Assembly (NCBI RefSeq): GCF_900167055.1
Contig: NZ_FUXP01000005.1
Coordinates: forward strand, 55,003-119,002
Direction: 5' to 3'
Length of the DNA stretch: 64,000 bases
From: Lysobacter spongiicola DSM 21749
GTDB taxonomy: Bacteria > Pseudomonadota > Gammaproteobacteria > Xanthomonadales > Xanthomonadaceae
In this document: piece after piece, positions 1-64,000 of the stretch
How positions within the stretch are numbered: the first letter of the stretch is position 1
Layout of the letters: the number at the start of each line of letters is the position of its first letter
Translations under genes and position numbers: made by a program
Notes under the pieces: model-generated
The model's database searches: none
Told to the model about the DNA's origin: nothing
The model's input: only the letters and a program-made list of their open reading frames with translations

Positions 1-11
1 TCGGGTGACCC

Positions 12-1379
<1,368 letters not shown>

Positions 1380-1417
1380 GGCGTCTTCGCACCACGCGCC
1401 CCGGGCCTCCCTCTCCT

Positions 1418-1493
1418 TGTAGGAGCGGCTTCAGCCGCGATCTGATCCACCACCGGCACCGCGTATCCGATCGCGGCTGAAGCCGCTCCTACA
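1418..1493. repeat. GTAG-type palindromic REP (SMAG-like): TGTAGGAGCGGCTTCAGCCGCGATC...GATCGCGGCTGAAGCCGCTCCTACA
   Basis: Perfect inverted arms of about 24 nt separated by a loop of about 27 nt. The same arm sequence recurs at 16355, 46718, 51201 and 55343. Confidence 0.9.
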
Positions 1494-1534
1494 ATTCCCA
1501 AGCCGCCCCCCGGGTCGCAAGCACGAGCCCACGC

Positions 1535-2455
1535 ATGCCCTTCCTCGAACTCACCCTGCCCTGCAGCGAAGCCGAGCAGCCCCGCCTGGAGCGTGCGCTG
1601 GAGAACGTCGGCGCCCTGGCGATGACGTTGGCCGACGCGCACGCCGACGCCCCCGACGAGCAGGCGATCTTCGAGCCGGGCGTGGGCCAGACACCGCTGT
1701 GGGGCGAGATGGCCCTGACGGCCTTGTTCGAAGGTGGCACCCCGCCCGAACTGCTGTTGCATGCGCTTGCCGCCGCCGATGAAGGTGTCGACTGGTCCCG
1801 CGCCCGGTTCCGCGAAGTCGCCGACCAGGACTGGGAGCGGGCCTGGATGGACCAGTACGAGCCGCTCCAATTCGGGCGGCGCACCTGGATCGTGCCCTGG
1901 AACCACGCACTGCCCGAAGGCGCCGACAATGACGACGCTGCCGTGGTGCGCCTGGACCCGGGACTGGCGTTCGGCTCCGGCACCCATCCCACCACCGCGC
2001 TCTGCCTGGCGTGGCTCGACGGCCTCGCCGACAGCGGTGAACTCGATGGCGCGCAGGTGCTGGACTTCGGTTGCGGCTCGGGCATCCTCGCGCTCGCCGC
2101 CCTCAAGCTGGGGGCCGCTGGCGCCACCGGCGTCGACAACGACCCGCAGGCCCTGGCGGCCACCGCGGACAACGCCCAGCGCAACGAGGTGGACCATCGC
2201 CTCGGCGTGTACCTGCCAGAAGACGAGCCGGTGCGCACCTATCCGGTGGTGGTCGCCAACATCCTCGCCTCCGCGCTGGTGGCGCTGGCCGACACCCTCG
2301 CTGCGCGGGTTGCACCGGGTGGCCGGATTGCGCTGTCGGGCATCCTGGCCGGACAGCAGGACGAGGTACTGGAGCGTTACGCGGGCGCTTTCGAAGACCT
2401 GTCCGTGACGCAGTTGGAAGACTGGATCCGCATCAGCGGGACCCGGCGCGGCTGA
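1535..2455 (+). CDS. prmA: ribosomal protein L11 methyltransferase
   Basis: 306 aa with the SAM-MTase motif [15 protein letters not shown] and the GTHPTT motif. The accC-prmA neighbourhood is conserved. Confidence 0.9.
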
Positions 2456-2481
2456 TCCGGGTGCTCGGCTAGACTGCAGCG

Positions 2482-3288
2482 ATGTTCGTCCCGTGCCCCG
2501 AATGCGGTTTCCTGGTCGCCCTGATCGTCTCCCGAGACGGGTCGCCGCAGCACTGCCCGCGTTGCCGCGCAGTGCTTGAACCCATGGCCGCGGCTTCAGG
2601 GGCGGGCGATGCCTCACTTGCCGCGACCTCACACGCCACGCAGATCGCCGAACCGGGCACCAAGCCACCAGAGCCGGCCACCGAAGGGTCCGGAGCCGCA
2701 ACCGGCAGCGACCGCGTGCAAGGCGCCGTGCGCAACACCAGGCCGACCACCGTTGGCGGCTCGGGCCGGCGCGCCCCCAGTTTCGCCCGGCGCACGGGCC
2801 GTCCCTCCGTCCAGCGGTCCCGGCGCATGCAAATCATCGAAGGGACCATCGTCACCGCGCTGCTGTTGCTGCTGTGCGTGCAGATGCTCTTTGCCCAGCG
2901 CAACGAGCTGGCGGCAAGCGAGCGCTGGCGCCCCTGGGTGGCAGTCGCCTGCGGTATCGCCGGCTGCACACTGCCGGCATGGCGCGAGCCGGGGGCCTAC
3001 ACGATGCTGTCACGTAGCGTGACCCCCTCGCCCACCCGGCCCGGCGTGCTGGAGGTGGAGGCGAGCTTCCGCAATGACGCCCGCTGGCCGCAACACTGGC
3101 CCCACCTGCTGTTGATGCTGTCCGACGTCAATGGCCGGCCGGTGGCCCAGCGCACGTTCACTCCCGATGACTATCAGGAGCAGGTGCCGGGGGACGGGAC
3201 GCTGGCTCCGGGGCAGAGCGCCAGCGTCCGGCTGGAAGTGGTCGAACCCGCGGACCCGACTGTCGCGTTCACGTTCGACTTCCGCTGA
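2482..3288 (+). CDS. zinc-ribbon/DUF3426-like membrane protein
   Basis: N-terminal CPxCG...CPRC zinc ribbon, a Pro/Ala-rich linker, one TM helix and a C-terminal beta-rich domain. Confidence 0.6.
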   Translation: MFVPCPECGFLVALIVSRDGSPQHCPRCRAVLEPMAAASGAGDASLAATSHATQIAEPGTKPPEPATEGSGAATGSDRVQGAVRNTRPTTVGGSGRRAPSFARRTGRPSVQRSRRMQIIEGTIVTALLLLLCVQMLFAQRNELAASERWRPWVAVACGIAGCTLPAWREPGAYTMLSRSVTPSPTRPGVLEVEASFRNDARWPQHWPHLLLMLSDVNGRPVAQRTFTPDDYQEQVPGDGTLAPGQSASVRLEVVEPADPTVAFTFDFR

Positions 3289-3390
3289 ATCGGCACCTTT
3301 GCGGTGTCGCCGGCGGCCCCGGCGCGCTAGACTCCTCCCCCCCGTCGTCACGCCCGCCCTGCGGTGCCACATCGCACGGCGGACGACACC

Positions 3391-3684
3391 ATGTCCCGGG
3401 GGGAGACACCTTTGAACGCAGCAGCAGACCGCAACGACACCAGCCGTGCGGGGCCCCGCGTCCCGCTTCGCGACCATGTCGCGACTTCGATCCGTCGCTA
3501 CCTCGGCGACCTCAACGGATGCGACAACGGCGACCTGTACGAGATCGCGCTGCGCGAGCTGGAGATCCCGCTGTTCGCCGAGGTCCTCGAGCATTGCGAC
3601 GGCAACCAGAGCCGGGCCGCTTCAATGCTCGGCATCCATCGCGCCACCCTGCGCAAGAAGCTGCGCGAGTACGGCCTGGCCTGA
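3391..3684 (+). CDS. fis: DNA-binding protein Fis
   Basis: C-terminal [27 protein letters not shown] is typical of Fis. The larger ORF could start at 3364 (GTG), but 3391 ATG gives about 97 aa. Confidence 0.85.
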
Positions 3685-3744
3685 GCCGCGGCCACCACGC
3701 GGCGGCGCCTATAATCGGCGGCTTTCCACCACGAAAGCCTGCCC

Positions 3745-5343
3745 ATGACCCCCGCGAACCAGACCGGCGCCCTGCCCGCCAACCCGGTGAAGATCCGCCG
3801 CGCCCTGTTGTCCGTCTCAGACAAGGCCGGACTGTTGGAACTGGCACATGCACTGGCTGCGCGCGGCGTCGAGCTGCTGTCCACCGGCGGCACCGCCAAG
3901 GCCCTGCGTGAAGCCGGGCTGGAGGTGCGCGACGTCAGCGACGTCACCCGATTCCCGGAAATGATGGACGGGCGGGTGAAAACCCTGCACCCGATGGTGC
4001 ACGGCGGCCTGCTCGGCCGTGCAGGCACCGACGACGCGGTCATGGCCGAGCACGGCATCGAGCCGATCGACCTGCTGGTGCTGAACCTGTATCCGTTCGA
4101 ATCGGTCTCCGCCGATCCCGACAGCACGATGGAGCAGGTCATCGAGAACATCGACATCGGCGGGCCGGCGATGCTGCGCTCGGCGGCGAAGAACTTCGCC
4201 CGGGTCGCGGTAGCCACCGAGCCGTCGCAGTACGAGGCGTTGATTGCGGAGCTGGAGACCGGCAATGGCGCGCTCTCGGCCGCCACCCGGTTCTCGCTGG
4301 CCGTGGCCGCGTTCAATCGGGTCGCCTCCTACGACGCCTGCATCAGCAACCACCTGTCGGCCATCTCCGCGGACGGCTCGCGCGGGCTGTTCCCGGCGCA
4401 GAGCAACAGCAACTTCGTGAAGGTCATGGACCTGCGCTATGGCGAGAACCCGCACCAGGCCGGCGCCTTCTACCGGGACCTGTATCCGGTCCCGGGCACC
4501 CTGGCCACCTTCACCCAGCTGCAGGGCAAGGAGCTGAGCTTCAACAACCTGGCCGACGCGGATGCCGCCTGGGAGTGCGTCCGCCAGTTCGAGTCGCCCG
4601 CGTGCGTGATCGTCAAGCACGCCAATCCATGCGGCGTGGCGACGGCGGCCGGCTGCGGCGATGCCTACGAGGCGGCCTACGCCACCGACCCGACCTCCGC
4701 CTTCGGCGGCATCATCGCGTTCAACGGCGCGCTCGATGCCGCCACCGCGAAGACCATCCTCGACCGCCAGTTCGTCGAGGTGCTGATCGCGCCCGACTAC
4801 GAGCCGGCGGCGTTGGAGGTGGCGCGCAAGAAGGCCAATGTCCGGGTGCTGCGCATCCCGCACGGCGAGGGCCGCAACAATTTCGACGTCAAGCGGGTGG
4901 GATCGGGACTGTTGATGCAGACCAGCGACATCCGCGAGGTCGGCCGGGACGAGTTGAAGGTGGTAACCAAGGCCGCACCCAGCGATGCGCAACTGGGCGA
5001 CCTGCTGTTCGCCTGGCGGGTGGCGAAGTACGTCAAGTCCAACGCCATCGTGTACGCGCGCGACAACCGCAGCATCGGCATCGGTGCCGGCCAGATGAGC
5101 CGCGTGGTGAGCGCGAAGATCGCCGGCCTGAAAGCGGAGGAAGCGGGCCTGGCCGTAGCCGGTGCGGTGATGGCCAGCGACGCCTTCTTCCCGTTCCGCG
5201 ACGGCATCGACGCGGCCGCGGCGGCAGGCATCAAGGCGGTCATCCAGCCCGGTGGTTCGATGCGCGACAACGAAGTCATCGCGGCTGCCGACGAACACGG
5301 CCTGGCGATGGTATTCACCGGCGTGCGCCACTTCAGGCACTGA
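3745..5343 (+). CDS. purH: bifunctional AICAR transformylase/IMP cyclohydrolase
   Basis: 532 aa with a conserved MGS-like N-terminus ([16 protein letters not shown]) and an AICARFT domain. Confidence 0.95.
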
Positions 5344-5344
5344 C

Positions 5345-6424
5345 ATGATGATGTCGGTACTGCTCCTGCTCGCCGGCCTGGCCGCGCTCGTGGCCGGTGC
5401 CGAAGGGCTCGTACGCGGGGCCAGCCGGCTTGCGCTGGCCACGGGCCTGTCGCCGCTGGTGGTCGGGCTGACCGTGGTCGGCTTCGGCACCAGCGCACCC
5501 GAGCTCGCGGTCGGTATCGACGCGGTGCAGCGGGGGTCGGCCGACATCGCGCTGGGCAACGTGGTGGGCAGCAACATCACCAACGTCCTGCTGATCCTGG
5601 GCATCAGCGCGCTGGTCGCACCGCTGGTGGTCTCGCGCCAGCTGGTAAGGATCGACGTGCCAGTGATGATCGCCTGCTCGGTGCTGGTACTGGTGCTGGC
5701 GATGGATGGCAGCATCGGCCGGATCGAAGGGGCGGTGATGGCGGCCGGGGCCGCTGCCTACCTGGTGCTGCAGGTCGTCATCGGACGGCGCGAGGCGAGA
5801 CCCGACGAGCTTGAACCGGTGGGCGAAAAGCCCCACGCCGCGGGGTGGGTCCTGAACGTGGCGCTGCTGCTGGGTGGGCTGGGCCTGCTGGTCCTCGGAG
5901 CCGGTTGGCTGGTGGACGGCGCGGTGGACATCGCGGCCGCGCTGGGGCTGAGCGAGCTGGTGATCGGCCTGACCGTGGTCGCGATCGGGACCTCGATGCC
6001 GGAACTGGCGACATCGGTCATCGCCACCATCCGCGGCGAGCGCGACATGGCGGTCGGCAACGTGGTCGGCAGCAACATCCTCAACCTGCTGGCGGTGCTC
6101 GGATTGACCGCGGTGTTCTCACCGGCCGGCATTCCGGTCGGCAATTCCGCGATCCATTTCGACCTGCCAGTGATGCTGGCCGCCGCCGTTGCCTGCCTGC
6201 CGATCTTCTTCACTGGCCACTGCATCCAGCGCTGGGAAGGCGCGGTATTCGCGGGCTATTTCATCGCCTATACCGCCTACCTGCTGCTGGATTCGGCCGG
6301 CCATGGCGCCCTGCAGGCCTTCAGCGCGGTGATGATGAACTTCGTGGTCCCGCTGACGATCCTGACCCTGGCGATCGTGGTCACGCGTGCATTGCGGGAG
6401 CGGCAACAGGCCAGGCGCGGTTAG
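5345..6424 (+). CDS. Ca2+/Na+ antiporter (CaCA/YrbG family)
   Basis: Two internal repeats each carry the GTSxPEL alpha-repeat motif (GTSAPELAVG, GTSMPELATS) and about 10 TM helices. ATG is 2 nt after the purH stop. Confidence 0.85.
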   Translation: MMMSVLLLLAGLAALVAGAEGLVRGASRLALATGLSPLVVGLTVVGFGTSAPELAVGIDAVQRGSADIALGNVVGSNITNVLLILGISALVAPLVVSRQLVRIDVPVMIACSVLVLVLAMDGSIGRIEGAVMAAGAAAYLVLQVVIGRREARPDELEPVGEKPHAAGWVLNVALLLGGLGLLVLGAGWLVDGAVDIAAALGLSELVIGLTVVAIGTSMPELATSVIATIRGERDMAVGNVVGSNILNLLAVLGLTAVFSPAGIPVGNSAIHFDLPVMLAAAVACLPIFFTGHCIQRWEGAVFAGYFIAYTAYLLLDSAGHGALQAFSAVMMNFVVPLTILTLAIVVTRALRERQQARRG

Positions 6425-7920
6425 CGCGGCCCGTCGGCCTCGCTTGCGGGGCCGGCCGCCAAGTCCGGCCTGGCGCCATCCCGCACGCGCCAGATGCCGG
6501 GATCGACGCCATCCCCGAACGAGGGATGCAACCGGGCGTCGAACTCCGGCAGCCTGCCCTTCGCCAGTTGCACGTCGTAGTCACGGGTCAGCGCCACCAC
6601 CACGCCCGAGAGCATCAGCAGCGCCACAAGGTTGATCGAGGCCATCAGCGCCATCGCGGCGTCCGCGGCATCCCAGACCAGTTGCACCTTCGAGTAGACG
6701 CCCCAGACGATGACCGCCAGCGCGGCCAGCCGCAGCACCAGCAGGCCGGCCTTGCCGCCGCCGAGGTACAGCAGGTTGTTCTCGGCGTACGAATAGTTGC
6801 CGATGATCGTGGTGAACGCGAAGAAGAACATCGCGATGGCAACGAAATAGGTGCCCGCCCCGCCGAAGTACACCGTCATCGCCTGCTGGGTGACCTGCAC
6901 GCCGTCGCCGTCCCCGCCGAGCACGCCCGACAGCAGGATGACGAAACCGGTGGCGCTGCAGATCAGCAGCGTATCGATGAAGACGCCGAGCGACTGCACC
7001 AGCCCCTGGCTGGCCGGGTGGTGCGGGACCGGCGTCGCGGCGGCGGCCACGTTGGGCGCACTGCCCATGCCGGCTTCGTTGGAGTAGAGCCCGCGCTTGA
7101 CGCCGTTGAGCATGGCCGCCGCGATACCACCCACCACGCCGCCAACTGCCGGCTCCAGCCCAAAGGCACTGCGCAGCACGAGACCCAGCACGGCGGGGAT
7201 TTCACCGAGGTTCGTGGCCACCACCCACCCGGCGAGTGCGAGGTAGGCCACCGCCATCACCGGCACTACCTTCTCGGCGAATCGTGCGACTGAACGCAGT
7301 CCGCCGAAGATGATGAGCGCCGTCAGCAGCACCAGTCCGGTGGCGATCTGTCCCCGGGTGAAGCCGAACGCCGCCCCGAGTGCCTGCGCCATCGCATTGG
7401 CATGCACGCTGCTGAAGACCAGCCCGTAGGTCAGCAGCAGGCATAGCGAAAAAGCCACGCCCATCCAACGCTTCTTCAGGCCCCGTGCCATGTAATACGC
7501 CGGGCCGCCGCGGTATTGCCCCTGCTCGTCGCGCACCTTGTAGAGCTGGGCCAGGGAGCTTTCAGCGTAGGCGGTCGCCATGCCCACCAGCGCGGTGCAC
7601 CACATCCAGAACAGCGCGCCCGGCCCGCCGACACCCAGCGCGATGGCGACCCCGGCAAGGTTCCCGGTCCCGACGCGCGAGGCGAGGCTGGTGCATAGCG
7701 CCTGGAACGGAGAGATGCCCGCGGCATCCGAGTTGCGGCCCATTCCCACGACCCGCCACATGTGCGGGAACAAGCGGACCTGCAGCAGCCGCAGCCTGAG
7801 GGTGAAGTACAGCCCGACCGCGAGCAGCCCGTAGACCAGGACGTAGTCCCACAACACGGCATTGACCAGCCCGACCATCGGCACCAGCAAGGCTTCTATC
7901 GTCTCCAGCAGGTTGTCCAT
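6421..7920 (-). CDS. alanine/glycine:cation symporter (AGCS family)
   Basis: Multi-TM protein with the AGCS signature (GTGNLAGVAIA...SNEAGMGSAP). Start chosen at the internal MDNLLETIEAL. The longer ORF extends to 8049. Confidence 0.85.
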   Translation of the reverse strand: MDNLLETIEALLVPMVGLVNAVLWDYVLVYGLLAVGLYFTLRLRLLQVRLFPHMWRVVGMGRNSDAAGISPFQALCTSLASRVGTGNLAGVAIALGVGGPGALFWMWCTALVGMATAYAESSLAQLYKVRDEQGQYRGGPAYYMARGLKKRWMGVAFSLCLLLTYGLVFSSVHANAMAQALGAAFGFTRGQIATGLVLLTALIIFGGLRSVARFAEKVVPVMAVAYLALAGWVVATNLGEIPAVLGLVLRSAFGLEPAVGGVVGGIAAAMLNGVKRGLYSNEAGMGSAPNVAAAATPVPHHPASQGLVQSLGVFIDTLLICSATGFVILLSGVLGGDGDGVQVTQQAMTVYFGGAGTYFVAIAMFFFAFTTIIGNYSYAENNLLYLGGGKAGLLVLRLAALAVIVWGVYSKVQLVWDAADAAMALMASINLVALLMLSGVVVALTRDYDVQLAKGRLPEFDARLHPSFGDGVDPGIWRVRDGARPDLAAGPASEADGPR

Positions 7921-8047
7921 CGGCGTCCCGGTTTTCCGTCGACGCACGATCGTATCAGCGCGCCGGGCGCGCCCTGCCTGCACGCCGCCGATTGCGTAGA
8001 ATCCCGGGCTTCCGCGTGTGCGGAGCAACGAGGCAAGGACCGGTGGC

Positions 8048-9361
8048 ATGAAGATTCTGGTGATCGGCGCGGGCGGACGCGAACATGCGCTGGCCTGGAA
8101 GCTCGCTCAGTCCCCACGCGTGACAGGGGTGCTGGTGGCGCCCGGCAATGCAGGCACCGCCTCGGAACCCAAGTGCCGCAACGTGCCGGTCGCCGCGACC
8201 GATATCGACGGGCTGCTGGCGCTGGTGGCGCGCGAAGGCGTGTCGGTGACCGTCGTCGGCCCCGAGGCCCCGCTGGTGGCGGGGGTCGTGGACCGCTTCC
8301 GCGCCGCCGGCCACCGCATCTTCGGCCCCACCGCCGCGGCCGCCCAGCTGGAAGGCAGCAAGGCCTTTGCCAAGGATTTCCTCGCCCGGCACGGCATCCC
8401 GACCGCGCACTACGCAGTCCACACCGAGTTGGACGCCGCACTCGCACATGTTCGGGACAAGGGCGCGCCGATCGTCATCAAGGCCGATGGCCTGGCTGCC
8501 GGCAAGGGCGTCATCGTTGCGACCACGCTGGCCGAGGCCGAGGCCGCGGTGACCGACATGCTCGCCGGCAATGCGTTCGGCAGCGCGGGTGCGCGGGTGG
8601 TGATCGAGGAATTCCTCGAGGGCGAAGAGGCCAGCTTCATCTCGATGGTGGATGGCCACACGGCGCTACCGATGGCCACCAGCCAGGACCACAAGCGCGC
8701 CTTCGACGGCGACACCGGCCCCAATACCGGTGGCATGGGGGCGTACTCGCCCGCGCCGGTGGTCACCCCGCAGATCCATGACCGGATCATGCGCGAGGTG
8801 GTCGAACCGACCGTGCGTGGCATGGCTGCCGATGGCATCCCGTTCACCGGCTTCCTCTACGCGGGCCTGATGATCGACGCCTCCGGCGCCCCCAGGGTGA
8901 TCGAGTTCAACGTGCGTTTCGGTGACCCGGAAACGCAGCCGGTAATGATGCGCCTGCGCTCGGACCTGCTGGACCTCGTCGAAGCCGGAATCGCGGGCCG
9001 CCTGCAGGGTGTCGTCGCGGACTGGGATCCGCGGCCCAGCCTGGGCGTGGTGATGGCCGCCGAGAACTATCCGGGGACGCCGCGTACCGGCGATCCCATC
9101 GGCCACTGGGACGTACCGGATCCCGAAGGCAGCAAGGTGTTCCACGCCGGCACCGCACTGGCGGACGGCCAGGTGGTGACCTCGGGTGGACGCGTGCTCT
9201 GCGTCTGCGCGCTGGGCGATACCGTCGCCGACGCCCAGCACAAGGCCTACGAAACCGTGGCCGGGGTGTCCTGGCATGGCGAGTTCCATCGCCACGACAT
9301 CGGCTGGCGGGCGATCGAGCGCGAGCGGCAGGGAAAGAGCGGTCAGGTAGCGGGCGGCTGA
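8048..9361 (+). CDS. purD: phosphoribosylamine-glycine ligase
   Basis: MKILVIGAGGREHALAWKLAQS N-terminus and an ATP-grasp fold. Confidence 0.95.
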   Translation: MKILVIGAGGREHALAWKLAQSPRVTGVLVAPGNAGTASEPKCRNVPVAATDIDGLLALVAREGVSVTVVGPEAPLVAGVVDRFRAAGHRIFGPTAAAAQLEGSKAFAKDFLARHGIPTAHYAVHTELDAALAHVRDKGAPIVIKADGLAAGKGVIVATTLAEAEAAVTDMLAGNAFGSAGARVVIEEFLEGEEASFISMVDGHTALPMATSQDHKRAFDGDTGPNTGGMGAYSPAPVVTPQIHDRIMREVVEPTVRGMAADGIPFTGFLYAGLMIDASGAPRVIEFNVRFGDPETQPVMMRLRSDLLDLVEAGIAGRLQGVVADWDPRPSLGVVMAAENYPGTPRTGDPIGHWDVPDPEGSKVFHAGTALADGQVVTSGGRVLCVCALGDTVADAQHKAYETVAGVSWHGEFHRHDIGWRAIERERQGKSGQVAGG

Positions 9362-9368
9362 CCTGGAC

Positions 9369-11285
9369 ATGCCGCACAGCCAGTACGCACTGCTGCGGCA
9401 GCGACGCTTCCTGCCGTTCTTCCTGACCCAGTCGCTGGGGGCGTTCAATGACAACGTCTACCGGCAGGCGATCATCGGGATGCTGTTCTGGCTGGGCGTC
9501 AGCAGCGAGCAGAAGACGCTGTACGCCAACCTGGCGCCGGCGTTGTTCATCCTGCCCTACTTCCTGTTCTCGGCGCTGGCCGGGCAGATCGCCGAAAAGA
9601 CCGAGAAGTCGACCCTGATCCGGATCACCACGGGGATGGAGATCGGAATCATGTCGCTGGCGGCGGTCGGGTTCGTCACCCAGAACCTTGTCGTGCTGCT
9701 GGCCGCCCTGTTCTTGACGGGCGTGCAGTCGGCCCTGTTCGGACCGGTGAAGTACTCGATCCTGCCATCGGTGCTGCAGCCACGCGAACTGACCGGTGGC
9801 AACGGCCTGGTGGAGATGGGCACTGCCATCGCGATCCTGTGCGGCATGATCCTGGGCGGCTCGATCTTCGCCGCCACCGGCGACAGCGGCCCGTGGGTGG
9901 CCGGCGGCATGGTGGTCACGCTGGCCGTTGCGGGACACCTGGTGAGCCGGGCCATCCCGCCCGCGGGGGCCGGCGCCCCGGACCTGAAGATCAACTGGAA
10001 TCCGATCCCGGAATCCTTTGCGGCGTTGAGGCTGGCCAAGAAACAGCTCGCGGTGCGCAACGCCGTGCTGGGGGTGTCGTGGTTCTGGTTCGTCGGCACC
10101 ATCCTGACCTCGCAGTTGCCTGCGTACGCGGAGGTCAACCTGGGTGGCTCGGCGACGCTGTACATCTTTGCCCTCGCGCTGTTCTCGATCGGTACCGGCG
10201 TGGGGTCGATGCTCTGCGAAAAACTCTCCGCCCGCACGGTCGAGATCGGGCTGGTGCCGCTGGGCGCGTTCGGCATGAGCGCGTTCCTGCTCGACCTCTA
10301 CCTGGGCCGTCCCGCCGCCGCGACCGTGGGCGGCCTCGACGTGGCGGGTTTCCTGCGGCAGCCCGGCAGCTGGCGCACCGTGATCGACCTTCTCGGCGTG
10401 GGGATGTTCACCGGCTTCTTCGTGGTGCCGCTGTTTGCCCTGATCCAGAACCGCACGCCGAAGTCGGAAATGTCCCGCGTGTTCGCCGGGCTCAACATCC
10501 AGAACTCCGGTTTCATCGTGCTGGCCGCGTTGCTGGGCGTCACCCTGCAGATGGAATCCTTCCAGCTGGGCGGGGTGCGGGTATCGATGCCCGGCCTGGA
10601 GATCCCGCAACTGTTCCTGGCGCTGGCCGTGGCCAACACGCTGGTGGCGATCTGGATCTTCACGATCGTGCCCGAGTTCCTGATGCGCTTCCTCAGCTGG
10701 GTGCTGGTGCGCTCGCTGTACCGGCTGCGTGCCTGGGGCATCGACGAGGTGCCCGAGGACGGCCCGGCCCTGGTGGTATGCAACCACGTCAGCTACATGG
10801 ATGCGCTGATCCTGGCGGCGAGCATTCCCCGGCCGGTGCGCTTCGTCATGTACTACCGGATCTTCGACGTGCCGGTGATGCGGTGGATCTTCCGCACCGC
10901 CAAGGCGATTCCGATCGCGGGGGCCAGGGAAAACCCCGAGCTGATGCAGCGCGCCTTCGACCGCATCGATGCGGAGCTGGCCGATGCGCAGGTGGTGGGA
11001 ATTTTCCCGGAAGGCCGGCTGACCAGCGACGGCGAGATGGCCGCGTTCAAGTCCGGGGTCGAGAAAATCCTGGAGCGGCGCCAGGTCCCGGTGGTGCCGA
11101 TGGCGCTGCGTGGCATGTGGGCCAGCATGTGGAGCAGGCGGGACGGGCGCCTGGCACGCATGCGGGTACCGCGCCGTTTCCGCGGCCACGTCGAGGTGGT
11201 CGCCGCACCGGCGGTGGATGGAGGCACGGCCACGGCACCCGCGCTCGAGGCCATGGTGCGCGAGCTCCGGGGCGACCAGCCGTAG
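9369..11285 (+). CDS. lplT: lysophospholipid transporter LplT (MFS) fused to 2-acyl-GPE acyltransferase (PlsC/Aas-like)
   Basis: N-terminal 12-TM MFS domain. The C-terminus carries the HxxxxD (VVCNHVSYMD) and FPEGR acyltransferase motifs. Confidence 0.8.
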   Translation: MPHSQYALLRQRRFLPFFLTQSLGAFNDNVYRQAIIGMLFWLGVSSEQKTLYANLAPALFILPYFLFSALAGQIAEKTEKSTLIRITTGMEIGIMSLAAVGFVTQNLVVLLAALFLTGVQSALFGPVKYSILPSVLQPRELTGGNGLVEMGTAIAILCGMILGGSIFAATGDSGPWVAGGMVVTLAVAGHLVSRAIPPAGAGAPDLKINWNPIPESFAALRLAKKQLAVRNAVLGVSWFWFVGTILTSQLPAYAEVNLGGSATLYIFALALFSIGTGVGSMLCEKLSARTVEIGLVPLGAFGMSAFLLDLYLGRPAAATVGGLDVAGFLRQPGSWRTVIDLLGVGMFTGFFVVPLFALIQNRTPKSEMSRVFAGLNIQNSGFIVLAALLGVTLQMESFQLGGVRVSMPGLEIPQLFLALAVANTLVAIWIFTIVPEFLMRFLSWVLVRSLYRLRAWGIDEVPEDGPALVVCNHVSYMDALILAASIPRPVRFVMYYRIFDVPVMRWIFRTAKAIPIAGARENPELMQRAFDRIDAELADAQVVGIFPEGRLTSDGEMAAFKSGVEKILERRQVPVVPMALRGMWASMWSRRDGRLARMRVPRRFRGHVEVVAAPAVDGGTATAPALEAMVRELRGDQP

Positions 11286-11303
11286 TGCCGGTCGCCAAGG
11301 CGA

Positions 11304-12239
11304 TCAGCTGACGAAGCCCGCGATCACGAACAACGCCAGCGTCGCCAGCCAGACCAGCAGGCAACGCCACACCAGGCTCATTGCATCACGCAGTTCCGGA
11401 AGCTCACCCAGTGACGCGGCCGGCAGCGTCGTGGCACCCATGTCTTCGTCCCGCAGCGAGCCCGCCGCGTAGTCGCTGCTTTCGTCGGCCAGTTCGCTGC
11501 GCACGCTGGCCCGCCCGGCGGCCTCCAGGAAGCGGCTGTCGAGATGGAAGGCAGCGCCTCCGGCCGAACGCCACGCTCCGAGCACGCTGTCAAAGTTGCC
11601 GACCAGGGCGAGCGAGAGCGTCATCAGTTGCGCCACCGGCCATTCCAGCAGGGCCAGCAGGCGCCGTGCACCGCGGGCGGTCGCCGATGGCACCGGCGTG
11701 GCCGGGGGATCTTCCGCGCCATCCCGTCGCGCGGACACTACGACCAGCCGATACCCCAGCGCCCCGAACGGACCCAGCACGAGGAACCAGAACAACACCC
11801 CGAACCAGCGACGCAGGCCATTGCGGAATACCGCATCGATGACGCGAGGCCCGTCGACGGATGCGCTGCCGTCGTCCGCCAGGCGCGCGGCCGCGTCGCG
11901 GCGGGAGACGGGATCGGGGGCATCGAGTACGGCATCGACGTCCCGGTCCAGGTCCCGTGGTCCCCAGGAGTAGAACAGCACGATGATCGCGAACAGCAGG
12001 CCGGCCAGCCCGAAGACCTGCCCGTCGAGCGCGCGCTGCAACAGGCCCACTGCCAGCAGCGGAGGCGCCAGCGCCAGTGCAATGCCCCAGTTGCCGCGCC
12101 AGAAGCTGTCCTCGTCGAAGTGGCTGTTGAGCCACGCCACCAGGTCCCGGTACCAGCCGAATTGCCTGACGCTCGCCAGCGATGGCGCGGCGTGCCCCAA
12201 GACCAGTGCGGCAACGACGGCGATCAGGGTGACGGACAT
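11304..12239 (-). CDS. AmpE-like inner-membrane protein
   Basis: Multi-TM protein of about 311 aa with an AmpE-like layout (SWGPRDLDRD loop, C-terminal TM block). Homology was judged by pattern only. Confidence 0.45.
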   Translation of the reverse strand: MSVTLIAVVAALVLGHAAPSLASVRQFGWYRDLVAWLNSHFDEDSFWRGNWGIALALAPPLLAVGLLQRALDGQVFGLAGLLFAIIVLFYSWGPRDLDRDVDAVLDAPDPVSRRDAAARLADDGSASVDGPRVIDAVFRNGLRRWFGVLFWFLVLGPFGALGYRLVVVSARRDGAEDPPATPVPSATARGARRLLALLEWPVAQLMTLSLALVGNFDSVLGAWRSAGGAAFHLDSRFLEAAGRASVRSELADESSDYAAGSLRDEDMGATTLPAASLGELPELRDAMSLVWRCLLVWLATLALFVIAGFVS

Positions 12240-12269
12240 GCGCGGCTCCGGTAGGCGGTCGGTCCGATT

Positions 12270-13328
12270 CTAGCCGCTTGGTCCTGACAGCGGTCCCAGC
12301 TGGCGGTCGGTCCTGGCCGGCGGCCCCGAGGCCTCCATCTCGGCCAGCCATTGCCCGATCAGCCAGCGGGCGATGGAGATGGGCGCCGACAGCAGCGGAC
12401 CACCGTCGTCGATCTCGTCGCGTGCCGCGGCCGCGCGGATCTCTTCCACGGTGAACCAGCGCGCCTCCTCCAGCTCGTCGTGCACGCGCGGTTCGGCTGC
12501 CTCGGCAAGGGCGATGAAACCCAGCATCAGCGCGCCGGGAAACGGCCACGGCTGGGACGCGAGATACCGGCACGCGCGGATGCGGATGCCGGATTCTTCC
12601 AGCACCTCGCGCGCCACGGTCTGTTCAAGTGTTTCGCCCGGCTCGACGAAACCCGCCAGTACCGAGTACCGGCGCGCAGGCCAGCCGGCCTGTCGCCCCA
12701 GCAACAACCGCTTGCCGTCTGTCACCGCAACAATGACCGCGGGATCGGTGCGCGGGTAGTGCTCCAGCGCGCATGCCCCGCAGCGCCCGAGCCAGCCGCC
12801 GCGCTCGAAGGCCAGCTCGCCACCACAGGCCCCGCAGTGGCGGTGCCGCCTGCGCCAGTGCTGCAGCGCGCGCGCCTGGGCGAACACGGCGGCCTCGAAA
12901 GCCGGCCAACGTGCGGCGGCGCTGCGGAGGTCGAGGCGGCCCGCAAGGGTGACCGAAGTGACCTGCGCATCCAGCGCGAACCAGCCGGTCCCGTCTGAAT
13001 CGACACCCAGGAAGATCGCCAGTCCGGGGCCACCCGGGCCAGCGCTGATATCGACGCCGTGCAGCACCGGCATCTGCCCGTCGTCATCGGTGACCGCAAG
13101 GCCCTCGTCATCCAGCAGCAGTACCCGCGCCCGCGGCCACAGTGCCGCCAGGCCGGCCTTGTCTTCGCGCAGGAGGTCGGCCCGGTCGAGCGCCCCGCGG
13201 CATGACGGATCGTCTTCCAGCGGCAACCAACCGCTGCCCCGGAGCAGCGTCCCGTACGCCTCCTGCTCTACGAACGCGAAGGGCCGGGGGATATCCGCCA
13301 CCGGCTCAGGCGGTGAAGGAGGAGCCAC
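12270..13328 (-). CDS. nudC: NAD+ diphosphatase (NADH pyrophosphatase), Nudix + zinc ribbon
   Basis: CGxCG...CxxC zinc ribbon followed by the Nudix box [22 protein letters not shown] and a QPWPFP motif. The exact start is uncertain, because the longest ORF overlaps the erpA 3' end by 23 nt. Confidence 0.8.
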
Positions 13329-13695
13329 AGCCGCAGGTGGTCTTCGCGTTCGGATTGCGAATGACGAACTGCGCGCCGTGCAGGCTCTCGGTGTAGTCGA
13401 CCTCGGCGCCCATCAGGTACTGCAGGCTCAGCGGGTCGACCAGCAGCGTCACGCCGTCCGTCCGCACGGCGAGGTCGTCCTCGCCCTGCTCCTCGTCGAA
13501 CTCGAAGCCGTACTGGAACCCGGAGCAACCGCCGCCCTGGATGTAGACGCGCAGCTTGAGTGCGTCGTTGCCTTCTTCGCTGATCAGCTCACGGACCTTG
13601 GCCGCAGCCGCCGACGTGAACTGCAGTGGCTGGTCGAGGCTCTGGTAGCCCGGCTCTTCAGGAGCGCCGGGCAGCGGGATGACGGAACTTTCCAT
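13306..13695 (-). CDS. erpA: iron-sulfur cluster insertion protein (HesB/IscA family)
   Basis: 129 aa with the C-terminal CGCGSSF motif and the GGGCSGFQY core. Confidence 0.9.
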
Positions 13696-13749
13696 GCGGT
13701 GAGGATGGGGGGCCGGGCCGCTGCAATCAAGCGGCGCCGGCGGGATGGT

Positions 13750-14469
13750 TCATTCCGCCGGGGCGGCGATCGCGGGCGCGCTGGACCGGGTTGCGTCGGC
13801 CCAGGTGAAGGACTGTTCGGTCGCCCGGCCACTGCGGGGCTGCAGCCGCACGGTGACGCGCACCGGATTGAAGTCCTCCGGCAGGAAAACGTCGCCCTCC
13901 ACCTGCTGGAAATATTTGAAGGAATAATCCTTCGGAGGTGCGTCCTCCTGCTGGCGCAACGCGTCCCAGTCCAGCGTTTCCAGCCGCCCGTCCCGCGAAC
14001 CTTCGATCGAAACGGTCAGGTCGCCGCTGCTGACGGCACCGCGGTTGAGGTTCTGGGTCAGCGTGGTCTGGAAGTGCCACGCGCTCTCGTTGGGCACCAT
14101 GTTGAGCGCATGCACGCTCAGTCCGCGGCGCTGCGCGGTGGCGCCCACCAGGCGCTCGTAGAACGCGACATCGGCACGAAGGCCCGCGATCTCCTCGTCC
14201 CGTTCCGACAACGTGCCCTGCAGGTCGCGATTGGCGTCGCGGCTGATCTGGTCGGAACGCGACAGGGTCGCCACGCGCTGCTGGAGCTCCTCGTGTTCAC
14301 CCCGGAGCCGCTCCAGGGCGCGCCTGCTGTCGGCCAGCTGGGCGCGCACGTCCGCCGACGCGGGAGACACCACCCGCCACAGCCCCCAGCCGCCAAAGAC
14401 CAGGGCGGCAACGAACACGCCCGCAACCGCGAGGCGCAGCTTCCGCTGGTTGGATCCAGTCTGGGTCAT
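13750..14469 (-). CDS. membrane-anchored coiled-coil protein, paralog A (bactofilin-associated)
   Basis: N-terminal TM, coiled coil and a conserved C-terminal domain (FYERL...LTQNL.RGAVS.G.L..SIEG.RDG.L). It is about 50% identical to ORF 14950-15678. Confidence 0.6.
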   Translation of the reverse strand: MTQTGSNQRKLRLAVAGVFVAALVFGGWGLWRVVSPASADVRAQLADSRRALERLRGEHEELQQRVATLSRSDQISRDANRDLQGTLSERDEEIAGLRADVAFYERLVGATAQRRGLSVHALNMVPNESAWHFQTTLTQNLNRGAVSSGDLTVSIEGSRDGRLETLDWDALRQQEDAPPKDYSFKYFQQVEGDVFLPEDFNPVRVTVRLQPRSGRATEQSFTWADATRSSAPAIAAPAE

Positions 14470-14522
14470 GGGCGGCCCGCCATCTGAACAGGCCGCCAGA
14501 CTACAACGCCCGGCTGGACCGG

Positions 14523-14948
14523 TCAGCTGCCAACGCTACGCAGCGCGTGCACCGCTTCAGGTTCGTCGACATCCGCGGCGCGCTTGCCGGCTTCCACGTG
14601 CAGCAGGCGGCCCGACAGCACCGAACCGGCCGCCATTTCCACCACCTTGTAGTGCACGTTGCCTTCCACCCGGGCCTTGGCGCCCATCTCCACGCGCTCG
14701 CTGGCGAACACATCGCCGTCGACCCGGCCGTGGATGACGATCACCGGTGCGTGGATCTCGCCCTCGACACTGCCATTGTCGGCCAGCGTCAGGATCGCCT
14801 TCTGGCCCTCCTCGGCGATGAGCTTTCCGACGATGCGGCCCTCCACGTAGAGGCCCCCGCTGAAGTGGAAGTCGCCGTTGATCACCACTTGCGGTCCGAT
14901 CAGCGTGTCGATCTGCCCTTCGGGCATGGTGGGCTTGCTCTTGAACAT
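14523..14948 (-). CDS. bactofilin (CcmA/DUF583 family)
   Basis: Beta-helical repeat pattern (VVINGDFHFSGGLYVEGRIVGKL...HGRVDGDV...VEGNVHYK). ATG is 1 nt after the stop of the upstream paralog B. Confidence 0.85.
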   Translation of the reverse strand: MFKSKPTMPEGQIDTLIGPQVVINGDFHFSGGLYVEGRIVGKLIAEEGQKAILTLADNGSVEGEIHAPVIVIHGRVDGDVFASERVEMGAKARVEGNVHYKVVEMAAGSVLSGRLLHVEAGKRAADVDEPEAVHALRSVGS

Positions 14949-14949
14949 G

Positions 14950-15678
14950 TCAGGTATCCCCGGTGGCTGGAGGTTGCACCCAGGCAATGGCCTGGTCGAG
15001 TGAAGCATCGCGGCCGCGCAACGAGACCCGCACCCGCTGGGGCGTGAACCCCGCCGGGAGCATCACGCTGCCATCGAGCTGCTGGAAATATCGGAATGAA
15101 TACGCCTGTGCCGGCGCGCCCTTGCGTTGTTTCAGGTCGTCCCAGCCGATGGTGGCGAGTTTGCCGTCGCGCACGCCCTCGATCGAGAAGCTCAACTTGC
15201 CGGCGCTGACGGCGCCACGCTCCAGGTTCTGGGTCAGGACGATCTGGTAACGCCAGGTGCCGGCGTCCTCGGCAACGAATTCGGCCGAGTGCACGTTGAG
15301 CCCCCGCGGCTTGCCTTCGCCAGCGGCCAGGCGCTCATAGAAGGCAAGGTTCTCGCGCAGGTCGGCGATTTCCTCGTCGCGCTCCGCCAACGCCTGCTGC
15401 ACCTTTCGGTTGGCTGCGCGGCTGATCTGGTCGGAGCGCTCCAGCGTGGCCTGGCGCTGGCGCAGCGCCTCCAGCTCGCTCTCCGCCGCTTCCAGCGCCT
15501 GTCGCGCCTGGCGCGGATCCCCGGCCAGACCAGGGACCGTGGGAGCGGCGATCCAGCTGGCGGCCAACCAGGCGGCGGCGAGGGTGATCGACCACGCCAG
15601 CGCCAGCAGGACCCATGCGAGATAGCCGCGCCGCTGGCGCGGCACGATGACGTAACCGGAATGACTGCGACTGCCCAT
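14950..15678 (-). CDS. membrane-anchored coiled-coil protein, paralog B (bactofilin-associated)
   Basis: Paralog of 13750-14469. Start chosen at the internal MGSRSHSG preceding the TM helix. The longest ORF extends to 16128 but is Arg/Gly-rich junk. Confidence 0.6.
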   Translation of the reverse strand: MGSRSHSGYVIVPRQRRGYLAWVLLALAWSITLAAAWLAASWIAAPTVPGLAGDPRQARQALEAAESELEALRQRQATLERSDQISRAANRKVQQALAERDEEIADLRENLAFYERLAAGEGKPRGLNVHSAEFVAEDAGTWRYQIVLTQNLERGAVSAGKLSFSIEGVRDGKLATIGWDDLKQRKGAPAQAYSFRYFQQLDGSVMLPAGFTPQRVRVSLRGRDASLDQAIAWVQPPATGDT

Positions 15679-15777
15679 TGCTCCCCAACTCGCCTGTCGT
15701 CTCCGGCGCTGCGCGAGGCGCGGTGCCGGGTGGCGGCCCCCCCTATACTCCGACCCGGAGTCTAGCGAGGAACGGCC

Positions 15778-16359
15778 GTGTCTGATGCGCACCTGTTCGC
15801 AGTTGGCGTAGTGTTGGCCTGGCTGGCCGGCATCCGGGTCTACCTGACCGTCTTCGGCGTGGGCTTGGCCGGGTTCTTCGGTTGGCTGGACCTGCCCCAG
15901 GCGCTGGAGGTCACCGCTTCGCCCTGGGTGCTGGGAGTCTCGGGCGTGCTGGCCGTCGCCGAGTTCTTCGCCGACAAGATACCGGGCGTCGACTCGGGCT
16001 GGGACCTCGCCCACACGCTGCTGCGCATCCCCGCCGGTGCTTTCCTCGCGGCGGCCACGCTGTCGCCCGATGGTGACCTCGCAACCGGCGCACTGGTCGG
16101 GGGTGCGGGGCTCGCCCTCACCAGCCACGCCCTCAAGGCCGGGTCGCGGGCGCTGCTCAATACGTCGCCGGAGCCGGTGACCAACTGGACGGCCTCCGTC
16201 AGCGAAGACGTCGCCGCGCTTGGCGGGCTGGCACTGGTGTTCACCTACCCCTGGGTAGCGCTGGGACTGCTGCTGGCGATCGCCCTGGCGGTCGCGTTGG
16301 CGCTCGGCTGGGCCTGGCGAAAACTGTTCCGGCGCCGCTCCCGTACCACGCCCCTGTAG
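15778..16359 (+). CDS. DUF4126-family membrane protein
   Basis: FFADKIPGVDSGWD motif and 4-5 TM helices. The stop TAG lies inside the REP element. Confidence 0.6.
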   Translation: MSDAHLFAVGVVLAWLAGIRVYLTVFGVGLAGFFGWLDLPQALEVTASPWVLGVSGVLAVAEFFADKIPGVDSGWDLAHTLLRIPAGAFLAAATLSPDGDLATGALVGGAGLALTSHALKAGSRALLNTSPEPVTNWTASVSEDVAALGGLALVFTYPWVALGLLLAIALAVALALGWAWRKLFRRRSRTTPL

Positions 16360-16432
16360 GAGCGGCTTCAGCCGCGATCTGCCGTGGCCGTTCCGCGCCG
16401 ATCAACCGATCGCGGCTGAAGCCGCTCCTACA
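16355..16432. repeat. GTAG-type palindromic REP
   Basis: Same arms as at 1418. The GTAG supplies the TAG stop of the DUF4126 gene. Confidence 0.9.
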
Positions 16433-16437
16433 GATGC

Positions 16438-16908
16438 TCAGCCTTCGATCTGGCGGGCGAGGTAGTTCTGCTCGCCGATGCGTTCGATCAGCTCCAGCTG
16501 GGTCTCGATCCAGTCAACATGTTCCTCTTCGGATTCGAGGATGTCGGCGAACAGCTTGCGGCTCACGTAGTCGTTGACCTGTTCGCAATGCGCCACTGCT
16601 TCGCGCAGCAGGGGAATAGCTTCGAGCTCCAGCGCCAGGTCGCAGGTCAGGATCTCGCGCGGACCTTCGCCGATGCGCAGCTTGCCCAGCGCCTGGAAGT
16701 TCGGCAGCCCCTCGAGGAACAGGATGCGCTCGGACAGCTGGTCCGCATGCTTCATCTCGTCGATCGACTCGTGGTACTCGTGGTCGGCCAGTTCCTTCAG
16801 GCCCCAGTTCTTCAGCATCTTGGCGTGCAGGAAGTACTGGTTGATCGCGACCAACTCGTTGTAGAGGGCCTTGTTGAGGAATTCGATGACCTTGGCGTCG
16901 CCTTTCAT
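16438..16908 (-). CDS. bfr: bacterioferritin
   Basis: [15 protein letters not shown]...[15 protein letters not shown] ferritin-like di-iron motifs. Met for heme binding present. Confidence 0.95.
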
Positions 16909-17023
16909 CGCCATTTCTCCTGATGCGGGAATGCCGCCACTCTAACGGCCCGGGCCGATCGGTGATGAAACGCGAATCGAGTGCAGGCGCGGATGCGAAT
17001 CAGCCGCGAGGGCGCACGGCTCG

Positions 17024-17221
17024 TCAGGCGGCGCGCAGGACCTGCAGGGGGAGCTCCCGTGCGTGCACTTCTTCAAGCAGGGCGGTGGCCGCCTCCACGC
17101 AACTGCCGCAGGAGGATCCCGCGCCGGTGCGCATGGTGAGCTCGGCCATGGTCTGGCAACCGGCTTCCGCGGCTTCGCGGATGTCGTGGTCGGTCACTCC
17201 GTTGCAGATGCAGATGTACAC
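17024..17221 (-). CDS. bfd: bacterioferritin-associated ferredoxin (2Fe-2S)
   Basis: 65 aa with MYICICNGVTD and a CGSC motif. Confidence 0.9.
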   Translation of the reverse strand: MYICICNGVTDHDIREAAEAGCQTMAELTMRTGAGSSCGSCVEAATALLEEVHARELPLQVLRAA

Positions 17222-17250
17222 GGCAATGGACGGTCTGGCAGCCGGATCGC

Positions 17251-17291
17251 TGCAATCGCGATTGCACTACGGATGAGAATGATTGTCAATC
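17251..17291. promoter_or_regulatory. bfd promoter region: perfect 16-bp palindrome TGCAATCGCGATTGCA plus a Fur-box-like GAGAATGATTGTCAATC
   Basis: The Fur-box-like site is at 17275-17291 and the palindrome at 17251-17266. Both are immediately upstream of the bfd start at 17221. Confidence 0.55.
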
Positions 17292-17885
17292 AGGAGACCT
17301 GAACGCCTTGCCCGCCGAAGGTCTCTGTCCGGGATGCCGCGGCCTCTGGCGATGCCAGCTGCCAGTGGCGCGCATGTCGGGCGCCGGCAGCGGCACCGCC
17401 TGGTCGCCGACCACGCGCTGCGCGACGGGGGCCAGATGGCGCAGCGCACGCGCATAGACACCGCGCTTGAACACCACGACATGTTCCACCGGATACCAGA
17501 AATCCACCCACCGCCAGTGATCGAACTCGGGCTTCTCGGTCAGGTCCAGCTGCAGGTCGGTTTCCTGTCCGGTCAGGCGCAGCAGGAACCAGACCTGCTT
17601 CTGGCCGATGCAGACCAGCCGGTCATTGCGGCGGATCGCACGCTGCGGCAGGCGGTAGCGGAGCCAGCCCGGCGTCTCGCCCAGGACCTCGACATGCTCG
17701 GGCAGCAATCCCGTCTCTTCGCGCAGCTCCCGGTACATCGCCTCTATCGGCGTCTCGTCGGTGTTCATGCCGCCTTGAGGGAACTGCCAGCCATCGCGAT
17801 GCACCCGCCGCGCCCAGAAAAGCCGCCCATCGGGGTGCATCAACACGATGCCTACGTTTGGCCTGTAGCCGTCCGGATCTATCAC
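17286..17885 (-). CDS. rppH: RNA pyrophosphohydrolase (Nudix)
   Basis: [16 protein letters not shown]-terminus and the Nudix box [22 protein letters not shown]. Confidence 0.9.
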
Positions 17886-18026
17886 GACGCGGACTCCCGG
17901 ATCGCCTGACTTGCGTCACTTCACCCGACTCTGCCACGGGGTGGATGATCGGACAAGCGAGCCACGGCGGATGGCGCGCCGGATTGACAGCAGCGCCGGG
18001 AACAGGAAAAATTGGCGGTTCCCCGT

Positions 18027-18103
18027 GGCTATGTAGCTCAGCCGGTTAGAGCACAGCACTCATAATGCTGGGGTCGGTGGTTCGAGTCCACCCATAGCCA
18101 CCA
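18027..18103 (+). tRNA. tRNA-Met (CAU), elongator type
   Basis: GGCTATG/CATAGCC acceptor stem, anticodon loop CTCATAA, a G1-C72 pair and a 3' CCA. It is near-identical to the E. coli metT/U pattern. Confidence 0.9.
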
Positions 18104-18121
18104 TTCGGGAACGCCCGCAAG

Positions 18122-18144
18122 CCCGCGATTTCGCGGGTTTTTTT
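18122..18144 (+). terminator. rho-independent terminator
   Basis: CCCGCGatttCGCGGG hairpin followed by T7. Confidence 0.8.
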
Positions 18145-18227
18145 GTGCCCGCGGCAGTGGCTCTGGCTTGCCGGTGCGATCACGCGGGCGCTGGGAGACT
18201 CGGTGGCAGGCCAATCCGGAGCACGCC

Positions 18228-18605
18228 ATGACCTCCTCCGTCGGACGCACCTGCTGGGCGATCGCCGAGGGCTACATCCCCGGCTGGAGCAACGGCCCGG
18301 AACCGCAGCTGGAAAGCCACGAGACCTGCTGCATCCTCAATGCGGGGGATCGACCCGCCAACGTCGAGCTGACCATCTACTTCGCGGACCGCGGACCTGC
18401 CGGACCCTACAAGGTACGGGTGGATGCCAGCAGGACCACCCACCTGCGCTTCAACGAGCTCGAGGACCCGGAGCCGGTCCCGACGGACACCCCGTTCGCC
18501 AGCCTCATCCGGTCGGACGTCCCGATCGTGGTGCAGCACACCCGGCTGGATTCGCGCCAGGCCGAAAACGCACTCATGACGACCATGGCGTTTCCCGTGG
18601 ATTGA
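18228..18605 (+). CDS. sensory-rhodopsin-transducer (ASRT) family protein
   Basis: GRTCWAIAEGYIP...GPEP...SHET.CILNAGD...VQHTRLDSRQAENAL matches the Anabaena ASRT fold signature as I recall it. No rhodopsin gene is nearby. Confidence 0.6.
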   Translation: MTSSVGRTCWAIAEGYIPGWSNGPEPQLESHETCCILNAGDRPANVELTIYFADRGPAGPYKVRVDASRTTHLRFNELEDPEPVPTDTPFASLIRSDVPIVVQHTRLDSRQAENALMTTMAFPVD

Positions 18606-18687
18606 CGCGGAGCTTCGGATTTCTTGACCCCGGCTTCATGCGGTGCGGACTAACTTGAATCCCCGCATAGAACCAAGGAGGTGCGCC

Positions 18688-18960
18688 GTGCGAAGGGCTG
18701 GTGACAAGTCCGACGGTGCTGGTCCAGCCGATGCTGCCAGAACCGCGGCCAGCATGTTGGGAATCGAGGCAAGAGCCTATTTCGGGGGCAAGACGTGGCC
18801 GGAGATCGTCCCGGCACTGAGCAATTGCTGGCGGCGCAACTACGCGGCCAAGCACGGGGACTGGGCGCTGGTGGCGCCGGTGGCTTACGACGCCTGGAGC
18901 TACAAGGGCGCCCGTGAAGTCCTGACGCCTGATCCGTCTTACGGTGAGGTCGCATCGTGA
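18688..18960 (+). CDS. hypothetical small protein
   Basis: A GTG sits 7 nt after an AAGGAGG RBS. There are no recognisable motifs. Confidence 0.3.
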   Translation: MRRAGDKSDGAGPADAARTAASMLGIEARAYFGGKTWPEIVPALSNCWRRNYAAKHGDWALVAPVAYDAWSYKGAREVLTPDPSYGEVAS

Positions 18961-19157
18961 ACGAACGCGCCGCGGGCTGGCAGGAAGCGCCGGCCGCGGC
19001 GATCGGCTTTGCGGCCTCGCTTGACGTGGAACGCCCACCCCGACTTTTCAGCCTGCCGCCCGACCTCCACGCAGGTCGGGCAACCAACGCCGCCTCTTTT
19101 GACCACACGCTGCTGGCTGAAGCAATGCGAGATCCGGACGACCACGGCGACTGGTAG
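18957..19157 (+). CDS. hypothetical small protein
   Basis: ORF overlapping the stop of the previous one (GTGA). Coding status is uncertain. Confidence 0.2.
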   Translation: MNERAAGWQEAPAAAIGFAASLDVERPPRLFSLPPDLHAGRATNAASFDHTLLAEAMRDPDDHGDW

Positions 19158-19198
19158 ACGCATTACCCCTAAGGCCATTGCGCCGTAGTGGCTTGTTT

Positions 19199-19212
19199 TT
19201 GATCGACATCAA
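19199..19212 (+). promoter_or_regulatory. FNR/anaerobox TTGATCGACATCAA
   Basis: Perfect TTGAT-N4-ATCAA centred about 43 bp upstream of the hemN ATG. Confidence 0.75.
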
Positions 19213-19247
19213 GAAGGTCCCGCCGCAGGCTGCGTAGCCTGCGGTCC

Positions 19248-20645
19248 ATGGCCAGACTCCCCGCATTCGACGCTGCGCTGCTCAAGCGCTACGACCGTCC
19301 CGGTCCCCGCTACACGTCCTACCCGACCGCGCCGCAGTTCTCCTCGGCGTTCGGCGAGGCGGAGCTGCGCGACTGCGCGGCAGCGAGCAACGGCGACCCG
19401 ATCCCCAGGCGGCTGTCGCTGTACGTGCACGTGCCGTTCTGCATGAGCCCGTGCTTCTACTGCGGGTGCAACCGCATCATCACCCGCGACCTAGGCCGCG
19501 GCGAGACCTACCTGGTCCGCCTGTACCGCGAGATCGCGATGATGGCCGAGCTGTTCGACCGCGATCGCGAGGTCATCCAGCTGCACTTCGGCGGCGGCAC
19601 GCCCAACTTCCTCTCTCCCGCGCAACTGGGCGAGGTGGTGGAAACGTTGCGCAGCCACTTCCATTTCTCCGACTCGCGCGATCGCGACCTGTCGATCGAG
19701 CTGGATCCGCGCTTCGTCACCCCGGCCGATGTCGCCGAGCTGGCCGCGATCGGCTTCAACCGTGCCAGCCTGGGAGTGCAGGATTTCGATCCGGTCGTGC
19801 AGCAGGCGGTCAACCGCATCCAGAGCGTCGAGGAGACCGTGGCGATCATCGAGGCCTGCCGCGAGCACGGCTTCCGGTCGGTCAACGTCGATCTCATCTA
19901 CGGCCTACCCAAGCAGAACCCGGAAGGCTTCTCTCGCACGCTGGATACGGTGGCGCAGGCGCGGCCGGATCGACTGGCCGTCTACAGCTACGCCCACCTG
20001 CCGGCGATGTTCAAGCCGCAGCGGCAGATCGACGAGGCCGACCTGCCGACGCCCGAGGTCAAGCTCGGGCTGCTGCAGATGGCGATCGAAAAGCTCACTG
20101 CCGCTGGTTATGCCTACATCGGCATGGACCACTTCGCCCTGCCCGACGACGACCTCGCCACCGCGCAGGATCGTGGTGGGTTGCACCGCAACTTCATGGG
20201 CTACACCACCCACGCCGACACCGACCTGGTGGGTCTTGGCGTCAGTGCGATCAGCCACATCGGCGACAGTTTCAGCCAGAACCCGAGGGACCTGCCGAGC
20301 TGGCAGATCGCGCTCGACGAGGGCCGCCTGCCGGTCTTCCGGGGCATGCGCCTGACCGAGGACGACCAGCTGCGGGCGGACCTGATCCAGAGCCTGATGT
20401 GCCAGGGCGAGATCCCGATCGATGCCCTTGAGCGCCGCTACCTGATTGATTTTGCCGACTATTTCGCCGATGCGCTGGACAAGTTGCACCCGCTCGTGGA
20501 GGACGGCCTGGTACGTGTCGAGGAGAAAAGGATCGTCGCGACGTCGCGCGGACGGCTGTTGCTGCGTAACATGGCGATGTGCTTCGACCGATACCTAGAC
20601 CCCTCCCCGGCCCCGGCCACCCCCCGATTCTCCCGCGCGATCTGA
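19248..20645 (+). CDS. hemN: oxygen-independent coproporphyrinogen III oxidase
   Basis: Radical-SAM CxxxCxxC motif (FCMSPCFYCGC) and a HemN C-terminal domain. 465 aa. Confidence 0.9.
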   Translation: MARLPAFDAALLKRYDRPGPRYTSYPTAPQFSSAFGEAELRDCAAASNGDPIPRRLSLYVHVPFCMSPCFYCGCNRIITRDLGRGETYLVRLYREIAMMAELFDRDREVIQLHFGGGTPNFLSPAQLGEVVETLRSHFHFSDSRDRDLSIELDPRFVTPADVAELAAIGFNRASLGVQDFDPVVQQAVNRIQSVEETVAIIEACREHGFRSVNVDLIYGLPKQNPEGFSRTLDTVAQARPDRLAVYSYAHLPAMFKPQRQIDEADLPTPEVKLGLLQMAIEKLTAAGYAYIGMDHFALPDDDLATAQDRGGLHRNFMGYTTHADTDLVGLGVSAISHIGDSFSQNPRDLPSWQIALDEGRLPVFRGMRLTEDDQLRADLIQSLMCQGEIPIDALERRYLIDFADYFADALDKLHPLVEDGLVRVEEKRIVATSRGRLLLRNMAMCFDRYLDPSPAPATPRFSRAI

Positions 20646-20652
20646 CCGCGCA

Positions 20653-21417
20653 GTGGGGGCGCGGGTGAAGCCGACCGCATTCCCGCGGCAGGACGCCCGC
20701 ACCCTGTCCGACGACGGCGACGAGTTCTCGTTCTGTTCGACCTGCGCGTTCTCCCAGGCCTGCATGGCCGAGGGCATGGACAAGCGCTCGCTGATGGACC
20801 TGCACGTGCTGGTCGAGCACATCGGGCCGTTCCATGCCGGTGACCACATCTTCCGCGTCGGCGATCCGTTCGAAGCGATCGCCGCCGTCCGCGCCGGCAC
20901 CGTCAAGACCTACGTGATCGATCGGGACGGCCGCGAGCACGTGCTGGGCTTCTACCTGCCCGGCGAGGTGATCGGCCTCGATGCGATCGACGGCGAGACC
21001 TACCCCTGCAACGCGGTGGCGCTGGACACGGTGATGCTCTGCCGGTTCTCGTTCCCCAAAATCGCCGTGCTGGCCACGCGCCTGCCCGGCCTGCAGAAGC
21101 ATCTGTTCCGGCTGCTGAGCCGCGACATCGGCCGGGCCGCGCTGCTCGCCGGCGACTGGTCCGCCGACCAGCGCATGGCCGCCTTCCTGGTGGGCCTCTC
21201 GCGTCGCCTCGCGGCGCGCGGCTTCTCCCCCAACCGCTTCCAGCTGACGATGGCGCGCACCGACATCGCCAACTACCTGCGCCTGGCGCCGGAGACCGTC
21301 AGCCGGGTGCTGCGCCGGTTCCAGAAGGATGGCCTGCTGGATGTCGACCGGCGCGAGCTGGAGCTGATCGAGCGCGACAAGCTCGAAGACCTTGCCGAGC
21401 CGGTGCTCCGCGCCTGA
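20653..21417 (+). CDS. fnr: FNR/Anr-type transcriptional regulator (Crp/Fnr family)
   Basis: N-terminal Cys cluster FCSTCAFSQAC, a cNMP-binding-like domain and the C-terminal HTH TDIANYLRLAPETVSRVL. Confidence 0.85.
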   Translation: MGARVKPTAFPRQDARTLSDDGDEFSFCSTCAFSQACMAEGMDKRSLMDLHVLVEHIGPFHAGDHIFRVGDPFEAIAAVRAGTVKTYVIDRDGREHVLGFYLPGEVIGLDAIDGETYPCNAVALDTVMLCRFSFPKIAVLATRLPGLQKHLFRLLSRDIGRAALLAGDWSADQRMAAFLVGLSRRLAARGFSPNRFQLTMARTDIANYLRLAPETVSRVLRRFQKDGLLDVDRRELELIERDKLEDLAEPVLRA

Positions 21418-21532
21418 TCGGCCACGCCACGAAGTGGGACCCTCATCTCCTTTTCACATGAAGGGGACGGCATCTGCGTAACCCTCGCCCCGCCATCGCC
21501 TGATCGCGAACGGCATCCCTCGCCACGGCGGC

Positions 21533-21546
21533 TTGACCTGTATCAA
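21533..21546 (+). promoter_or_regulatory. FNR/Dnr-type box TTGACCTGTATCAA
   Basis: TTGAC-N4-ATCAA site upstream of the norB ATG (21602). It coincides with the annotated 'start' of the over-long ORF. Confidence 0.65.
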
Positions 21547-21601
21547 CGCGGTAACCACCGGCAGCCGCGAGCATGCAGCAGCCATTCACGGAGATGACCC
21601 G

Positions 21602-23929
21602 ATGGGGAACACAAGAAAGCTATGGATAGGGCTTGCCGCCCTGCTCATCGCATCGTTCAGCGTGCTGCTGTGGTCTGGCGGCGAGATCAACAAGAACAAG
21701 CCTCCAATGCCGGAGCAGGTGGTGGCCGAGGACGGCACCGTCATCTACACGCGTGCCGACCTGGAGCGGGGCCGACAGGTCTGGCAGACCATGGGCGGCA
21801 TGCAATTGGGCTCGATCTGGGGCCACGGGGCCTACGTTGCGCCTGACTGGAGTGCCGACTGGCTGCACCGCGAGGCGAAGGCCATCCTCGACATGTGGGC
21901 GCGCGCCGAAGGCGGTGCCGCCACCTACGACGAGCTCCCCGCCGGAGAGCGTGCCGCGCTGCAGGGTCGCCTGCAGGAGATGATGCGCGAGAACACCTAC
22001 GACCCGGAGACCGGGACGATCACCCTGGACATGGACCGGGTGGTGGCGATCTCGAACGTCTCGGCCCATTACGAAAGCCTGTTCGGCAACGATCCGGCGA
22101 CCGCCGAGCTGCGCGAAGCGTATGCGATGAAGAACAACACGGTCCCCGATGCCGAGCATCGCCGGACCCTGGCTTCGTTCTTCTGGTGGACCGCATGGGC
22201 GGCAACCACGGAACGCCACACCGGCGTCGAGGAGACCCTCACCCCCGACCAGCCGGGCGTCCAGGAGCGTCGCGTCACCTACACCAACAACTGGCCGGGT
22301 GAGCCGCTGGTAGGCAACACGCCGCCACCGAGCACCTGGGTGTGGTCGGCCTTCAGCGTGCTGTTCCTGATCGCCGGCATCGCGATCCTGGGCTGGCACC
22401 ATGCGGTCACCCACGACAACGATCCGACCCACAAGATCCCCGACCGGGATCCGCTGGCACAGCTGAAGATCACCCCCTCCATGCGCGCCACCGCCAAGTA
22501 CTTCTGGCTGGTGCTCGCGCTGTTCCTGGTGCAGATCCTGTTCGGCGCGATGACCGCGCACTACCAGGTGGAAGGCCAGGAGGCCTACGGTTACCAGCTG
22601 GCGGAGATCCTGCCCTACTCGATCACCCGCACCTGGCACACGCAACTGGCGGTGCTGTGGATCGCGGTCGCCTGGCTGGGCACGGGCCTCTACATCGGGC
22701 CGGCACTGTCGGGCCATGAGCCGCGCTTCCAGCGGCTCGGCGTCAACTTCCTGTTCGTCTGCCTTGTGGTGATCGTCGTCGGTGCCTTCGCCGGCCAGTG
22801 GTTCGCCGTGATGCAGAAGCTCGGCATCGCCAACAACTTCTGGTTTGGCCACCAGGGCTGGGAGTACGCCGACATCGGCCGCTTCTGGCAGTGGTTCCTC
22901 TTCATCGGCCTGCTGCTGTGGCTGACGATGGTGGGCCGTTCGTTGTGGCCGATCCTGACCGGCCCCAAGACCGACACCAAGGCGATCGTCGGCCTGCTGT
23001 TCATGTCCACCGTCGCCATCGGCGTGTTCTTCGCCGCCGGCCTCATGTGGCGCGAGCACACCCACATCTCGATCGTCGAGTACTGGCGCTGGTGGCTGGT
23101 GCACCTGTGGGTGGAAGGCTTCTTCGAAGTGTTCGCCACCGCGGTGATGGCATTGATCTTCACCCGCCTGGGCCTGCTGCGCACTTCGACGGCCGCGGTG
23201 GCGGTGCTGTTCGCCACCATCGTGTTCATGACCGGCGGCGTGCTGGGCACCCTGCACCACCTGTACTTCGTCGGCAGCCCGACGGCGGTGATCGCGCTGG
23301 GCGCCAGCTTCAGTGCACTGGAAGTGGTGCCGCTGGCCTACATCGGCTTCGAGGCCTACCACACCTACAGGTTGGGCAAGGCAACGCCCTGGATGCGGCG
23401 CTACCGCTGGCCGATCTTCTTCTTCCTGTCGGTGTCGTTCTGGAACCTGGTGGGTGCCGGCCTGTTCGGCTTCCTGATCAACCCGCCGCTGTCGCTGTAC
23501 TACATGCAGGGCCTCAACCTGACGCCGCTGCACGGCCACACCGCACTGTTCGGCGTGTACGGCATGCTCGGCATCGCACTGGTGCTGTTCTGCATGCGTG
23601 GGCTGCGGCCGAACCAGGTGTGGAACGAGAAGGCACTGCGGCTCAGCTTCTGGTCGCTCAACATCGGCCTGGCATTGATGGCGGTGCTCACGCTGCTGCC
23701 GCTGGGCACGATGCAGCTTCTGGCGGCGATCGAACACGGCTACTGGTATGCACGCTCGGCCGAGTTCATGCAGAAGCCCATCGTCGACCTGCTGGTGTGG
23801 ATGCGGGTACCGGGCGATACGATCTTCAGCATCGGCGCGCTGGCCCTGATCTACTTCGTGCTGCGCCTCTGGGTGCGACCGAAGCTGGAAGAGCCTGACA
23901 AGCACCGGTCCGACATCCGGGCCGGCTGA
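21602..23929 (+). CDS. norB: quinol-dependent nitric oxide reductase (qNor) large subunit
   Basis: ~775 aa. The N-terminal NorC-like periplasmic extension is fused to a 12-TM heme-copper oxidase-like core (His ligands HHLYF, HGHTALFG). Confidence 0.85.
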   Translation: MGNTRKLWIGLAALLIASFSVLLWSGGEINKNKPPMPEQVVAEDGTVIYTRADLERGRQVWQTMGGMQLGSIWGHGAYVAPDWSADWLHREAKAILDMWARAEGGAATYDELPAGERAALQGRLQEMMRENTYDPETGTITLDMDRVVAISNVSAHYESLFGNDPATAELREAYAMKNNTVPDAEHRRTLASFFWWTAWAATTERHTGVEETLTPDQPGVQERRVTYTNNWPGEPLVGNTPPPSTWVWSAFSVLFLIAGIAILGWHHAVTHDNDPTHKIPDRDPLAQLKITPSMRATAKYFWLVLALFLVQILFGAMTAHYQVEGQEAYGYQLAEILPYSITRTWHTQLAVLWIAVAWLGTGLYIGPALSGHEPRFQRLGVNFLFVCLVVIVVGAFAGQWFAVMQKLGIANNFWFGHQGWEYADIGRFWQWFLFIGLLLWLTMVGRSLWPILTGPKTDTKAIVGLLFMSTVAIGVFFAAGLMWREHTHISIVEYWRWWLVHLWVEGFFEVFATAVMALIFTRLGLLRTSTAAVAVLFATIVFMTGGVLGTLHHLYFVGSPTAVIALGASFSALEVVPLAYIGFEAYHTYRLGKATPWMRRYRWPIFFFLSVSFWNLVGAGLFGFLINPPLSLYYMQGLNLTPLHGHTALFGVYGMLGIALVLFCMRGLRPNQVWNEKALRLSFWSLNIGLALMAVLTLLPLGTMQLLAAIEHGYWYARSAEFMQKPIVDLLVWMRVPGDTIFSIGALALIYFVLRLWVRPKLEEPDKHRSDIRAG

Positions 23930-23945
23930 TCCGGGCAACAACGAA

Positions 23946-23978
23946 GGGGGCGGCCACGATGGCCGCCCCTTTTTTTTT
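23946..23978 (+). terminator. rho-independent terminator
   Basis: GGGGGCGGCCacgatGGCCGCCCC hairpin followed by T9. Confidence 0.9.
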
Positions 23979-24050
23979 GCGCAGCTCCGCACGCCGGCGC
24001 CTCTGATCTGGGTCAATGTCGTGCGGGCCCAAAGGAGCCATCCTGTCGCC

Positions 24051-25283
24051 ATGCAGAATTCCACCCCCCGCCCCGCTCCCGGGATGTCGCCGGCCATACT
24101 CGGCGAGGCCCCCCACCGGCTGATGTTCTTCATCGGCGCCACCAACGTGCTGCTCGCCATGGCCTGGTGGGCCGCGTGGCTGGTGTCGGCGCGCTGGCCG
24201 GGCTTCGTGATGCCGCAGCCCTCCCCCTTTGCCGGATGGCTGCACGCCTTCGTGATGCAGTACCAGGTACTGCCCAGCTTCTTCTTCGGCTTCCTGCTCA
24301 CCACCTTTCCCAAGTGGACCGGACAGCCCGACTTCGAGCGCTGGCGCTATGTCCCGGTCGGCCTGGGCCTGTTCGGCGGACAGCTGGCCACGCTGCTGGG
24401 CGCCGTCGGCTGGGAGGCCGGGATCATGGTCGGCCTGCTGATGACCATCGCAGGCTGGTTTGCCGGCCTGGTCACGCTCGCCCCGGTGCTGTGGCGCGAG
24501 CAGGGCACCACCTGGCATGCGCGCTCCTGCTTCGCCGGCCTGGCACTGGGTTTCATCGGCGTGCTGGCATGGACGGCCTTCAACCTCGGTGCCTCGCCCT
24601 TCTGGGTGTTCGTCAGCATCAAGCTCGGCACCTTCGGGTTGCTGCTGCCGGTCTACGTGACCGTCGCGCATCGCATGTTCCCGTTCTTCGCCAGCCGGGT
24701 GGTGCCCGGCTACGCGCAGTGGCGGCCGATGTGGCTGCTGGCGGCATTCTGGCCGCTGGCGCTCGGCCACCTGATCCTCGAGCTGTTCCATGCCTACGGC
24801 TGGCTGTGGATCGTCGACGTCCCGCTGTTGGCGATCACGACGCTGATGCTGTGGCGCTGGTGGCCGCGCGGGCCGAAGCCGGAGATCCTGGCGGTGCTGT
24901 TCGTCGGCCTGGCCTGGTTGCCGATCGCTTTCGCCCTCTACGTCGGCCAGAGCATCGCCTACGAGTTGACCGGCATCTACTGGCTCGGGCGCGGCCCGGC
25001 GCATGCGTTGTTCATCGGCTTCTTCGGCAGCGTGCTGGTGGCCATGGTGACGCGCGTCACCCAGGGGCACTCCGGCCGCCCGCTGAGCATGTCGCCCACG
25101 GCGTGGTTCGCGTTCGTGGCGATCCAACTGGTGGCGGTGACCCGGGTGGTGGCGGAAGTCGCACCCGACGCCATGGCCTGGCAGGCCGCTGCCGCGATCG
25201 GCTGGCTGGTGGCCTTCGCGCCCTGGGTGGTCCGTATCGGCGCCATCTACCTGACCCCGCGGATCGACGGCCGTCCGGGCTGA
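24051..25283 (+). CDS. nnrS: NnrS family protein (NO-response heme-copper membrane protein)
   Basis: About 12 TM helices. NnrS-like conserved His/aromatic pattern downstream of norB. Alternative starts lie at 24021 and 24084. Confidence 0.7.
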   Translation: MQNSTPRPAPGMSPAILGEAPHRLMFFIGATNVLLAMAWWAAWLVSARWPGFVMPQPSPFAGWLHAFVMQYQVLPSFFFGFLLTTFPKWTGQPDFERWRYVPVGLGLFGGQLATLLGAVGWEAGIMVGLLMTIAGWFAGLVTLAPVLWREQGTTWHARSCFAGLALGFIGVLAWTAFNLGASPFWVFVSIKLGTFGLLLPVYVTVAHRMFPFFASRVVPGYAQWRPMWLLAAFWPLALGHLILELFHAYGWLWIVDVPLLAITTLMLWRWWPRGPKPEILAVLFVGLAWLPIAFALYVGQSIAYELTGIYWLGRGPAHALFIGFFGSVLVAMVTRVTQGHSGRPLSMSPTAWFAFVAIQLVAVTRVVAEVAPDAMAWQAAAAIGWLVAFAPWVVRIGAIYLTPRIDGRPG

Positions 25284-25314
25284 CATCCCGACCCCACTTC
25301 AAGGAAACCCGTTC

Positions 25315-25716
25315 GTGATCGAGTTCTACCCCCAGATCAAGCACGTCCACATCATGATGGCGGTCGCCAGCGGCCTGCTGTTCGCGTTGCGCGGCGCAGG
25401 CGCGCTGGCCGGCATGCGCTGGCCGCAATGGACCGCGGTGCGCTGGACCAGTTACGGCATCGACACCACCCTGCTGACGGCGGCGCTGATGTTGCTGACC
25501 ATCCTGCCCGGCGGCATGTTCGCCAACGGCTGGCTGGCGACCAAGCTGGTGCTGCTGGTGGTGTACGTGGTGCTGGGCATCTTCGCCCTGCGTCGCGGCC
25601 GCACACGGGCAGTGCGCGCGGGTTTCTATGTCGCCGCCCTGGCCACCTTCGCAATGGTCTACTCCATTGCCCGCGCGCACCATCCAATGGGGTTCCTCTA
25701 TGGCCTTGTCGGCTGA
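25315..25716 (+). CDS. SirB2/YchQ family membrane protein
   Basis: 133 aa with 4 TM helices. The WLATKLVLLVVYVVLG segment is similar to E. coli YchQ. Confidence 0.55.
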   Translation: MIEFYPQIKHVHIMMAVASGLLFALRGAGALAGMRWPQWTAVRWTSYGIDTTLLTAALMLLTILPGGMFANGWLATKLVLLVVYVVLGIFALRRGRTRAVRAGFYVAALATFAMVYSIARAHHPMGFLYGLVG

Positions 25717-27712
25717 CCTGCCGGTGCCGGGCAGCCTGCCCGCACCCACGCCCCGGCCCGCCCGGGATCCGGACCGGCCGTTGCTGGACGCACTGTTCCT
25801 GGGGCCCTACGGCGAGAACGACACCCTGTTGGAGAAGCTGGTGGTGGAGTTCCTGCGCGACCACGTCTACTGGCGCCGCAACTTCCATCCCGAGGACCCG
25901 CCGGCGATCCCGACCCACGCGGCCCAGCAGCCGGAATACCAGGCCTTCGAGGCCCGGCTGCGGCGGGAACTGCACCAGCTGTCGGCCTCGCTGAAGAAGT
26001 CGGTGCCGTTCCACAGCCCCCGCTACATCGGCCACATGGCCTCGGACCTGCTGCTGCCCGGCCTGGCCGCGCAGATGCTCACCCTGCCCTACAACCCCAA
26101 CAACGTCAGCGAGGACGCGGCACCGGTCACCATCGACCTTGAGGTGCAGGTCGGCCTGCAACTGGCGCGCATGCTCGGTTATCCCAGCGACCCCGCGCAG
26201 CCGCAATGCGCCTTCGGCCACCTTACCTCTGGCGGCACGGTCGCCAACTACCAGGCGCTGCGGCTCGCGCTTGCGTTGAAGGCATTCCCGGTGGCCTTGC
26301 GGGCGGCGGGCGTGCCGGATATCGAGCTGCCCGGCGATGACTGGTCGGCCTTCAACGCCGGCCCTGACGCAGGCACCGAGCTGCTGGTGAAGTGGCAGGA
26401 CTGGCTCGCGGCGCAGTCGCCGCGCGACCGCAGGCGCTGGCGCGAGGCGGTGCAGGCCGAGCGGATCGAGCATCTGGGCATGGTGGGCTTCTTCGCCCGC
26501 CACCAGGACCTGCGGGTGCCGAAGGTGCTCGCGCCGATCACCGCGCACTACTCCTGGAGCAAGGGGCTGAAGCTGCTGGGCCTGGGGCGCGACCAGCTGG
26601 AATTGCTGCCGGAACGCGGCATGCGCTTGGATGCCGAAGCGCTGGAAGAGACGCTGCAGCGATGCGGGCGCGAAAGGCAGCCGGTGCTGATGGCGGTGGC
26701 GGTACTGGGCACGACGGAATACGGCACGGTCGACCCGGTCGATGCGGTGGTCGACGCACGCGCCCGCGCACTCGAACGTGGCCTGGGCTTCAGCGTGCAC
26801 GTCGACGGCGCCTGGGGCGGCTACCTCGCCACCCTGTTCCGCAACCCCGATGGCAGCCTGCGCGGCCTGTGCGAGGTGCGCGAGGACTACGCGCGCTTCC
26901 CGTTGCCGGAGGTACATGCCGCTTTCGCCGCGCTGGGGCGGACCGACTCGGTCACCGTCGACCCGCACAAGCTCGGCTACCTGCCCTACGGCGCCGGCGC
27001 TTTCATCTGCCGCGACCATCGCGCCACTGCGCTGCTGTCGGAGGCGGCGGACTATGTGTTCCGCGAGGGGCCGGTCGATCCGGACCCGGCGCGCAATTAC
27101 CTCACGCGTTACCGGCAGCTGGGCCAGTTCGTGCCCGAGGGTTCCAAGTCCGGCGCCGCCGCGGCCGCGGTATACGTGACACACAAGGTGCTGCCGCTGG
27201 ACCATGAGAACTTCGGCCGGCTGCCCCGGCAGACGGTGCTGGCGGCGGAGGCATTGCATGAAGCGACCCTCGGCCTGGCCCGTGAGCTGGACGGCGTGGC
27301 CCGTGTGGCCGTGCCGTTCGCCCCTGACAGCAACCTGGTGTGCCTGGCGATCAACCCGGCCGGCAACGCCGACCTGTCGGTGGCCAACGCCTTCGTGCGC
27401 AGGATCCACGACGAACTGCGCAGCGACCCGCGCCAGCCGCTCCAGCTCAAGGAGTTCTTCGGTTCGATGACGACGCTGCGGCCCGAAGCCGTCGGCGATG
27501 TCGAGATGGCACGGATCCTGGGCGCGATCGGGTTGGATCCGGACACGCTGGATCCCGACGGTGGCAACGATAACGATCGTCTGGTGATCCTGCGCCACAC
27601 ACTGATGAACCCCTACCTGGTCGACCACGCCAACGGCATCAGCTACATCGACATGTACCTGGCCTACCTGGGCCGGCGCATCCGCAGCCTGTTGTTGGTC
27701 CCGGCGGCGTGA
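25700..27712 (+). CDS. PLP-dependent group II amino-acid decarboxylase (large form)
   Basis: HLTSGGTVANYQALRLAL and DPHKLGYLPYGAG (PLP-Lys) motifs. ~670 aa. Confidence 0.75.
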   Translation: MALSADLPVPGSLPAPTPRPARDPDRPLLDALFLGPYGENDTLLEKLVVEFLRDHVYWRRNFHPEDPPAIPTHAAQQPEYQAFEARLRRELHQLSASLKKSVPFHSPRYIGHMASDLLLPGLAAQMLTLPYNPNNVSEDAAPVTIDLEVQVGLQLARMLGYPSDPAQPQCAFGHLTSGGTVANYQALRLALALKAFPVALRAAGVPDIELPGDDWSAFNAGPDAGTELLVKWQDWLAAQSPRDRRRWREAVQAERIEHLGMVGFFARHQDLRVPKVLAPITAHYSWSKGLKLLGLGRDQLELLPERGMRLDAEALEETLQRCGRERQPVLMAVAVLGTTEYGTVDPVDAVVDARARALERGLGFSVHVDGAWGGYLATLFRNPDGSLRGLCEVREDYARFPLPEVHAAFAALGRTDSVTVDPHKLGYLPYGAGAFICRDHRATALLSEAADYVFREGPVDPDPARNYLTRYRQLGQFVPEGSKSGAAAAAVYVTHKVLPLDHENFGRLPRQTVLAAEALHEATLGLARELDGVARVAVPFAPDSNLVCLAINPAGNADLSVANAFVRRIHDELRSDPRQPLQLKEFFGSMTTLRPEAVGDVEMARILGAIGLDPDTLDPDGGNDNDRLVILRHTLMNPYLVDHANGISYIDMYLAYLGRRIRSLLLVPAA

Positions 27713-28800
27713 GCACGACGGCCGCCTCGACCGAAGAGATGCGCCAGTGGACGCGGCAGTCGCTTGCGCGCCTTCGGCAGGAGGCCGCGCGGTCGGCAGA
27801 CACCCATCTGTTGAAACTCGAGTTCCCGGGCTTCCCCGGCATCGACTTCTACTTCAAGGACGAGGCCGCCCACCCGACCGGCAGCCTCAAGCACCGCCTC
27901 GCGCGTTCGCTGTACCTGTACGCGCTGTGCAACGGGCGGCTGCGGCGCGGGCAGCCGGTGGTCGACGCCTCCTCGGGCAGCACCGCGATCTCCGAAGCCT
28001 GGTTCGCGCGGTTGCTCGGGCTGCAATTCACCGCGGTGATGCCGGCTTGCACCGCACCGCGCAAGATCGCCGACGTACAGGCGCTGGGCGGCCACTGCGA
28101 CCTGGTCGACGACCCTGCGCAGGTCTACGAGCGGGCCGCCTGGCATGCCACCAACGGTGCCTGTCACCTCGACCAGTTCGGCCTGGCCGAACGCGCGACC
28201 GATTGGCGCGGCAACAACAACATCGCCGAGTCGATCATCGGGCAGTTGGCGGGAGAACCACATCCGGAACCGGCATGGATCGTCTGTGGCGCCGGTACCG
28301 GTGGGACGTCCGCCACCATCGGCCGCTACCTGCGCTACCGCAGCCTGCCCACCGGCCTGTGCGTCGCCGACCCTGCCGGAAGCGCTTTTATCCATGGCTG
28401 GCACCGTCGCGATCGCGATGCCACCTGCAGCCATCCCACGGTGATCGAAGGCATTGGCCGCCCACGTGTTGAACCCGGCTTCCTGTTCGACGTCGTCGAT
28501 GAAGTCGTCGAGGTGCCCGACACCGCCTCCATCGCCGCCATGCGGCTGCTCGAAGAGCACCTTGGCCGGCGCTATGGCGGATCCTCCGGCACCAACCTCG
28601 TCGGCTGCCTGCGGCTCGCCGCGCAGATGCGCGCCGATGGCATCGAGGGCAGCATCGTCAGCCTGCTGTGCGACCCCGGCGAGCGCTACGACCAGACCCT
28701 GTACGACCCGGCATGGCTGACACGACGCGGGCTGGACCCGTCCGGCGCCGAGGCCGCACTCCGTGCGATCATTGCCACCGGGGAATGGCACGGCCTGTAG
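27709..28800 (+). CDS. PALP-fold (cysteine synthase/threonine dehydratase superfamily) PLP enzyme
   Basis: GSLKHRLARS PLP-lysine motif and GTGGTSATIGRYL glycine loop. ATGA overlap with the upstream decarboxylase. Confidence 0.7.
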   Translation: MSTTAASTEEMRQWTRQSLARLRQEAARSADTHLLKLEFPGFPGIDFYFKDEAAHPTGSLKHRLARSLYLYALCNGRLRRGQPVVDASSGSTAISEAWFARLLGLQFTAVMPACTAPRKIADVQALGGHCDLVDDPAQVYERAAWHATNGACHLDQFGLAERATDWRGNNNIAESIIGQLAGEPHPEPAWIVCGAGTGGTSATIGRYLRYRSLPTGLCVADPAGSAFIHGWHRRDRDATCSHPTVIEGIGRPRVEPGFLFDVVDEVVEVPDTASIAAMRLLEEHLGRRYGGSSGTNLVGCLRLAAQMRADGIEGSIVSLLCDPGERYDQTLYDPAWLTRRGLDPSGAEAALRAIIATGEWHGL

Positions 28801-28925
28801 AAGGCCTGACCCGTCGGGGGACGGGACCACGCGAGGCACAAGTAATGAACCGGCGAACCGACCGTTCGTCGGATCGTCGTGGATGCCGATTGTTTAATTA
28901 CATGTAAGAAACTAGGATCACTTAC

Positions 28926-29588
28926 ATGAAAGCAGGGAAGCCAAAGTCGTCGGCAGTCTACGTCCGGGAATTCCGGGCGCGGATGCGCGAGGCCGGACTG
29001 GTCAAGAAGGACGTCTGGATCCGGCCGGAGTACGCCCGGGACCTGGCGGCGGCGGAACAGCGATTCCGCCAGATCCCAGGCACAGCTACGACCGCGGCTT
29101 CCGCGCCGGCCCAGCGGGACGACGCCGCCGCAACGCCGGGTTGGACCCTGCCCTCGCTCCAGCACGCCCTGGAAACCTCTCCCCTTGTGCAATCGGGCGG
29201 GATCGAAGTCCACCGCTCCGAAGGCGCCGACCCGACCCTGCGCCTGGTGATGCGCGAGTACGGCGACCTGCCTGTGTTTATCGCCGTGGGCGGCTGGCAG
29301 ATCGTGGTCCAGGTACTGATGTGGCCGGTCGACCACGTGACCGATCCGGCCGCCTTCAATGCCCACGTCCTGCGCACCCACAAGCTGCTGCCCCTGACCA
29401 CGATGGGCATCGAGCCTGTGGCCGGGGTAGCGAGCTACATCATGTTCGGCTCGCTGGGGACCCAGTCGAGCCTTGCCGACATCCTCTTCGAGATCGACAC
29501 GCTGGCCGAGAACGTCATCGCCTGTGTCGACGCCTACGGCTTCTTCCTGCGCGATGACGTGTTGCCGCAGGACGAGACACGCCCATGA
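28926..29588 (+). CDS. DUF2170 (YjfI-like) protein
   Basis: Position upstream of a PspA/YjfJ-like gene is as in E. coli yjfIJ. The C-terminal region is conserved. The DUF assignment is tentative. Confidence 0.5.
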   Translation: MKAGKPKSSAVYVREFRARMREAGLVKKDVWIRPEYARDLAAAEQRFRQIPGTATTAASAPAQRDDAAATPGWTLPSLQHALETSPLVQSGGIEVHRSEGADPTLRLVMREYGDLPVFIAVGGWQIVVQVLMWPVDHVTDPAAFNAHVLRTHKLLPLTTMGIEPVAGVASYIMFGSLGTQSSLADILFEIDTLAENVIACVDAYGFFLRDDVLPQDETRP

Positions 29589-30337
29589 AGCCCGGCAGCA
29601 CCTTCCTCGGCCGCCTCAGCGCGCAGATCGCGGGCATCGGCGAGATCGCCCGCGGGTGGAATGCCGGCCGTGAGCTGGACGATCGGATCCATCGGGTCGA
29701 TGAAGAGTTGCGCACCCTCCGCCGCGAGATGGACGTACTCAAGGCGCAGGCCCTCACCACCCGGGAGCGTCGCGATGCCCTGGCAGACAAGCTCCTGCAG
29801 CGGGAAACCCAGGCGATGGATGCGCTGCGGACCGGACATCCGGCGCTGGCAAGGGAGGTCGCCGCAGCCATCGTCGACCTGGAAGCCGAACACCGGGCCG
29901 AGCAGGCGCTACTGGCGGCCAACGCGAAGCAGGCGGCTGGCCTCCAGGCGATGGTGCGGCAGGGCGAGAACACGCTGAGACGCCTCAAGCACGAGCTCGA
30001 CCTGCTGCGCGCGTCGGAAGCGGTCGCCAGTGCCGAACAGGCTTTCGCCGGAAGCCAGGCCGGAGAAGGGGCCGGCATCCCCACCGCCATCGATTCCGCC
30101 GAGCTGTTGCGGGCGCGACAGGCCGCCGCGCAGTCCGATGCTGCTCTGGCGACCGGTTCCGCAGGTCCCGATCCGCTGGACGAGAAGCTGCGGAAAGCGG
30201 GAATCGCGCAGCCGGCGTCGCCGGTGGACGCCGTCCTGGCCCGGCTGGCGGAACAGGCAGGAGTCACCGCACGACCGCCGGGCCGGTCCGGGAAGCGATC
30301 CGGCACCGCGGCAAACAAGGAGAATCCCGATGAGTGA
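29585..30337 (+). CDS. PspA/IM30 family protein (YjfJ-like)
   Basis: All-helical coiled coil of 250 aa with a PspA-like N-terminal amphipathic region. ATGA overlap with the upstream gene. Confidence 0.7.
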   Translation: MKPGSTFLGRLSAQIAGIGEIARGWNAGRELDDRIHRVDEELRTLRREMDVLKAQALTTRERRDALADKLLQRETQAMDALRTGHPALAREVAAAIVDLEAEHRAEQALLAANAKQAAGLQAMVRQGENTLRRLKHELDLLRASEAVASAEQAFAGSQAGEGAGIPTAIDSAELLRARQAAAQSDAALATGSAGPDPLDEKLRKAGIAQPASPVDAVLARLAEQAGVTARPPGRSGKRSGTAANKENPDE

Positions 30338-30965
30338 GTTCCTGCTGACCGTCCTGACCTTCCCCACGCTCGCCTATAGCGTGGTGCTAGCGGTATGCAC
30401 GATCTACTGGGCGCTGGCGGCTACCGGGCTGGTGGAGACGGACGCACTTGATGGCCTGCTGGGTGGCGACGGCGATGTCGGCGATTCCAGTGGCGCTGCC
30501 GCCATGCTGTCCAGGCTCGGCCTGTCAGGCGTGCCGGTGATGGTGGTAATCACCGTGCTGGCCTTCGTTGGTTGGCTCGGCACCTACTTCGTGCACCTGC
30601 TGCTATTGGCGCACCTGGGCGACACCCTGCGCCCGGTCATCGGCGCGGCGGTCGCGGTCGCGATGCTGGTCCCCGGCATCTTCGCGACCTCCGCGCTGCT
30701 GCGCCCGCTGGGGCGCTGGTTGCTCAAGCTGCGTCCGCCACGCGACCCCTCGATCCTGGGGCGCGTAGCGGTGGTCAGCACCCCGGAAGTAAGCGTGGAC
30801 TACGGCATGGCGACCGTCGATGACGGCGGCGCCGGCCTGGTCCTGCAAGTGCGTGATCAGGAACCCGGCCGATTCAAACGCGGCGACCGGGTCGTGCTCA
30901 TCGAATACCTCGATGCGCAGCATGCCTACCGCGTGATACCGGAACGGCAGTTCCAGGCCCTGTAA
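30330..30965 (+). CDS. YqiJ/NfeD-like membrane protein with C-terminal OB-fold
   Basis: TM helices plus a C-terminal beta-rich OB-like domain (GRVAVVSTPEV...GDRVVLIEYLD). It is immediately upstream of the flotillin, as in yqiJK. Confidence 0.65.
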   Translation: MSEFLLTVLTFPTLAYSVVLAVCTIYWALAATGLVETDALDGLLGGDGDVGDSSGAAAMLSRLGLSGVPVMVVITVLAFVGWLGTYFVHLLLLAHLGDTLRPVIGAAVAVAMLVPGIFATSALLRPLGRWLLKLRPPRDPSILGRVAVVSTPEVSVDYGMATVDDGGAGLVLQVRDQEPGRFKRGDRVVLIEYLDAQHAYRVIPERQFQAL

Positions 30966-30992
30966 GAGTTCGATTCCCAAGGAGAGGTAGCA

Positions 30993-33008
30993 ATGAGTAT
31001 GTCCATGATCCTGCCGTTCGTAGTCGGCGCAGGCGTACTGCTGGTCGTGATGCTCGGCATCTTCGGCCTGTTCAAGGCCTTCTACGTCAAGGTGCCGCAG
31101 GGCACGGCGCTGATCGTCAACGATCTCAGCGCCACGCCCAAGGTCCGCTTCACCGGCGGCCTCATCATCCCGGTCCTCTACAAGGCCGAGCTGATGCAGA
31201 TCAGCCTGATCACCCTGCAGGTGGACCGCCGCGGACGGGAGGGCCTGATCTGCCGCGACAACATGCGGGCGGACATCTCCGTTGCCTTCTACCTGCGCGT
31301 CAACGAGACCCAGCAGGACGTGCTGCGCGTGGCCAAGGCCGTCGGCGCCGAGCGCGCGTCGGACAAGGCCGCCGTCGACGAGCTGTTCAACGCCAAGTTC
31401 TCCGAGGCGCTGAAAACGGTCGGCAAGAAGTTCGAATTCACCGAGCTGTTCGAGAAGCGCCAGGAGTTCCGCGACGAGATCATCAAGATCATCGGCAACG
31501 ACCTCAATGGCTACGTGCTCGAGGACGTGGCGATCGACTACCTCGAGCAGACCAAGAAGTCCGAGCTCGATCCGAACAACATCATGGATTCGGAGGGCAT
31601 CAAGAAGATCACCCAGATCACGGCGACGCAGAACGTCGTCACCAACGAGCTGGAACAGAACGAAAAGCTGGCGATCACCAAGAAGAACGTCGAAGCACGC
31701 GAGGCGACCCTGGCGCTGGAGCGCCAGCAGGCCGAGGCCGAAGCCCGGCAGCAGCGGGAGATCGAAACCATCCGCGCACGCGAGGAGGCCGAAACCGCGC
31801 GCGTCCGCGAGGAACAGCGGCTGGTTGCCGAGCAGGCGCGGCTGGAATCGGACGAGAAGATCCAGATCCGCGAGCAGAACGTGCATCGGGAAGTTGAGGT
31901 CGCCGAGCAGAACCGCCAGCGTGCGGTGGCGATCGAGGAAGAGCGCGTAGTGCGCGCCCGCGAACTGGAGAAGGTCACCACCGATCGCGAAGTCCAGCTG
32001 CAGGCGGTCGAGCGCGACAAGGTGGTCGAGGTCGGCAAGAAGGACGTGGCCAACATCACCCGCGAGCGCATCGCCATCGACAAGACGGTAGCCATCGAGG
32101 AAGAGCGCATCATGGAAGTGCGCGTCGTTTCCGAGGCCGAACGCGAGAAGCAGGCCCGGGTACTGGCCGCCGAGGCTGCGGCGCAGGAAGCCCTGGTCCA
32201 CAAGGTCAAGGAAGCAGAGGCCGCCGAAACCGCGGCCAGGCACCGGGCCGTGGAGCGGACCACGCTCGCGCAGGCCGAGCTGGAAGCAGCAACCCGCGAA
32301 GCCGAGGCCAAGCGGGTACTCGCCGACGGCGTCAAGGCCGAGCAGGCCGCCCCGGGGCTGGCCGACGTGCAGGTGCGCGAGGCGGAAGCACAGGCGATCG
32401 AGAAGCAGGGCGTCGCCGAGGCCCGCGTGATCGAAGCCAAGGCCGCCGCGCGACTGGTCGAGGGCACCAACGATGCCCGGGTACTTGCCGAGCGCATGGC
32501 CGCCGAGGCCGAAGGCACGGCGAAGCAGGGCCAGGCCAACGCCGCATCGGTCGAAGCCGTGGGCAGCGCCGAGGCCAACGTGACGGTCAAGAAGCTGACC
32601 GCGGAAGCCGAGGGCCTGACCCGGAAGTTCGAGGCGATCGACTCGCTGTCGGTCAACGCACGCAGCCACGAGGAGTTCCGCATGTCGCTGGAAACCCACC
32701 TCCAGCAGGCGCTCGCGTCGATCTCGGCGGGCAAGGACGTGGCCAAGGAGAACGCCGAGGTCATCGCATCGGCGTTGCGCAACGCGAACATCGACCTGGT
32801 CGGTGGCGACGGCGGCCTGTTCGAAGCCTTCTCCAAGTCGCTCTCGCTGGGCAAGGCCGTCGAAGGCCTGGCAGGCAAGAGCCCGATCGTGCAGGACCTG
32901 ATGAGCCGCTACCTGGGCGTCACCGCGGTTGAACCGGCACCCGCGAAGCTGCCGGGGCACGGCGCCGGGGAACGCGTCGCGCCGGCGATCCCGGACGCGG
33001 GCGCCTGA
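30993..33008 (+). CDS. flotillin/SPFH (band-7) family protein, YqiK-like
   Basis: N-terminal TM and SPFH domain, followed by a very long EA-rich coiled coil. 671 aa. Confidence 0.85.
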   Translation: MSMSMILPFVVGAGVLLVVMLGIFGLFKAFYVKVPQGTALIVNDLSATPKVRFTGGLIIPVLYKAELMQISLITLQVDRRGREGLICRDNMRADISVAFYLRVNETQQDVLRVAKAVGAERASDKAAVDELFNAKFSEALKTVGKKFEFTELFEKRQEFRDEIIKIIGNDLNGYVLEDVAIDYLEQTKKSELDPNNIMDSEGIKKITQITATQNVVTNELEQNEKLAITKKNVEAREATLALERQQAEAEARQQREIETIRAREEAETARVREEQRLVAEQARLESDEKIQIREQNVHREVEVAEQNRQRAVAIEEERVVRARELEKVTTDREVQLQAVERDKVVEVGKKDVANITRERIAIDKTVAIEEERIMEVRVVSEAEREKQARVLAAEAAAQEALVHKVKEAEAAETAARHRAVERTTLAQAELEAATREAEAKRVLADGVKAEQAAPGLADVQVREAEAQAIEKQGVAEARVIEAKAAARLVEGTNDARVLAERMAAEAEGTAKQGQANAASVEAVGSAEANVTVKKLTAEAEGLTRKFEAIDSLSVNARSHEEFRMSLETHLQQALASISAGKDVAKENAEVIASALRNANIDLVGGDGGLFEAFSKSLSLGKAVEGLAGKSPIVQDLMSRYLGVTAVEPAPAKLPGHGAGERVAPAIPDAGA

Positions 33009-33079
33009 CCCGGGCGCCTCCATTGCCGGCGGCAGCCCGTGCCGCCGCCGGTACCACCACCCAAGCAAGGATCCGCAAG

Positions 33080-33337
33080 ATGACCGCTGAACGCGACCAC
33101 CTGGAAATGGCCTTCCACTCCATCACCTGCTTCGCCGACGACGGCCGGCTGGATGCCGCCGAACTCGATCGCATCGTTGCCATCGCCGAGCGCGACGGCA
33201 CCATCAACGAGGACGAGACCCGCGTGCTGCACAACATCATCGCGCGCATCACGCCCGGCGAGATCGATGCATTGATGAAGATGCGCCTGGATGCCCTGCG
33301 CCGGAAGATCGGGCCGCCAGCGGAGCCCGCGGCCTGA
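33080..33337 (+). CDS. TerB-like small protein
   Basis: ADDGRLDAAELDRIVAIAERDGTINEDETRVL resembles TerB/DjlA-N tandem helical metal-binding repeats. Start chosen at MTAERDHL. Confidence 0.45.
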   Translation: MTAERDHLEMAFHSITCFADDGRLDAAELDRIVAIAERDGTINEDETRVLHNIIARITPGEIDALMKMRLDALRRKIGPPAEPAA

Positions 33338-33407
33338 GCCACCGCCGCCACCGCCTGCCCTCCCGAATGCAGCATGGAACGCCCGATAGCGCGGGCGAGG
33401 TCCCACG

Positions 33408-36400
33408 ATGACGTCTTCAGCAACCACCGACACCCTGCCCGACAACGCCCCCGAAACCGGATCAGTCGACCAGGCCGTCGCCCAGGGCGGCGCCTACGAA
33501 GTGCTGCGCCGGCGCCTTTCCGACCAGGGCGCGCGCCTGCGCGGCATCGCCGAGCGGATCAATGCCCGGCGGCTGGAGGAGTTCGGCAGCAGCCGGATGG
33601 AGGTGATCGGCCGCCTTCGCGTCCGCACAGAGAACAACTGCACGGGCCGGGACATCGTCCAGGTCGGCGACCTGCTGCTGTTCGGCTACAACGTCTTCAT
33701 CGGCTTGAAGACCACGACCCGGGTCGAGGACGTCTTCGGACTGTACCGGCTGGTGGAGAACGACGGCGCCTTCGACGTGGAGCAGGTCGCACTCGATGGC
33801 AGCTTCCTGGGCGATGCCCAGTTCCAGCGCGACTTCACCGAGTTGTATGCCTACTACAAGGACGCCCGCCTGCTGCAGTTGATCGTGCGCGAAGGCAAGC
33901 TCCTGGCCTCGTTCCAGATCGGCGAGCGCAGCAGCGATACCCGGGTGTTCCGATGGGCGCTGACGGCCCACGGCGAGGTGAAGTACATAGACGCCCGCGG
34001 CGAGCGCGACCTGACGATGCCGCCGCCGTTCGATTTCGAGTGGACGCGCGCGACGCGCGAGCTGATGGTCAGCGGGCGCCACCCGCACCTGAACGTACTC
34101 GACACCCTGTTCGTCGAGACCACCGGCGGCGACCTCACCATCAAGGTCGAGGACAACACCGAGACCGGCGAGGGCATCCACTCCGAACCGGTCGAGGACA
34201 AGACCCAGTCGCTCGATGACGCGACCTTCGATTTCGCCCGCGTCGGCTCGCTTGTCCTGCTCAAGGTCCTGCCCTACCGCGAAAACGAATGGCGTGGCTT
34301 CATCTACAACACGCTCACCGGCCGGGTACAGCGCAACGACGCGATCATCCAGGCGTGCGTCCAGCTGCCCGAGGACCACGGCATCATCTTCCCGGGCGGC
34401 TACTACCTGCAGAACGGCGAGCACAAGGCCTTCGACGCGGGCATGGACGGCATGCAGTTCAAGCGTGCGATCCGCTCGCCCAACGGCGAAGACGTGCTGT
34501 ACATCTTCTACGAACACCACGCCGGCAAGTCGGCCCTGTTTGTCTACAACATGATCCAGCGCGAGCTGCAGAACCCGGTCTTCGGCCACGGCTATGCGCG
34601 TCTGGCCGACGGGCGCATGGTGGTCTTCCACGCCGAGGGCGATGGCGCCACCCGCATCCATCCGATGCAGGTCTGGCAGACGCCTTTCGTGAGCGACGAG
34701 TTCGCGGCCAGCAGGCCACCCGGCAACACCTACCTGGGCCGGCTGGGCAACGCCGAGCTCGTGCGCGGCATCTCCAACCTGATGAACCTGTCGAGGCAGA
34801 TCGGCAGCGAAGAAGTATCGCTGCAGCGCTACCAGCTGCTCGCGCGTGACACCCGGCGGCTGTTCGATGCCCACCACTGGATCGACGACGCCCACTGCGA
34901 CGGCGTCGCCAGCCTGCTGCGCGAGATCGCCGCGACCGGCGAGTCCATGCTCGATGAGTTCGAGAAGGTGCAGGGCATCCGCCGGCAGTCCGCCCAGGCC
35001 CTGGTCGATGCGCGTACCGAACATGCGGCGCTGGTGGCGCGCCTTCTGCCCGACAACTGGTCGCAGGTGCAGGAGTTCGTCGACGCGCTCAACGAGATCA
35101 CCCGCCAGCGCGGCCACCTGCTCACGATCCGCGAGTACCGCTACATCGACGTTGCCGCCATCGACGCCCTTGGCGCACAACTGCAGGAGGAGCATGAGCG
35201 CATCGGCGCCGCTGCTGGCCGGTTCCTGGCGGGCGAGAAAGCCCTGGCACCGTTCATCGACCGGGTGCAGGCGCTCGACGAAGAAGCCGGAAAGGCCGAA
35301 ACCGCCACCGCCCTGGGTGAGCGCCTCGCCGCGCTGAGGGCGATGTCGGCGGACCTGGACATGCTGTCCGAGCTCATGGCGACCCTGAAGGTCGATGACG
35401 CCGCCCAGCGCACCCGGGTGGTGGAGGCCATATCGGCCATCTACGGCCGCCTCAACCAGGCCCGTGCCCGGGCCGAACAACGGCGCAAGACACTGGGGTC
35501 GGCCGAAGCGGTGGCCCAGTTCGCTGCCCAGTTCACCCTGTTCGGGCAGGCCATCACCGGCGCCCTCGGATTGGCGACCGATCCGGAGAAAGCCGACGAG
35601 CAGCTGTCGCGCCTGATGATCCAGCTCGAGGAGCTTGAGAGCCAGTTCGGCGAACACGAACAGTTCCTCGGCGTCATCCTCAGCAAGCGCGAGGAGCTGC
35701 TGGATACCTTCGAGGCGCACAAGCAGGCCTTGCTGGATGATCGCCACCGCAAGGCGCAGTCGGTTCTGGACGCGGCCAATCGCATCCTGGCGGGGCTCGA
35801 CAAGCGCACCGAGAAGTTCTCCAACCCCGACGAGCTCAACGCCTTCTTCGCCGGCGATCCGCTGACCCTCAAGGTCCGCGAGCTGGCCGAGCGGCTGCGG
35901 GCGCTGAAGGATTCGGTGAAGGCCGACGACATCGAGGCGCGCCTGAAGGGCGCGCGCGACCAGGCGGTGCGTGCCCTTCGCGATCGCGTGGATCTTTTCG
36001 AAGGCGGTGGCCAGGTCATCAAGCTCGGCCGCCACCGCTTCAGCGTCAATACGCAGTCACTGGACCTGACCATCCTGCCTCGGGGAGACCAGCTCGCGCT
36101 GCACCTGACCGGCACCGATTTCATGGAGCCGATCGACGACCCCGCCCTGGGGGAGCTGCGCGAATACTGGCAGGCCGGGTTGGAGTCCGAGTCGCCGACG
36201 CTGTACCGGGGCGAGTACCTCGCTGGCGAGATCATCTCCGCCGCGGCGACCGGCGCCGAGGGGCTGGAAGAGGACACTCTGCAGCGGCTGTCCGGTGACT
36301 TGCCCGCCCTGACCACGGCGGTCCGCGAGTTCGCGGCGCCACGCTACCGCGATGGCTACGAGCGCGGAATCCACGACCACGACGCGGCGCTCATCCTGCG

Positions 36401-38738
36401 TGCATTCCTGGTGCAGCGCGACCTGGCTGGGACCCTGGTCCACGCACCGGCACCGCGTGCGCTGGCGATGCTGTTCATGGCAGCCCATCGCAGCGACGAG
36501 GACGTCGCGCAATGGGCGGGCCGCGCGACCAGTGCATCGGCGATGCAACGACTGTTCGGCTCGCGCGCCAGCCTGGAGGCGCTGACCAGCGAGATGTCGG
36601 CGCGACTGCTGGCCTTCGTGGAGCAGGCCACGTTGCCATTCGAGCCATCCGTGGCCACTGCGGCCGCCAGCTTCCTCATCGACCAGCTGATCGGTGGCGA
36701 CGAGGCCTTCGCCTTGTCACGCCACGGCCGCGAACTGGCGGAGATGCTGCAGGACAGGATGGGCACGGCCGGGCTCCATACCCCCTTCCAGCACACCCTG
36801 GCGCAGCTGCACGACCGCCACGGTGCGCGCTGGCAGCACGTGGTGCACTGGCTGCAGGCGCTCTGCAACGATGCCGCGGCGGCCTCCATGGCCGCCTATG
36901 TGCCCGAAGCCGCTGCCTGGATGCTGACCCGGGAGACGCTTGCGTTCCAGGACCACGGCGTCGCCCTCCAGACCACCGTCGAGGGGCTGCTGGGGGAGCA
37001 CCCGCTTGTTTCCGAAGGCCGGATACAGCTGGCCGCGGACGACCTGCTGGCCCGGCTACGCACCCACAGGGAACGCTTCCTGCCGGGATACCGGCGGTAC
37101 CACGCGCTGCGGCACGAGATCGCGGCGCGCGAGCGCGACGCGCTCCGCCTGTCGGAGTTCCAGGCCCGCCCGTTGTCGTCGTTCGTCCGCAACAAGCTCA
37201 TCAACGAGGTCTACCTGCCGATCATCGGCGACAACCTCGCCAAGCAGATGGGCACCGCCGGCGAGGACAAGCGCAGCGACCTCATGGGCCTGCTGATGAT
37301 GATCTCGCCACCCGGTTACGGAAAGACCACGCTCATGGAGTACGTGGCCAGCCGCCTCGGCCTCGTCTTCATGAAGGTCAATGGTCCCGCCCTCGGCCAT
37401 GAAGTGCGCTCGGTCGATCCCGCACAGGCACCCGATGCCACCTCGCGCCAGGAGCTGGAAAAGCTGAACCTGGCTTTCGAGATGGGCAACAACGTGATGC
37501 TCTATCTGGACGACATCCAGCACACGCATCCCGAGTTCCTGCAGAAGTTCATCTCGCTGTGCGACGGTACCCGCCGGGTGGAAGGCGTATGGAAGGGCCG
37601 GACCCGGACCTACGACATGCGCGGCAAGAAGTTCTGCGTGGTCATGGCCGGCAATCCGTACACGGAGTCCGGCGAGGTCTTCAAGATCCCCGACATGCTT
37701 GCCAACCGCGCCGACATCTACAACCTCGGCGATGTCCTGGGCGGGATGGAGGACACCTTCACGCTGAGCTACATCGAGAACAGCCTGACCTCCAACCCGG
37801 TGCTGGCACCGCTGGCCACGCGCGACCTGGCCGACCTGTACCGGCTGGTGGACAAGGCCCGCGGCGAAGAGGTCTCCACCAACGACCTCTCGCATGCCTA
37901 CAGTGCCGCCGAGATCAACGAGATCGTGCAGACGCTGGTCCGGGTGATCAAGGTGCGCGACGTGGTCTACCGCGTGAACCAGCAGTACATCGCCAGCGCC
38001 GCCCAGGCCGACAAGTACCGCACCGAGCCGGCCTTCAAGCTGCAGGGCAGCTACCGCAACATGAACAAGCTGGTTGAGAAGATCTCGCCGGTGATGAATG
38101 ACGACGAGTTGCAGCAGCTGATCGGCGACCACTACCTGGGCGAGGCGCAACTGCTGACGGTCGGGGCGGAAGAAAACCTGCTCAAGCTGGGAGAGCTGCG
38201 GGGGGTCCTGACATCCGCGGAGCAGGAACGCTGGGAGCAGATCAAGCGCGACTTCCTGCGCAACAAGGCGATGGGGGCCGATGACGCCGACGTCGGCGGG
38301 CGCGTGGTGGCGCAACTGGCCGACATCGCCGGCGGGCTGCAGGCCATGGGCGAGGCCGCCCCTCGCCGGCAACTTTCTGCCACCGATGGTGCGCCGCAGC
38401 CGGATCCTGCGCCGTGGAAAGAGGCGCTCGCGCTCCTGGAGCGCGTGCTCGCCAGCCGCGCCGCCGACGACGCCACCGACGCTACCGGCCCGGACAGTGC
38501 CGGCACGCTGCTGAAGACGGCGGTCGAGCCGTTGATCGCCGCCATCCACTCCAGCCAGGGACAACAGGCACAGCTCAATACGGCGATGCTCCACCTGGCC
38601 AGCGCGATACGCGCCGGAATGAGCGTGCGCCAGGGCACCGGACGCAGGCCGCATACTCCGACGCCCGACGAGCGCCGACTGGACGAGGCACTCGAGCGGC
38701 TGCACGCCGGGCTGAAGGACGATCCGGCCAGCCCGTGA
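33408..38738 (+). CDS. giant (1776 aa) multidomain protein with an AAA+ ATPase domain (Mg-chelatase/ComM-like)
   Basis: Walker A ISPPGYGKTTLMEY (~res 1290), Walker B VMLYLDDIQHT and a sensor region VVMAGNPYTESGEV. The N-terminus is beta-rich and a long helical/coiled-coil middle follows. The ORF is uninterrupted with good codon bias. Confidence 0.8.
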   Translation: MTSSATTDTLPDNAPETGSVDQAVAQGGAYEVLRRRLSDQGARLRGIAERINARRLEEFGSSRMEVIGRLRVRTENNCTGRDIVQVGDLLLFGYNVFIGLKTTTRVEDVFGLYRLVENDGAFDVEQVALDGSFLGDAQFQRDFTELYAYYKDARLLQLIVREGKLLASFQIGERSSDTRVFRWALTAHGEVKYIDARGERDLTMPPPFDFEWTRATRELMVSGRHPHLNVLDTLFVETTGGDLTIKVEDNTETGEGIHSEPVEDKTQSLDDATFDFARVGSLVLLKVLPYRENEWRGFIYNTLTGRVQRNDAIIQACVQLPEDHGIIFPGGYYLQNGEHKAFDAGMDGMQFKRAIRSPNGEDVLYIFYEHHAGKSALFVYNMIQRELQNPVFGHGYARLADGRMVVFHAEGDGATRIHPMQVWQTPFVSDEFAASRPPGNTYLGRLGNAELVRGISNLMNLSRQIGSEEVSLQRYQLLARDTRRLFDAHHWIDDAHCDGVASLLREIAATGESMLDEFEKVQGIRRQSAQALVDARTEHAALVARLLPDNWSQVQEFVDALNEITRQRGHLLTIREYRYIDVAAIDALGAQLQEEHERIGAAAGRFLAGEKALAPFIDRVQALDEEAGKAETATALGERLAALRAMSADLDMLSELMATLKVDDAAQRTRVVEAISAIYGRLNQARARAEQRRKTLGSAEAVAQFAAQFTLFGQAITGALGLATDPEKADEQLSRLMIQLEELESQFGEHEQFLGVILSKREELLDTFEAHKQALLDDRHRKAQSVLDAANRILAGLDKRTEKFSNPDELNAFFAGDPLTLKVRELAERLRALKDSVKADDIEARLKGARDQAVRALRDRVDLFEGGGQVIKLGRHRFSVNTQSLDLTILPRGDQLALHLTGTDFMEPIDDPALGELREYWQAGLESESPTLYRGEYLAGEIISAAATGAEGLEEDTLQRLSGDLPALTTAVREFAAPRYRDGYERGIHDHDAALILRAFLVQRDLAGTLVHAPAPRALAMLFMAAHRSDEDVAQWAGRATSASAMQRLFGSRASLEALTSEMSARLLAFVEQATLPFEPSVATAAASFLIDQLIGGDEAFALSRHGRELAEMLQDRMGTAGLHTPFQHTLAQLHDRHGARWQHVVHWLQALCNDAAAASMAAYVPEAAAWMLTRETLAFQDHGVALQTTVEGLLGEHPLVSEGRIQLAADDLLARLRTHRERFLPGYRRYHALRHEIAARERDALRLSEFQARPLSSFVRNKLINEVYLPIIGDNLAKQMGTAGEDKRSDLMGLLMMISPPGYGKTTLMEYVASRLGLVFMKVNGPALGHEVRSVDPAQAPDATSRQELEKLNLAFEMGNNVMLYLDDIQHTHPEFLQKFISLCDGTRRVEGVWKGRTRTYDMRGKKFCVVMAGNPYTESGEVFKIPDMLANRADIYNLGDVLGGMEDTFTLSYIENSLTSNPVLAPLATRDLADLYRLVDKARGEEVSTNDLSHAYSAAEINEIVQTLVRVIKVRDVVYRVNQQYIASAAQADKYRTEPAFKLQGSYRNMNKLVEKISPVMNDDELQQLIGDHYLGEAQLLTVGAEENLLKLGELRGVLTSAEQERWEQIKRDFLRNKAMGADDADVGGRVVAQLADIAGGLQAMGEAAPRRQLSATDGAPQPDPAPWKEALALLERVLASRAADDATDATGPDSAGTLLKTAVEPLIAAIHSSQGQQAQLNTAMLHLASAIRAGMSVRQGTGRRPHTPTPDERRLDEALERLHAGLKDDPASP

Positions 38739-39499
38739 CCAGGCCCTACGCCCACCCCGCACCTGCCGCCACGCCCGAGGAGATCGAACTTGGCGGCCGC
38801 GGGATATCGGCGGCGGTCGACATGGACGCGATCAACACCCTGCTTGCCGGTCTGCCGACTTCCGCGCTGATGGCGGAACTCGACGCGATCGTGGAAGTCA
38901 TCGACGCCTCGGATACCGGCCGTGCCCGGCGCCGGGCCGGGTTGCTGGGCCGGCTGCTCGGACGTGACCTGGTGGCACGCGCCAATCCGGATGCCACGGC
39001 GGACCGGGTACGGGTACACCTGGCGCATGCAGCGGAGCATGCAGGTCTGCTTGCAAGCCACCTGTCTGCCCTGGAAGCGGTCTATTCACCGCTGCAGCAA
39101 CAGATCGACGCCATGGATGCATTCGTGGAAGCCAGCCGGAACACCATTGGCCCGGCACCTGACGAACCCGACCCTCGGCATCTGCTTGCCCACCGCCACC
39201 TCGAACGCTTCCAGGCTGTCGGCGTGTCCTGGCGACACACCCGCGCCCAGGTCCGGATGGCGGTGGACCACGTCCACCTGGTGCTGGACCGGTACCGCAA
39301 GGTGCGCGACCTGCTGGTTCCGCTCTGGCGCCAGCACCACGCCGGCGGCGCCCTGGAGGAACGGCTTCGGGAGCGACTGCCGGCAGGCGAGAACGACCGG
39401 CAAGCACTGCATCGATTGATCGCATCGCTGCAGACATCCCCGCCCACCACGCATACTCCAACCCATCCGAACCCGGCCGACAGGGAGCCATCGCCATGA
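38735..39499 (+). CDS. hypothetical protein (possible degenerate TelA-like), translationally coupled
   Basis: GTG overlaps the giant gene's TGA (GTGA) and its stop overlaps the telA ATG (ATGA). It is helical and carries GLLGRLLGRD, which resembles the TelA PIVGPLLDRM region. Confidence 0.45.
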   Translation: MTRPYAHPAPAATPEEIELGGRGISAAVDMDAINTLLAGLPTSALMAELDAIVEVIDASDTGRARRRAGLLGRLLGRDLVARANPDATADRVRVHLAHAAEHAGLLASHLSALEAVYSPLQQQIDAMDAFVEASRNTIGPAPDEPDPRHLLAHRHLERFQAVGVSWRHTRAQVRMAVDHVHLVLDRYRKVRDLLVPLWRQHHAGGALEERLRERLPAGENDRQALHRLIASLQTSPPTTHTPTHPNPADREPSP

Positions 39500-40593
39500 C
39501 CGAGTCCACCACCGACCTTCCCCCCGTGCAGCTGCCTGCCGGGCTCGGGGAAGAGACGCTCAAGCAACTCGGCCTGGTGCCCGCCGACCTCGAGCAGGTC
39601 ACCGCGATACATGCCGGCCTCGCCGACCTCTCGCCGACCGACACGCAGGGCTACGGCCGCGACGTGGCCGCGGCCACCACCCGCTTCTCCAGCGAGCTGC
39701 TCGACCAGGTCCGCAACCGCGACCTGGACGCGACCGGCGAAAAGCTCGGCGAAGTGGTGCGCATCGCGCGCAACCTCAACCTGCACAAGTTCAGCGCACG
39801 CTCCAAGTTGCCGATCGTCGGTCCCCTGCTTGACCGCATGCGCGACTCCCGCGGCGAGCTCGTCCAGAAGTTCAGCTCCACCAACGAGCAGATCGAGCAG
39901 CTGATGCGCGACGTGTCTCGTCAGCAGGATGACCTGGGCAAGCGTGTGCGCGATTTCGACCGCATGTACGAGATGGTCGCAACCGAACGCCACCAGCTCG
40001 GCCTGCACGTGGCAGCGGGAAAGATGAGGCTGCGCGAACTCGAAAATGAGCGCGCCTCGCTCGAATCCGCCGATGATCCGCAGTCGCGCACCCGGCGCCA
40101 GCAGATCGACACCACATTGCGCCTGCTGGACAAGCGCGTGGGCGACCTGCTCCTGATGCAGCATGCCGCCGACCAGTCGCTGCCGATGATCAGGATGATC
40201 CAGGCCAACGCGATGCAGTTGATCGAGAAGTTCACCTCGGTCCGTGACATCACCATTCCGGCCTGGAAGCGCAGCTTCGCCATCCAGCTGTCGCTCAACG
40301 AGCAGAAGCAGGCGGTCGAGCTGGCCACTGCGATCGATGACGCCACCAACGAGCTGATGCGGCGCAATGCCGACCTGCTGCACGAGAGTTCAGTGGCGAC
40401 CGCCAAGGCCAACCAGCGCGGTGTCATCGACCTGGAGACGCTGCAGCACGCCCACGACAAGCTGATCCAGACGGTCGAGGACGTGCGCCAGATCCATCGC
40501 GAAGGCATCGACCAGCGCCGGCAGGCCGAAGCCGACCTTGCACGCATGCGGGAAGACGTACAGAAGCGCCTGGCGGCACCCACCGTCGACTGA
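39496..40593 (+). CDS. telA: toxic anion resistance protein TelA (KlaB family)
   Basis: 365 aa, colinear with the TelA family (FSSELLDQV...LPIVGPLLDRMRDS...QHAADQSLPMIRMIQANA). Confidence 0.8.
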   Translation: MTESTTDLPPVQLPAGLGEETLKQLGLVPADLEQVTAIHAGLADLSPTDTQGYGRDVAAATTRFSSELLDQVRNRDLDATGEKLGEVVRIARNLNLHKFSARSKLPIVGPLLDRMRDSRGELVQKFSSTNEQIEQLMRDVSRQQDDLGKRVRDFDRMYEMVATERHQLGLHVAAGKMRLRELENERASLESADDPQSRTRRQQIDTTLRLLDKRVGDLLLMQHAADQSLPMIRMIQANAMQLIEKFTSVRDITIPAWKRSFAIQLSLNEQKQAVELATAIDDATNELMRRNADLLHESSVATAKANQRGVIDLETLQHAHDKLIQTVEDVRQIHREGIDQRRQAEADLARMREDVQKRLAAPTVD

Positions 40594-40617
40594 GGGACGG
40601 GCGCGGGCACCGGCCGC

Positions 40618-40631
40618 TTGACCCGGGTCAG
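40618..40631 (+). promoter_or_regulatory. FNR-like box TTGACCCGGGTCAG
   Basis: One mismatch from TTGAC-N4-GTCAA. About 57 bp upstream of the ubiD ATG. Confidence 0.5.
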
Positions 40632-40687
40632 GGCGGGCAGTGGCGGCGGCCGGGACACTGCCGGGCCCGCCGCCTGTGTGACCGCCC

Positions 40688-42151
40688 ATGGCCGACCACG
40701 ACCTGCGCTCGTTTCTCGCCCGCCTGGAGGCAGCCGGCCAGTTGCGCCGCGTGCGGCAGCCGGTCGATCCGGTCCTGGAATCCACCTCGCTGTGCCTGCG
40801 TGCGCTCAAGTCGGGCGGCCCCGCGCTGTTGATGGAGCAGCCGGTCGGCGCGCGGCATCCCTTGCTCGGTAACCTGTTCGGCCACCGCGACCGGATCGAG
40901 GCGGCACTGGCCGGGCGCCCACTGGCGAGCCTGCGCGAGCTGGGCGAGCTGCTCGCGGCCATCAAGGAGCCGCGCTGGCCCTCCAACCTCAGGCAGGCCC
41001 TGTCCACGTGGCCCGAGCTGGCGCAACTGGCGCACGTTGCGCCCCGGCGCGTGCACGAGGCCGCGTTCCTGGACCAGACCCTCGGCGGCAGCGACATCGA
41101 CCTGTCGCGCCTGCCTATCCAGCACTGCTGGCCACAGGACGCGGCGCGGCTCATCACCTTCGGGCTGGTGATCACCCGCGGCACCCGCAAGCCGCGCCAG
41201 AACGTGGCGATCTACCGGATGCAGGTGATCGGCCCGGACAAGGTGATCATGCGCTGGCTGCCGCACCGTGGCGGTGCGCTCGACCATGCCGACTGGATGG
41301 CCGACCACCCCGACCGGCCGTTCCCGGTACTGGTGGCGATCGGCGCCGACCCGGCCACCATGCTCGCGGCGGTGGCACCGGTGCCGGACACGCTGTCGGA
41401 GTTCGAATTCGCCGGGCTGTTGCGGGGCGAGCGCACGCGGGTCTGGCACAGCGAGCGTACGGGACTGGATGCCCCGGCCGGGGCAGAGATGCTCATCGAG
41501 GGCGTGATCCGTCCGGGCGACACGGCGCTGGAGGGGCCGTTCGGCGACCACACCGGCTATTACAACGCCGCCGACCACTTCCCGGTGCTGAGCATCGAGC
41601 GCCTGCACCTGCGCCGGGACGCCATCTACCACGGCAGCTACATGGGCCGGGCACCCCACGACGAGCCATCGGTGCTGGCGATGGCGCTGAACGACATCTT
41701 CGTGCCGATCCTGCGCAAGGTATTTCCGGAGATCGTCGACTTCTTCCTGCCGCCGGAGGCCTGCTCCTATCGCATCGCGGTGGTGTCGATCCGCAAGCAG
41801 TACGCCGGCCATGCGCGGCGCATCATGATGGGTGTCTGGTCATACCTGCGGCAGTTCACCTACACCAAGTTCGTCATCGTCACCGACGCCGACATCGACG
41901 TGCGCGACTGGTCGCAGGTGATCTGGGCGGTATCGACACGCGTCGACCCGGCGCGCGACTCGATGATCGTCGAAGACACGCCGATCGACTACCTGGACTT
42001 CTCCAGTCCGCGGCCCGGGCTGGGGTCCAAGCTGGGCCTGGACGCCACCAACAAATGGCCCGGCGAGACCAGCCGCACCTGGAGCCGGCCGATCCGGCTC
42101 GATCCGCTGGTCGAGCAGCGTGTCGACGCGCTCTGGAAGGAACTGGCGTAG
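40688..42151 (+). CDS. ubiD: UbiD-family decarboxylase (4-hydroxy-3-polyprenylbenzoate decarboxylase)
   Basis: 487 aa with a conserved UbiD N-terminus ([17 protein letters not shown]) and core. Confidence 0.85.
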
Positions 42152-42250
42152 CGCACACCGCGAGCATCAGGCGCCTGCTTGATGCGCGTCATTCCGCCCG
42201 GCCCGTCCGGCGCCTATCGTCCGCGCAACTTCAAAGACGGGACCACGCCC

Positions 42251-43483
42251 ATGCAAGCGCTCCGAATCCACTGGCTTGCCCTGGCACTGCTGGCGGCGTC
42301 CGCGCCGGCCGCAGCCGGGGATGCCGCCGGCAAGGGCGGGGCCATCCTCGACCTGCGCTACCGCTTCGAACACGTCACCCAGGACAACGCACTGGACGAC
42401 GCCGACGCGCACACCCTGCGCACCCGCGTCGGTTACCGCACCGGCGCGTGGAACGGCTGGTCGGCACTGGTCGAAGCCGATGATGTCCGGCGGCTGGGCG
42501 GCCGTTACAACGACACCCGCAACGGCCGCACCGGCCATTCGGTCGTGGCCGATCCGGAGGGCACCGCGATCAACCAGGCGTTGCTGCACTTCGGCGGTGA
42601 GCGCGTGGCGGCAACCGTCGGCCGCCAGCGCATCAACCTGGACAACCAGCGTTTCGTGGGCGGCGTGGGCTGGCGCCAGAACGAACAGACCTACGACGGC
42701 GTCATGCTGCAGCTCACTCCCACCAAGAAGTTGAGCGCTACCTACGCATGGCTCGGACGGGTCAACACCGTCTTCGGGCCCGACGACGGCCCCCGTGCCA
42801 ATGCCGTCAACCGCGCCGACTCCGAAGGCGACAGCCACCTGCTCAACCTGCGCTACGCCATCTCGCCGCGCATGGTCGCAACCGGTTACCACTACCGGCT
42901 GGATCTGGACGACCTGGCAGTAACCGCCGGAGCACCGATGGATTCGCTCTCAAGCGCCACCACCGGCTTGCGCCTCGCCGGCACCTTCGAACGGCTGGAC
43001 TACGCGGCCGAGTTCGCCCGGCAGGATGCGCTGCACGGCAACCCGTGGGACCTCGACAGCCACTACCACCTGGTGGAACTGGGAATCCGGCTCGGCAAGG
43101 CACGGCTCGCAGCCGGGGAGGAGTTGCTCGGCGGTGCGGGCGGACCGGGCAACCGTGCGTTCCAGACGCCACTCGGCACCCGGCACAAGTTCCAGGGCTG
43201 GGCCGACATGTTCGTCACCACGCCAGCGGATGGCGTCCAGGACCGGTACGCCGGCGCGGTGGTGCCGGTGGCGGGAGGCTCGCTGCAGGCCTGGTACCAC
43301 GACTTCAGCGCCGAACGTGGCAGCGCTTCATACGGGACCGAACTGGACGTGTCCTACGCCCGCGGCATCCCCGGCGTGCCCGGGCTGGACGCGCTGCTCA
43401 AATACGCGCGCCATGACGCCGATCGCACCAGCCCGACCGTCGATACCGAAAAGTTCTGGCTGCAGGTGCAGTACACCTACTGA
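42251..43483 (+). CDS. alginate-export (AlgE-like) family outer-membrane beta-barrel protein
   Basis: Signal peptide (LALALLAASAPAAAG), alternating beta-strand pattern and a C-terminal aromatic residue (…VQYTY). Confidence 0.6.
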   Translation: MQALRIHWLALALLAASAPAAAGDAAGKGGAILDLRYRFEHVTQDNALDDADAHTLRTRVGYRTGAWNGWSALVEADDVRRLGGRYNDTRNGRTGHSVVADPEGTAINQALLHFGGERVAATVGRQRINLDNQRFVGGVGWRQNEQTYDGVMLQLTPTKKLSATYAWLGRVNTVFGPDDGPRANAVNRADSEGDSHLLNLRYAISPRMVATGYHYRLDLDDLAVTAGAPMDSLSSATTGLRLAGTFERLDYAAEFARQDALHGNPWDLDSHYHLVELGIRLGKARLAAGEELLGGAGGPGNRAFQTPLGTRHKFQGWADMFVTTPADGVQDRYAGAVVPVAGGSLQAWYHDFSAERGSASYGTELDVSYARGIPGVPGLDALLKYARHDADRTSPTVDTEKFWLQVQYTY

Positions 43484-43492
43484 GCCTGCAGG

Positions 43493-43981
43493 TCAGCCCG
43501 GGAAGGCGGGATCCTCGAACAGCCGCCTGTAGTCCTCCACCGCGGCGCGCATCTGCTCCGCGGGGGAGAGATCGGCCGGATCGGCCTCGAGCGCCTGTGC
43601 ACCGGCCATCAGCCGGGCCAGCAATCCGTGCAGCGCCACGTCCGGCTCGGGCGGAAGTTCGCAATGGGCGAACATGAAGGCGGCGGCGTCGTGGACTTCG
43701 GCTGCAAGCAGTTCCACCTCGGCGGCACCGAGGTGTCCGTGGCGGGCGTGCTCCAGTGCTTCGACCACCGCGGACATGCGGCGCATGCCCTCCATCAGGG
43801 GCGCATCGGGTTCGTAGCGCACGTGGTCGGGGGCCACGACAGCGGGCGCATGCACTGCGTGCGCTGCATGTGCGGAATGGGCCGCATGGGCATCGCCGTG
43901 CGGATCCTGCGCGGGCGCGGCAATCGCCACGGCGGGGCATAACAGCAACGGCAACAGGATGGATCGGGGCGGCAGTTTCAT
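43493..43981 (-). CDS. His-rich periplasmic protein (putative metal-binding)
   Basis: Signal peptide followed by a HGDAHAAHSAHAAHAVHA His-Ala repeat. No family was recognised. Confidence 0.45.
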   Translation of the reverse strand: MKLPPRSILLPLLLCPAVAIAAPAQDPHGDAHAAHSAHAAHAVHAPAVVAPDHVRYEPDAPLMEGMRRMSAVVEALEHARHGHLGAAEVELLAAEVHDAAAFMFAHCELPPEPDVALHGLLARLMAGAQALEADPADLSPAEQMRAAVEDYRRLFEDPAFPG

Positions 43982-44043
43982 GGTGTCTCCGGGATCGGTC
44001 GGCATGTCTTTGTCGATCCTATCCGTGGCCGTGGCCGGGCTGC

Positions 44044-44057
44044 CTGACCCAGGTCAA
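44044..44057 (+). promoter_or_regulatory. FNR-like box CTGACCCAGGTCAA
   Basis: One mismatch from TTGAC-N4-GTCAA. About 57 bp upstream of ubiU. Confidence 0.45.
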
Positions 44058-44113
44058 CGACGCGGGCACCCGTTCATCGCCACCATCCCCGATCCACTGA
44101 ACGGGGAGCACGC

Positions 44114-45112
44114 ATGCAACTGGTATGTCCCGCCGGCAACCTGCCGGCGCTTCAGGCCGCCGTCGATGCCGGGGCCAACGCGGTCTACGCCGGCTTCCGC
44201 GACCAGACCAATGCCCGTGCATTCCCCGGGCTGAACTTTTCCGACCAGGAGCTGCAGGCGGGCATCCGCTACGCCCACGCCAAGGGCGCCAAGGTGTACC
44301 TCGCGCTCAACACCTATCCGGACAGCGTGCGCCTGCCGCAGTGGCAGGCCGCGGTCGACCGTGCGGCCGACTTCGGCTGTGATGCGATCATCGCCGCGGA
44401 GATCGCGGTCCTCGCCTATGCCGCCCGCCGCCATCCTGGCCTGCCACGCCACCTCTCCGTGCAGGGCTCGGCGACGACCGGGCCGGCGCTGCGCTTCGCC
44501 CATGAGCGCTTCGGCATCTCCCGCGCGGTGCTGCCGCGGGTGTTGTCGATCCAGCAGGTCGAGCGGCTGTGCCAGCGCTCGCCCGTGGCCATCGAGGTGT
44601 TCGCCTTCGGCAGCCTTTGCATCATGGTCGAAGGCCGTTGCCAGCTCTCCAGCTATGTCACCGGCGCCTCGCCCAACCGCCATGGCGTGTGCTCCCCGGC
44701 CAAGTTCGTGCGCTGGGACGAGTTCGACGACGGCAGCCGCACCGCACGCCTCAACGATGTGCTGATCGACCGCTTCGAGCCCAGCGAACCGGCCGGCTAC
44801 CCCACGGTCTGCAAGGGCCGGTTCGAGGTCGGTGGCGAGACCTTCCATGCGCTGGAAGAGCCGACCAGCCTCAACACCATGGAACTGTTGCCGCGGCTGG
44901 CGCGGGCGGGAGTGGCCGCACTGAAGATCGAAGGCCGCCAGCGCGGGGTGGCCTACGTCAGCGCCATCACCCGCACCTGGCGCACCGCGCTGGACCGCTA
45001 TGCCTCGCATCCGGAGTCCTGGGCGGTGGACGAGGAATGGCAGCGTTCGCTGTCCCGGCACGCCGAGGGTCACCAGACCACGCTCGGTCCCTACCACCGC
45101 TCCTGGCACTGA
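44114..45112 (+). CDS. ubiU: U32-family protein UbiU (O2-independent ubiquinone hydroxylation)
   Basis: U32 peptidase fold with the conserved Cys cluster. It is paired with ubiV downstream and is similar to YhbU. Confidence 0.8.
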   Translation: MQLVCPAGNLPALQAAVDAGANAVYAGFRDQTNARAFPGLNFSDQELQAGIRYAHAKGAKVYLALNTYPDSVRLPQWQAAVDRAADFGCDAIIAAEIAVLAYAARRHPGLPRHLSVQGSATTGPALRFAHERFGISRAVLPRVLSIQQVERLCQRSPVAIEVFAFGSLCIMVEGRCQLSSYVTGASPNRHGVCSPAKFVRWDEFDDGSRTARLNDVLIDRFEPSEPAGYPTVCKGRFEVGGETFHALEEPTSLNTMELLPRLARAGVAALKIEGRQRGVAYVSAITRTWRTALDRYASHPESWAVDEEWQRSLSRHAEGHQTTLGPYHRSWH

Positions 45113-45122
45113 GGGCCGCGAC

Positions 45123-46007
45123 ATGAAACTGAGCCTTGGCCCCCTCCAGTACTTCTGGCCGCGTGAACGCACCCTCGCCTTCTACCGCGAGGCCGCGGGC
45201 TGGCCGCTGGACGTGATCTACCTCGGTGAAACGGTGTGCAGCAAGCGCCGCGAGCTCGGCACCCGCGACTGGATCGAGCTGGCCGCTGAGCTGGCGGGCA
45301 GCGGCAAGCAGGTGGTGCTGTCCAGCCTGGCCCTGATCGAGGCCGAGTCCGAACTCGGCGTCCTCTCGCGGCTGGTCGCCGACGGCGGCTGCTGGATCGA
45401 GGCGAACGATCTTTCGGCGGTGCAGCTGTGCCGGGAAGCGGGCGTGCCGTTCGTGGCGGGCCCCACGCTCAACATCTACAACCACGAGGCGTTGGCGATG
45501 CTGATGGAGGACGGCCTGCGGCGCTGGGTGCCGGGCGTCGAGCAGGGCGAAACCCTGGTCCGTGAGCTCCGCGATGCGATGTTGGAGACGGGCCAGACAA
45601 TGCCCGAACTCGAGGTGATCGCCTGGGGCCGGCTGCCGCTCTCGCTCTCGGCCCGCTGCTTCACCGCGCGCGCGCTCGACGTGCCCAAGGACCAGTGCGG
45701 CTTCCGCTGCATCGATTATCCGGACGGCATGCCACTGGCCACCCGCGAGGGCCGGCCGTTCCTGCGCATCAATGGCATCCAGGTGCAGGGAGAGGAAACC
45801 ACCGACCTCGGGCCGGAGCTGCCATCCCTGCGCGCGCTGGGCGTCGACCTGCTCCGGATCTACCCGCAGGCCGAAGGCAGCCGCGAGATCGTCGAACACT
45901 TCGATCGGGCCCGCAGCTCTGACACGGCACCGGCGCGGCTTGGCGAACGCAACGGCTACTGGCATGGCGAGCCCGGCATGGTGATGTCCATCGCCGAGCC
46001 CGGCTGA
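45123..46007 (+). CDS. ubiV: U32-family protein UbiV
   Basis: MKLSLGPLQYFW N-terminus typical of YhbV/UbiV, with the Cys motif CGFRC. Confidence 0.8.
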   Translation: MKLSLGPLQYFWPRERTLAFYREAAGWPLDVIYLGETVCSKRRELGTRDWIELAAELAGSGKQVVLSSLALIEAESELGVLSRLVADGGCWIEANDLSAVQLCREAGVPFVAGPTLNIYNHEALAMLMEDGLRRWVPGVEQGETLVRELRDAMLETGQTMPELEVIAWGRLPLSLSARCFTARALDVPKDQCGFRCIDYPDGMPLATREGRPFLRINGIQVQGEETTDLGPELPSLRALGVDLLRIYPQAEGSREIVEHFDRARSSDTAPARLGERNGYWHGEPGMVMSIAEPG

Positions 46008-46027
46008 CGGGCCAGTGGGCCGCGCGG

Positions 46028-46477
46028 CTACCAGTGCAGGTAGAACATCGCCTTGGCCAGCAGCACGATCAGCACCACGTGGGCGAACACGCTGTAGTGG
46101 ATGCGCCGGTAGGCATCCGCCACCGGCCGCTGCCGCCGCCGCAGCGCCATCGCCAGAAGGAAGTGGCCGAACACGCTCAGCGCCAACGTGATCTTGAGCG
46201 TCAACAACAGGTTGAAACTGCCCGCAAACGGCTCCGCCAACGCCGCGCGGTGATGCCAGGCCATCCCCAGCCCGCTGCCGTAGAGCAGCAGCAACACCCA
46301 AGGGATCACCTGCCGCGCGCGTTTGCCGATGCCGCCTTCGACCAGCGTCATCACCCGCTCCGGCACGTGCCGGCGCACCCCCTCCAGGATCACCACTTCG
46401 AAGAACACCGTGCCGGCGAAGGCGATCGCGCCGAACAGGTGCAGCAACAGCAGGTACGGATAGGCGGAGGTGGGCAT
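46028..46477 (-). CDS. small integral membrane protein (4 TM; CopD-like fold?)
   Basis: 149 aa and hydrophobic, with start at MPTSAYPYLLLLHLFG. Family uncertain. Confidence 0.4.
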   Translation of the reverse strand: MPTSAYPYLLLLHLFGAIAFAGTVFFEVVILEGVRRHVPERVMTLVEGGIGKRARQVIPWVLLLLYGSGLGMAWHHRAALAEPFAGSFNLLLTLKITLALSVFGHFLLAMALRRRQRPVADAYRRIHYSVFAHVVLIVLLAKAMFYLHW

Positions 46478-46597
46478 GGCGCCATCGTCTCGCGCGCGGG
46501 TGGTGGCGACTCTGACCAGGGTCAAGTTTGCGCGAGCCGACGCCGCGCACTCTGTTGACTCCCGCGGGGACAACCTCCGGTTGTAGGCGCTTCGGTC

Positions 46598-46693
46598 GTA
46601 GGAGCGACGTGAGTCGCGACCGCGCTCTTGGCAGCGCTCGCGCGCCTGCGGACATGGGGGGATGTACAGGTCGCGACTCACGTCGCTCCTACA
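46598..46693. repeat. variant GTAG palindromic REP (GTAGGAGCGACGTGAGTCGCGACC arms, 48-nt spacer), plus a partial GTAGGCGCTTCGGTC copy at 46583
   Basis: Perfect 24-nt inverted arms. It shares the GTAGGAGCG core with the main family. Confidence 0.85.
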
Positions 46694-46717
46694 CGTCGGG
46701 GCGTTCGACCGGACTCT

Positions 46718-46793
46718 TGTAGGAGCGGCTTCAGCCGCGATCACTGGCCCCGCGGGTGCACGATTTCAGATCGCGGCTGAAGCCGCTCCTACA
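46718..46793. repeat. GTAG-type palindromic REP
   Basis: Same arms as at 1418 and 16355. It lies 7 nt beyond the fabB stop. Confidence 0.9.
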
Positions 46794-46799
46794 TGTCCA

Positions 46800-48050
46800 T
46801 CAGACCCTGGCAAACACCAGCGTGGCGTTGGTGCCGCCGAAGCCGAAGCTGTTGGACATCACCGTCTTCAGTTCCGCATCCTGGCTCTCGCGCAGGATCG
46901 GGAATCCCTCCGCCTTGGGATCCAGCGTCTCGATGTTGGCCGAGCCGGCCATGAACCCGCCGCGCATCATCAACAGGCAGTAGATCGCCTCGTGAACGCT
47001 GGCGGCGCCAAGTGAGTGGCCCGTCAGGGCCTTGGTCGACGACAGCGGCGGGACGTCCTCGCCGAACACTTCGCGTACCGCACCCAGTTCGACCACGTCG
47101 CCGACCGGGGTCGAGGTGCCGTGGGTGTTCAGGTAATCGATGGTCCCGACCTCGCGACCATCGAATCCCGCCAGCGCCATCTTCATGCAGCGCACCGCGC
47201 CTTCCCCGGACGGGGCGACCATGTCGACGCCGTCGGAGGTGACGCCATAACCCACCAGCTCGGCGATGATGTCCGCGCCGCGGGCCTTGGCATGCTCGTA
47301 CTCTTCCAGCACCAGCATGCCGCCACCACCGGCAATGACGAAGCCGTCGCGGTCGATATCGTACGGGCGGGAGGCGGTCTCCGGCGTGTCGTTGTGTTTG
47401 GTCGACAGCGCACCCATCGCGTCGAACTGCGAGGTCATGCCCCAGTGCAGTTCCTCGCCACCGCCGGCGAACATCACGTCCTTGACGCCATGGCGGATGA
47501 GATCCGCGGCCGCGCCGATGCAGTGGGCAGAGGTCGCGCAGGCGGCGGAGATCGAATAGCTCAGCCCACGGATACCGAACGCGGTCGAGAGCGCCGCGGA
47601 CACGGTCGATCCCATCGTGCGCGGCACCATGTAGGGGCCCACCTTGCGCACGCCCTTCTGGCGCATCAGGTCGCCAGTGGCGATCTGCCACTCGGGCGAG
47701 CCGCCACCAGAACCGGCGATCAGCCCGCTGCGCTCGCCGCGCACCTGCTCGTCCGCCAGGCCGGCCTGCGCGATCGCATCGCGCATCGACACGTAGGCGT
47801 AGGCGGCGGCATCGCCCATGAAACGCTTGAGCTTGCGGTCGATCTGCTCGACCAGGTCGATCTGCGGCGCACCTGCGACATGGCTGCGGAGTCCCATCTC
47901 GGCGTATTCGGGAACGAAGCGGATGCCGGCGCGCAGCTTGCGCAGCGACTCGGTGACGCTGGCCGCGGCGTTGCCGATGCACGACACCACGCCCATGCCG
48001 GTCACGACCACGCGGCGGGAACCGCCTCCAGCGGCATTGATGGCAGCCAT
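46800..48050 (-). CDS. fabB: 3-oxoacyl-ACP synthase I
   Basis: KAS I active-site context ([21 protein letters not shown]) and an operon with fabA upstream. Confidence 0.9.
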
Positions 48051-48051
48051 A

Positions 48052-48567
48052 TCAGAATCCTTCGGTCGAGGAGAACAGGCCGACCCGCAGGTCGGTAGCG
48101 GTATAGATCTCGCGGCCATCGACCAGCGTGCGGCCATCGGCGATGACCAGCTCCAGCTTGCCGCGCATGACCCGGCGGATGTCGATCTCGTAGCTGACCA
48201 GCTTCGCGTCGGGCAACACCTGGCCGGTGAACTTCACCTGGCCCACGCCCAGCGCGCGGCCGCGCCCGGGGGCGCCCAGCCAGGGCAGGTAGAACCCGCA
48301 CAACTGCCACATCGCATCCACGCCGAGGCAGCCGGGCATCACCGGGTCGCCCTGGAAGTGGCAGTCGAAGAACCAGAGGTCCGGACGGATGTCGAGCTCG
48401 GCCCGGACCACGCCCTTGCCGTACTTGCCACCCTCGATCGAGATCTCGGTGATGCGGTCGAACATGAGCATCGGCGGAAGCGGCAGGCGCGCGTTGCCTG
48501 GGCCGAACATCTCGCCACGGCCGCATGCCAGCAGTTGCTCATAGTCGAACGAAGAAGGTCGATTCAT
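48052..48567 (-). CDS. fabA: 3-hydroxydecanoyl-ACP dehydratase/isomerase
   Basis: 171 aa with a FabA hot-dog fold ([24 protein letters not shown]). Confidence 0.9.
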
Positions 48568-48710
48568 GTCGTCAGGCGCTGTGGAAACCCCGATTTTGCC
48601 GGTTTGGCGCGATGATTGCGTTGACGGCCATCAACCCGCTGGCCCCGTACGCCGGTGTATGGGCGCTCGCGTTACCGGTTGGAGGGGCTGGTGCGTGCCG
48701 GAAACCGGCC

Positions 48711-50153
48711 TCAGGCGGCGGTCCTGGAGACGGCCGGAGGCAGGGGTTCGTCCTCGCGCCAGTGGGCGCCGGTGCTGACCCGCCGCTGCAGTGCACAGGT
48801 CAGCAGCCGCCAGGCCAGTCCTGCCTGCCATCCCCGCCGGCCCATGGGCGTTACGGTTTCCAGCGCCGCCGCAAGGCCGGCGCCGCTGCGCACCGGCCCT
48901 GCGGCCTCCCACATCACGCTGCGCAGGGTCTGCAGGTCCCCGGCCTGCAGCGACGGCCCCCGCTCGATCACCGCACGCGCACCCGCCCCCTCGCTCGCGC
49001 CAAGCCCCGCCAGGTGCGCCCCGAGCATTCGCCCGAACACCACCCCCTCCAGCAGCGAGTTGCTGGCCAGCCGGTTGGCGCCATGCACGCCGTTGCACGC
49101 CACCTCCCCCACAGCGTGCAGCCCGGGCACGGTGGTCCGCCCCAGGTCGTCCGTCGCTACCCCGCCCATGTGGAAGTGCGCGGCGGCCGTCACCGGGATC
49201 GCCTCCGCCCGCGGGTCGATGCCGTGGGCGAGGCAGGAGGCCAGCACCGTCGGGAAGCGCCGCTCCCAGTCGATCCACCCGCCGCGCGCGTCCAGCACCA
49301 CCCGGCCCGTGTCGCGTCGGGCCTGCCACACGCGGCGCGCGACGATATCCCGCGGCGCCAGGTCCCCTTGCGGATGCACCCCCTCCATCAGTGCGCGGCC
49401 ATCGCCGTCGAACAATCGCGCGCCAGCCCCGCGCAGCGCTTCGGTCACCAGGGGCAACGAGCCGCTGCCGACGTCCAGCGCGGTCGGGTGGAACTGCACG
49501 AACTCCAAGTCGCGCGGATGCGCCCCAACCGCCAGCGCCAGCGCCAGTCCGGCCCCATCTGAACCTGGCGGATTGCTGGTGTGGGCGAACAGGGCACCGA
49601 TGCCGCCGGTCGCCAGCACCACGGTGCCTGCCTGCAGCAGGGCCCCATCGCCCGCGAGGCGGACCCCGGACGCGCGCCCGCCCTGCATCAGCAACGCATC
49701 CACGTCGCCCTCGTACCAGTCGATGTGCGCGGCGGCACGGGCCGCGCTCGACAGCGCGGCCATGGCCGCGGCACCCGTGGCGTCACCCCCCGCGTGCACG
49801 ATGCGGGCAACGCGGTGGCCCCCTTCCCGCCCCAGCCGCAGACGATCGCCATCGCGATCGAACGCGACGCCAAGCGACTGCAGCCAAGAGATCGCCTCCG
49901 GCGCCGCCCTCGTCAACGTCCGTACCCGCGGCCCATCGTTGCGGAACGCGCCCGCCACCAGCGTGTCGCTGGCGTGGGCGTCGGCCGAGTCACCTGCGCC
50001 GACCGCCGCGGCGATGCCCCCCTGGGCCAGCGCGCTCGCGCTGGGTCCGCGACCGGCCCGTCCCAGCAGCACGACCGGTCGGGGCGCCGCGGCCAGCGCG
50101 ACGCTCAACCCGGCGATGCCACTGCCGACCACCACCAGCCGCGTGCCAGCCAT
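48711..50153 (-). CDS. nadB: L-aspartate oxidase
   Basis: FAD Rossmann N-terminus VVGSGIAGLSVA and a fumarate reductase/SDH-like core. Confidence 0.85.
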   Translation of the reverse strand: MAGTRLVVVGSGIAGLSVALAAAPRPVVLLGRAGRGPSASALAQGGIAAAVGAGDSADAHASDTLVAGAFRNDGPRVRTLTRAAPEAISWLQSLGVAFDRDGDRLRLGREGGHRVARIVHAGGDATGAAAMAALSSAARAAAHIDWYEGDVDALLMQGGRASGVRLAGDGALLQAGTVVLATGGIGALFAHTSNPPGSDGAGLALALAVGAHPRDLEFVQFHPTALDVGSGSLPLVTEALRGAGARLFDGDGRALMEGVHPQGDLAPRDIVARRVWQARRDTGRVVLDARGGWIDWERRFPTVLASCLAHGIDPRAEAIPVTAAAHFHMGGVATDDLGRTTVPGLHAVGEVACNGVHGANRLASNSLLEGVVFGRMLGAHLAGLGASEGAGARAVIERGPSLQAGDLQTLRSVMWEAAGPVRSGAGLAAALETVTPMGRRGWQAGLAWRLLTCALQRRVSTGAHWREDEPLPPAVSRTAA

Positions 50154-51187
50154 CAGACCTGCTCGCGCCGGCCCACCGCCAGCATCCGGTCCAGCGCCCG
50201 GCGTGCGCGCTCGGCCACGCCGGGGGCCACCACCACCTCGTGCCTGAGGTCACGCAGGCAGGCATGGATGTTGGGCAGGTTGATCCGCTTCATGTGCGGG
50301 CAGAGGTTGCACGGCTTGATGAACTGCACCCGCGGGAACCGGTTCTTCAGGTTGTCCGCCATCGAGCACTCGGTGATCATCGCCACCCGCTCGGGTTGTT
50401 CCTTTTCAAGCCAGCGGCCCATCGCACTGGTGGAGCCGACGAAATCGGCCTCGGCCAGCACCTCCGGCGAGCACTCCGGGTGCGCGACGACCTTCGTGTC
50501 GAACTGCTCGCGGGTATGTCGCACCTGCTGCGCGGTGAAGGTCTCGTGCACCTCGCAGGTGCCGTTCCAGAGCACCAGCTCGACCTCGGTCTGCGTAGCC
50601 ACCCAGCTACCCAGGTAGCGGTCGGGCAGGAAGATGACCTGCCGGGCGCCGGTTTCGGCAGCGATCGCTTCCACTACCTGCACCGCGTTGGCCGAGGTGC
50701 AGCACGCGTCGGATTCGGCCTTCACTTCGGCCGAAGTGTTGACGTAGCTGACCACCGGCACGCCCGGGTGGCGGGTCCGCAGCGCCCGCACGTCGGCGGC
50801 GGTGATGGAAGCCGCCAACGAGCAGCCGGCCTCCAGGTCCGGGATCAGCACGGTCTTCCCGGGCGCGAGGATCTTTGCGCTCTCGGCCATGAAGTGCACG
50901 CCGCACAGCACGATCAGGTCGCTGTCGCAGTCCGCCGCGGCCTGGGCGAGTGCCAGCGAGTCGCCGGTGATGTCCGCCACCCCGTGGAAGATCTCCGGCG
51001 ACTGGTAGCTGTGCGCCATGATCACCGCGCCGCGATCCTTCTTGAGCGCATTGATCGCATCGATCCATGGCAGGTGCATCGGCACCTCCATGCACGGGAT
51101 CAGTTGTTCGAGCGTCGCCACCAGCGGTGCGTACTCGGTCTCGAGTCCATCGCGCCAGCGCGGCGCGGCCAATGCGTTTGCAGTCAT
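50153..51187 (-). CDS. nadA: quinolinate synthase
   Basis: Conserved NadA Cys ligands and VVAHPECSPEV motifs. Start/stop overlaps with nadB. Confidence 0.9.
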   Translation of the reverse strand: MTANALAAPRWRDGLETEYAPLVATLEQLIPCMEVPMHLPWIDAINALKKDRGAVIMAHSYQSPEIFHGVADITGDSLALAQAAADCDSDLIVLCGVHFMAESAKILAPGKTVLIPDLEAGCSLAASITAADVRALRTRHPGVPVVSYVNTSAEVKAESDACCTSANAVQVVEAIAAETGARQVIFLPDRYLGSWVATQTEVELVLWNGTCEVHETFTAQQVRHTREQFDTKVVAHPECSPEVLAEADFVGSTSAMGRWLEKEQPERVAMITECSMADNLKNRFPRVQFIKPCNLCPHMKRINLPNIHACLRDLRHEVVVAPGVAERARRALDRMLAVGRREQV

Positions 51188-51200
51188 GCGGCTTCGCTTG

Positions 51201-51224
51201 GTAGGAGCGGCTTCAGCCGCGGTC
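51201..51224. repeat. solo half of GTAG REP (single arm, no inverted partner)
   Basis: GTAGGAGCGGCTTCAGCCGCGGTC. The stop codon of ORF 51213-52172 (TGA on the minus strand) lies inside it. Confidence 0.7.
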
Positions 51225-52172
51225 GGATGTCATGTCGGCGGTCGCGCCGCGGTGGGCCGCGCGTGCCGCCCTGGCCAGCCGCGCACCCCGGTTCAGGCCG
51301 ATCCGGAGGCCAAGCGGCACCGACTCCCAGGGCAGCCGTTCCAGCAGGTTGCGCACCGTCAGCCCCAGTTCGACGTCACCGGTCAGCACCAGTCGCCGCT
51401 GGAAGAACAACGTGTCCGCGTCTTCCAGGCGGCTGGCCAGCAGGAGCAGGTCGGTGGCGGTGCCGCGCACGGTGGCTTCGGCCAGGTCGGTGGTCACCCG
51501 CAGCACATCGCCCTGCCGCTGCACCACCCAGGACAAGCCCAGGTCGGTGACTTCCACGCCCAGCCGCCGGTCTCGCATGAAATCCAGGTCCGGCCCCGCC
51601 ATGGGTACGGCCAGCACCCGCCCCATCGCCCGCTCCAGCAGCCGGGCGCGGGTGCGCTGCGGAAGCCGTCGAAGCAGCGGCGCCAGGCGGGAGGGCGGCG
51701 GAACCAGGGCCAGCAGCCTGGCGGCGGGACGGAAGGACACGTGGGCGGAGGTCGTCATGGCGGGCACGATGCCGGTGCCGGCCAGGACGTCGCCTTGACC
51801 CAGGTCATCCCACCCGCGTTGCGCCCGATGGGCGTCGCGGATCACAAGGTCCATCAGGGCGCGGGTCGTCTCGCGTGGCACCCCGAGCCGGGCGGCAAGC
51901 CGTTGCCCGCGCGAATGCACGGCCCCCTCGCGCTGCGCGTCACGCACGGGAACGCCACGCTGGCATTTCAGCCGGCCGGCCGTGGCGGCCAGGCGTGCGC
52001 GCGCCGCCACCAGCACCAGCAAAGCGTCGTCAACCACGTCGATGCCCCGGCGCACGCCTCCGAGCGTGGCGATCGGAACCACGCCGCTCAGTGGCCTTGC
52101 GGTACCGGTGCGTCGGCGTCCGGGCTGCCCCATCTCGGCACGTGGTCGTCGATGCCGGCTGCATCGAGCCAC
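51213..52172 (-). CDS. ubiT: chorismate-mutase (AroQ)-like domain fused in-frame to SCP2 protein UbiT
   Basis: The C-terminal ~180 aa match E. coli UbiT/YhbT (DADTLFFQRRLVLTGDVELGLTVRNLLE vs DPDTLFFQRRLVIEGDTELGLYVKNLMD). The N-terminal ~100 aa show an AroQ pattern (GIDVVDDALLVLVAARARLAATAGRLK...VPVRDAQRE). There is no stop between them. The true start is uncertain, and the short form would begin at 51758. Confidence 0.6.
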   Translation of the reverse strand: MARCSRHRRPRAEMGQPGRRRTGTARPLSGVVPIATLGGVRRGIDVVDDALLVLVAARARLAATAGRLKCQRGVPVRDAQREGAVHSRGQRLAARLGVPRETTRALMDLVIRDAHRAQRGWDDLGQGDVLAGTGIVPAMTTSAHVSFRPAARLLALVPPPSRLAPLLRRLPQRTRARLLERAMGRVLAVPMAGPDLDFMRDRRLGVEVTDLGLSWVVQRQGDVLRVTTDLAEATVRGTATDLLLLASRLEDADTLFFQRRLVLTGDVELGLTVRNLLERLPWESVPLGLRIGLNRGARLARAARAAHRGATADMTSDRG

Positions 52173-52356
52173 TCACCCATGCCAGTGGCAGGGCCCATCG
52201 CCCCCGTGTGGAACTGCCAGTCGAATTCGGTCATGGTGTCGCTGCCTGCGTGGTCTTCACGACACACAGGAGACGCTATTCCGGGGATCCGGGCAGTGAC
52301 CTGGATCAAGTGCGGGGCCGGCACGCCGGGAAGTGCCTGGAAGCCAGCCCGCGAAA

Positions 52357-52370
52357 TTTGATCCTGATCA
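52357..52370 (+). promoter_or_regulatory. FNR-like box TTGATCCTGATCAG
   Basis: One mismatch from TTGAT-N4-ATCAA. It lies 67 bp upstream of nirK, in the divergent nirK/ubiT intergenic region. Confidence 0.55.
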
Positions 52371-52437
52371 GGTCCCGGGGACCGCAATGCCTCACCCTCG
52401 CCGTCATGGCGCCAGCCATTTACTCCAGGGAGACTCC

Positions 52438-53970
52438 ATGAAACGTGCACCCCGCTTCATTGCCGCGACATTGGCCGCTTCGGCGCTGCTGCTGTCGGCC
52501 TGCGACGGCGACAACGATGCCACCCGTCCCGCAGGCGACCAGGCCAGTGCCGAGGCCGACGGAGAGACCGGCGGCTCGCGCAAGGGTGACTTCGGCCCGC
52601 CCCAGGGCGATCCGATCAATGCCGTGCTGACGTCGCCGCCGCACGTTCCGCCACCGGTCAACCGCAACCATCCGGCCAAGGTGGTGGTCGAGCTGGACGT
52701 GGTCGAGAAAGTGATGCCGATCTCCGAAGGCGTGGACTACACGTTCTGGACCTTCGGCGGCACGGTGCCCGGCAGCTTCATCCGCGTGCGCCAGGGCGAC
52801 ACGGTGGAGTTCCACCTGCGCAACATGCCCGACAGCAAGATGCCCCACAACATCGACCTGCACGGCGTCACCGGGCCGGGTGGCGGCGCGAGCTCCAGTT
52901 TCACCGCACCGGGCCACAAGACCCAGTTCACCTTCAAGGCCCTCAACGCCGGCCTGTACGTCTACCACTGCGCCACCGCGCCAGTGGGCATGCACGTCGC
53001 CAACGGCATGTACGGCCTGATCCTGGTCGAGCCGCCGGAGGGCCTGCCCCCGGTCGACAAGGAGTACTACGTGATGCAGGGCGACTTCTACACCACCGGC
53101 AAGTACCGGGAGAAGGGCCTGCAGCCGTTCGACATGGAGAAGGCGATCGACGAGAACCCGACCTACGTCCTGTTCAACGGATCGGAAGGCGCGATCACCG
53201 GCGACAAGGCCCTGACCACCTCGGTCGGCGAGAACGTCCGCCTGTACGTCGGCAACGGCGGCCCGAACCTGGTGTCGAGCTTCCACGTGATCGGCGAGAT
53301 CTTCGACAAGGTCTGGTACGAGGGCGGCACCCACTTCCAGGAGAACGTGCAGACCACGCTGATCCCGGCGGGCGGCGCGGCCATGATGGAGTTCCACATG
53401 GAGGTGCCCGGCAGCTACGTGCTGGTCGACCACAGCCTGTTCCGTGCCTTCAACAAGGGCGCGCTGGGCATCCTCAAGGCCGATGGCCCCGAGAACAAGG
53501 AGATCTACTCGGGCCTGGAGGTCGACGAGGTCTACATCGGCGACCGCGCGCAGGCGAACATGGAAGCGGTCGCCGTCGCTGCCGAGGCCGCCAGCACCGG
53601 CGACCTCACCGTCGACCAGCAGGTCAAGGCTGGCGAGGCGCTGTTCATGGGTACCTGCTCGACCTGCCACCAGGCCAACGGCCAGGGCATGGCCGGGGTC
53701 TTCCCGCCGCTCGCCAACTCGGACTACATCGCCAATGATCCCACGTCGGTGCCCCGCGTGACGCTGCACGGCCTGCAGGGCAAGATCACCGTCAACGGCA
53801 CCGAGTACAACTCGATCATGCCGCCGATGGCCCAGCTGACCGACGACGAGGTGGCCAATATCTCCACCTTCGTGCTCAACAGCTGGGGCAACCCGGGTGG
53901 TCGCGTGACCAAGGCCGAAGTGGCCGAGATCCGCAAGAACAAGCCTGAAAATGCTTCCGAAGGCCACTGA
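52438..53970 (+). CDS. nirK: copper-containing nitrite reductase with C-terminal cytochrome c domain
   Basis: Lipoprotein-like signal (LLLSAC), cupredoxin domains with T1/T2 Cu ligands (HNIDLHG, HCATAP...M) and a C-terminal CSTCH heme-c motif. Confidence 0.9.
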
Positions 53971-54745
53971 CCCGGGCCTGCGTGCGGCAGCCGCGCTACT
54001 GGCGGCGGTGGTCTCCACCGCCGCCGGTGCAGCCGACAAGGGTTATGCGGAGCTGCCCGGGGGCAGCTTCCGCAGCACGCTCGCCTACGAAGACATCAGC
54101 GCGGACCTGCGGGTCCGCCCCTTCGCGATGATGAAGCGGCCGGTGACCAACGGCGAGTTCCTCGCATTCGTGCAGGCGAATCCGCAATGGCGCCGGGACC
54201 GCGTCCCCACGGTGATGGCCGAGCCGAGGTACCTGTCGCACTGGGATGGTCCGACCGAGCTGGGCGAGGCCAGTGCCGGGCAACCCGTGGTCCAGGTCAG
54301 CTGGTTCGCAGCCTCCGCGTACTGCGAGGCCCAAGGCGCAAGGCTGCCGACCTGGACAGAGTGGGAGTACGCGGCGGCGGCCGATGAAACCCGCCGCGAC
54401 GCGCGCAAGGACCCGGTCTGGCGCGAGCGCATCCTGGCCTGGTATTCGCGCCCCTCCAACGCCGCCCTTCCCCGGGCCGGCCTGCAGACGCCGAACGTGT
54501 ATGGCGTGCAGGACCTGCATGGCCTGGTGTGGGAATGGACCGATGACTTCTCCTCGCTGCTGGTGGATGCGGACAACCGCAACCAGGGCGACCCCGACAA
54601 CGCGCGCTTCTGCGGCGCCGGGGCGCTGTCGATGGACGATCGCGACAACTACGCGGTGCTTATGCGGGTGGCGATGCTGTCCTCCCTGGGCGCCGAAGAC
54701 ACCACCGGCAACCTCGGCTTCCGCTGCGTCAAGGACCTCCCATGA
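53951..54745 (+). CDS. nirV: NirV (formylglycine-generating-enzyme/SUMF1-like) protein
   Basis: FGE-sulfatase fold motifs ([20 protein letters not shown]). The canonical position is downstream of nirK. Confidence 0.75.
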
Positions 54746-55347
54746 AACGCATGCTCCCTTCGCTGCTGGCAGCCGTCGTGGTTCTCGCCGGCATCGCCGC
54801 GCCGGCCGTTGCCGCGCAATCGCCTGCCGCGCAGTCACCGCTACCGCGCGATTCGATCTACCAGCTGCCGGTGCAACTCACCGACCAGGATGGCCGCACG
54901 CAGCCCTGGAGTGCCCTTCGCGGCAAGCCCCGGCTGATGGCGATGTTCTACACCTCGTGCCAGTACATCTGCCCGTTGATCGTCGACAGCGGCAAGGCCA
55001 TCGAAAAGCAGCTGGACGAGCGGGAACGCGGCCGGATCGGCATCGTGCTGATCAGCATGGACCCGGAGCGCGACGACCCGGCAGCGCTGAAGAAGGTGGT
55101 GGAACAGCGCAAGCTCGACACCTCGCGCTGGACGCTGGCCAGCCCGCCCACCGGCGAGGTCCGCGCCGTCGCAGGCGTGCTGGACACCCGCTACCGCGCC
55201 CTCGCCGATGGCGAGTTCAACCACACCAGTTCGCTGGTCCTGGTGGATGCGGATGGCCGCATCCTGGCCCGCACCGACCAGATGGGCAGCAAGCCGGACC
55301 CCGAGTTCGTCGCAAAGGTGAAGCAGGCGCTGCGCCAGCCTCTGTAG
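54742..55347 (+). CDS. SCO1/SenC family copper chaperone
   Basis: Thioredoxin-fold CxxxC (CQYIC) plus a conserved His. A signal peptide is present. The stop TAG is supplied by the REP. Confidence 0.8.
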   Translation: MKRMLPSLLAAVVVLAGIAAPAVAAQSPAAQSPLPRDSIYQLPVQLTDQDGRTQPWSALRGKPRLMAMFYTSCQYICPLIVDSGKAIEKQLDERERGRIGIVLISMDPERDDPAALKKVVEQRKLDTSRWTLASPPTGEVRAVAGVLDTRYRALADGEFNHTSSLVLVDADGRILARTDQMGSKPDPEFVAKVKQALRQPL

Positions 55348-55419
55348 GAGCGGCTTCAGCCGCGATCGTGGAGTCGGCGAAGGCAGTCCAGGTCCGGTCG
55401 CGGCTGAAGCCGCTCCTAC
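55343..55419. repeat. GTAG-type palindromic REP between convergent genes
   Basis: The left arm GTAG gives the TAG stop of sco (+). The right arm CTAC gives the TAG stop of the mocR-like gene (-). Confidence 0.9.
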
Positions 55420-56830
55420 GAAGACAGCGCGCTCAACCGGCCGAGCGTCGCCAGTGCCGCCTGCGCGCGCGCATCCAGCGGATGCCCGCAATTCAACCGC
55501 AGGCAATGACGGAAGCCTCGGCTGGCCGAGAACATCGGTCCGGGCGCAACGCTGATGCCTTCGGCCGCGGCACGCCGCTGCACCGCCAGCGCATCGGTGC
55601 CCTCCGGCAGCTCGAGCCACAGGAAATAGCCTCCCGCCGGCCGCGTCACGCGCGTCCCCCGGGGGAAGTGGCGACCCACCGCGGCCAGGCACTGTGCCTG
55701 CTGTTCGGCCAGGGTCCGCCGCAGGCGCCGCAGGTGGCGATCGAACCCCCCGCGTTGCAGGTAGTGGGACAGCGCCAGCTGGGAAGGCACGTTGGTGTTG
55801 AGCGTGGTGGTGAGCTTGTGCCGGGCGATCCGGGCAGTGAACCTGCCCCCGCCATCCAGCCGATCCGGTGCCCCGGCGCAAGCGACTTGGAGAACGACGA
55901 GCAGTGCATCACCAGCCCCTCGCGGTCGAAGGCCTTGGCCGGCACGGGCCGCTCCCTGCCGAAGTACAGCTCCGCGTAGACGTCGTCCTCCACCAGCGGG
56001 ATGCCATGCCGTGCGAGCAGTTCGACCAGCTCGCGCTTGCGCTGGACCGGCATGCTCGCACCGAGCGGGTTCTGGAAGTTGCTCATCACCCAGCAGGCGC
56101 GGGGCCGGTGGCGTGAAATGGCGGTCTCCACGGCATCCAGGTCGATGCCTTCGCGTGGGTGCGTGGGCACCTCGATCGCGTGCAGCCTGCGCCGTTCGAG
56201 GATCTGCAGGGTGGCGTAGAAGCACGGGGACTCGACCAGCACCGCATCCCCCGGCGACGTCACCGCGCCGATGCACAGGTTCAGCGCCTCCAGTGCGCCA
56301 TTGGTGACCACGATGCCGTCCGCGTCCACCTGCATGCCACCCAGCAGGTAGCGCAGCGCGATCTGCCGGCGCAGCTCGGCGTTCCCGGGCGTGAGGTCGT
56401 CGACCGTGCTCCACGGGTCGATATGGGGCGCGGTGGTCGCCATGACCCGCCCCAGCCGCGCCAACGGGAACAGCAGCGGGCTGGGAAAGGCCGATCCGAA
56501 CGGCACCACGTCATGCGCCATCGTCGACTGCAGTACTTCGAACACCAGCTCGCTCACGTCCACCTGCCGGGATTCGCCATCGGGCCGGGACGCCTGCTCG
56601 GGTTCCGGCGGCCGGGCCACGGCGGCGCGGGTGACGTAGTACCCGGAGCGGGGACGCGACTCCACCAGGCCCCGTGCCTCCAGCAGGTAATAGCCCTGGA
56701 ACACGGTGGAGGGGCTCACGCGGCGCTCGGCGCTGGCCTGGCGCACCGATGGCAGCCGGTCGCCCGGCTTCAGCACCTTCCGGCCGATCGAATCGGCCAG
56801 TTCCTCGGCGAGGGCTTCGTAGAGCTTCAC
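55416..56830 (-). pseudogene. MocR/GabR-type (GntR HTH + class-I aminotransferase domain) regulator, frameshifted
   Basis: The N-terminal frame (56830-55646) and C-terminal frame (56414-55416) overlap. They rejoin if one G is added to the G5 run (plus-strand C5 at ~55845-55849), giving ...RIGWMAGGRFTARIARHK... Confidence 0.6.
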
Positions 56831-56963
56831 GGGACTCCCGGCACGGCGCCAATGGAGCTGAACGGACCCAACTGATATGGTCCCACAGCGGATTTCTGAG
56901 TCTACGCCCGCTGATCCGGTCGCCCTACCCTGTCATCCGACGCAGTCGCTTCCCGAAACGCCA

Positions 56964-57275
56964 ATGAATCCCCTGGTCGAACTCAACCTCGCGCTGATCC
57001 TGTTCGTGCCGTGGTTCGCCATCCTCGCGGTGCTGTTCTGGTTGTTTCCTCGGCAGCCGCGCACCTTGGCGCGCAAGGCCTTCGACACGGCCAGCCTGGT
57101 GCTGGCCACGGTGATGGCCGCGCTGGGCATGTACTGGTCGATGGAAAACGCCGACCCGCAATACGGTCACATGTGGCAACAGGTGCTGGCCACGACGCTG
57201 TCCTACGCCATGTTCCTGGCCGTGATGACGCTGGCGATGCTGGTACGTTGGCGGTGGCTGCGCCGCAGCACGTGA
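56964..57275 (+). CDS. small membrane protein (3 TM), divergent from mocR-like gene
   Basis: 104 aa and hydrophobic (LALILFVPWFAILAVLFWLF...). Confidence 0.4.
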   Translation: MNPLVELNLALILFVPWFAILAVLFWLFPRQPRTLARKAFDTASLVLATVMAALGMYWSMENADPQYGHMWQQVLATTLSYAMFLAVMTLAMLVRWRWLRRST

Positions 57276-57311
57276 AGGCCATTCTCCTACCGTGTGCGCT
57301 TGCCCGGCAAT

Positions 57312-57325
57312 TTGACGTCGGTCAA
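57312..57325 (+). promoter_or_regulatory. FNR/anaerobox TTGACGTCGGTCAA (perfect palindrome)
   Basis: Lies 56 bp upstream of the ccoN ATG. Confidence 0.7.
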
Positions 57326-57380
57326 TCCGCGCCCGGTTCATCCGCCCGATAATGGGCGCATACACAACCACGGGTTCTCC

Positions 57381-58892
57381 ATGACCGCGCATCCAGAGGC
57401 CGCCACGGCCCCCACGCAGGCCCGCGCCGGCGCGGGCCGCTCCACGCCCGCCCCCCGTGCCAACGATCCGGGCTTCTACAACGACAAGGTGGTCCGCCAG
57501 TTCACCTACGCCTCCATCTTCTGGGGGATCGTGGGCATGCTGGTGGGCGTGCTGATCGCGGCGCAGCTGTACTGGCCGGCGCTGAACTTCGAGATCCCGT
57601 GGCTGAGCTTCGGCCGGCTGCGCCCGATCCACACCAACGGCGTGATCTTCGCCTTCGGTGGTTCGGCGCTGTTCGCCACCAGCCTCTACATCGTCCAGCG
57701 CACCTGCCATGTCCGGTTGATCTCGGACCGGCTCGCCTCGTTCGTGTTCTGGGGCTGGCAGCTGGCGCTGGTCGCGGCGGTGGTGACCATGGCCGCGGGG
57801 CAGACCCAGGCGAAGGAATACGCCGAGATGGAATGGCACGTGGACCTGCTGATCGCGGTGGTCTGGGTGGCGTACGGCTGGCTGTTCTTCGGCACCATCA
57901 CCAGGCGCAAGGTGCCGCACATCTACGTGGCGAACTGGTTCTTCGGCGCCTACATCATCGCCATCGCGCTGCTGCACATCGTCAACAACCTCGCCATCCC
58001 GGTGGATTGGACCAAGTCCTACTCGGTCTACACCGGCGCGGTCGATGCGATGGCGCAGTGGTGGTACGGCCACAACGCGGTCGGCTTCATGCTGACCACC
58101 AGCTACCTGGGCATGATGTATTACTTCGTGCCCAAGCAGGCCGGGCGGCCGATCTACTCCTACCGCCTGTCGATCGTGCACTTCTGGGCGCTGATTTCGG
58201 TCTACATGTGGGCCGGCCCGCACCACCTGCACTACACCGCCCTGCCGGACTGGGTGCAGTCGGTCGGCATGGTGTTCTCGCTGATCCTGCTGGCGCCGTC
58301 CTGGGGTGGCGCGATCAACGGCATCATGACCCTGTCGGGGGTGTGGCATAAGCTGCGCACCGATCCGATCCTGAAGTTCCTGATCGTCGCGCTCAGCTTC
58401 TACATGATCGCCACCTTCGAGGGCCCGCTGCTCTCGATCAAGACGGTCAACTCGCTGAGCCACTACACCGACTGGACCGTCGGCCATGTGCACGCCGGCG
58501 CACTGGGCTGGGTGGCGATGATCACCATTGGCTCGCTGTACTCGATGTACCCGCGCATCCTCGGGCTGCCGTCGATGTATTCGGTCAAGCTGATCGACGT
58601 GCACTTCTGGGTGCACACCATCGGCGTCGTCTTCTACATCTCGGCGATGTGGATCGCCGGCATCACCCAGGGCCTGATGTGGCGCGCCACCAATGGCGAC
58701 GGCACGCTGACCTACTCGTTCGTCGAGTCGCTCAACGCCACCTATCCCTATTACCTGGGACGCCTGCTGGGCGGGCTGATGGTGTTCGCCGGCATGCTGG
58801 TGATGGCCTACAACTTCTGGCGCACCTGGCAGGCGGGCCGCGACGCGGCGCCGCAACCGGTGCTCGCCCCGCGCGACGACGTGCACGGCTGA
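57381..58892 (+). CDS. ccoN: cbb3-type cytochrome c oxidase subunit I
   Basis: 12+ TM helices with heme-copper His ligands. CcoN-specific motifs. Confidence 0.9.
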
Positions 58893-58902
58893 GGACGCGG
58901 AC

Positions 58903-59517
58903 ATGGCATTCGGACACGAAAAACTCGAGAAGAACGTTGGCCTGCTGGCCGTGCTGGTGGCGGTTGCGCTGTCGCTGGGCGGATTGGCGGAGATCATCCC
59001 GCTGATGCGCCAGGCCGAGGCGATCACGCCGCTGCCGGGCGTCAAGCCCTATGCGCCGCTTGCGCTTGCAGGCCGCGACGTCTACATCCGCGAGGGCTGC
59101 GGCAACTGCCATTCGCAGATGGTGCGGACCCTGCGCTTCGAGACCGAGCGCTACGGCCACTACTCCCTGGCCGGCGAGTCGGTCTACGACCGGCCGTTCC
59201 TGTGGGGCTCGAAACGCACCGGGCCGGACCTGGCGCGCGTGGGCGGGCGTTATCCCGATGACTGGCACGAGGTCCACCTGATCGATCCCCGCGCGGTGGT
59301 ACCGGAATCGAACATGCCGGCATTCCCGTGGCTGGCGGACCAGACCGTGGACGGAAGCAAGGTCGCGGCGAAGATGCGCACGCTGCAGTCCATGGGCGAT
59401 CCCTACACCGACGCCGAAATCGAGCAGGCGGCGGCGGAGGTCGACGGCCGCACCGAGCTCGACGCGGTGGTCGCCTACCTGCAGGGGCTCGGCATCCACG
59501 CACCCAAGGGAGGCTGA
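58903..59517 (+). CDS. ccoO: cbb3 oxidase subunit II (monoheme c)
   Basis: CGNCH motif and an N-terminal TM. Confidence 0.9.
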
Positions 59518-59519
59518 AG

Positions 59520-59711
59520 ATGCTCTCCGGGATCATCACGGTCGTATTGATGGTGCTGTTCGTCGCCATGTGGATCTGGGCCTGGCGGCCGGCACGGAAG
59601 AAGGACTTCGACGAGGCCGCGCGACTGGCGGTCGAGGAGTCCGGGCGCAACAAGGGCGACGCGCTCAGGCGCGATGAAGTCAACCATTCGAAAGAAGGAG
59701 ACCGCCAATGA
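59520..59711 (+). CDS. ccoQ: cbb3 oxidase subunit CcoQ
   Basis: 63 aa with a single TM (MLSGIITVVLMVLFVAMWIW). Confidence 0.7.
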   Translation: MLSGIITVVLMVLFVAMWIWAWRPARKKDFDEAARLAVEESGRNKGDALRRDEVNHSKEGDRQ

Positions 59712-60655
59712 ATGCTGGCTGGTCGTGGTACATCCTGGTGCTGGCCGCGCTGAACATCGTCGGCGTGACCTGGCTGCTGTGGTTCACCGCCCGCCGTCGC
59801 CCCGGCGACCCCAAGCCCGAGGACACCAGCCATTACTGGGACGGCGACATCACCGAGTACAACAAGCCGATGCCGCGCTGGTGGATCATCGGTTTCTACC
59901 TGACCATCGTCTGGGGCGTGGCCTACCTGGTCTGGTACGGCGGGTTTGGCGGCTACGACGGCGTCAGCGGCTGGAGCTCGCGCGCCGAGCACCAGGCCGA
60001 CAAATCCTCGTGGGATGCGAGGCTGTCGGAGACGTTCGCACCCTACGAGGGCCAGCCGATCGACCAGCTTGCCGCCAACCCGGAGGCGCGGGAGCTCGGC
60101 CGCTCCATCTTCGCCAACACCTGCGCCACCTGCCACGGTTCCTCGGCCCAGGGCGCGATCGGCTACCCCAACCTCACCGACGACATCTGGCACTGGGGCG
60201 GCGCGCCGGAACAGGTGCTGCAGAGCGTCCTGGACGGTCGCGAGGGCATCATGCCCGAGTGGGGCACGGTGCTGACCGGCATGGGCGGTGAGAACGCTGT
60301 GGACTACGTGATCGCCTACACGCGTACCCTCGGCAATGAAGACCGGTCCCTGCAGAATGACTACATGGCCGCGCGCGGCAAGAAGCTCTACGACGGCGTC
60401 TGCGTGGCCTGCCATGGCGTGGAGGGGGAAGGCAATGTCGCCATGGGGGCGCCGGCCCTGAATGACGACTACTGGATGTACGGCAGCAGCCGGGAAAGCC
60501 TGCGCGAGACCATCATCAATGGACGGCACGGCGTGATGCCGCCGCACCGGGGCGTGCTGGGCGAAACCCGTGGCCGGCTGGTGGCCGCCTACGTGTGGTC
60601 GCTGTCCAACAGTCCGGCCGGGGGCGCTACCGGAAGCGGAGCGGCCGCGGAGTGA
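59708..60655 (+). CDS. ccoP: cbb3 oxidase subunit III (diheme c)
   Basis: Two CxxCH motifs (CATCH, CVACH) and an N-terminal TM. Confidence 0.9.
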   Translation: MNAGWSWYILVLAALNIVGVTWLLWFTARRRPGDPKPEDTSHYWDGDITEYNKPMPRWWIIGFYLTIVWGVAYLVWYGGFGGYDGVSGWSSRAEHQADKSSWDARLSETFAPYEGQPIDQLAANPEARELGRSIFANTCATCHGSSAQGAIGYPNLTDDIWHWGGAPEQVLQSVLDGREGIMPEWGTVLTGMGGENAVDYVIAYTRTLGNEDRSLQNDYMAARGKKLYDGVCVACHGVEGEGNVAMGAPALNDDYWMYGSSRESLRETIINGRHGVMPPHRGVLGETRGRLVAAYVWSLSNSPAGGATGSGAAAE

Positions 60656-60657
60656 GC

Positions 60658-60942
60658 GTGCAGGCGCCCCCGGACCACCCGCCCCGGCCGCTGGCACAGC
60701 GGCTGGGGGCCATCCTCTGGCCCAGCTTCTTCGCGGCGGGCGTGGCCACGATGGTGTTCTTCGCCTTCGTCGACCCGTTGGCCCTGCGCGACCTGACCTT
60801 CCCCGGCCTGGAGATGACCCGATCGATGGGCTACACGATCGGTTTCTTCATGTTCTGGCTGTGCACCGCTTCTTCGTGTCTGTTCACCTGGCTGCTGCTA
60901 CGCCCGGCAAGCCGCTTCAACCGACCGCTGCCGCCGGAGTGA
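60658..60942 (+). CDS. small hypothetical membrane protein between ccoP and ccoG
   Basis: ORF with 2 TM helices and a GTG start. An alternative GTG at 60652 overlaps the ccoP stop. Confidence 0.3.
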   Translation: MQAPPDHPPRPLAQRLGAILWPSFFAAGVATMVFFAFVDPLALRDLTFPGLEMTRSMGYTIGFFMFWLCTASSCLFTWLLLRPASRFNRPLPPE

Positions 60943-60967
60943 TCCCGGCGGCGCAGGACAAAGGACA

Positions 60968-62515
60968 TTGAGCAAGAAAATCGACATCGACCTCCTCGAC
61001 GACGGCGGCGACTCGCTGTACGTCAAGGAGCGCAAGGTCTATCCACGCGACATCTCCGGCCGCATCGACCGCCTGCGCAAGCTCGCCGTGGCCTGGCTGC
61101 TGGGCATGTACTACGTGTTCCCGTGGCTGCAGTGGGACGGCCGCCAGGCGGTGCTGTTCGACCTGCCGGCGCGCAAATTCCACGTGTTCGGCCTGACCTT
61201 CTGGCCGCAGGACTTCACCTTCCTGGCGCTGCTGCTGGTGATCCTGGCGCTGATGCTGTTCTTCTTCACCGCACTGGCCGGACGGCTGTGGTGCGGCTAT
61301 GCGTGTCCGCAAACGGTATGGACCGAAGTCTTCCTGTGGATGGAGCGCTGGACCGAGGGCGACCGCTCCAAGCGCATGAAGCTCGATGCCGGTCCCTGGA
61401 CCCGCGACAAGGTGCTGCGCAAGGGGGCCAAGCACGCGCTGTGGCTGGTATTCGCGCTGTGGACCGGCTTCACCTTCGTCGGTTTCTTCACCCCGATCAC
61501 CGGCCTGGCCGCGCGCCTGTGGCCGTTCGCGTGGAACGGGTGGGAGATCTTCTGGGTGCTGTTCTATTCGCTGGCGACCTGGGGCAACGCCGGCTTCCTG
61601 CGCGAGCAAGTCTGCAAGTACATGTGCCCGTACGCGCGGTTCCAGAGCGCGATGTTCGACCGCAACACCCTGATCATCGCCTACGACCCGATGCGCGGCG
61701 AGCCGCGCGGGCCCCGCCGCCGCGGCCTGGCGAGCGTGCTGGAGCGCGCGCGCGGGCTGCTCGACCAGGTGACCGCCTACGACTACGTGTTCCGCGCCAG
61801 CCGCCATCCCAGTGCGGCCGACGCACGTGCGCAGGCCCGGGGCACGATCAGCTTCGCCGGCGCCGGAGTGGAGGCCGCGCCGCTGCCGAAGTTCGAGCCC
61901 GAGCAACTGGGCGACTGCATCGACTGCACCATGTGCGTGCAGGTCTGCCCGGTCGGCATCGACATCCGCAACGGGCTGCAGTACGAGTGCATCGCCTGCG
62001 GCCTGTGCGTGGATGCCTGCGACGACGTCATGCTCAAGATGGGCTACCCGAAGGGCCTGATCCGCTATTCGTCCCAGAATGCGATCGACGGCAAGCCTTC
62101 GCGCGTCGCCCGCCCGCGGATCTTCGTCTACGGCGGATTGCTGCTGGCGCTGATCATCGCGTGGGGCTGGGGCATCAGCGCGCGCAGCCCGTTGATCGCC
62201 GAGGTGCTGCGCGACCGCAATGCGCTGTACCGCGTGGTCGAGGATGGCGTCGACAACGGCTACACCCTCAAGCTGATCAACAAGACAGATGCCGTGCAGC
62301 AATACCGCGTTACCGTGGAAGCCGATACCGCCGGCATCGCCTTGCGCGACGCTCCGGTATCGGTATCCGCCCGCGCGGAACAGGTGCTTTCGGTCCCGGT
62401 GACAGTCACCGCACCCGAAGGGGTCGGCGGCAAGCACGACGTCACTTTCGTGATCGAGGCCACCGACGGCAGCGTGCGCGAGACGGTCGACAGCCACTTC
62501 TTCGGACCCCGCTGA
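60968..62515 (+). CDS. ccoG: cytochrome c oxidase accessory protein CcoG/FixG (4Fe-4S ferredoxin membrane protein)
   Basis: CxxCxxCxxxCP ferredoxin motifs (CIDCTMCVQVCP, CIACGLCVDAC) and TM helices. It has an apparent TTG start. Confidence 0.85.
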   Translation: MSKKIDIDLLDDGGDSLYVKERKVYPRDISGRIDRLRKLAVAWLLGMYYVFPWLQWDGRQAVLFDLPARKFHVFGLTFWPQDFTFLALLLVILALMLFFFTALAGRLWCGYACPQTVWTEVFLWMERWTEGDRSKRMKLDAGPWTRDKVLRKGAKHALWLVFALWTGFTFVGFFTPITGLAARLWPFAWNGWEIFWVLFYSLATWGNAGFLREQVCKYMCPYARFQSAMFDRNTLIIAYDPMRGEPRGPRRRGLASVLERARGLLDQVTAYDYVFRASRHPSAADARAQARGTISFAGAGVEAAPLPKFEPEQLGDCIDCTMCVQVCPVGIDIRNGLQYECIACGLCVDACDDVMLKMGYPKGLIRYSSQNAIDGKPSRVARPRIFVYGGLLLALIIAWGWGISARSPLIAEVLRDRNALYRVVEDGVDNGYTLKLINKTDAVQQYRVTVEADTAGIALRDAPVSVSARAEQVLSVPVTVTAPEGVGGKHDVTFVIEATDGSVRETVDSHFFGPR

Positions 62516-63051
62516 TGGACGACAGGACCCCACAACCCGACAAGCGCTCCTCGCCCTGGCGCCAGCCGGTGATGTGGCTGGTGATCGGCCTGCCGGTCGC
62601 CGTGGTGGCGGCCGGGATCTGGATGATCGTGATCGCCAGCGGCGATGGCGGGGTCGATTCAGTCCCCGAGGAAGTGCGGCGCACCGCCCAGATCCAGACC
62701 ACCGACCTGGGCCCCGACGAGATCGCCCGGGCCGAGCGGCTCAGCGCGATCGTGCGCAGGGATCCCGAGGCGGGCATCGTCGAGGTGCTCCCGGTGAGCG
62801 GACGCTTCGACCGGGGCGCTCCCCTGCAGCTTGACCTGGTGCATCCGTCGCGCGAGAACCTGGACGTACAGCTGCTGCTGCAGCCGACCGAACTGGGGTG
62901 GCAGGTCGCCGCCACGCTTGAAGGCGACCACGACTGGAACATTCGCCTGGCGCCGGTCGCCGACGACGAGCAGCCACGCTGGCGCCTGCAGGGCCGCATG
63001 CCCAGGGACCAGCTGGCGGCGCACCTGCGGCCACGACTGCAGGCGCAGTAG
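62515..63051 (+). CDS. ccoH: FixH/CcoH family protein
   Basis: Single N-terminal TM plus a periplasmic domain. ATG overlaps the ccoG stop (TGATG). Confidence 0.7.
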   Translation: MDDRTPQPDKRSSPWRQPVMWLVIGLPVAVVAAGIWMIVIASGDGGVDSVPEEVRRTAQIQTTDLGPDEIARAERLSAIVRRDPEAGIVEVLPVSGRFDRGAPLQLDLVHPSRENLDVQLLLQPTELGWQVAATLEGDHDWNIRLAPVADDEQPRWRLQGRMPRDQLAAHLRPRLQAQ

Positions 63052-63060
63052 CTGCATGCG

Positions 63061-64000
63061 ATGGATGTCGCACTGAGCCAGCAGGCGCCGGCCCGCCACG
63101 AGCACCTGCTCGCCCCGGGGACGGGGTGCCACCACTGCGGTGAGCCGCTTCCAGCCGACCCCGCGCGGGTGTGTCTGGAGGGCGTCGAGCGTGATTTCTG
63201 CTGTGACGGCTGCGCGGCCGCCGCGCAATGGATCCGGGACGCGGACCTGGGCGACTACTACCGCCTGCGCAGCGAACATGCCGGACGGGTCGGGACCGAT
63301 CCGGTCGACCTGCGTGTCTGGGACCGCGAGGAAGTGCTGGCCGAACACGCGCACCCGGTCGAGGGCGGCCGTGAGCTGACCCTGCTGACCGACGGCATGC
63401 GCTGCGCTGCCTGCGCCTGGCTGATCGACCGCGTGCTCGCATCCGAGCCGGGGGTGCAGGAGGCCAGCGCGAACGCCGTCACCGGCCGCATCCGGCTGCG
63501 CTGGGACCCCGCGGTGACGCCGCTGTCGCGGCCGTTGCAGCGCCTGGCCCGGCTCGGCTACCGGCCCTACCTGGCCGGTGGCGAGGCCCGCGAGCGGGCC
63601 CGCCGCGAGGAGCGCAACCGCAACCTGGCCCGCATCGGCATCGCCGGCCTCGGCTCGATGCAGGCGATGATGTTCGCCGAAGCGTTGTACCTGGACTTCT
63701 CCGGGACCATGGCGTTGCCCACGCGCGATTTCTTCCGCTGGATCACGCTGCTGGTGTCGACCCCGGTGGTGTTCTACTCGGGCTGGCCGTTCCTGGCGGG
63801 TGCCTGGCGGGAGCTGCGGCATCGCCAGCTCGGCATGGACGTGCTGATCGCCGGCTCCACCCTGCTGGCCTACTTCGCCAGCATCTTCGAGACCCTGCGT
63901 GGCGGTCCACACGTCTGGTACGACGCCGCGGTGATGTTCGTATTCCTGCTGCTGGGCGCGAGGATGCTGGAACAGCGCGCCCGCGGCATCGCCAGCGCGC
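63061..64000 (+). CDS. ccoI: copper-translocating P-type ATPase CcoI/FixI (5' partial, continues past window)
   Basis: N-terminal CxxC metal-binding motifs (CHHCGE, CDGC, MRCAACAW) followed by TM helices. It is truncated by the window end. Confidence 0.75.
   Translation, partial: MDVALSQQAPARHEHLLAPGTGCHHCGEPLPADPARVCLEGVERDFCCDGCAAAAQWIRDADLGDYYRLRSEHAGRVGTDPVDLRVWDREEVLAEHAHPVEGGRELTLLTDGMRCAACAWLIDRVLASEPGVQEASANAVTGRIRLRWDPAVTPLSRPLQRLARLGYRPYLAGGEARERARREERNRNLARIGIAGLGSMQAMMFAEALYLDFSGTMALPTRDFFRWITLLVSTPVVFYSGWPFLAGAWRELRHRQLGMDVLIAGSTLLAYFASIFETLRGGPHVWYDAAVMFVFLLLGARMLEQRARGIASA

Follow-up and report, generated by a model that had tools for sequence, protein, structure and literature searches.

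The region from 33080 to 40593 of the window (the whole stretch of 64,000 nucleotides that was analysed) is the 3' half of a single same-strand cluster of eight genes (28926..40593, +). The cluster is best explained as a Bac-type phage-shock/flotillin membrane-stress system that carries a TelA pair restricted to Xanthomonadales, a reading to which we assign a probability of roughly 60%. Its function is most likely the ATP-driven remodelling or repair of the cytoplasmic membrane, with the TelA proteins as clients or adaptors. A previous sequence-only reading had presented the last four genes as a candidate uncharacterised system, but the operon class with PspA, flotillin and a giant ATPase is already known in outline (PMC11237479); what is newly reported here is the TelA-type pair of Xanthomonadales. 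The membrane-surveillance function proposed in that reading does fit the genomic context of PspA, NfeD-like and flotillin genes.

The gene order is DUF2170, PspA, YqiJ/NfeD-like, SPFH/flotillin, small acidic P1, giant ATPase, TelA-like P3 and TelA, with spacings between consecutive genes of -4, -8, 27, 71, 70, -4 and -4 nt. No intrinsic terminator was predicted within any intergenic gap of 28926..40593, and neither a promoter nor a convincing sigma-54 site was identified upstream of 28926. The PspA-like, NfeD/YqiJ-like and flotillin genes had been correctly noted upstream of the four genes but were placed outside the operon; with gaps of at most 71 nt, they are part of the same predicted operon-like cluster. 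All four ORFs of 33080..40593 are intact and lie on the + strand, and their GC3 of 0.76 to 0.89 makes them look like real coding sequence. The base composition is uniform, and the genes flanking the cluster are housekeeping genes. As described before, the four genes are tightly packed: 70 nt separate P1 from the 1776-aa ORF (33337 to 33408), the ATPase stop overlaps the P3 start by 4 nt at 38735 ("...agccc GTGA cc"), and the P3 stop overlaps the TelA start by 4 nt at 39496 ("...cgcc ATGA cc"). For comparison, we used 80 related loci from Xanthomonadales, Pseudomonas, Enterobacterales, Burkholderiales and Longimicrobium; upstream counts of the YqiJ-like and flotillin genes cover the 73 loci with enough flank, and downstream counts cover 70. 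Indeed, the overlap of the ATPase stop with the next start recurred in 29 of these loci (median offset, -3) and likewise in L084 and L086 and is, therefore, not a matter of chance.

The first gene (28926..29588, +) encodes a DUF2170/YjfI/BacA-like protein (Pfam PF09938, E 5.4e-43), a type of protein to which the literature ascribes a CesT/Tir-type chaperone fold; with the NCBIfam model "biofilm formation regulator BacA" it scored 234.6 bits, under the cutoff of 300. Its stop shares 4 nt with the start of the gene for an ESCRT-III-like PspA/IM30 protein of the YjfJ/BacB type (29585..30337, +; PF04012 [PspA_IM30], E 3.8e-19). The DUF2170 gene was found upstream in 46 and the PspA gene in 44 of 72 related loci. 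The third product, a putative YqiJ/NfeD-like membrane protein of 211 aa in the BacC position (30330..30965, +), was assigned from position and hydrophobicity: the N-terminal half of the translation is hydrophobic, the match to Pfam YqiJ_N is weak (E 0.19), and wherever a related locus extends far enough, the gene immediately precedes that of the flotillin. The Hymenobacter gene in this position carries the annotation "DUF1449 family protein". The flotillin-like protein of 671 aa in the BacD position (30993..33008, +) consists of a TM segment, an SPFH (band-7) domain and a long coiled coil. The full-length protein gave no Pfam match, and the N-terminal 220 aa were needed to recover Band_7 (residues 1-220; PF01145, E 7e-10, 39.7 bits with a cutoff of 23.6). 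Identities across the related loci holding the gene were 51 to 90%, with 44% for one truncated fragment, and the Streptomyces counterpart is annotated as "flotillin family protein".

The giant ATPase in the BacE position (1776 aa; 33408..38738, +) starts with an N-terminal DUF3686 domain (residues 44-490, 33537..34877, +; PF12458, E 6.8e-198, profile positions 2-448 of 448), described as beta-propeller repeats (PMC11237479). It is followed by a coiled coil with DUF7902 (residues 611-694, 35238..35489, +; PF25472, E 1.1e-25, and 2.6e-27 for the fragment alone), a helical middle part and a single AAA+ module, behind which the C-terminal tail is variable. The AAA+ core (residues 1296-1423, 37293..37676, +) matched AAA_5 (E 3.8e-6) and AAA (E 1.4e-5), both above the Pfam cutoffs. 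Walker A (PPGYGKTT, K1306), Walker B (LYLDD, D1368 and D1369), sensor-1 (N1416) and a further motif residue, R1434, are invariant among homologs; the DD instead of DE in Walker B might indicate that the enzyme hydrolyses ATP slowly or works as a switch. The module had been called Mg-chelatase/ComM-like, of which the AAA+ assignment held, but since no Mg-chelatase/ComM model matched the protein at E<=0.1, the narrower label is unsupported. The protein, which had not been placed in any described family, is by domain content a typical member of the PF12458 (DUF3686), PF25472 (DUF7902) and AAA+ group, with more than 6000 homologs. It is 54 to 77% identical in the 80 related loci and 42 to 59% identical over at least 90% of the length in Deinococcus, Streptomyces, Nonomuraea, Hymenobacter and Vibrio. 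NCBI names these homologs "DNA repair ATPase", and PF12458 is titled "ATPase involved in DNA repair". If these inherited names were taken at face value, the giant protein would act in DNA repair and the TelA genes would be unrelated passengers. However, nuclease, helicase and DNA-binding domains were not detected in the ATPase, the cluster holds no DNA-repair gene, and the fixed neighbours in every phylum examined are the YqiJ-like and flotillin membrane proteins; we regard a repair function as highly improbable. The similarity to RuvB was weak and at the level of Walker A (E ~1e-3, far below the cutoff).

The two genes behind the ATPase gene had been described as a degenerate and a canonical TelA, and both assignments were borne out. 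P3 (38735..39499, +; GTG start) is a 254-aa, all-helical TelA-like paralog from a fast-evolving family in which the motif G-x-x-G-R-L-L-G-R-D is invariant. Residues 152-202 aligned with TelA residues 211-261 in hhalign (E 6.8e-5, probability 63%), whereas PspA, used as a negative control, gave a probability of 0.1%. Moreover, 8 of 41 P3 family members matched Pfam TelA (best E, 4.1e-6), and the AF2 model (pLDDT 85.7) has long helical hairpins. These data support P3 as a diverged relative of TelA. The last gene of the cluster (39496..40593, +) encodes a TelA family protein of 365 aa (PF05816, E 7.7e-75; 252 bits with a cutoff of 30, profile positions 16-331 of 332), which is 53 to 78% identical in 29 related loci. 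To our knowledge, no biochemical activity has been established for TelA.

P1 (33080..33337, +; ATG start), whose N-terminus agrees with that of its homologs, is an acidic helical protein of 85 aa with two DG-x-(I/L)-D-x-x-E loops. It had been called TerB-like. Sub-threshold matches to TerB did occur in 33 of 68 family members, next to DUF533 (15) and EF-hand models (11 to 18), but P1 had no Pfam match above the cutoff; a search of the PDB with the P1 profile gave troponin C only (E 0.01). P1 belongs to a small family of stand-alone proteins, with 264 representatives at E<=0.001. The gene adjoins the ATPase gene in 15 of 80 loci, and in another 8 it has a different place within the locus. It is an optional accessory gene, and its product is weakly TerB/EF-hand-like.

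Which part of the cluster is constant? The YqiJ-like and flotillin genes were upstream of the ATPase gene in 73 of 73 loci with enough flank, and the same triad was found in plasmid-borne copies in Streptomyces, Hymenobacter and Deinococcus, in Hymenobacter accompanied by "chaperone Tir" and PspA. Sequence comparison shows the triad to be an ancient core kept across phyla and the PspA dyad, the small protein and the post-ATPase genes to be optional. Behind the ATPase, 70 loci had the TelA-like/TelA pair (29), PLD (31), rhomboid (19) or none of these (10); the PLD and rhomboid identities were confirmed by Pfam. TelA-like and TelA were never found singly. In all 29 loci both were directly 3' of the ATPase gene, with P3 always between ATPase and TelA, which shows a strictly paired set that, judged from the overlaps, is translationally coupled with the ATPase. 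All 29 loci belong to Xanthomonadales; elsewhere, the slot is filled by a rhomboid protease, a PLD hydrolase or both. Of 28 TelA-bearing loci, 18 were without an adjacent PspA dyad; the TelA pair therefore does not have to work via PspA.

These counts bear on a strict version of the earlier proposal, namely that P1, the ATPase, P3 and TelA form a self-contained, undescribed Ter-type stress or anti-phage system that adjoins PspA, NfeD and flotillin genes by chance. The conserved overlapping codons, the genuine TelA and the recurring weak TerB matches would fit such a system, and the bac genes PA3728-PA3732 of Pseudomonas aeruginosa are up-regulated in all phage-infected samples (PMC12041424). 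However, conservation does not follow these four genes as a unit: the ATPase never occurred without the YqiJ-like and flotillin genes (73 loci), TelA was missing in 41 of 70 ATPase loci, and the small protein was not beside the ATPase in 65 of 80. PADLOC models, run on the eight proteins, matched none of them, the window yielded no TerD-like sequence, and 50,697 phage records contained no copies; 72,556 plasmid records contained 13, all on large plasmids or chromids. Together with the uniform base composition and the housekeeping flanks, this makes a Ter-type system a remote prospect. Somewhat less improbable, though still unlikely, is an abortive-infection-type defence by the whole cluster, in which PspA, flotillin and the ATPase would sense membrane damage and trigger an exchangeable effector (PLD nuclease/lipase, rhomboid or the TelA pair). 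A conserved core with a variable 3' position is typical of conflict systems, PLDc_2-family proteins include nucleases, and the induction by phages would be explained as well. But membrane stress in general evokes the phage-shock response, no toxic activity is known for TelA, and the cluster, for which PADLOC again gave no matches, is conserved in several phyla, with no copies in the phage records and few in those of plasmids. Moreover, bac mutants of P. aeruginosa have biofilm, rhamnolipid and virulence rather than phage phenotypes (PMC10948618).

In the membrane-stress system that we favour, the flotillin/NfeD pair would build a scaffold on the cytoplasmic membrane, and PspA, as an ESCRT-III-like polymer, would bind to stressed membrane. 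The ATPase could dock via its beta-propeller and coiled coil and spend ATP to assemble, remodel or dismantle helical assemblies, much as Vps4 does. The slot behind it would be filled by exchangeable membrane-acting partners: a rhomboid protease, a PLD hydrolase or, in the window, a TelA-like/TelA heterodimer. The TelA pair might be a peripheral helical client or adaptor that is placed on damaged membrane, or removed from it, by the ATPase, and the small acidic P1 may report an influx of divalent cations.

Among the closest known systems is bacABCDEF of P. aeruginosa (PA14_16140-16200 / PA3732-PA3727; Mace 2008, PMC2587700; Wallart et al. 2024, PMC10948618), which is co-transcribed and of which BacB-F accumulate in a bacA mutant (PMC10948618). 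The order BacA (DUF2170), BacB (PspA), BacC (YqiJ-like), BacD (flotillin-like) and ATPase in the BacE position is that of the cluster, and the proteins of the Pseudomonas paraeruginosa locus L036 are 37 to 65% identical to those of the window. From the gene order of L036, we infer that the giant ATPase corresponds by position to BacE and PLD/HKD to BacF. P. aeruginosa-type loci have the PLD/HKD protein right behind the ATPase and no TelA-like/TelA pair, and L036 is without P1, whereas the window has P1 and the TelA pair but no PLD.

CesT/Tir-PspA-flotillin-YqiJ operons with a "novel AAA+ ATPase with beta-propeller and coiled coil" have been described (Ravi et al. 2024, PMC11237479), and all four defining components of this class were found in the window. 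The "abbreviated" version of that study (flotillin, YqiJ and ATPase) is the core of all loci here, and its PLD variant was recovered as well. TelA and TerB have 0 occurrences in its text; to the description given there, our analysis adds the TelA pair, the small TerB/EF-hand-like protein and the rhomboid variant. The same study proposed the analogy to ESCRT-III/Vps4 of archaea and eukaryotes, where likewise an ESCRT-III-superfamily polymer, here PspA, is encoded with an AAA+ ATPase; a Vps4-like ATPase for bacterial PspA is not known according to a review (PMC7619361). By the tests applied here, the giant ATPase is not a Vps4 homolog: it lacks an MIT domain and combines its one AAA+ module with a huge N-terminus of beta-propeller and coiled coil. 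Many loci here differ further in holding the ATPase without an adjacent PspA.

What the cluster has in common with terZABCDE and kilA/telA/telB (klaABC) of RK2 is a genuine TelA family protein and, possibly, a minimal TerB-like one. It differs from classical tellurite-resistance systems in being chromosomal with housekeeping flanks, and no TerC or TelB/KlaB is among its eight genes. The telA genes of those systems, as far as we know, are not accompanied by genes for an AAA+ ATPase, a flotillin or PspA. Finally, Escherichia coli yqiJK and Bacillus subtilis yuaF-floT resemble the cluster in the order of a small NfeD/YqiJ-type membrane protein and a TM-SPFH-coiled-coil protein. We know of no giant ATPase in these pairs, whereas the SPFH-NfeD-type pair of the cluster is always followed by one, here of 1776 aa.

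Eight genes lie on the forward strand of the window between 28926 and 40593. The last four, which the sequence-only reading had singled out as an operon with overlapping stop and start codons, are indeed all intact and encode an 85-aa protein, here called P1 (33080-33337), a 1776-aa giant ATPase (33408-38738), a 254-aa TelA-like protein with a GTG start, here called P3 (38735-39499), and a 365-aa TelA (39496-40593). The ATPase/P3 junction at 38735 reads ...agcccGTGAcc and the P3/TelA junction at 39496 reads ...cgccATGAcc; therefore, both are 4-nt stop/start overlaps, as claimed. Upstream, on the same strand, are genes for a DUF2170 protein (28926-29588; PF09938, E 5.4e-43), PspA/IM30 (29585-30337; PF04012, E 3.8e-19), a 211-aa YqiJ/NfeD-like membrane protein (30330-30965) and a 671-aa flotillin-like protein. 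The first two adjoin with a 4-nt overlap and make up a dyad of a CesT/Tir-like protein and PspA. The YqiJ assignment is putative: the YqiJ_N match had an E value of just 0.19, while the conserved position and the DUF1449 annotation of the Hymenobacter counterpart speak for it. The flotillin-like protein has a TM-SPFH-coiled-coil layout, with SPFH/Band_7 on residues 1-220 (E 7e-10, above cutoff), a hydrophobic stretch at the N terminus and a long coiled coil rich in E, A and R; a PDB sequence search with it gave no match. The spacing along the eight genes is -4, -8, 27, 71, 70, -4 and -4 nt, and the intergenic gaps contain no predicted terminator. Scans for sigma-54 and sigma-70 promoters and for terminators were of no help; with 3 mismatches, the sigma-54 pattern matched about as often as by chance. 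Base composition is flat across the window at about 68% G+C, and GC3 is 0.76 to 0.89 across P1, the giant ATPase, P3 and TelA.

The giant ATPase had been said to carry a Mg-chelatase/ComM-like AAA+ module and to fit no described family. The AAA+ part of this description held, since one AAA+ module was found at residues 1296-1423 with both AAA_5 and AAA above cutoff, but the Pfam scan gave no match to the Mg_chelatase or ComM profiles. The claim about the family was wrong: the protein matches PF12458 (DUF3686) end to end on residues 44-490 (E 6.8e-198) and PF25472 (DUF7902) on residues 611-694, and it has more than 6,000 database homologs, the closest of which, from a Lysobacter/Novilysobacter strain, is 82% identical. 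In an alignment of 20 sequences, Walker A (PPGYGKTT), Walker B (LYLDD), N1416 and R1434 were invariant. Walker B usually reads hhhhDE; here (residues 1364-1371, window 37500-37520) it reads LYLDD with D1368 and D1369 invariant, and this motif may make for slow hydrolysis or switch-like behavior of the ATPase. A PDB sequence search gave only Walker-A-level matches and no related solved structure beyond the P-loop. The term "DUF3686" does not occur in the searchable literature. The domain has been assigned as a beta-propeller (PMC11237479); with DUF3686, DUF7902 and AAA_5/AAA, the protein has the makeup of the large AAA+ ATPase with an N-terminal beta-propeller and a coiled coil found in the operon class of Ravi et al. 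Most of the homologs are named "DNA repair ATPase", which would suggest a role in DNA repair, but neither the domains nor the context of the giant ATPase support one. Also, in the phyla examined, "DNA repair ATPase" or "DNA repair protein" as a name for PF12458 had no backing from domains or gene context. The name, carried by thousands of proteins, thus appears unfounded and looks like a propagated misannotation.

The last gene had been read as a canonical TelA, and in fact its product matched PF05816 over nearly the full length of the profile (E 7.7e-75, positions 16-331 of 332), scoring 252.5 bits where the cutoff is 30, which places it in the TelA family. P3 had been called a degenerate TelA. 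It had no Pfam match even at E<=10 and thus does not reach the PF05816 gathering score, but the relationship itself stood: hhalign aligned P3 with the TelA family over 51 columns (E 6.8e-5, probability 63%), including a common VRD-x3-P-x-W-(R/K)-Q motif, and 8 of 41 P3 relatives matched Pfam TelA directly (best E 4.1e-6). Since the P3 profile matched PspA with a probability of just 0.1%, the match to TelA is not a generic helical artefact. On these grounds we accept P3 as a putative diverged and shortened TelA-like paralog that falls outside the family by the curated criterion. It evolves fast, with 56% identity to its closest relative versus 82% for the ATPase. AF2 models P3 with confidence (pLDDT 85.7) as a set of long helical hairpins; in the PDB, Foldseek found no comparable fold, just generic bundles of helices (best E 0.045), and the TelA profile had no match among PDB sequences, hence no solved TelA structure for comparison. 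We also considered TelA and P3 as relatives of PspA, but hhalign gave probabilities below 1%, and an ESCRT-III-like TelA found no sequence support.

P1, described earlier as TerB-like, belongs to a small family of stand-alone proteins, for which a search of 1.84 billion proteins gave 264 representatives at E<=0.001, and the family keeps two conserved DG-x-(I/L)-D-x-x-E loops. The protein of the window passes no Pfam cutoff and had no match to TerB (PF05099); below threshold it matched EF-hand_5 (E 0.026) and DUF533 (E 0.14), which we take to be a TerB-related family. Weak Pfam matches among 68 relatives were to TerB in 33 (best E 5.8e-4), to DUF533 in 15 and to EF-hand in 11 to 18, and the sole PDB match of the P1 profile was troponin C (E 0.01), with no TerB structure. 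The two loops would suit TerB as well as a pseudo-EF-hand, and TerB-like is a plausible but tentative label for P1. Kinship of P1 with the N-terminal domain of phospholipase D-like (PLD) proteins was rejected (hhalign probability 9%).

The 20-sequence ATPase alignment was used to collect related loci. The best 80 of the 432 that were confirmed, which belong to Lysobacteraceae, Pseudomonas and relatives, Enterobacterales, Burkholderiales and Longimicrobium, were scored for synteny by tblastn with the proteins of the window. The proteins at the position of the ATPase were 54 to 77% identical to it in these best 80 of 432. In all 73 loci with enough flank, the ATPase was preceded on its own strand by the YqiJ-like and flotillin genes; DUF2170 was upstream in 46 of 72 and PspA in 44 of 72. 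P1 adjoined the ATPase in 15 loci of the best 80 of 432 and was elsewhere in the locus in 8 more. After the ATPase came P3 and TelA, never one of them singly, in 29/70 loci, a PLD/HKD protein in 31/70, a rhomboid protease in 19/70 and none of these in 10/70. In addition, two distant relatives of P3, retrieved independently, are each encoded with 4-nt overlaps between TelA and a DUF3686 gene. The genes predicted by the sequence-only reading are real and most of its homology guesses right, but the boundary of its four-gene unit was wrong: the fixed core is YqiJ-like protein, flotillin and ATPase, around which the PspA dyad, P1 and whatever follows the ATPase vary as modules. Outside these loci, large replicons of Streptomyces, Nonomuraea, Hymenobacter, Deinococcus and Vibrio carry full-length ATPase homologs with 42 to 59% identity. 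For Streptomyces, Hymenobacter and Deinococcus, the annotation likewise puts a small protein and flotillin together with the ATPase, in Hymenobacter with "chaperone Tir" and PspA in front; TelA was in none of them.

Pfam confirmed the downstream partners (PLDc_2, E 1e-29; rhomboid, E 3e-19). The rhomboid intramembrane protease of Pseudomonas, Enterobacterales and some other lineages is encoded directly 3' of the ATPase with a 4-nt overlap, where the P3/TelA pair sits in the window (among L027-L079, e.g., L027:15256-15813 and L053:14958-15527); it has no counterpart in the window and never occurred together with TelA (0/70). The commonest gene 3' of the ATPase encodes a PLD/HKD protein of about 230 aa (PLDc_2) with a conserved N-terminal helical domain (L001:17168-17872, L036:15219-15923 and about 30 other loci) and is likewise missing from the window. 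TelA and PLD occurred together in 4 loci. Since the close relatives L001, L002 and L004 carry PLD after TelA, its lack in the window suggests a recent loss. A weak PLD-like tblastn match at 58556-58687 (44% over 50 aa, E 7e-4) was spurious, being located within the gene for cytochrome oxidase subunit I (57294-58892; COX1, E 5e-113).

All named TelA-bearing loci are from Xanthomonadales, and two metagenome-assembled genomes (MAGs) carry a phylum label only. PspA was not adjacent in 18 of 28 TelA-bearing loci, and these loci without the dyad (L007, L009-L014, L016, L019, L020, L022, L033, L038, L046-L048, L060 and L076) belong to the Stenotrophomonas/Xanthomonas/Luteimonas clade; in most of them the operon follows directly on the housekeeping genes truA and trpF. 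In the Stenotrophomonas clade, it is a five-gene YqiJ-flotillin-ATPase-P3-TelA operon that begins at the YqiJ-like gene, 3' of truA-trpF, with no PspA nearby. This absence could mean that the TelA pair substitutes for PspA or could go back to a single ancestral loss. In the Longimicrobium MAGs (L005 and L008, Gemmatimonadota), the ATPase and flotillin genes are 73% identical to those of the window, with Pseudomonas lower at about 63%, which points to recent horizontal transfer or mis-binned contigs.

A defense system keeps some probability through the variable position 3' of the ATPase and the induction of PA3728-PA3732, which were up in all phage-infected samples (PMC12041424). However, positive support for it is lacking: PADLOC-DB 2.0 gave 0 matches at E<=0.01 for all eight proteins, and the cluster is not on a mobile element; also, phage records contained no gene for the giant ATPase. 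Furthermore, its flanks are housekeeping genes (HemN, qNor, a PLP decarboxylase/PALP pair, UbiD, U32 peptidase, ketoacyl synthase and COX1). Just upstream, at 25628-28800, a 694-aa PLP-dependent decarboxylase (Pyridoxal_deC and tyr_de_CO2_C) and a PALP enzyme are encoded by genes with a 4-nt stop/start overlap, and UbiD follows TelA at 40688. Since the best 80 of 432 loci never had this pair or UbiD beside the cluster, its chromosomal position is not conserved.

What the domains do and which genes surround them best support the reading as a machine that uses ATP in membrane stress or membrane remodeling, with the TelA-like/TelA pair as its putative partner, client or adaptor in this lineage. 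TelA is here always accompanied by a diverged paralog, and its translation is coupled to that of a conserved AAA+ machine of the membrane, which leads to the testable hypothesis that the ATPase associated with flotillin and PspA has a TelA heterodimer as client or adaptor. Elsewhere, the widespread TelA has been linked to tolerance of tellurite and cell-wall antibiotics, and to our knowledge no mechanism is established for it. A bolder version, to which we give about one chance in seven, is that the pair forms a second, PspA-independent membrane-binding helical assembly that is loaded or recycled by the giant ATPase. If so, this would be the first mechanistic context for TelA, and the DUF3686 ATPase would be the missing bacterial Vps4 counterpart for such polymers. 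In lineages such as Stenotrophomonas, the TelA dyad could then functionally replace the CesT/PspA dyad. By analogy with ALG-2 in eukaryotic ESCRT-mediated repair, P1 could be a divalent-cation sensor of membrane breach. According to a 2025 review, a Vps4-like ATPase for bacterial PspA is not known (PMC7619361); for the PspA/ESCRT-III field, bacteria have seemed to lack a partner that spends energy, and the giant ATPase is the best candidate for it.

Compared with the classical Ter system (terZABCDE), the cluster is different: neither TerC nor TerD was found among its eight genes and the scanned flanking genes, and tblastn of the window with a TerD from L081, a Streptomyces sp. NBC_00080 plasmid, gave nothing (best E 0.72). 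On that plasmid, the TerD gene (L081:16122-16655) lies about 4 kb 3' of the flotillin-ATPase pair on the opposite strand; since Streptomyces genomes have many TerD genes, this is probably coincidental. The operon class of Ravi et al. agrees with the loci found here in its variant with a PLD hydrolase and in its abbreviated flotillin-YqiJ-ATPase operons (PMC11237479). That paper differs in making no mention of TelA or TerB, whereas the cluster has TelA and a putatively TerB-like protein, and we found no literature that joins TelA with PspA, flotillin and AAA+ together. In P. aeruginosa, the bacABCDEF genes are transcribed together and a bacA mutant accumulates their products; biofilm, rhamnolipid and virulence phenotypes have been tied to the cluster (PMC10948618). 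From the gene order in L036, we infer that the giant ATPase is the counterpart of BacE and the PLD protein probably that of BacF; an NCBIfam scan of the cluster proteins gave only a sub-threshold BacA match. The underlying system is already known, described computationally and only in part characterized by experiment, and its variable partners (TelA pair, rhomboid and PLD) show how it may have diversified. New in this system are the TelA pair and the small TerB/EF-hand-like protein, and the useful point is the strict, translationally coupled link of a TelA heterodimer-like pair with a flotillin/PspA-associated AAA+ ATPase.

Follow-up and report, generated by a model that had tools for sequence, protein, structure and literature searches.

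The gene at 33408..38738 (+ strand) of the window, as we call the whole 64,000-nucleotide stretch analysed here, encodes a 1776-aa protein that is, in Lysobacteraceae, the ortholog of BacE (PA3728/PA14_16190) from P. aeruginosa. Domain matches assign it to the DUF3686/DUF7902 AAA+ family, whose NCBI name is 'DNA repair ATPase'. Across the loci compared, the primary linkage of this ATPase is to flotillin rather than PspA. We give an even chance to the proposal that the BacE ortholog uses ATP to remodel membrane-stress assemblies of flotillin and/or PspA, or acts as their assembly factor.

The gene, its cluster and the Pseudomonas operon

The 1776-aa ORF is a real gene. Many long ORFs overlap it in other frames (for example 33462..36035 on the - strand, 857 aa), as would be compatible with an artefact, that is, a mis-joined or frameshift-fused frame in a high-GC genome, a kind of genome rich in spurious long ORFs. 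However, this frame has a GC3 of 0.889, as genuine genes of this 68% GC genome typically do, end-to-end homologs of the same length fill hundreds of 50%-identity clusters, and AlphaFold2 (AF2) models are confident across the domain boundaries. Given these same-length homologs, the models and a 65%-identical ORF in locus L098 (described below), we rejected a mis-joined ORF and consider the probability of an artefact negligible. Consistently split homologs had been named in the earlier note as the sign of such an error, and full-length conservation as the check: homologs are 1600-1930 aa long with the same domain order, this being the rule down to about 30-35% identity, and they are not consistently divided, the single-chain form prevailing. 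With more than 6200 homologs at E <= 1e-5 and a Pfam DUF3686 match at E = 7e-198, the feature is, on sequence grounds, far beyond chance.

The gene belongs to an eight-gene cluster (28926-40593), which we infer to be an envelope-stress cluster. This genomic context (flotillin, NfeD, PspA, TelA) had been missed by the earlier note and is the main clue to function.

28926..29588, + strand: DUF2170/YjfI/BacA-like protein, a CesT/Tir-type chaperone-regulator, first gene (Pfam DUF2170, E = 5e-43)
29585..30337, + strand: PspA/IM30 protein, YjfJ/BacB-like, of the bacterial ESCRT-III superfamily (Pfam PspA_IM30, E = 4e-19)
30330..30965, + strand: 3-TM YqiJ/YuaF (short NfeD)-like protein, BacC-like (three hydrophobic segments, weak YqiJ_N match)
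30993..33008, + strand: 671-aa flotillin-like SPFH protein, BacD/PaFlo3-like (homology to Band_7-positive relatives)
33023..33337, + strand: small ORF, 104 aa as listed, a variable cluster member
33408..38738, + strand: 1776-aa DUF3686-DUF7902-AAA+ protein, BacE/PA3728 ortholog (ATG start)
38735..39499, + strand: 254-aa helical ORF (its GTG start overlaps the ATPase stop, its stop the TelA start)
39496..40593, + strand: TelA (toxic anion resistance) family protein, last gene (Pfam TelA, E = 8e-75)

The DUF2170 and PspA genes overlap by 4 bp. The product of the former scores 234.6 bits against NCBIfam NF050185 ('biofilm formation regulator BacA'), under the 300-bit equivalog cut-off, and is 47% identical to the P. 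aeruginosa BacA in L098; the window PspA is 37% identical to the BacB ORF of that locus, and the 30330..30965 product 46% identical to its ORF corresponding to PA14_16160. The 671-aa protein, which consists of an N-terminal TM, an SPFH-like region and a long Glu/Ala-rich coiled coil, has no Pfam, NCBIfam or PDB sequence match of its own. We assign it an SPFH nature by homology: over 624 aa it shares 40% identity with a neighbour-encoded protein for which a Band_7 match is precomputed, its Streptomyces counterpart is annotated 'flotillin family protein', and its identity to the ORF of L098 equivalent to PA14_16180 (PaFlo3) is 61%. PA14_16180 belongs to the SPFH proteins, and PA14_16160 is a homolog of NfeD, called short NfeD (PMC13086221). 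The true start of the small ORF is probably internal; tblastn matches it in 18 of 80 loci, at varying cluster positions, and its only family matches are weak ones to EF-hand. The 254-aa ORF is faintly similar to TelA (pairwise E = 7e-4), is matched by tblastn in 23 of the 80 loci, and has no detectable similarity to P. aeruginosa BacF.

The 1776-aa protein is 65% identical over 1705 aa to a 1746-aa ORF of L098. This ORF was taken as BacE by its position: the PA14_16180/90 and PA14_16190/200 primers published in PMC10948618 flank it, in order, and equivalents of BacA-D lie upstream. As printed, the PA14_16180/90_R primer has no metagenome match, with one extra A apparent against L098; the second primer matched. 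The window cluster is a variant of the bacABCDEF operon. The upstream order (DUF2170/BacA, PspA/BacB, NfeD-like/BacC, flotillin-like/BacD) is shared, and the ATPases are of 1746 and 1776 aa. In contrast, the window has an extra small ORF before the ATPase gene, the 254-aa ORF and TelA after it in place of BacF, and no sigma-54 -24/-12 motif upstream of the first gene (matches in the window are fewer than chance), whereas such a site was proposed for bacA (PMC10948618).

The operon in P. aeruginosa and the operon type at large are already known. In the former, the 'biofilm-associated cluster', bacA-F are transcribed together, and a bacA mutant shows BacB-F raised 6-13-fold (PMC10948618); a mutant of the flotillin paFlo3 has only a ~20% biofilm defect (PMC13086221). 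As to the latter, Ravi et al. 2024 list CesT/Tir-PspA-YqiJ/YuaF-Band-7/flotillin operons with a 'beta-propeller + coiled-coil + AAA+ ATPase', and also record abbreviated flotillin + YqiJ + AAA+ operons (PMC11237479). The window shares this domain architecture and these partners, with an adjacent TM + flotillin-like gene, a 3-TM YqiJ/YuaF-like gene, and the dyad of CesT/Tir-type (DUF2170) and PspA genes in the same operon. That study is purely comparative; it gives no ATPase clade, structure, DUF3686 or BacE link, and TelA linkage is not mentioned (0 occurrences of 'TelA') (PMC11237479).

Domain anatomy and the AAA+ module

The anatomy was read from AF2 models of the N-half and the C-half (pLDDT 86.4 and 89.6) and from a conservation profile of 69 diverse homologs, down to about 30% identity. 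Apart from the low-confidence tail (1651-1776), the models are confident for the whole chain, and the parts predicted are the following.

33492..33584, + strand: N-terminal long helix, residues 29-59 (AF2 DSSP, conservation profile)
33588..34697, + strand: beta-rich propeller-like domain, residues ~61-430, core of Pfam DUF3686
34698..36011, + strand: helical arm of stacked long-helix bundles, residues 431-868, holding DUF7902 (611-694)
36012..36212, + strand: small beta domain, residues ~869-935 (AF2 strands)
36213..37157, + strand: all-helical domain packed on the ATPase, residues 936-1250 (AF2 pLDDT 94-98)
37158..37742, + strand: AAA+ alpha/beta core, residues 1251-1445 (predicted beta-hairpin 1390-1403 before sensor-1)
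37305..37331, + strand: Walker A SPPGYGKTT, residues 1300-1308 (sequence)
37500..37523, + strand: Walker B LYLDDIQH, residues 1365-1372, with the acidic pair Asp-Asp, not Asp-Glu
37638..37658, + strand: sensor-1 region VVMAGNP, residues 1411-1417 (sequence)
37707..37709, + strand: R1434 in PDMLANRAD, putative arginine finger by its box VII position
37743..38357, + strand: lid and extra helical domain, residues 1446-1650 (AF2 helices)
38358..38735, + strand: C-terminal tail, residues 1651-1776 (pLDDT 35-78)

The protein is cytoplasmic, of ~195 kDa, and sequence prediction gives it no TM segment or signal peptide; its partner proteins are membrane-anchored. The models and motifs agree with the earlier note on a single chain whose C-terminal third holds one catalytic AAA+ module (residues 1251-1650), preceded by a beta domain and some 800 helical residues. 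They also bear out its beta-rich, aromatic-rich N-domain, since AF2 places a beta domain at ~61-430, where aromatics make up 10.3% of residues against 2-7% elsewhere. The propeller assignment of this domain is weak (TM <= 0.32). The long helical middle is likewise seen in AF2, with helices spanning residues 442-863, but the beta domain at ~869-935 within it had been overlooked; its strands lie at 870-899 in the N-half model and at model residues 17-38 in the C-half model (pLDDT > 90), and a scan of family models gave no match to it. Residues 936-1250, to which no Pfam family matches, are the least conserved structured part (mean identity to the query 0.30-0.33 over the 69 sequences). Residues 1-28, before the first helix, are disordered and unconserved, and the tail is unconserved as well (identity 0.11, occupancy 0.48, 69 sequences).

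Among the 69 homologs, no other segment of the protein is as well conserved as the AAA+ core. The motifs listed in the earlier note are all present, with Walker A at 1300-1308 instead of ~1290. Walker A is invariant at residues 1300-1307 and 96% conserved at T1308; D1368, D1369, Q1371 and H1372 of Walker B are 100% conserved, the Asp-Asp pair being found in every member, as are G1415, N1416 and P1417 of sensor-1 and R1434, which ends the helix preceding strand beta5 (AF2). In the lid, the LQGSYRNM motif, with R1550 as candidate sensor-2, is invariant save N1551 (86%). The invariant Walker A lysine, Asp-Asp pair, N1416, R1434 and R1550 would imply an active ATPase. An Asp-Asp Walker B is compatible with slow turnover in AAA+ proteins, and here it may mean slow hydrolysis, as in a switch rather than a motor.

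In comparisons of the AF2 model, the closest structural relatives of the module are MoxR (CbbQ/NorQ), dynein and midasin, and it is with these, not with Vps4 or MCM, that the model places the ATPase. The description of the module as 'ComM/MCM-like' is thereby replaced, the MCM/ComM clade being rejected because the module is nearer to MoxR, dynein and midasin; a Vps4-type classical AAA was also rejected, as the combination of a classical-clade domain with an N-terminal MIT was not found. The AAA+ fold is nearest to MoxR members and has the pre-sensor-1 beta-hairpin (AF2), and at the position of the MoxR helix-2 insert, between beta2 and alpha2, lies a loop of ~18 residues (1326-1343) in which AF2 predicts no hairpin. 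Scanned with the excised module at E <= 1, MoxR-specific family models gave no match, and AAA_5, AAA, AAA_22 and RuvB_N only were hit; PDB sequence and profile searches matched solved structures in the Walker A region only. One JGI record names a homolog 'MoxR-like ATPase', which is a name and not a test.

MoxR proteins are about 250-350 aa long and are usually paired with a VWA partner. The window ATPase is only 13-17% identical to the MoxR chaperones CbbQ and NorQ, and differs from MoxR by its 1250-residue N-terminal extension, its Asp-Asp Walker B and the lack of a VWA/MIDAS partner in the cluster, no VWA/MIDAS match being found in the ATPase or any cluster gene. Dynein and midasin (Rea1) have six concatenated AAA modules, whereas the window ATPase has one per chain, and therefore any ring would be a homo-oligomer; no dynein linker or stalk and no midasin MIDAS domain were recognised in it.

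Family distribution and gene linkage

The protein had been called atypical for bacteria in the earlier note, which took a whole-protein match to a known family as an argument against its view. Such a match exists, to Pfam DUF3686/DUF7902 (NCBI 'DNA repair ATPase'), and the family is large, named and present in at least four phyla. PF12458 (DUF3686) covers residues 44-490 (model 2-448 of 448, E = 6.8e-198, 658 bits for a cut-off of 25), PF25472 (DUF7902) scores 90 bits and AAA_5 27-30 bits. According to precomputed domains, the set DUF3686 + DUF7902 + AAA_5 is found in 120 of the 120 homologs listed, and in full-length representatives query residue ~578 aligns to their own residue ~545-620. The single-chain architecture of ~1600-1900 aa holds to ~30-35% identity in at least four phyla, the family occurring in Pseudomonadota, Bacteroidota, Actinomycetota, Deinococcota and others. 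It is thus a widespread family, and the window gene is an unremarkable ortholog of a gene already on record. A literature search returned no experimental study of this protein from any organism, nothing on DUF3686, PF12458 or the grouping of PspA, flotillin, TelA and AAA, and only general SPFH papers for YqiK/YqiJ/AAA.

Linkage was counted in 80 close loci (tblastn) and nine distant representatives. A flotillin-like gene lies directly upstream of the ATPase gene in 79 of the 80 close loci, and upstream in 7 of the 9 distant ones, where at 37-48% identity it is as conserved as the ATPase. An NfeD-like gene is directly upstream in 76 of 80 related loci. Linkage to PspA and the CesT-like protein that goes with it is seen in 30-32 of the 80 close and 4 of the 9 distant loci (one locus has an altered gene order and one a convergent PspA), and a TelA gene lies downstream of the ATPase gene in 44 of 80. 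The flotillin/NfeD/ATPase trio extends to Streptomyces and Deinococcus, and abbreviated flotillin + YqiJ + AAA+ operons occur in Stenotrophomonas, Streptomyces and Deinococcus. The two remaining distant homologs, from Aureibacter and Victivallales, are encoded on their own, with neither a flotillin nor a PspA gene close by. The link of the ATPase to flotillin/NfeD is tight and ancient, that to PspA frequent.

The question arises whether the ATPase acts in DNA repair, as the Pfam description of DUF3686 and the NCBI product name would have it, and a weak similarity to the RuvB P-loop goes in the same direction. However, the RuvB matches amount to 16-19 bits (cut-offs 282-299) over ~35-45 residues around Walker A, and Pfam and NCBIfam scans gave no domain of a nuclease, a helicase or a DNA-binding protein. 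In structure the ATPase is nearest to MoxR, dynein and midasin, the conserved gene neighbours are the membrane proteins flotillin, NfeD, PspA and TelA, and our literature search found no paper tying the family to DNA repair. We rejected such a role as very improbable, and the database name 'DNA repair ATPase' is probably wrong.

Alternatively, the protein may be an anti-phage or abortive-infection component sensing infection at the membrane. Defence systems often contain large AAA+ proteins that carry sensor-like repeat domains, which favours this reading, as does the up-regulation of PA3728-PA3732 in all phage-infected P. aeruginosa samples (PMC12041424). However, a membrane-stress operon of the Psp type would show phage induction anyway. 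The best PADLOC-DB v2 matches (IetA, E = 0.019; mad8, E = 0.027) concern the P-loop only, and domain scans found no nuclease or other effector domain. Moreover, the family seldom occurs on plasmids (13 of 72,556 records, of which most are megaplasmids or chromids), and in Lysobacteraceae the gene keeps a syntenic chromosomal position, with envelope-stress neighbours of a housekeeping type. We rejected a defence function as unlikely.

A proposed role at the membrane

In the remodeller that we propose, the AAA+ modules would assemble into a ring, whose active sites would be shared between subunits because of the invariant putative arginine finger. The propeller-tipped arms would reach the flotillin/NfeD assembly on the inner membrane face, the presumed partner, and PspA polymers where present, so that ATP binding and hydrolysis would lead to the assembly, remodelling or disassembly of these scaffolds under membrane stress. 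Ring formation, physical partner, substrate and direction of remodelling are what we infer in this scheme. In the Vps4 and FtsH systems, as in the window cluster, an AAA+ machine is coupled, genetically or physically, to an ESCRT-III-superfamily protein (PspA in the window) or an SPFH scaffold. The job of the BacE ortholog would be analogous to that of FtsH in HflK/C cages or of Vps4 on ESCRT-III, from a different AAA+ clade, and the likeness to Vps4/ESCRT-III and to FtsH/HflK/C (SPFH) cages is one of function only. The two stand-alone distant homologs, the Asp-Asp Walker B, the lack of a VWA partner, the mild paFlo3 phenotype and the weak propeller assignment were counted against a remodeller. 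The suggestion of the earlier note, a mechanochemical scaffold, is reasonable as a putative role.

A static device is the other scenario considered: the protein could be an ATP-gated scaffold or assembly chaperone that, in the manner of MoxR proteins, would change conformation with its nucleotide state so as to mature or organise the flotillin/NfeD microdomain or load a client into it, hydrolysing slowly and extracting no subunits. Its nearest structural relatives are the MoxR chaperones CbbQ and NorQ, the invariant Asp-Asp Walker B would suit slow turnover, and the very long, confidently modelled helical arm resembles a spacer or ruler. However, the arginine finger, sensor-1 and candidate sensor-2 are invariant, as in a hydrolysing ring, and no VWA/MIDAS partner is present. 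The sequence data fit the static scenario and the remodeller alike, and we hold the static one to be the less probable. Within the remodelling proposal, a more specific picture is a tentative possibility: a missing bacterial remodelling machine, built as a homo-oligomeric ring with six propeller-tipped arms gripping flotillin/NfeD cages and/or PspA polymers, and assembling or stripping them during membrane repair.

PspA and Vipp1 represent ESCRT-III in bacteria, and large membrane cages are built by flotillins. According to a 2025 review, a Vps4-like ATPase 'appears absent in bacteria' (PMC7619361). The family is a strong genomic candidate for powering the assembly and disassembly of PspA and flotillin in bacteria because of its linkage to flotillin/NfeD (and often PspA), its invariant ATPase site and its long arm and head, which would suit contact with a scaffold at the membrane. 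What is new here is the identification of the Pfam DUF3686/DUF7902 family with BacE, the placing of its ATPase, by modelled structure, with MoxR, dynein and midasin rather than Vps4 or MCM, the recognition of flotillin, not PspA, as the primary linkage, and confident structural models of the whole chain; the 'DNA repair' product name, which is without support, spreads through annotation. If the proposal is true, this family would be a bacterial functional counterpart of Vps4 or of FtsH-HflK/C, drawn from a different AAA+ clade.

The 1776-residue protein and its ATPase module

The ORF at 33408..38738 (+) starts with ATG, comprises 1776 codons and has a GC content of 0.889 at third codon positions versus 0.427 at second positions; it is a real gene, and an artefact is excluded. 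Pfam DUF3686 covers residues 44-490, with the model matched end to end (E = 7e-198), DUF7902 matches residues 611-694, and both AAA_5 and AAA exceed their gathering scores at residues ~1296-1423. Neither a transmembrane segment nor a signal peptide is predicted. AlphaFold2 models of the two halves, built with alignments of 69 diverse homologs, are confident (residues 1-900: pLDDT 86.4, pTM 0.65; residues 871-1776: pLDDT 89.6, pTM 0.78).

Predicted domains and motifs, by residue (from AlphaFold2 unless stated)
1-28: disordered, unconserved stretch (AlphaFold2 and conservation)
29-59: long helix
~61-430: beta-rich domain, about 28 strands
442-863: stacked bundles of long helices, with DUF7902 within
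~869-935: small beta domain
936-1250: all-helical domain
1251-1445: AAA+ alpha/beta core
1300-1308: Walker A, SPPGYGKTT (sequence)
1365-1372: Walker B, LYLDDIQH, window 37500-37523 (+) (sequence)
1411-1417: sensor-1, VVMAGNP (sequence)
1446-1650: helical lid and extension
1651-1776: tail, low confidence, unconserved (AlphaFold2 and conservation)

An earlier note had described a beta-rich N-domain, a helical middle and a late AAA+ module with Walker A, Walker B and sensor motifs. This observation is confirmed: the layout matches the domain parsing and all three motifs are present, to which we add two elements that interrupt the 'middle', a small beta domain and a further helical one. The likeness to ComM/MCM that had been proposed for the ATPase did not stand, because a modelled beta-hairpin directly before the sensor-1 strand (residues 1390-1403), together with the AAA_5 match, places the module with the MoxR/dynein/midasin group. 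A classical AAA module such as that of Vps4 was rejected on the same two features.

The AAA+ core is the best-conserved segment (0.77 identity to the query among 69 diverse sequences), and the Walker A lysine, the Walker B Asp-Asp, N1416, R1434 (the arginine-finger, or box VII, position) and R1550 (within the motif LQGSYRNM) are invariant in this set. The Asp-Asp, in place of the usual Asp-Glu, is a family-wide peculiarity that may point to slow ATP turnover. A scaffold or assembly chaperone that is gated by ATP and hydrolyses it slowly would be consistent with this Walker B and with MoxR kinship; we consider such a role possible, if rather unlikely.

With Foldseek, the beta domain matched many beta-propellers (Ski8, YncE, paraoxonase, prolyl oligopeptidase, Ctf4) at a probability of ~1; since E was only 1e-5 to 1e-4 and TM at most 0.32, we call the modelled domain propeller-like and divergent. 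Ravi et al. list 'Betapropeller+Coiled-coil+AAA-ATPase' in their Table S3 (PMC11237479). Among solved structures, none is sequence-related to the protein beyond the P-loop.

Spread of the family and the P. aeruginosa ortholog

A word-indexed protein search returned 6231 proteins at E <= 1e-5. The best 120 of these, all 1670-1820 aa long and 66-99% identical to the query, come from Lysobacter, Luteimonas, Stenotrophomonas, Xanthomonas and relatives, the top named match being Novilysobacter / Lysobacter sp. A3-1-A15 (82%); the window accordingly belongs to a Lysobacteraceae genome. Most of the 120 bear the NCBI name 'DNA repair ATPase'. As a resemblance of the P-loop to that of RuvB is all that speaks for a function in DNA repair, we find it barely credible.

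When 50%-identity representatives were searched exhaustively by HMMER with query residues 577-1776, 1494 clusters matched at E <= 1e-3, 568 of them at E <= 1e-30. Full-length matches measure 1600-1930 aa and pair query residue ~578 with their residue ~545-620, so that the N-terminal half is also present in homologs. Members are named in Chitinophagaceae, Niabella, Aureibacter (Bacteroidota) and Victivallales, and further ones in Deinococcus, Streptomyces, Nonomuraea, Hymenobacter, Vibrio, Photobacterium, Proteus and Halomonas. Because full-length homologs are numerous, occur in several bacterial groups and are not consistently split, the earlier interpretation holds in part: the single chain survives, but bacteria do not lack proteins of this kind, and calling it atypical among them was wrong.

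On a contig labelled Bacillus subtilis SK7B5 (JAHREJ010000015.1, 10001-15316), a Stenotrophomonas-like copy of 70% identity lies among the same neighbours, probably through contamination of that assembly. Copies at four loci from MAGs labelled Longimicrobium (Gemmatimonadota) share 73-74% identity with the Lysobacteraceae gene, more than many copies from Xanthomonadales do, and represent either recent horizontal transfer or mis-binned contigs.

In P. aeruginosa, this cluster is the bac operon, of which bacA-F (PA14_16140-16200) are co-transcribed; in a bacA mutant, BacB-F are up 6-13-fold (PMC10948618). With one of the published bac primers, P. aeruginosa-like contigs were retrieved from a metagenome collection, and the published primers map in operon order to one such contig, L098, where the ORF flanked by the 16180/90 and 16190/200 primers encodes 1746 aa, 65% identical to our protein over 1705 aa. 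This directly verifies orthology to BacE (PA3728). The printed primer PA14_16180/90_R (GCGATGCAGTTGTTTTTCGGT; PMC10948618, supplementary primer table) has no match in the metagenome collection, nor any with <=2 substitutions in L098, a contig reaching the ORF start. Its reverse complement has one extra A relative to the coding sequence expected for ...TENNCIA... (L098 around 4465-4700), apparently a misprint in the table.

PA3728 is entered as 'ATPase' in a published listing, and phage infection induces PA3728-PA3732 in all infected samples of one study (PMC12041424). PA14_16180 is the SPFH protein PaFlo3, whose mutant loses only ~20% of biofilm, and PA14_16160 is a short NfeD homolog (PMC13086221). 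Our literature search found no biochemical study of BacE or of any DUF3686 protein.

The gene cluster and its conservation

In the window, the gene lies in a tightly packed, same-strand cluster.

Other genes of the cluster (window coordinates, strand)
28926-29588, +: DUF2170 protein, 234.6 bits to NCBIfam 'biofilm formation regulator BacA'
29585-30337, +: PspA/IM30
30330-30965, +: 3-TM YqiJ/NfeD-like protein
30993-33008, +: 671-aa protein, N-terminal TM segment and long coiled coil
33023-33337, +: small ORF (104 aa as listed), between the flotillin-like and large ATPase genes
38735-39499, +: 254-aa helical ORF, GTG start, overlapping the stop of the large gene
39496-40593, +: TelA (toxic anion resistance), last in the cluster, its ATG overlapping the stop of the 254-aa ORF

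Pfam gives the 671-aa protein no match of its own. We identify it as flotillin-like from its relatives: a neighbour-encoded protein with a Band_7 match shares 40% identity with it over 624 aa, PaFlo3 shares 61%, and the counterpart in Streptomyces bears the annotation 'flotillin family protein'. The small ORF, with similar sequences at varying cluster positions (sometimes upstream of DUF2170) in 18 of 80 related loci, matches nothing but EF-hand models, and these weakly; by eye it resembles a candidate TerB-like helical domain, which would suit the TelA linkage. The 254-aa ORF, found in 23 of the 80 loci, appears translationally coupled on both sides; it shows a faint pairwise similarity to TelA (E = 7e-4) and none to P. 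aeruginosa BacF, encoded at the same position.

Directly upstream of the cluster (25628-28800, +) are genes, overlapping by 4 bp, for a 694-aa PLP-dependent decarboxylase-like protein and a 363-aa PALP enzyme of cysteine synthase/threonine dehydratase type; neither adjoins the cluster in the 80 related loci. A tRNA-Met (CAT) at 18027-18103 (+) is the sole Rfam/ARAGORN match in the whole window.

Among these 80 close loci (relatives of 53-77% identity), 79 have a flotillin-like gene directly upstream and 76 an NfeD-like one, 44 have TelA downstream, and DUF2170 and PspA occur in 32 and 30, all lower bounds because some contigs end nearby. Seven of nine distant representatives (31-43% identity) have a pair of genes of ~200 aa and ~600-700 aa immediately upstream, and their flotillin-like protein is 37-48% identical, at least as conserved as the ATPase; the other two, from Aureibacter and Victivallales, stand alone. 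PspA is also present in four of the nine: two Bacteroidota encode it together with a CesT_Tir protein, one locus places it, along with DUF2170, after the ATPase, and the fourth has it convergent. The trio of flotillin-like, NfeD-like and ATPase genes is found on Streptomyces and Deinococcus replicons as well. As this pair is kept in most close and distant loci and the other genes less often, flotillin/NfeD is the primary, ancient linkage, with PspA plus CesT-like proteins and TelA as frequent add-ons. TelA, seen here at 44 loci, occurs 0 times by name in the PspA survey of Ravi et al., who report that abbreviated versions of the operon are more widespread (PMC11237479).

That the protein belongs to a defence system is very unlikely, given the core-genome synteny of its gene, its rarity on plasmids, the lack of a PADLOC match and the absence of an effector domain.

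A possible role at the membrane

The protein is cytoplasmic and multi-domain, its AAA+ site is of MoxR/dynein type, intact and invariant, and its gene is genetically locked to the membrane-anchored flotillin/NfeD pair, often also to PspA. We regard as about evenly poised the scenario of an ATP-driven remodeller of flotillin/NfeD and/or PspA assemblies in membrane stress. Because the invariant box VII arginine implies inter-subunit active sites, the protein would form a ring, probably of six subunits. Target binding would likely fall to the propeller-like head, carried at the tip of a ~440-residue helical arm. Its targets, at the membrane's inner face, would be PspA polymers, the flotillin/NfeD assembly or both, and nucleotide cycling would power their assembly, remodelling or disassembly under stress. 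FtsH in HflK/C cages and Vps4 on ESCRT-III resemble this proposed role by function, neither by ancestry.

The existence of the gene in this window will not surprise a specialist. Its product is an ordinary ortholog from a family that is catalogued but functionally unstudied. The present analysis sharpens the classification of that family and shows that the current product name 'DNA repair ATPase' is unsupported; an ATP-driven remodeller is still missing for the flotillin and ESCRT-III-like scaffolds of bacteria, and for that part this family makes a credible candidate.

Follow-up and report, generated by a model that had tools for sequence, protein, structure and literature searches.

A gene of Lysobacter spongiicola DSM 21749 encodes a two-domain protein in which an AroQ-type chorismate mutase (CM) domain is fused in frame to UbiT, an SCP2-type lipid-binding accessory factor of the O2-independent ubiquinone (UQ) pathway, and it is likely that the fused mutase supplies prephenate to this pathway. 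The window (the whole stretch of 64,000 nucleotides that was analyzed) is an anaerobic/denitrification island with hemN, a gene for an FNR-family regulator, qNor, NnrS, nirK, and FNR boxes, and the fusion gene is found there 5.2 kb from ubiU and ubiV, which encode the two U32-family hydroxylase subunits (Table 1).

Table 1. Features of the fusion gene and its surroundings (positions within the window)
Feature	Position	Strand	Evidence and remarks
UbiD-family decarboxylase gene (probable ubiD)	40688..42151	+	TIGR00148, 469.8 bits vs 244.85
ubiU, U32-family O2-independent hydroxylase subunit	44114..45112	+	NCBIfam UbiU, 529 bits vs 440
ubiV, partner U32 subunit	45123..46007	+	NCBIfam UbiV, 346 bits vs 275; start checked
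nadB	48711..50153	-	Pfam NadA + FAD_binding_2 (nadA and nadB); co-directional with the fusion gene
nadA	50153..51187	-	See nadB; directly downstream of the fusion gene, co-directional
CM-UbiT fusion gene	51213..52082	-	289 aa; likely start GTG 52082, stop codon 51213-51215
UbiT (SCP2 lipid-binding) domain	51216..51731	-	aa 118-289; NCBIfam UbiT, Pfam SCP2, fold match 6h6p
Flexible linker	51732..51818	-	aa 89-117; AF2 pLDDT <50 for aa 91-116
AroQ chorismate-mutase domain	51819..52064	-	aa 7-88 of the 289-aa protein; Pfam CM_2, 1ecm alignment, AF2/Foldseek
N-terminal extension of the maximal ORF	52083..52172	-	GC1/2/3 0.77/0.80/0.60; no conservation in homologues
48-codon upstream ORF	52088..52234	-	GC1/2/3 0.69/0.55/0.78; gene call in L081 and L082
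Second, degenerate FNR-type box GTGACCTGGATCAA	52296..52309	.	2 mismatches; 68.5 nt upstream of the ATG of the small ORF
FNR-type box TTGATCCTGATCAG	52358..52371	.	1 mismatch; 73.5 nt upstream of the nirK ATG
nirK, copper nitrite reductase with C-terminal cytochrome c domain	52438..53970	+	TIGR02376, 374 bits vs 296; divergent

Gene model and domain architecture

The maximal open reading frame (ORF; 51213..52172, minus strand) comprises 319 aa, with no stop codon between the AroQ and the UbiT domain. A preliminary description of this DNA had taken the entire frame as the gene, and while the ORF and the in-frame fusion stood, the start at 52172 did not. The GC content by codon position is non-coding-like over the first 30 codons, at the values listed in Table 1, versus 0.87/0.54/0.82 in the CM domain, and no protein conservation was found among homologues upstream of this domain; a start at 52172 was rejected on these two grounds. 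Composition, conservation, and gene calls point to GTG 52082 as the likely start, rather than 52172 or the internal Met at 51758. The same GTG was chosen by NCBI and by two further gene callers (289-290 aa), and the genes in loci L081 and L082 were called likewise. The codons of the extension are probably untranslated in the fusion frame. As the CM domain falls within the shorter protein, the fusion stands despite the corrected start. The 289-aa product is 100% identical to the 289-aa protein P0001, named "UbiT [Novilysobacter spongiicola]". The dN/dS comparison with L081, the closest relative, comprised only 13 differences. Public annotation labels such proteins only as "UbiT" or "SCP2 domain protein", hiding the enzymatic domain.

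Both halves of the fusion are recognized well above curated thresholds. At the N-terminal side, Pfam CM_2 (PF01817) covers aa 40-118 of the 319-aa ORF (profile 1-79 of 80) with an E value of 5.5e-13 and 49.4 bits, the gathering cut-off being 27 bits, and HMMER aligns the domain to the E. coli chorismate mutase 1ecm without gaps (residues 9-88 to 9-88), so the AroQ helical signature that had been read from the sequence by eye is borne out by profile search. The AF2 monomer has the three helices of the domain at residues 7-41, 49-66, and 70-88 (AroQ-domain pLDDT 82-96), and Foldseek superposes this N-domain on 1ecm with an rmsd of 1.1-1.2 A over 83-84 residues (TM 0.82-0.86). At the C-terminal side, the NCBIfam UbiT equivalog NF047962 matches aa 167-283 of the 319-aa ORF (profile 1-119 of 120) with 117 bits (cut-off, 46.9), and Pfam SCP2 (PF02036) matches aa 192-278 with 46.7 bits against a gathering cut-off of 21.3, which together with CM_2 and the uninterrupted frame confirms the fusion of an AroQ-type domain to UbiT. 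Over 144 aa, the UbiT domain shares about 35% identity with E. coli UbiT. Its AF2 model is confident (pLDDT 84-94), with the UbiJ SCP2 domain 6h6p as the top PDB fold match (TM 0.68), followed by SCP2 proteins.

The linker between the domains is otherwise variable, but carries two motifs. The first, DL(D/G)QG at aa 93-97 (51792-51806), has D93 and Q96 invariant, and the second, G-x-[MI]-I-x-x-x-M, ends at Met109 (51756-51758), which is kept in 70/75 species loci. Stand-alone UbiT proteins begin with a Met that aligns with Met109, and this suggests that the fusion arose from two adjacent genes. An additional short isoform starting at Met109 could conceivably be made as well.

The AroQ domain has a mutase-type active site

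Seven of the eight catalytic residues of the E. coli enzyme (EcCM) are identical in the fusion protein, the eighth being a change from S84 to Ala. Across a set of 178 fused homologues (41-65% identity), the EcCM residues are retained in nearly every protein: R11 in 176, R28 in 177, K39 in all 178, D48 in 175, R51 in 177, E52 in 177, and Q88 in 170. A small residue occupies position 84 throughout this set (A in 165, C in 6, G in 5, S in 2), and Ala was among the residues selected at this position in the directed evolution of PchB towards a CM (PMC12329711). Judged from these residues and the fold, the N-terminal AroQ domain is probably a catalytically competent chorismate mutase. None of the cut-offs of the 18 NCBIfam chorismate-mutase equivalog models was reached (best, 41.7 bits against 77 for PRK06285), so the domain is a divergent AroQ and forms a distinct subfamily.

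Conservation and genomic context

The genome scan retained the 80 loci nearest to its first query, and 80/80 of these species loci have the fusion, so homologues with the PF01817 + PF02036 architecture exist. The genera include Lysobacter, Thermomonas, Arenimonas, Luteimonas, Stenotrophomonas, Pseudoxanthomonas, Dyella, Frateuria, Rhodanobacter, and Dokdonella, among others, and the fusion is conserved across the Xanthomonadales, in two families of the order. In every locus whose downstream flank extends to 9 kb or more (55/55), ubiU/ubiV are present within 10 kb, and in seven loci ubiV is only 48-154 bp away. Stand-alone UbiT clusters of 150-200 aa, without an AroQ domain, are present in the protein library as well. 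One of the stand-alone proteins, P0143, is 60% identical and its gene adjoins a U32 gene without a CM gene upstream, which we count against the main explanation. No separate CM gene was found upstream of close stand-alone UbiT genes, the upstream gene in L083 not being CM-like and L084 being too short. A description of a CM-UbiT fusion was not found in the openly searchable literature.

Within the window, the product of the ubiD-like gene reaches 688 bits against the ubiD equivalog NF008175, short of the cut-off of 788. The fusion gene is separated from nadA by a gap of 25 nt and nadA overlaps nadB by 1 nt; no terminator-like site was found across the gaps between the three genes, and nadA and nadB probably share one operon with the fusion gene. 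On the other side, nirK is encoded divergently across a region with FNR-type boxes, just as the preliminary description had it. FNR-type boxes are over-represented in the window (5 observed vs 0.42 expected by chance), and the degenerate box recurs in L001 and L002. Only 8/80 loci have an FNR-type box with no more than one mismatch in the 450 bp upstream of their fusion gene, a count that weighs against the main explanation; thus, FNR control is plausible in the window, but is no general feature, and a conserved upstream box across species was rejected. The 48-codon ORF sits between the FNR boxes and the fusion gene; its product has no Pfam family, and weak homologues adjoin nirK in L002, L004, L005, and L062. 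As 5 nt separate its stop from the downstream GTG of the fusion gene, the two may be translationally coupled.

Proposed role: a local source of prephenate

Genetics and isotope labeling in E. coli have identified prephenate as the O-donor of the three UbiU/V-dependent hydroxylations (2024; PMC10990095). In the same study, a delta-pheA delta-tyrA strain made no anaerobic UQ and was rescued by the CM domain of PheA alone or by added prephenate, and the U32 hydroxylases still lacked an in vitro assay (PMC10990095). UbiT has been proposed both as the scaffold of an anaerobic metabolon with UbiUV and as a binder of UQ intermediates (PMC10470549). Given that prephenate is the O-donor of UbiU/UbiV, the fusion probably delivers the donor at the site of its use. 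Under low O2 or denitrification, the U32 Fe-S hydroxylases UbiU/UbiV would act on polyprenyl-phenol intermediates held by the UbiT domain, and the attached mutase domain, tethered by a linker of about 26 disordered residues, would turn chorismate into prephenate beside these lipid intermediates. UbiU/UbiV would then consume prephenate as organic oxygen donor, three molecules per ubiquinone. Three points in this scheme are inferred: CM activity of the AroQ domain, the use of its prephenate by UbiUV, and a kinetic or channeling benefit of the tether.

A P-protein with CM_2-PDT-ACT architecture is present in every surveyed Xanthomonadaceae genome and, the fusion aside, no further non-secreted CM gene was annotated in these 69 genomes (PMC5700972). 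Thus, the UbiT-fused CM is an extra one, and it may serve as the pathway's own local prephenate source, uncoupled from the housekeeping P-protein (CM-PDT-ACT) and its regulation by Phe. In E. coli and Pseudomonas, the pathway works with unfused UbiT, so the chemistry does not require the fusion. In addition, the AF2 monomer has a disordered linker and no interface between the domains (pTM 0.52), which gives physical channeling no support. A more tentative extension, which we regard as possible and rather doubtful, is that the mutase-UbiT module docks with UbiU/UbiV, possibly via the linker motif DLDQG, so that prephenate is made and used in one complex. If true, this would be a natural self-sufficient anaerobic ubiquinone metabolon, and CM-UbiT, UbiUV, chorismate, and the lipid substrate might be combined to reconstitute a prephenate-dependent U32 hydroxylase in vitro for the first time.

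The order-wide fusion adjoining ubiUV constitutes independent comparative-genomic support, of the Rosetta-stone type, for the link between prephenate and UbiUV, and points to UbiT as the meeting place of lipid substrate and O-donor supply. It also suggests that prephenate availability can limit the ubiquinone pathway in denitrifiers. The fusion protein would be convenient material for reconstitution and for tests of metabolite channeling.

Alternative explanations

Several other readings of the fusion were weighed. It is unlikely, but the least improbable of these, that the AroQ domain is non-catalytic and acts as a chorismate/prephenate sensor or carrier, or as a dimeriser of UbiT. The last of these roles is conceivable because AroQ domains form intertwined dimers, dimerization being intrinsic to the fold (PMC12329711), and the scores below every NCBIfam CM equivalog cut-off as well as the change of S84 to Ala fit a non-catalytic domain, as do the conserved linker motifs DLDQG and G-x-[MI]-I-x-x-x-M, which suggest protein-protein contacts. 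However, the full catalytic set would be unneeded for binding or dimerizing, and yet its residues are kept in 170-178 of the 178 homologues while the remaining domain has only about 50% identity.

Quite unlikely, too, is that the protein carries an ordinary extra chorismate mutase for anaerobic aromatic amino-acid synthesis, fused by chance and uncoupled from ubiquinone synthesis. Fusions of neighboring genes can be neutral, the two-gene origin suggested by Met109 is compatible with such an event, and the cluster holds other genes for O2-independent biosynthesis (nadAB, fabAB, hemN). Against a chance event, the fusion has been retained across two families of an order, its linkage to ubiUV is found in each of the 55 loci with sufficient flank, and Xanthomonadaceae already own a housekeeping P-protein; moreover, the product of the fused enzyme exactly matches the co-substrate of UbiUV (PMC10990095).

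The preliminary description suggested that the fusion could channel a chorismate-derived ring precursor such as 4-hydroxybenzoate (4-HB); in this reading, the AroQ-fold domain would act as a lyase on chorismate or isochorismate and feed the precursor to the UbiT-bound pathway. The pyruvate lyase PchB does belong to the AroQ fold and ubiquinone synthesis begins with chorismate-derived 4-HB, but we know of no AroQ enzyme that makes 4-HB, and the reading is highly improbable on several counts. The discriminating residues are mutase-type (R47, D48, E52, and D83, where PchB has P, A, V, and W), the isochorismate-lyase model NF005475 gives 14.7 bits against a cut-off of 126, and PchB is a weak match to the fusion-family profile, at about 22 bits versus 44 bits (E 1.5e-10) for the E. 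coli CM 1ecm. A PchB-type identity was rejected on that model score and on the D, E, and A found in the fusion family where PchB has A51, V55, and Y87. A UbiC-type identity was rejected as well, given that the Pfam scan at E ≤1 returned CM_2, SCP2, and two chance-level matches, and no UbiC-type (Chor_lyase) domain. Furthermore, 4-HB is needed with or without O2, while the fusion gene is tied to O2-independent hydroxylases. In Xanthomonas, the 4-HB for CoQ8 is made by the chorismatase XanB2 (PMC4682078). The channeling of 4-HB to UbiT is thus left unsupported by the mutase-type active site, the low score on the isochorismate-lyase model, and the lack of a UbiC-type domain.

Finally, translation solely from the internal Met at 51758, leaving the upstream domain outside a functional stand-alone UbiT, is scarcely credible and was rejected, for although this Met is preserved within a variable linker and aligned with the starts of stand-alone UbiT proteins, the CM region is coding-like (GC3 0.82), all 80 kept species loci conserve it at the protein level and with its active site intact, and no Shine-Dalgarno enrichment precedes the Met (mean, -1.9 kcal/mol vs a background of -3.3).

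Comparison with known systems

Both domains of the fusion pass curated thresholds (CM_2 and NF047962). The C-terminal 170 aa fit the UbiT equivalog and share with UbiT of E. coli (YhbT) and PA3911 of P. aeruginosa the linkage to ubiU/ubiV and an FNR-type setting (PMC6747719, PMC10470549), whereas the N-terminal AroQ domain and linker, together about 117 aa, are absent from the E. coli protein (174 aa). UbiJ, which is the SCP2 factor in the aerobic Ubi metabolon, is the top structural match of the C-terminal domain; however, it serves O2-dependent flavin hydroxylases, and the fusion sequence fits the UbiT model, not that of UbiJ.

On the mutase side, the domain resembles EcCM (the PheA P-protein, 1ecm; AroQ alpha subclass) in its three-helix topology, with 31% identity in the structural alignment, and in the seven catalytic residues, and differs from it in having Ala at position 84 and in scoring below the NCBIfam CM equivalog cut-offs. 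The partners differ as well: in PheA these are prephenate dehydratase and a Phe-binding ACT domain, and in the fusion protein a lipid-binding SCP2 domain, so that the fusion has no obvious feedback control and no immediate consumer of prephenate. PchB shares the AroQ fold, the dimeric state, and several active-site arginines and a lysine, but has P50, A51, V55, W86, and Y87 where the fusion family, like EcCM, has R, D, E, D, and A, and on the profile it scores half as high as true mutases do. Lastly, the UbiT-UbiU fusion of Zymomonas mobilis is likewise a Rosetta-stone tie of UbiT to a component of O2-independent hydroxylation (Pelosi et al. 2019, PMC6747719); there the partner is a hydroxylase subunit, whereas in CM-UbiT it would be the maker of the oxygen-donor co-substrate of the hydroxylase.

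Domain architecture and start of the fusion gene

The preliminary description of a single open reading frame joining an AroQ domain to UbiT was borne out by profile searches, in which the CM_2, SCP2 and UbiT models all scored above their cut-offs. Within the maximal ORF of 319 aa, a complete type II (AroQ) chorismate mutase (CM) domain lies at aa 40-118 (PF01817; 49.4 bits, gathering threshold 27, covering profile positions 1-79 of 80), with the SCP2 domain (PF02036) at aa 192-278 and the NCBIfam UbiT equivalog at aa 167-283 (117 bits, cut-off 46.9). CM-UbiT is a UbiT family member with an extra AroQ mutase domain. The start was placed at GTG 52082 (289 aa), since codon-position GC, homologue conservation, gene calls and a 48-codon ORF ending 5 nt before this codon all point there. 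The 30 codons upstream have a GC content by codon position of 0.77/0.80/0.60, unlike coding sequence in this 68% GC genome (CM domain, 0.87/0.54/0.82; UbiT domain, 0.81/0.53/0.88), and the homologues show no conservation upstream of the CM domain. An equivalent start is used in the NCBI annotation and in the gene calls of two metagenome assemblies, and a 289-aa entry 'UbiT' from Novilysobacter spongiicola is 100% identical to the fusion protein. In this numbering, residues 9-88 align without gaps and in identical register to residues 9-88 of EcCM, the CM domain of E. coli PheA (PDB 1ecm).

Conservation of the fusion

The fusion is real and old. Both PF01817 and PF02036 were found in all of the best 120 protein matches. 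A scan of one genome per species yielded 329 relatives, of which the best 80 all match from about residue 37 of the 319-aa ORF onward, and therefore include the CM domain. These loci belong to Lysobacteraceae (Lysobacter, Novilysobacter, Thermomonas, Arenimonas, Luteimonas, Stenotrophomonas, Pseudoxanthomonas and Xanthomonas chitinilytica) and Rhodanobacteraceae (Dyella, Frateuria, Rhodanobacter, Dokdonella and Rudaea). About 33 clusters of a protein library (50% identity clustering) are full-length fusions, the most distant of them at 41% identity; the named divergent ones are Xanthomonadales without exception, and the other matches are proteins of 150-200 aa with the UbiT half only. E. coli UbiT has 174 aa and no CM domain (PMC6747719). 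Unfused close relatives exist, as a metagenome contig (L083, gene 201-749) encodes a stand-alone UbiT that shares 60% identity with the UbiT half of the fusion; its gene is convergent with a U32 gene, and no CM gene was found upstream of it. The fusion is not described in the searchable literature, where UbiT papers make no mention of chorismate mutase and the 2024 prephenate paper (PMC10990095) mentions neither UbiT nor any fusion.

Mutase-like features of the N-terminal domain

Among 178 fused homologues, the catalytic residues of EcCM are kept almost throughout: R11 in 176, R28, R51 and E52 in 177 each, K39 in all, D48 in 175 and Q88 in 170. The S84 position is small in every one (A 165, C 6, G 5, S 2). 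Seven positions discriminate the isochorismate-pyruvate lyase PchB (P50/A51/V55/W86/Y87/I88/E90) from EcCM (R47/D48/E52/D83/S84/V85/T87); Glu52, which binds the 4-OH of chorismate, is stressed as the mutase hallmark, and directed evolution of PchB into a mutase selected Ala, among other residues, at the position of S84 (2025, PMC12329711). At the first five, the fusion family carries R, D, E, D/E and A, in contrast to PchB's P50, A51, V55, W86 and Y87. The fusion-family profile scored 44 bits on 1ecm versus ~22 on PchB, and the NCBIfam isochorismate-lyase model reached 14.7 bits on the fusion protein against a cut-off of 126. None of the NCBIfam CM equivalog cut-offs was reached by the fused N-domain, which therefore forms a distinct AroQ subfamily. 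AlphaFold2 predicted three confident N-domain helices (pLDDT 82-96), superposing on 1ecm at 1.1 A, and a confident C-terminal SCP2 domain with UbiJ-SCP2 as best match. Judged from sequence and predicted model, the N-domain resembles a functional chorismate mutase rather than a lyase, and a non-catalytic role in binding or dimerisation is hard to reconcile with the strictly conserved catalytic set.

Genomic context and proposed function

The window is an anaerobic gene island.

Features of the window around the fusion gene
Feature	Position	Strand	Remark
hemN	19248-20645	+	N-terminal sequence and tblastn only
FNR-family regulator	20653-21417	+	Below Fnr model cut-off
Quinol NO reductase	21533-23929	+	
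NnrS	24021-25283	+	
UbiD-family decarboxylase	40688-42151	+	
'Alginate export' protein	42179-43483	+	434 aa; beta-barrel domain, 42 bits
ubiU	44114-45112	+	
ubiV	45123-46007	+	
fabB and fabA	46800-48567	-	Translation and tblastn only
FNR-type box	48621-48634		Upstream of fabA
nadB and nadA	48711-51187	-	
Fusion gene (CM-ubiT)	51213-52082	-	Maximal ORF 51213-52172
Second linker motif	51756-51779	-	Ends at Met109
First linker motif	51792-51806	-	Directly after mutase domain
48-codon ORF	52088-52234	-	Other frame than fusion gene
FNR-type box	52296-52309		Two mismatches; 68.5 nt before 48-codon ORF ATG
FNR-type box	52358-52371		73.5 nt before nirK ATG
nirK	52438-53970	+	
FGE-sulfatase-like gene	53951-54745	+	
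SCO1/SenC	54742-55347	+	
Probable cbb3 oxidase genes	from 57294	+	

Across species, CM-ubiT comes first, often followed by nadAB and/or fabAB, and then come convergent ubiV-ubiU and ubiD. In all 55 loci whose downstream flank reaches 9 kb or more, the ubiUV genes lie within 10 kb, and ubiV lies at 48-154 bp in seven loci; nadA is present in 56/80 and fabA in 41/80, and in most Xanthomonadales loci nadA-nadB and fabA-fabB separate the fusion gene from ubiVU. Together with ubiUVT, the nadAB, fabAB and hemN genes look like a conserved island of O2-independent biosynthesis. The nadAB genes may stand in for the kynurenine route of Xanthomonads, which needs O2 to make quinolinate. A paralogue of the 'Alginate export' protein (37-42% identity) occurs upstream of the fusion gene in 39/80 loci. 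Two loci of one complete Dyella jiangningensis genome (CP007444.1, 131759-152577 and 5183763-5204581), each with hemN, fnr, nirK, the fusion gene, fabAB, ubiVU and ubiD, have identical tblastn match positions and percent identities over the whole 20 kb, which points to a large duplication or else to an assembly artefact.

Prephenate is the oxygen donor of UbiUV, and E. coli delta-pheA delta-tyrA cells have no anaerobic ubiquinone unless the PheA CM domain alone, or prephenate, is supplied (PMC10990095). RlhA and TrhP, the two other characterised U32 systems, are likewise prephenate-dependent (PMC6599085), and UbiT has been proposed to hold lipid intermediates and to build an anaerobic metabolon with UbiUV (PMC10470549). 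A survey of 69 Xanthomonadaceae genomes annotated no non-secreted mutase gene other than that of the CM-PDT-ACT P-protein, an enzyme that uses up prephenate and has a regulatory ACT domain for Phe (PMC5700972). The fused CM domain, with its predicted activity, would serve the O2-independent ubiquinone pathway as a dedicated, local and unregulated source of the oxygen donor; local prephenate supply is the simplest and most likely reading, and the 2024 discovery would explain the function of CM-UbiT well. If the fusion of neighbours were neutral, its retention across an order and its exact biochemical match to UbiUV would be hard to explain. The architecture described earlier held, but the channelling of a ring precursor such as 4-hydroxybenzoate (4-HB) proposed with it did not, as such channelling conflicts with the mutase-type active site and with the supply of 4-HB by XanB2 that is known from Xanthomonas (PMC4682078).

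Linker and internal methionine

The linker (aa 91-116) is predicted to be disordered (AlphaFold2, pLDDT <50), and yet contains two conserved motifs, DL(D/G)QG, with D93 and Q96 invariant, and G-x-[MI]-I-x-x-x-M, which suggests a docking motif. Synthesis solely from the internal Met109, which is kept in 70/75 loci and falls where stand-alone UbiT proteins begin in the alignment, conflicts with the conserved upstream domain, and no Shine-Dalgarno signal was found before this Met. It is probably a relic of an ancestral two-gene state, or part of a peptide motif.

FNR-type boxes and the 48-codon ORF

The window contains five boxes of FNR type (TTGAT-N4-ATCAA, at most 1 mismatch), where 0.42 are expected. 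The divergence from nirK across an FNR-box region, noted before, was confirmed. No terminator-like site was found between the 48-codon ORF, the fusion gene, nadA and nadB, which, with the upstream boxes, makes it plausible that the fusion gene of the window is under FNR/Dnr-type control; such control is not general across species, because only 8/80 loci have such a box in the 450 bp preceding the fusion gene. The 48-codon ORF (product MTEFDWQFHTGAMGPATGMGEWLDAAGIDDHVPRWGSPDADAPVPQGH) has a coding-like composition, including GC3, and is called as a gene in close relatives. Weak homologues (M-T-E-F/Y ... E-C/W-L-D-A-A-G-I-D), divergent from nirK, occur in four related loci (L002, L004, L005 and L062); no Pfam family was found for the product, which may be a small nirK-associated protein. 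The two boxes of the divergent nirK/small-ORF intergenic region, 62 bp apart and both conserved in two Lysobacter loci (L001 and L002), are arranged like the two Fnr sites between ubiT and ubiUV of E. coli.
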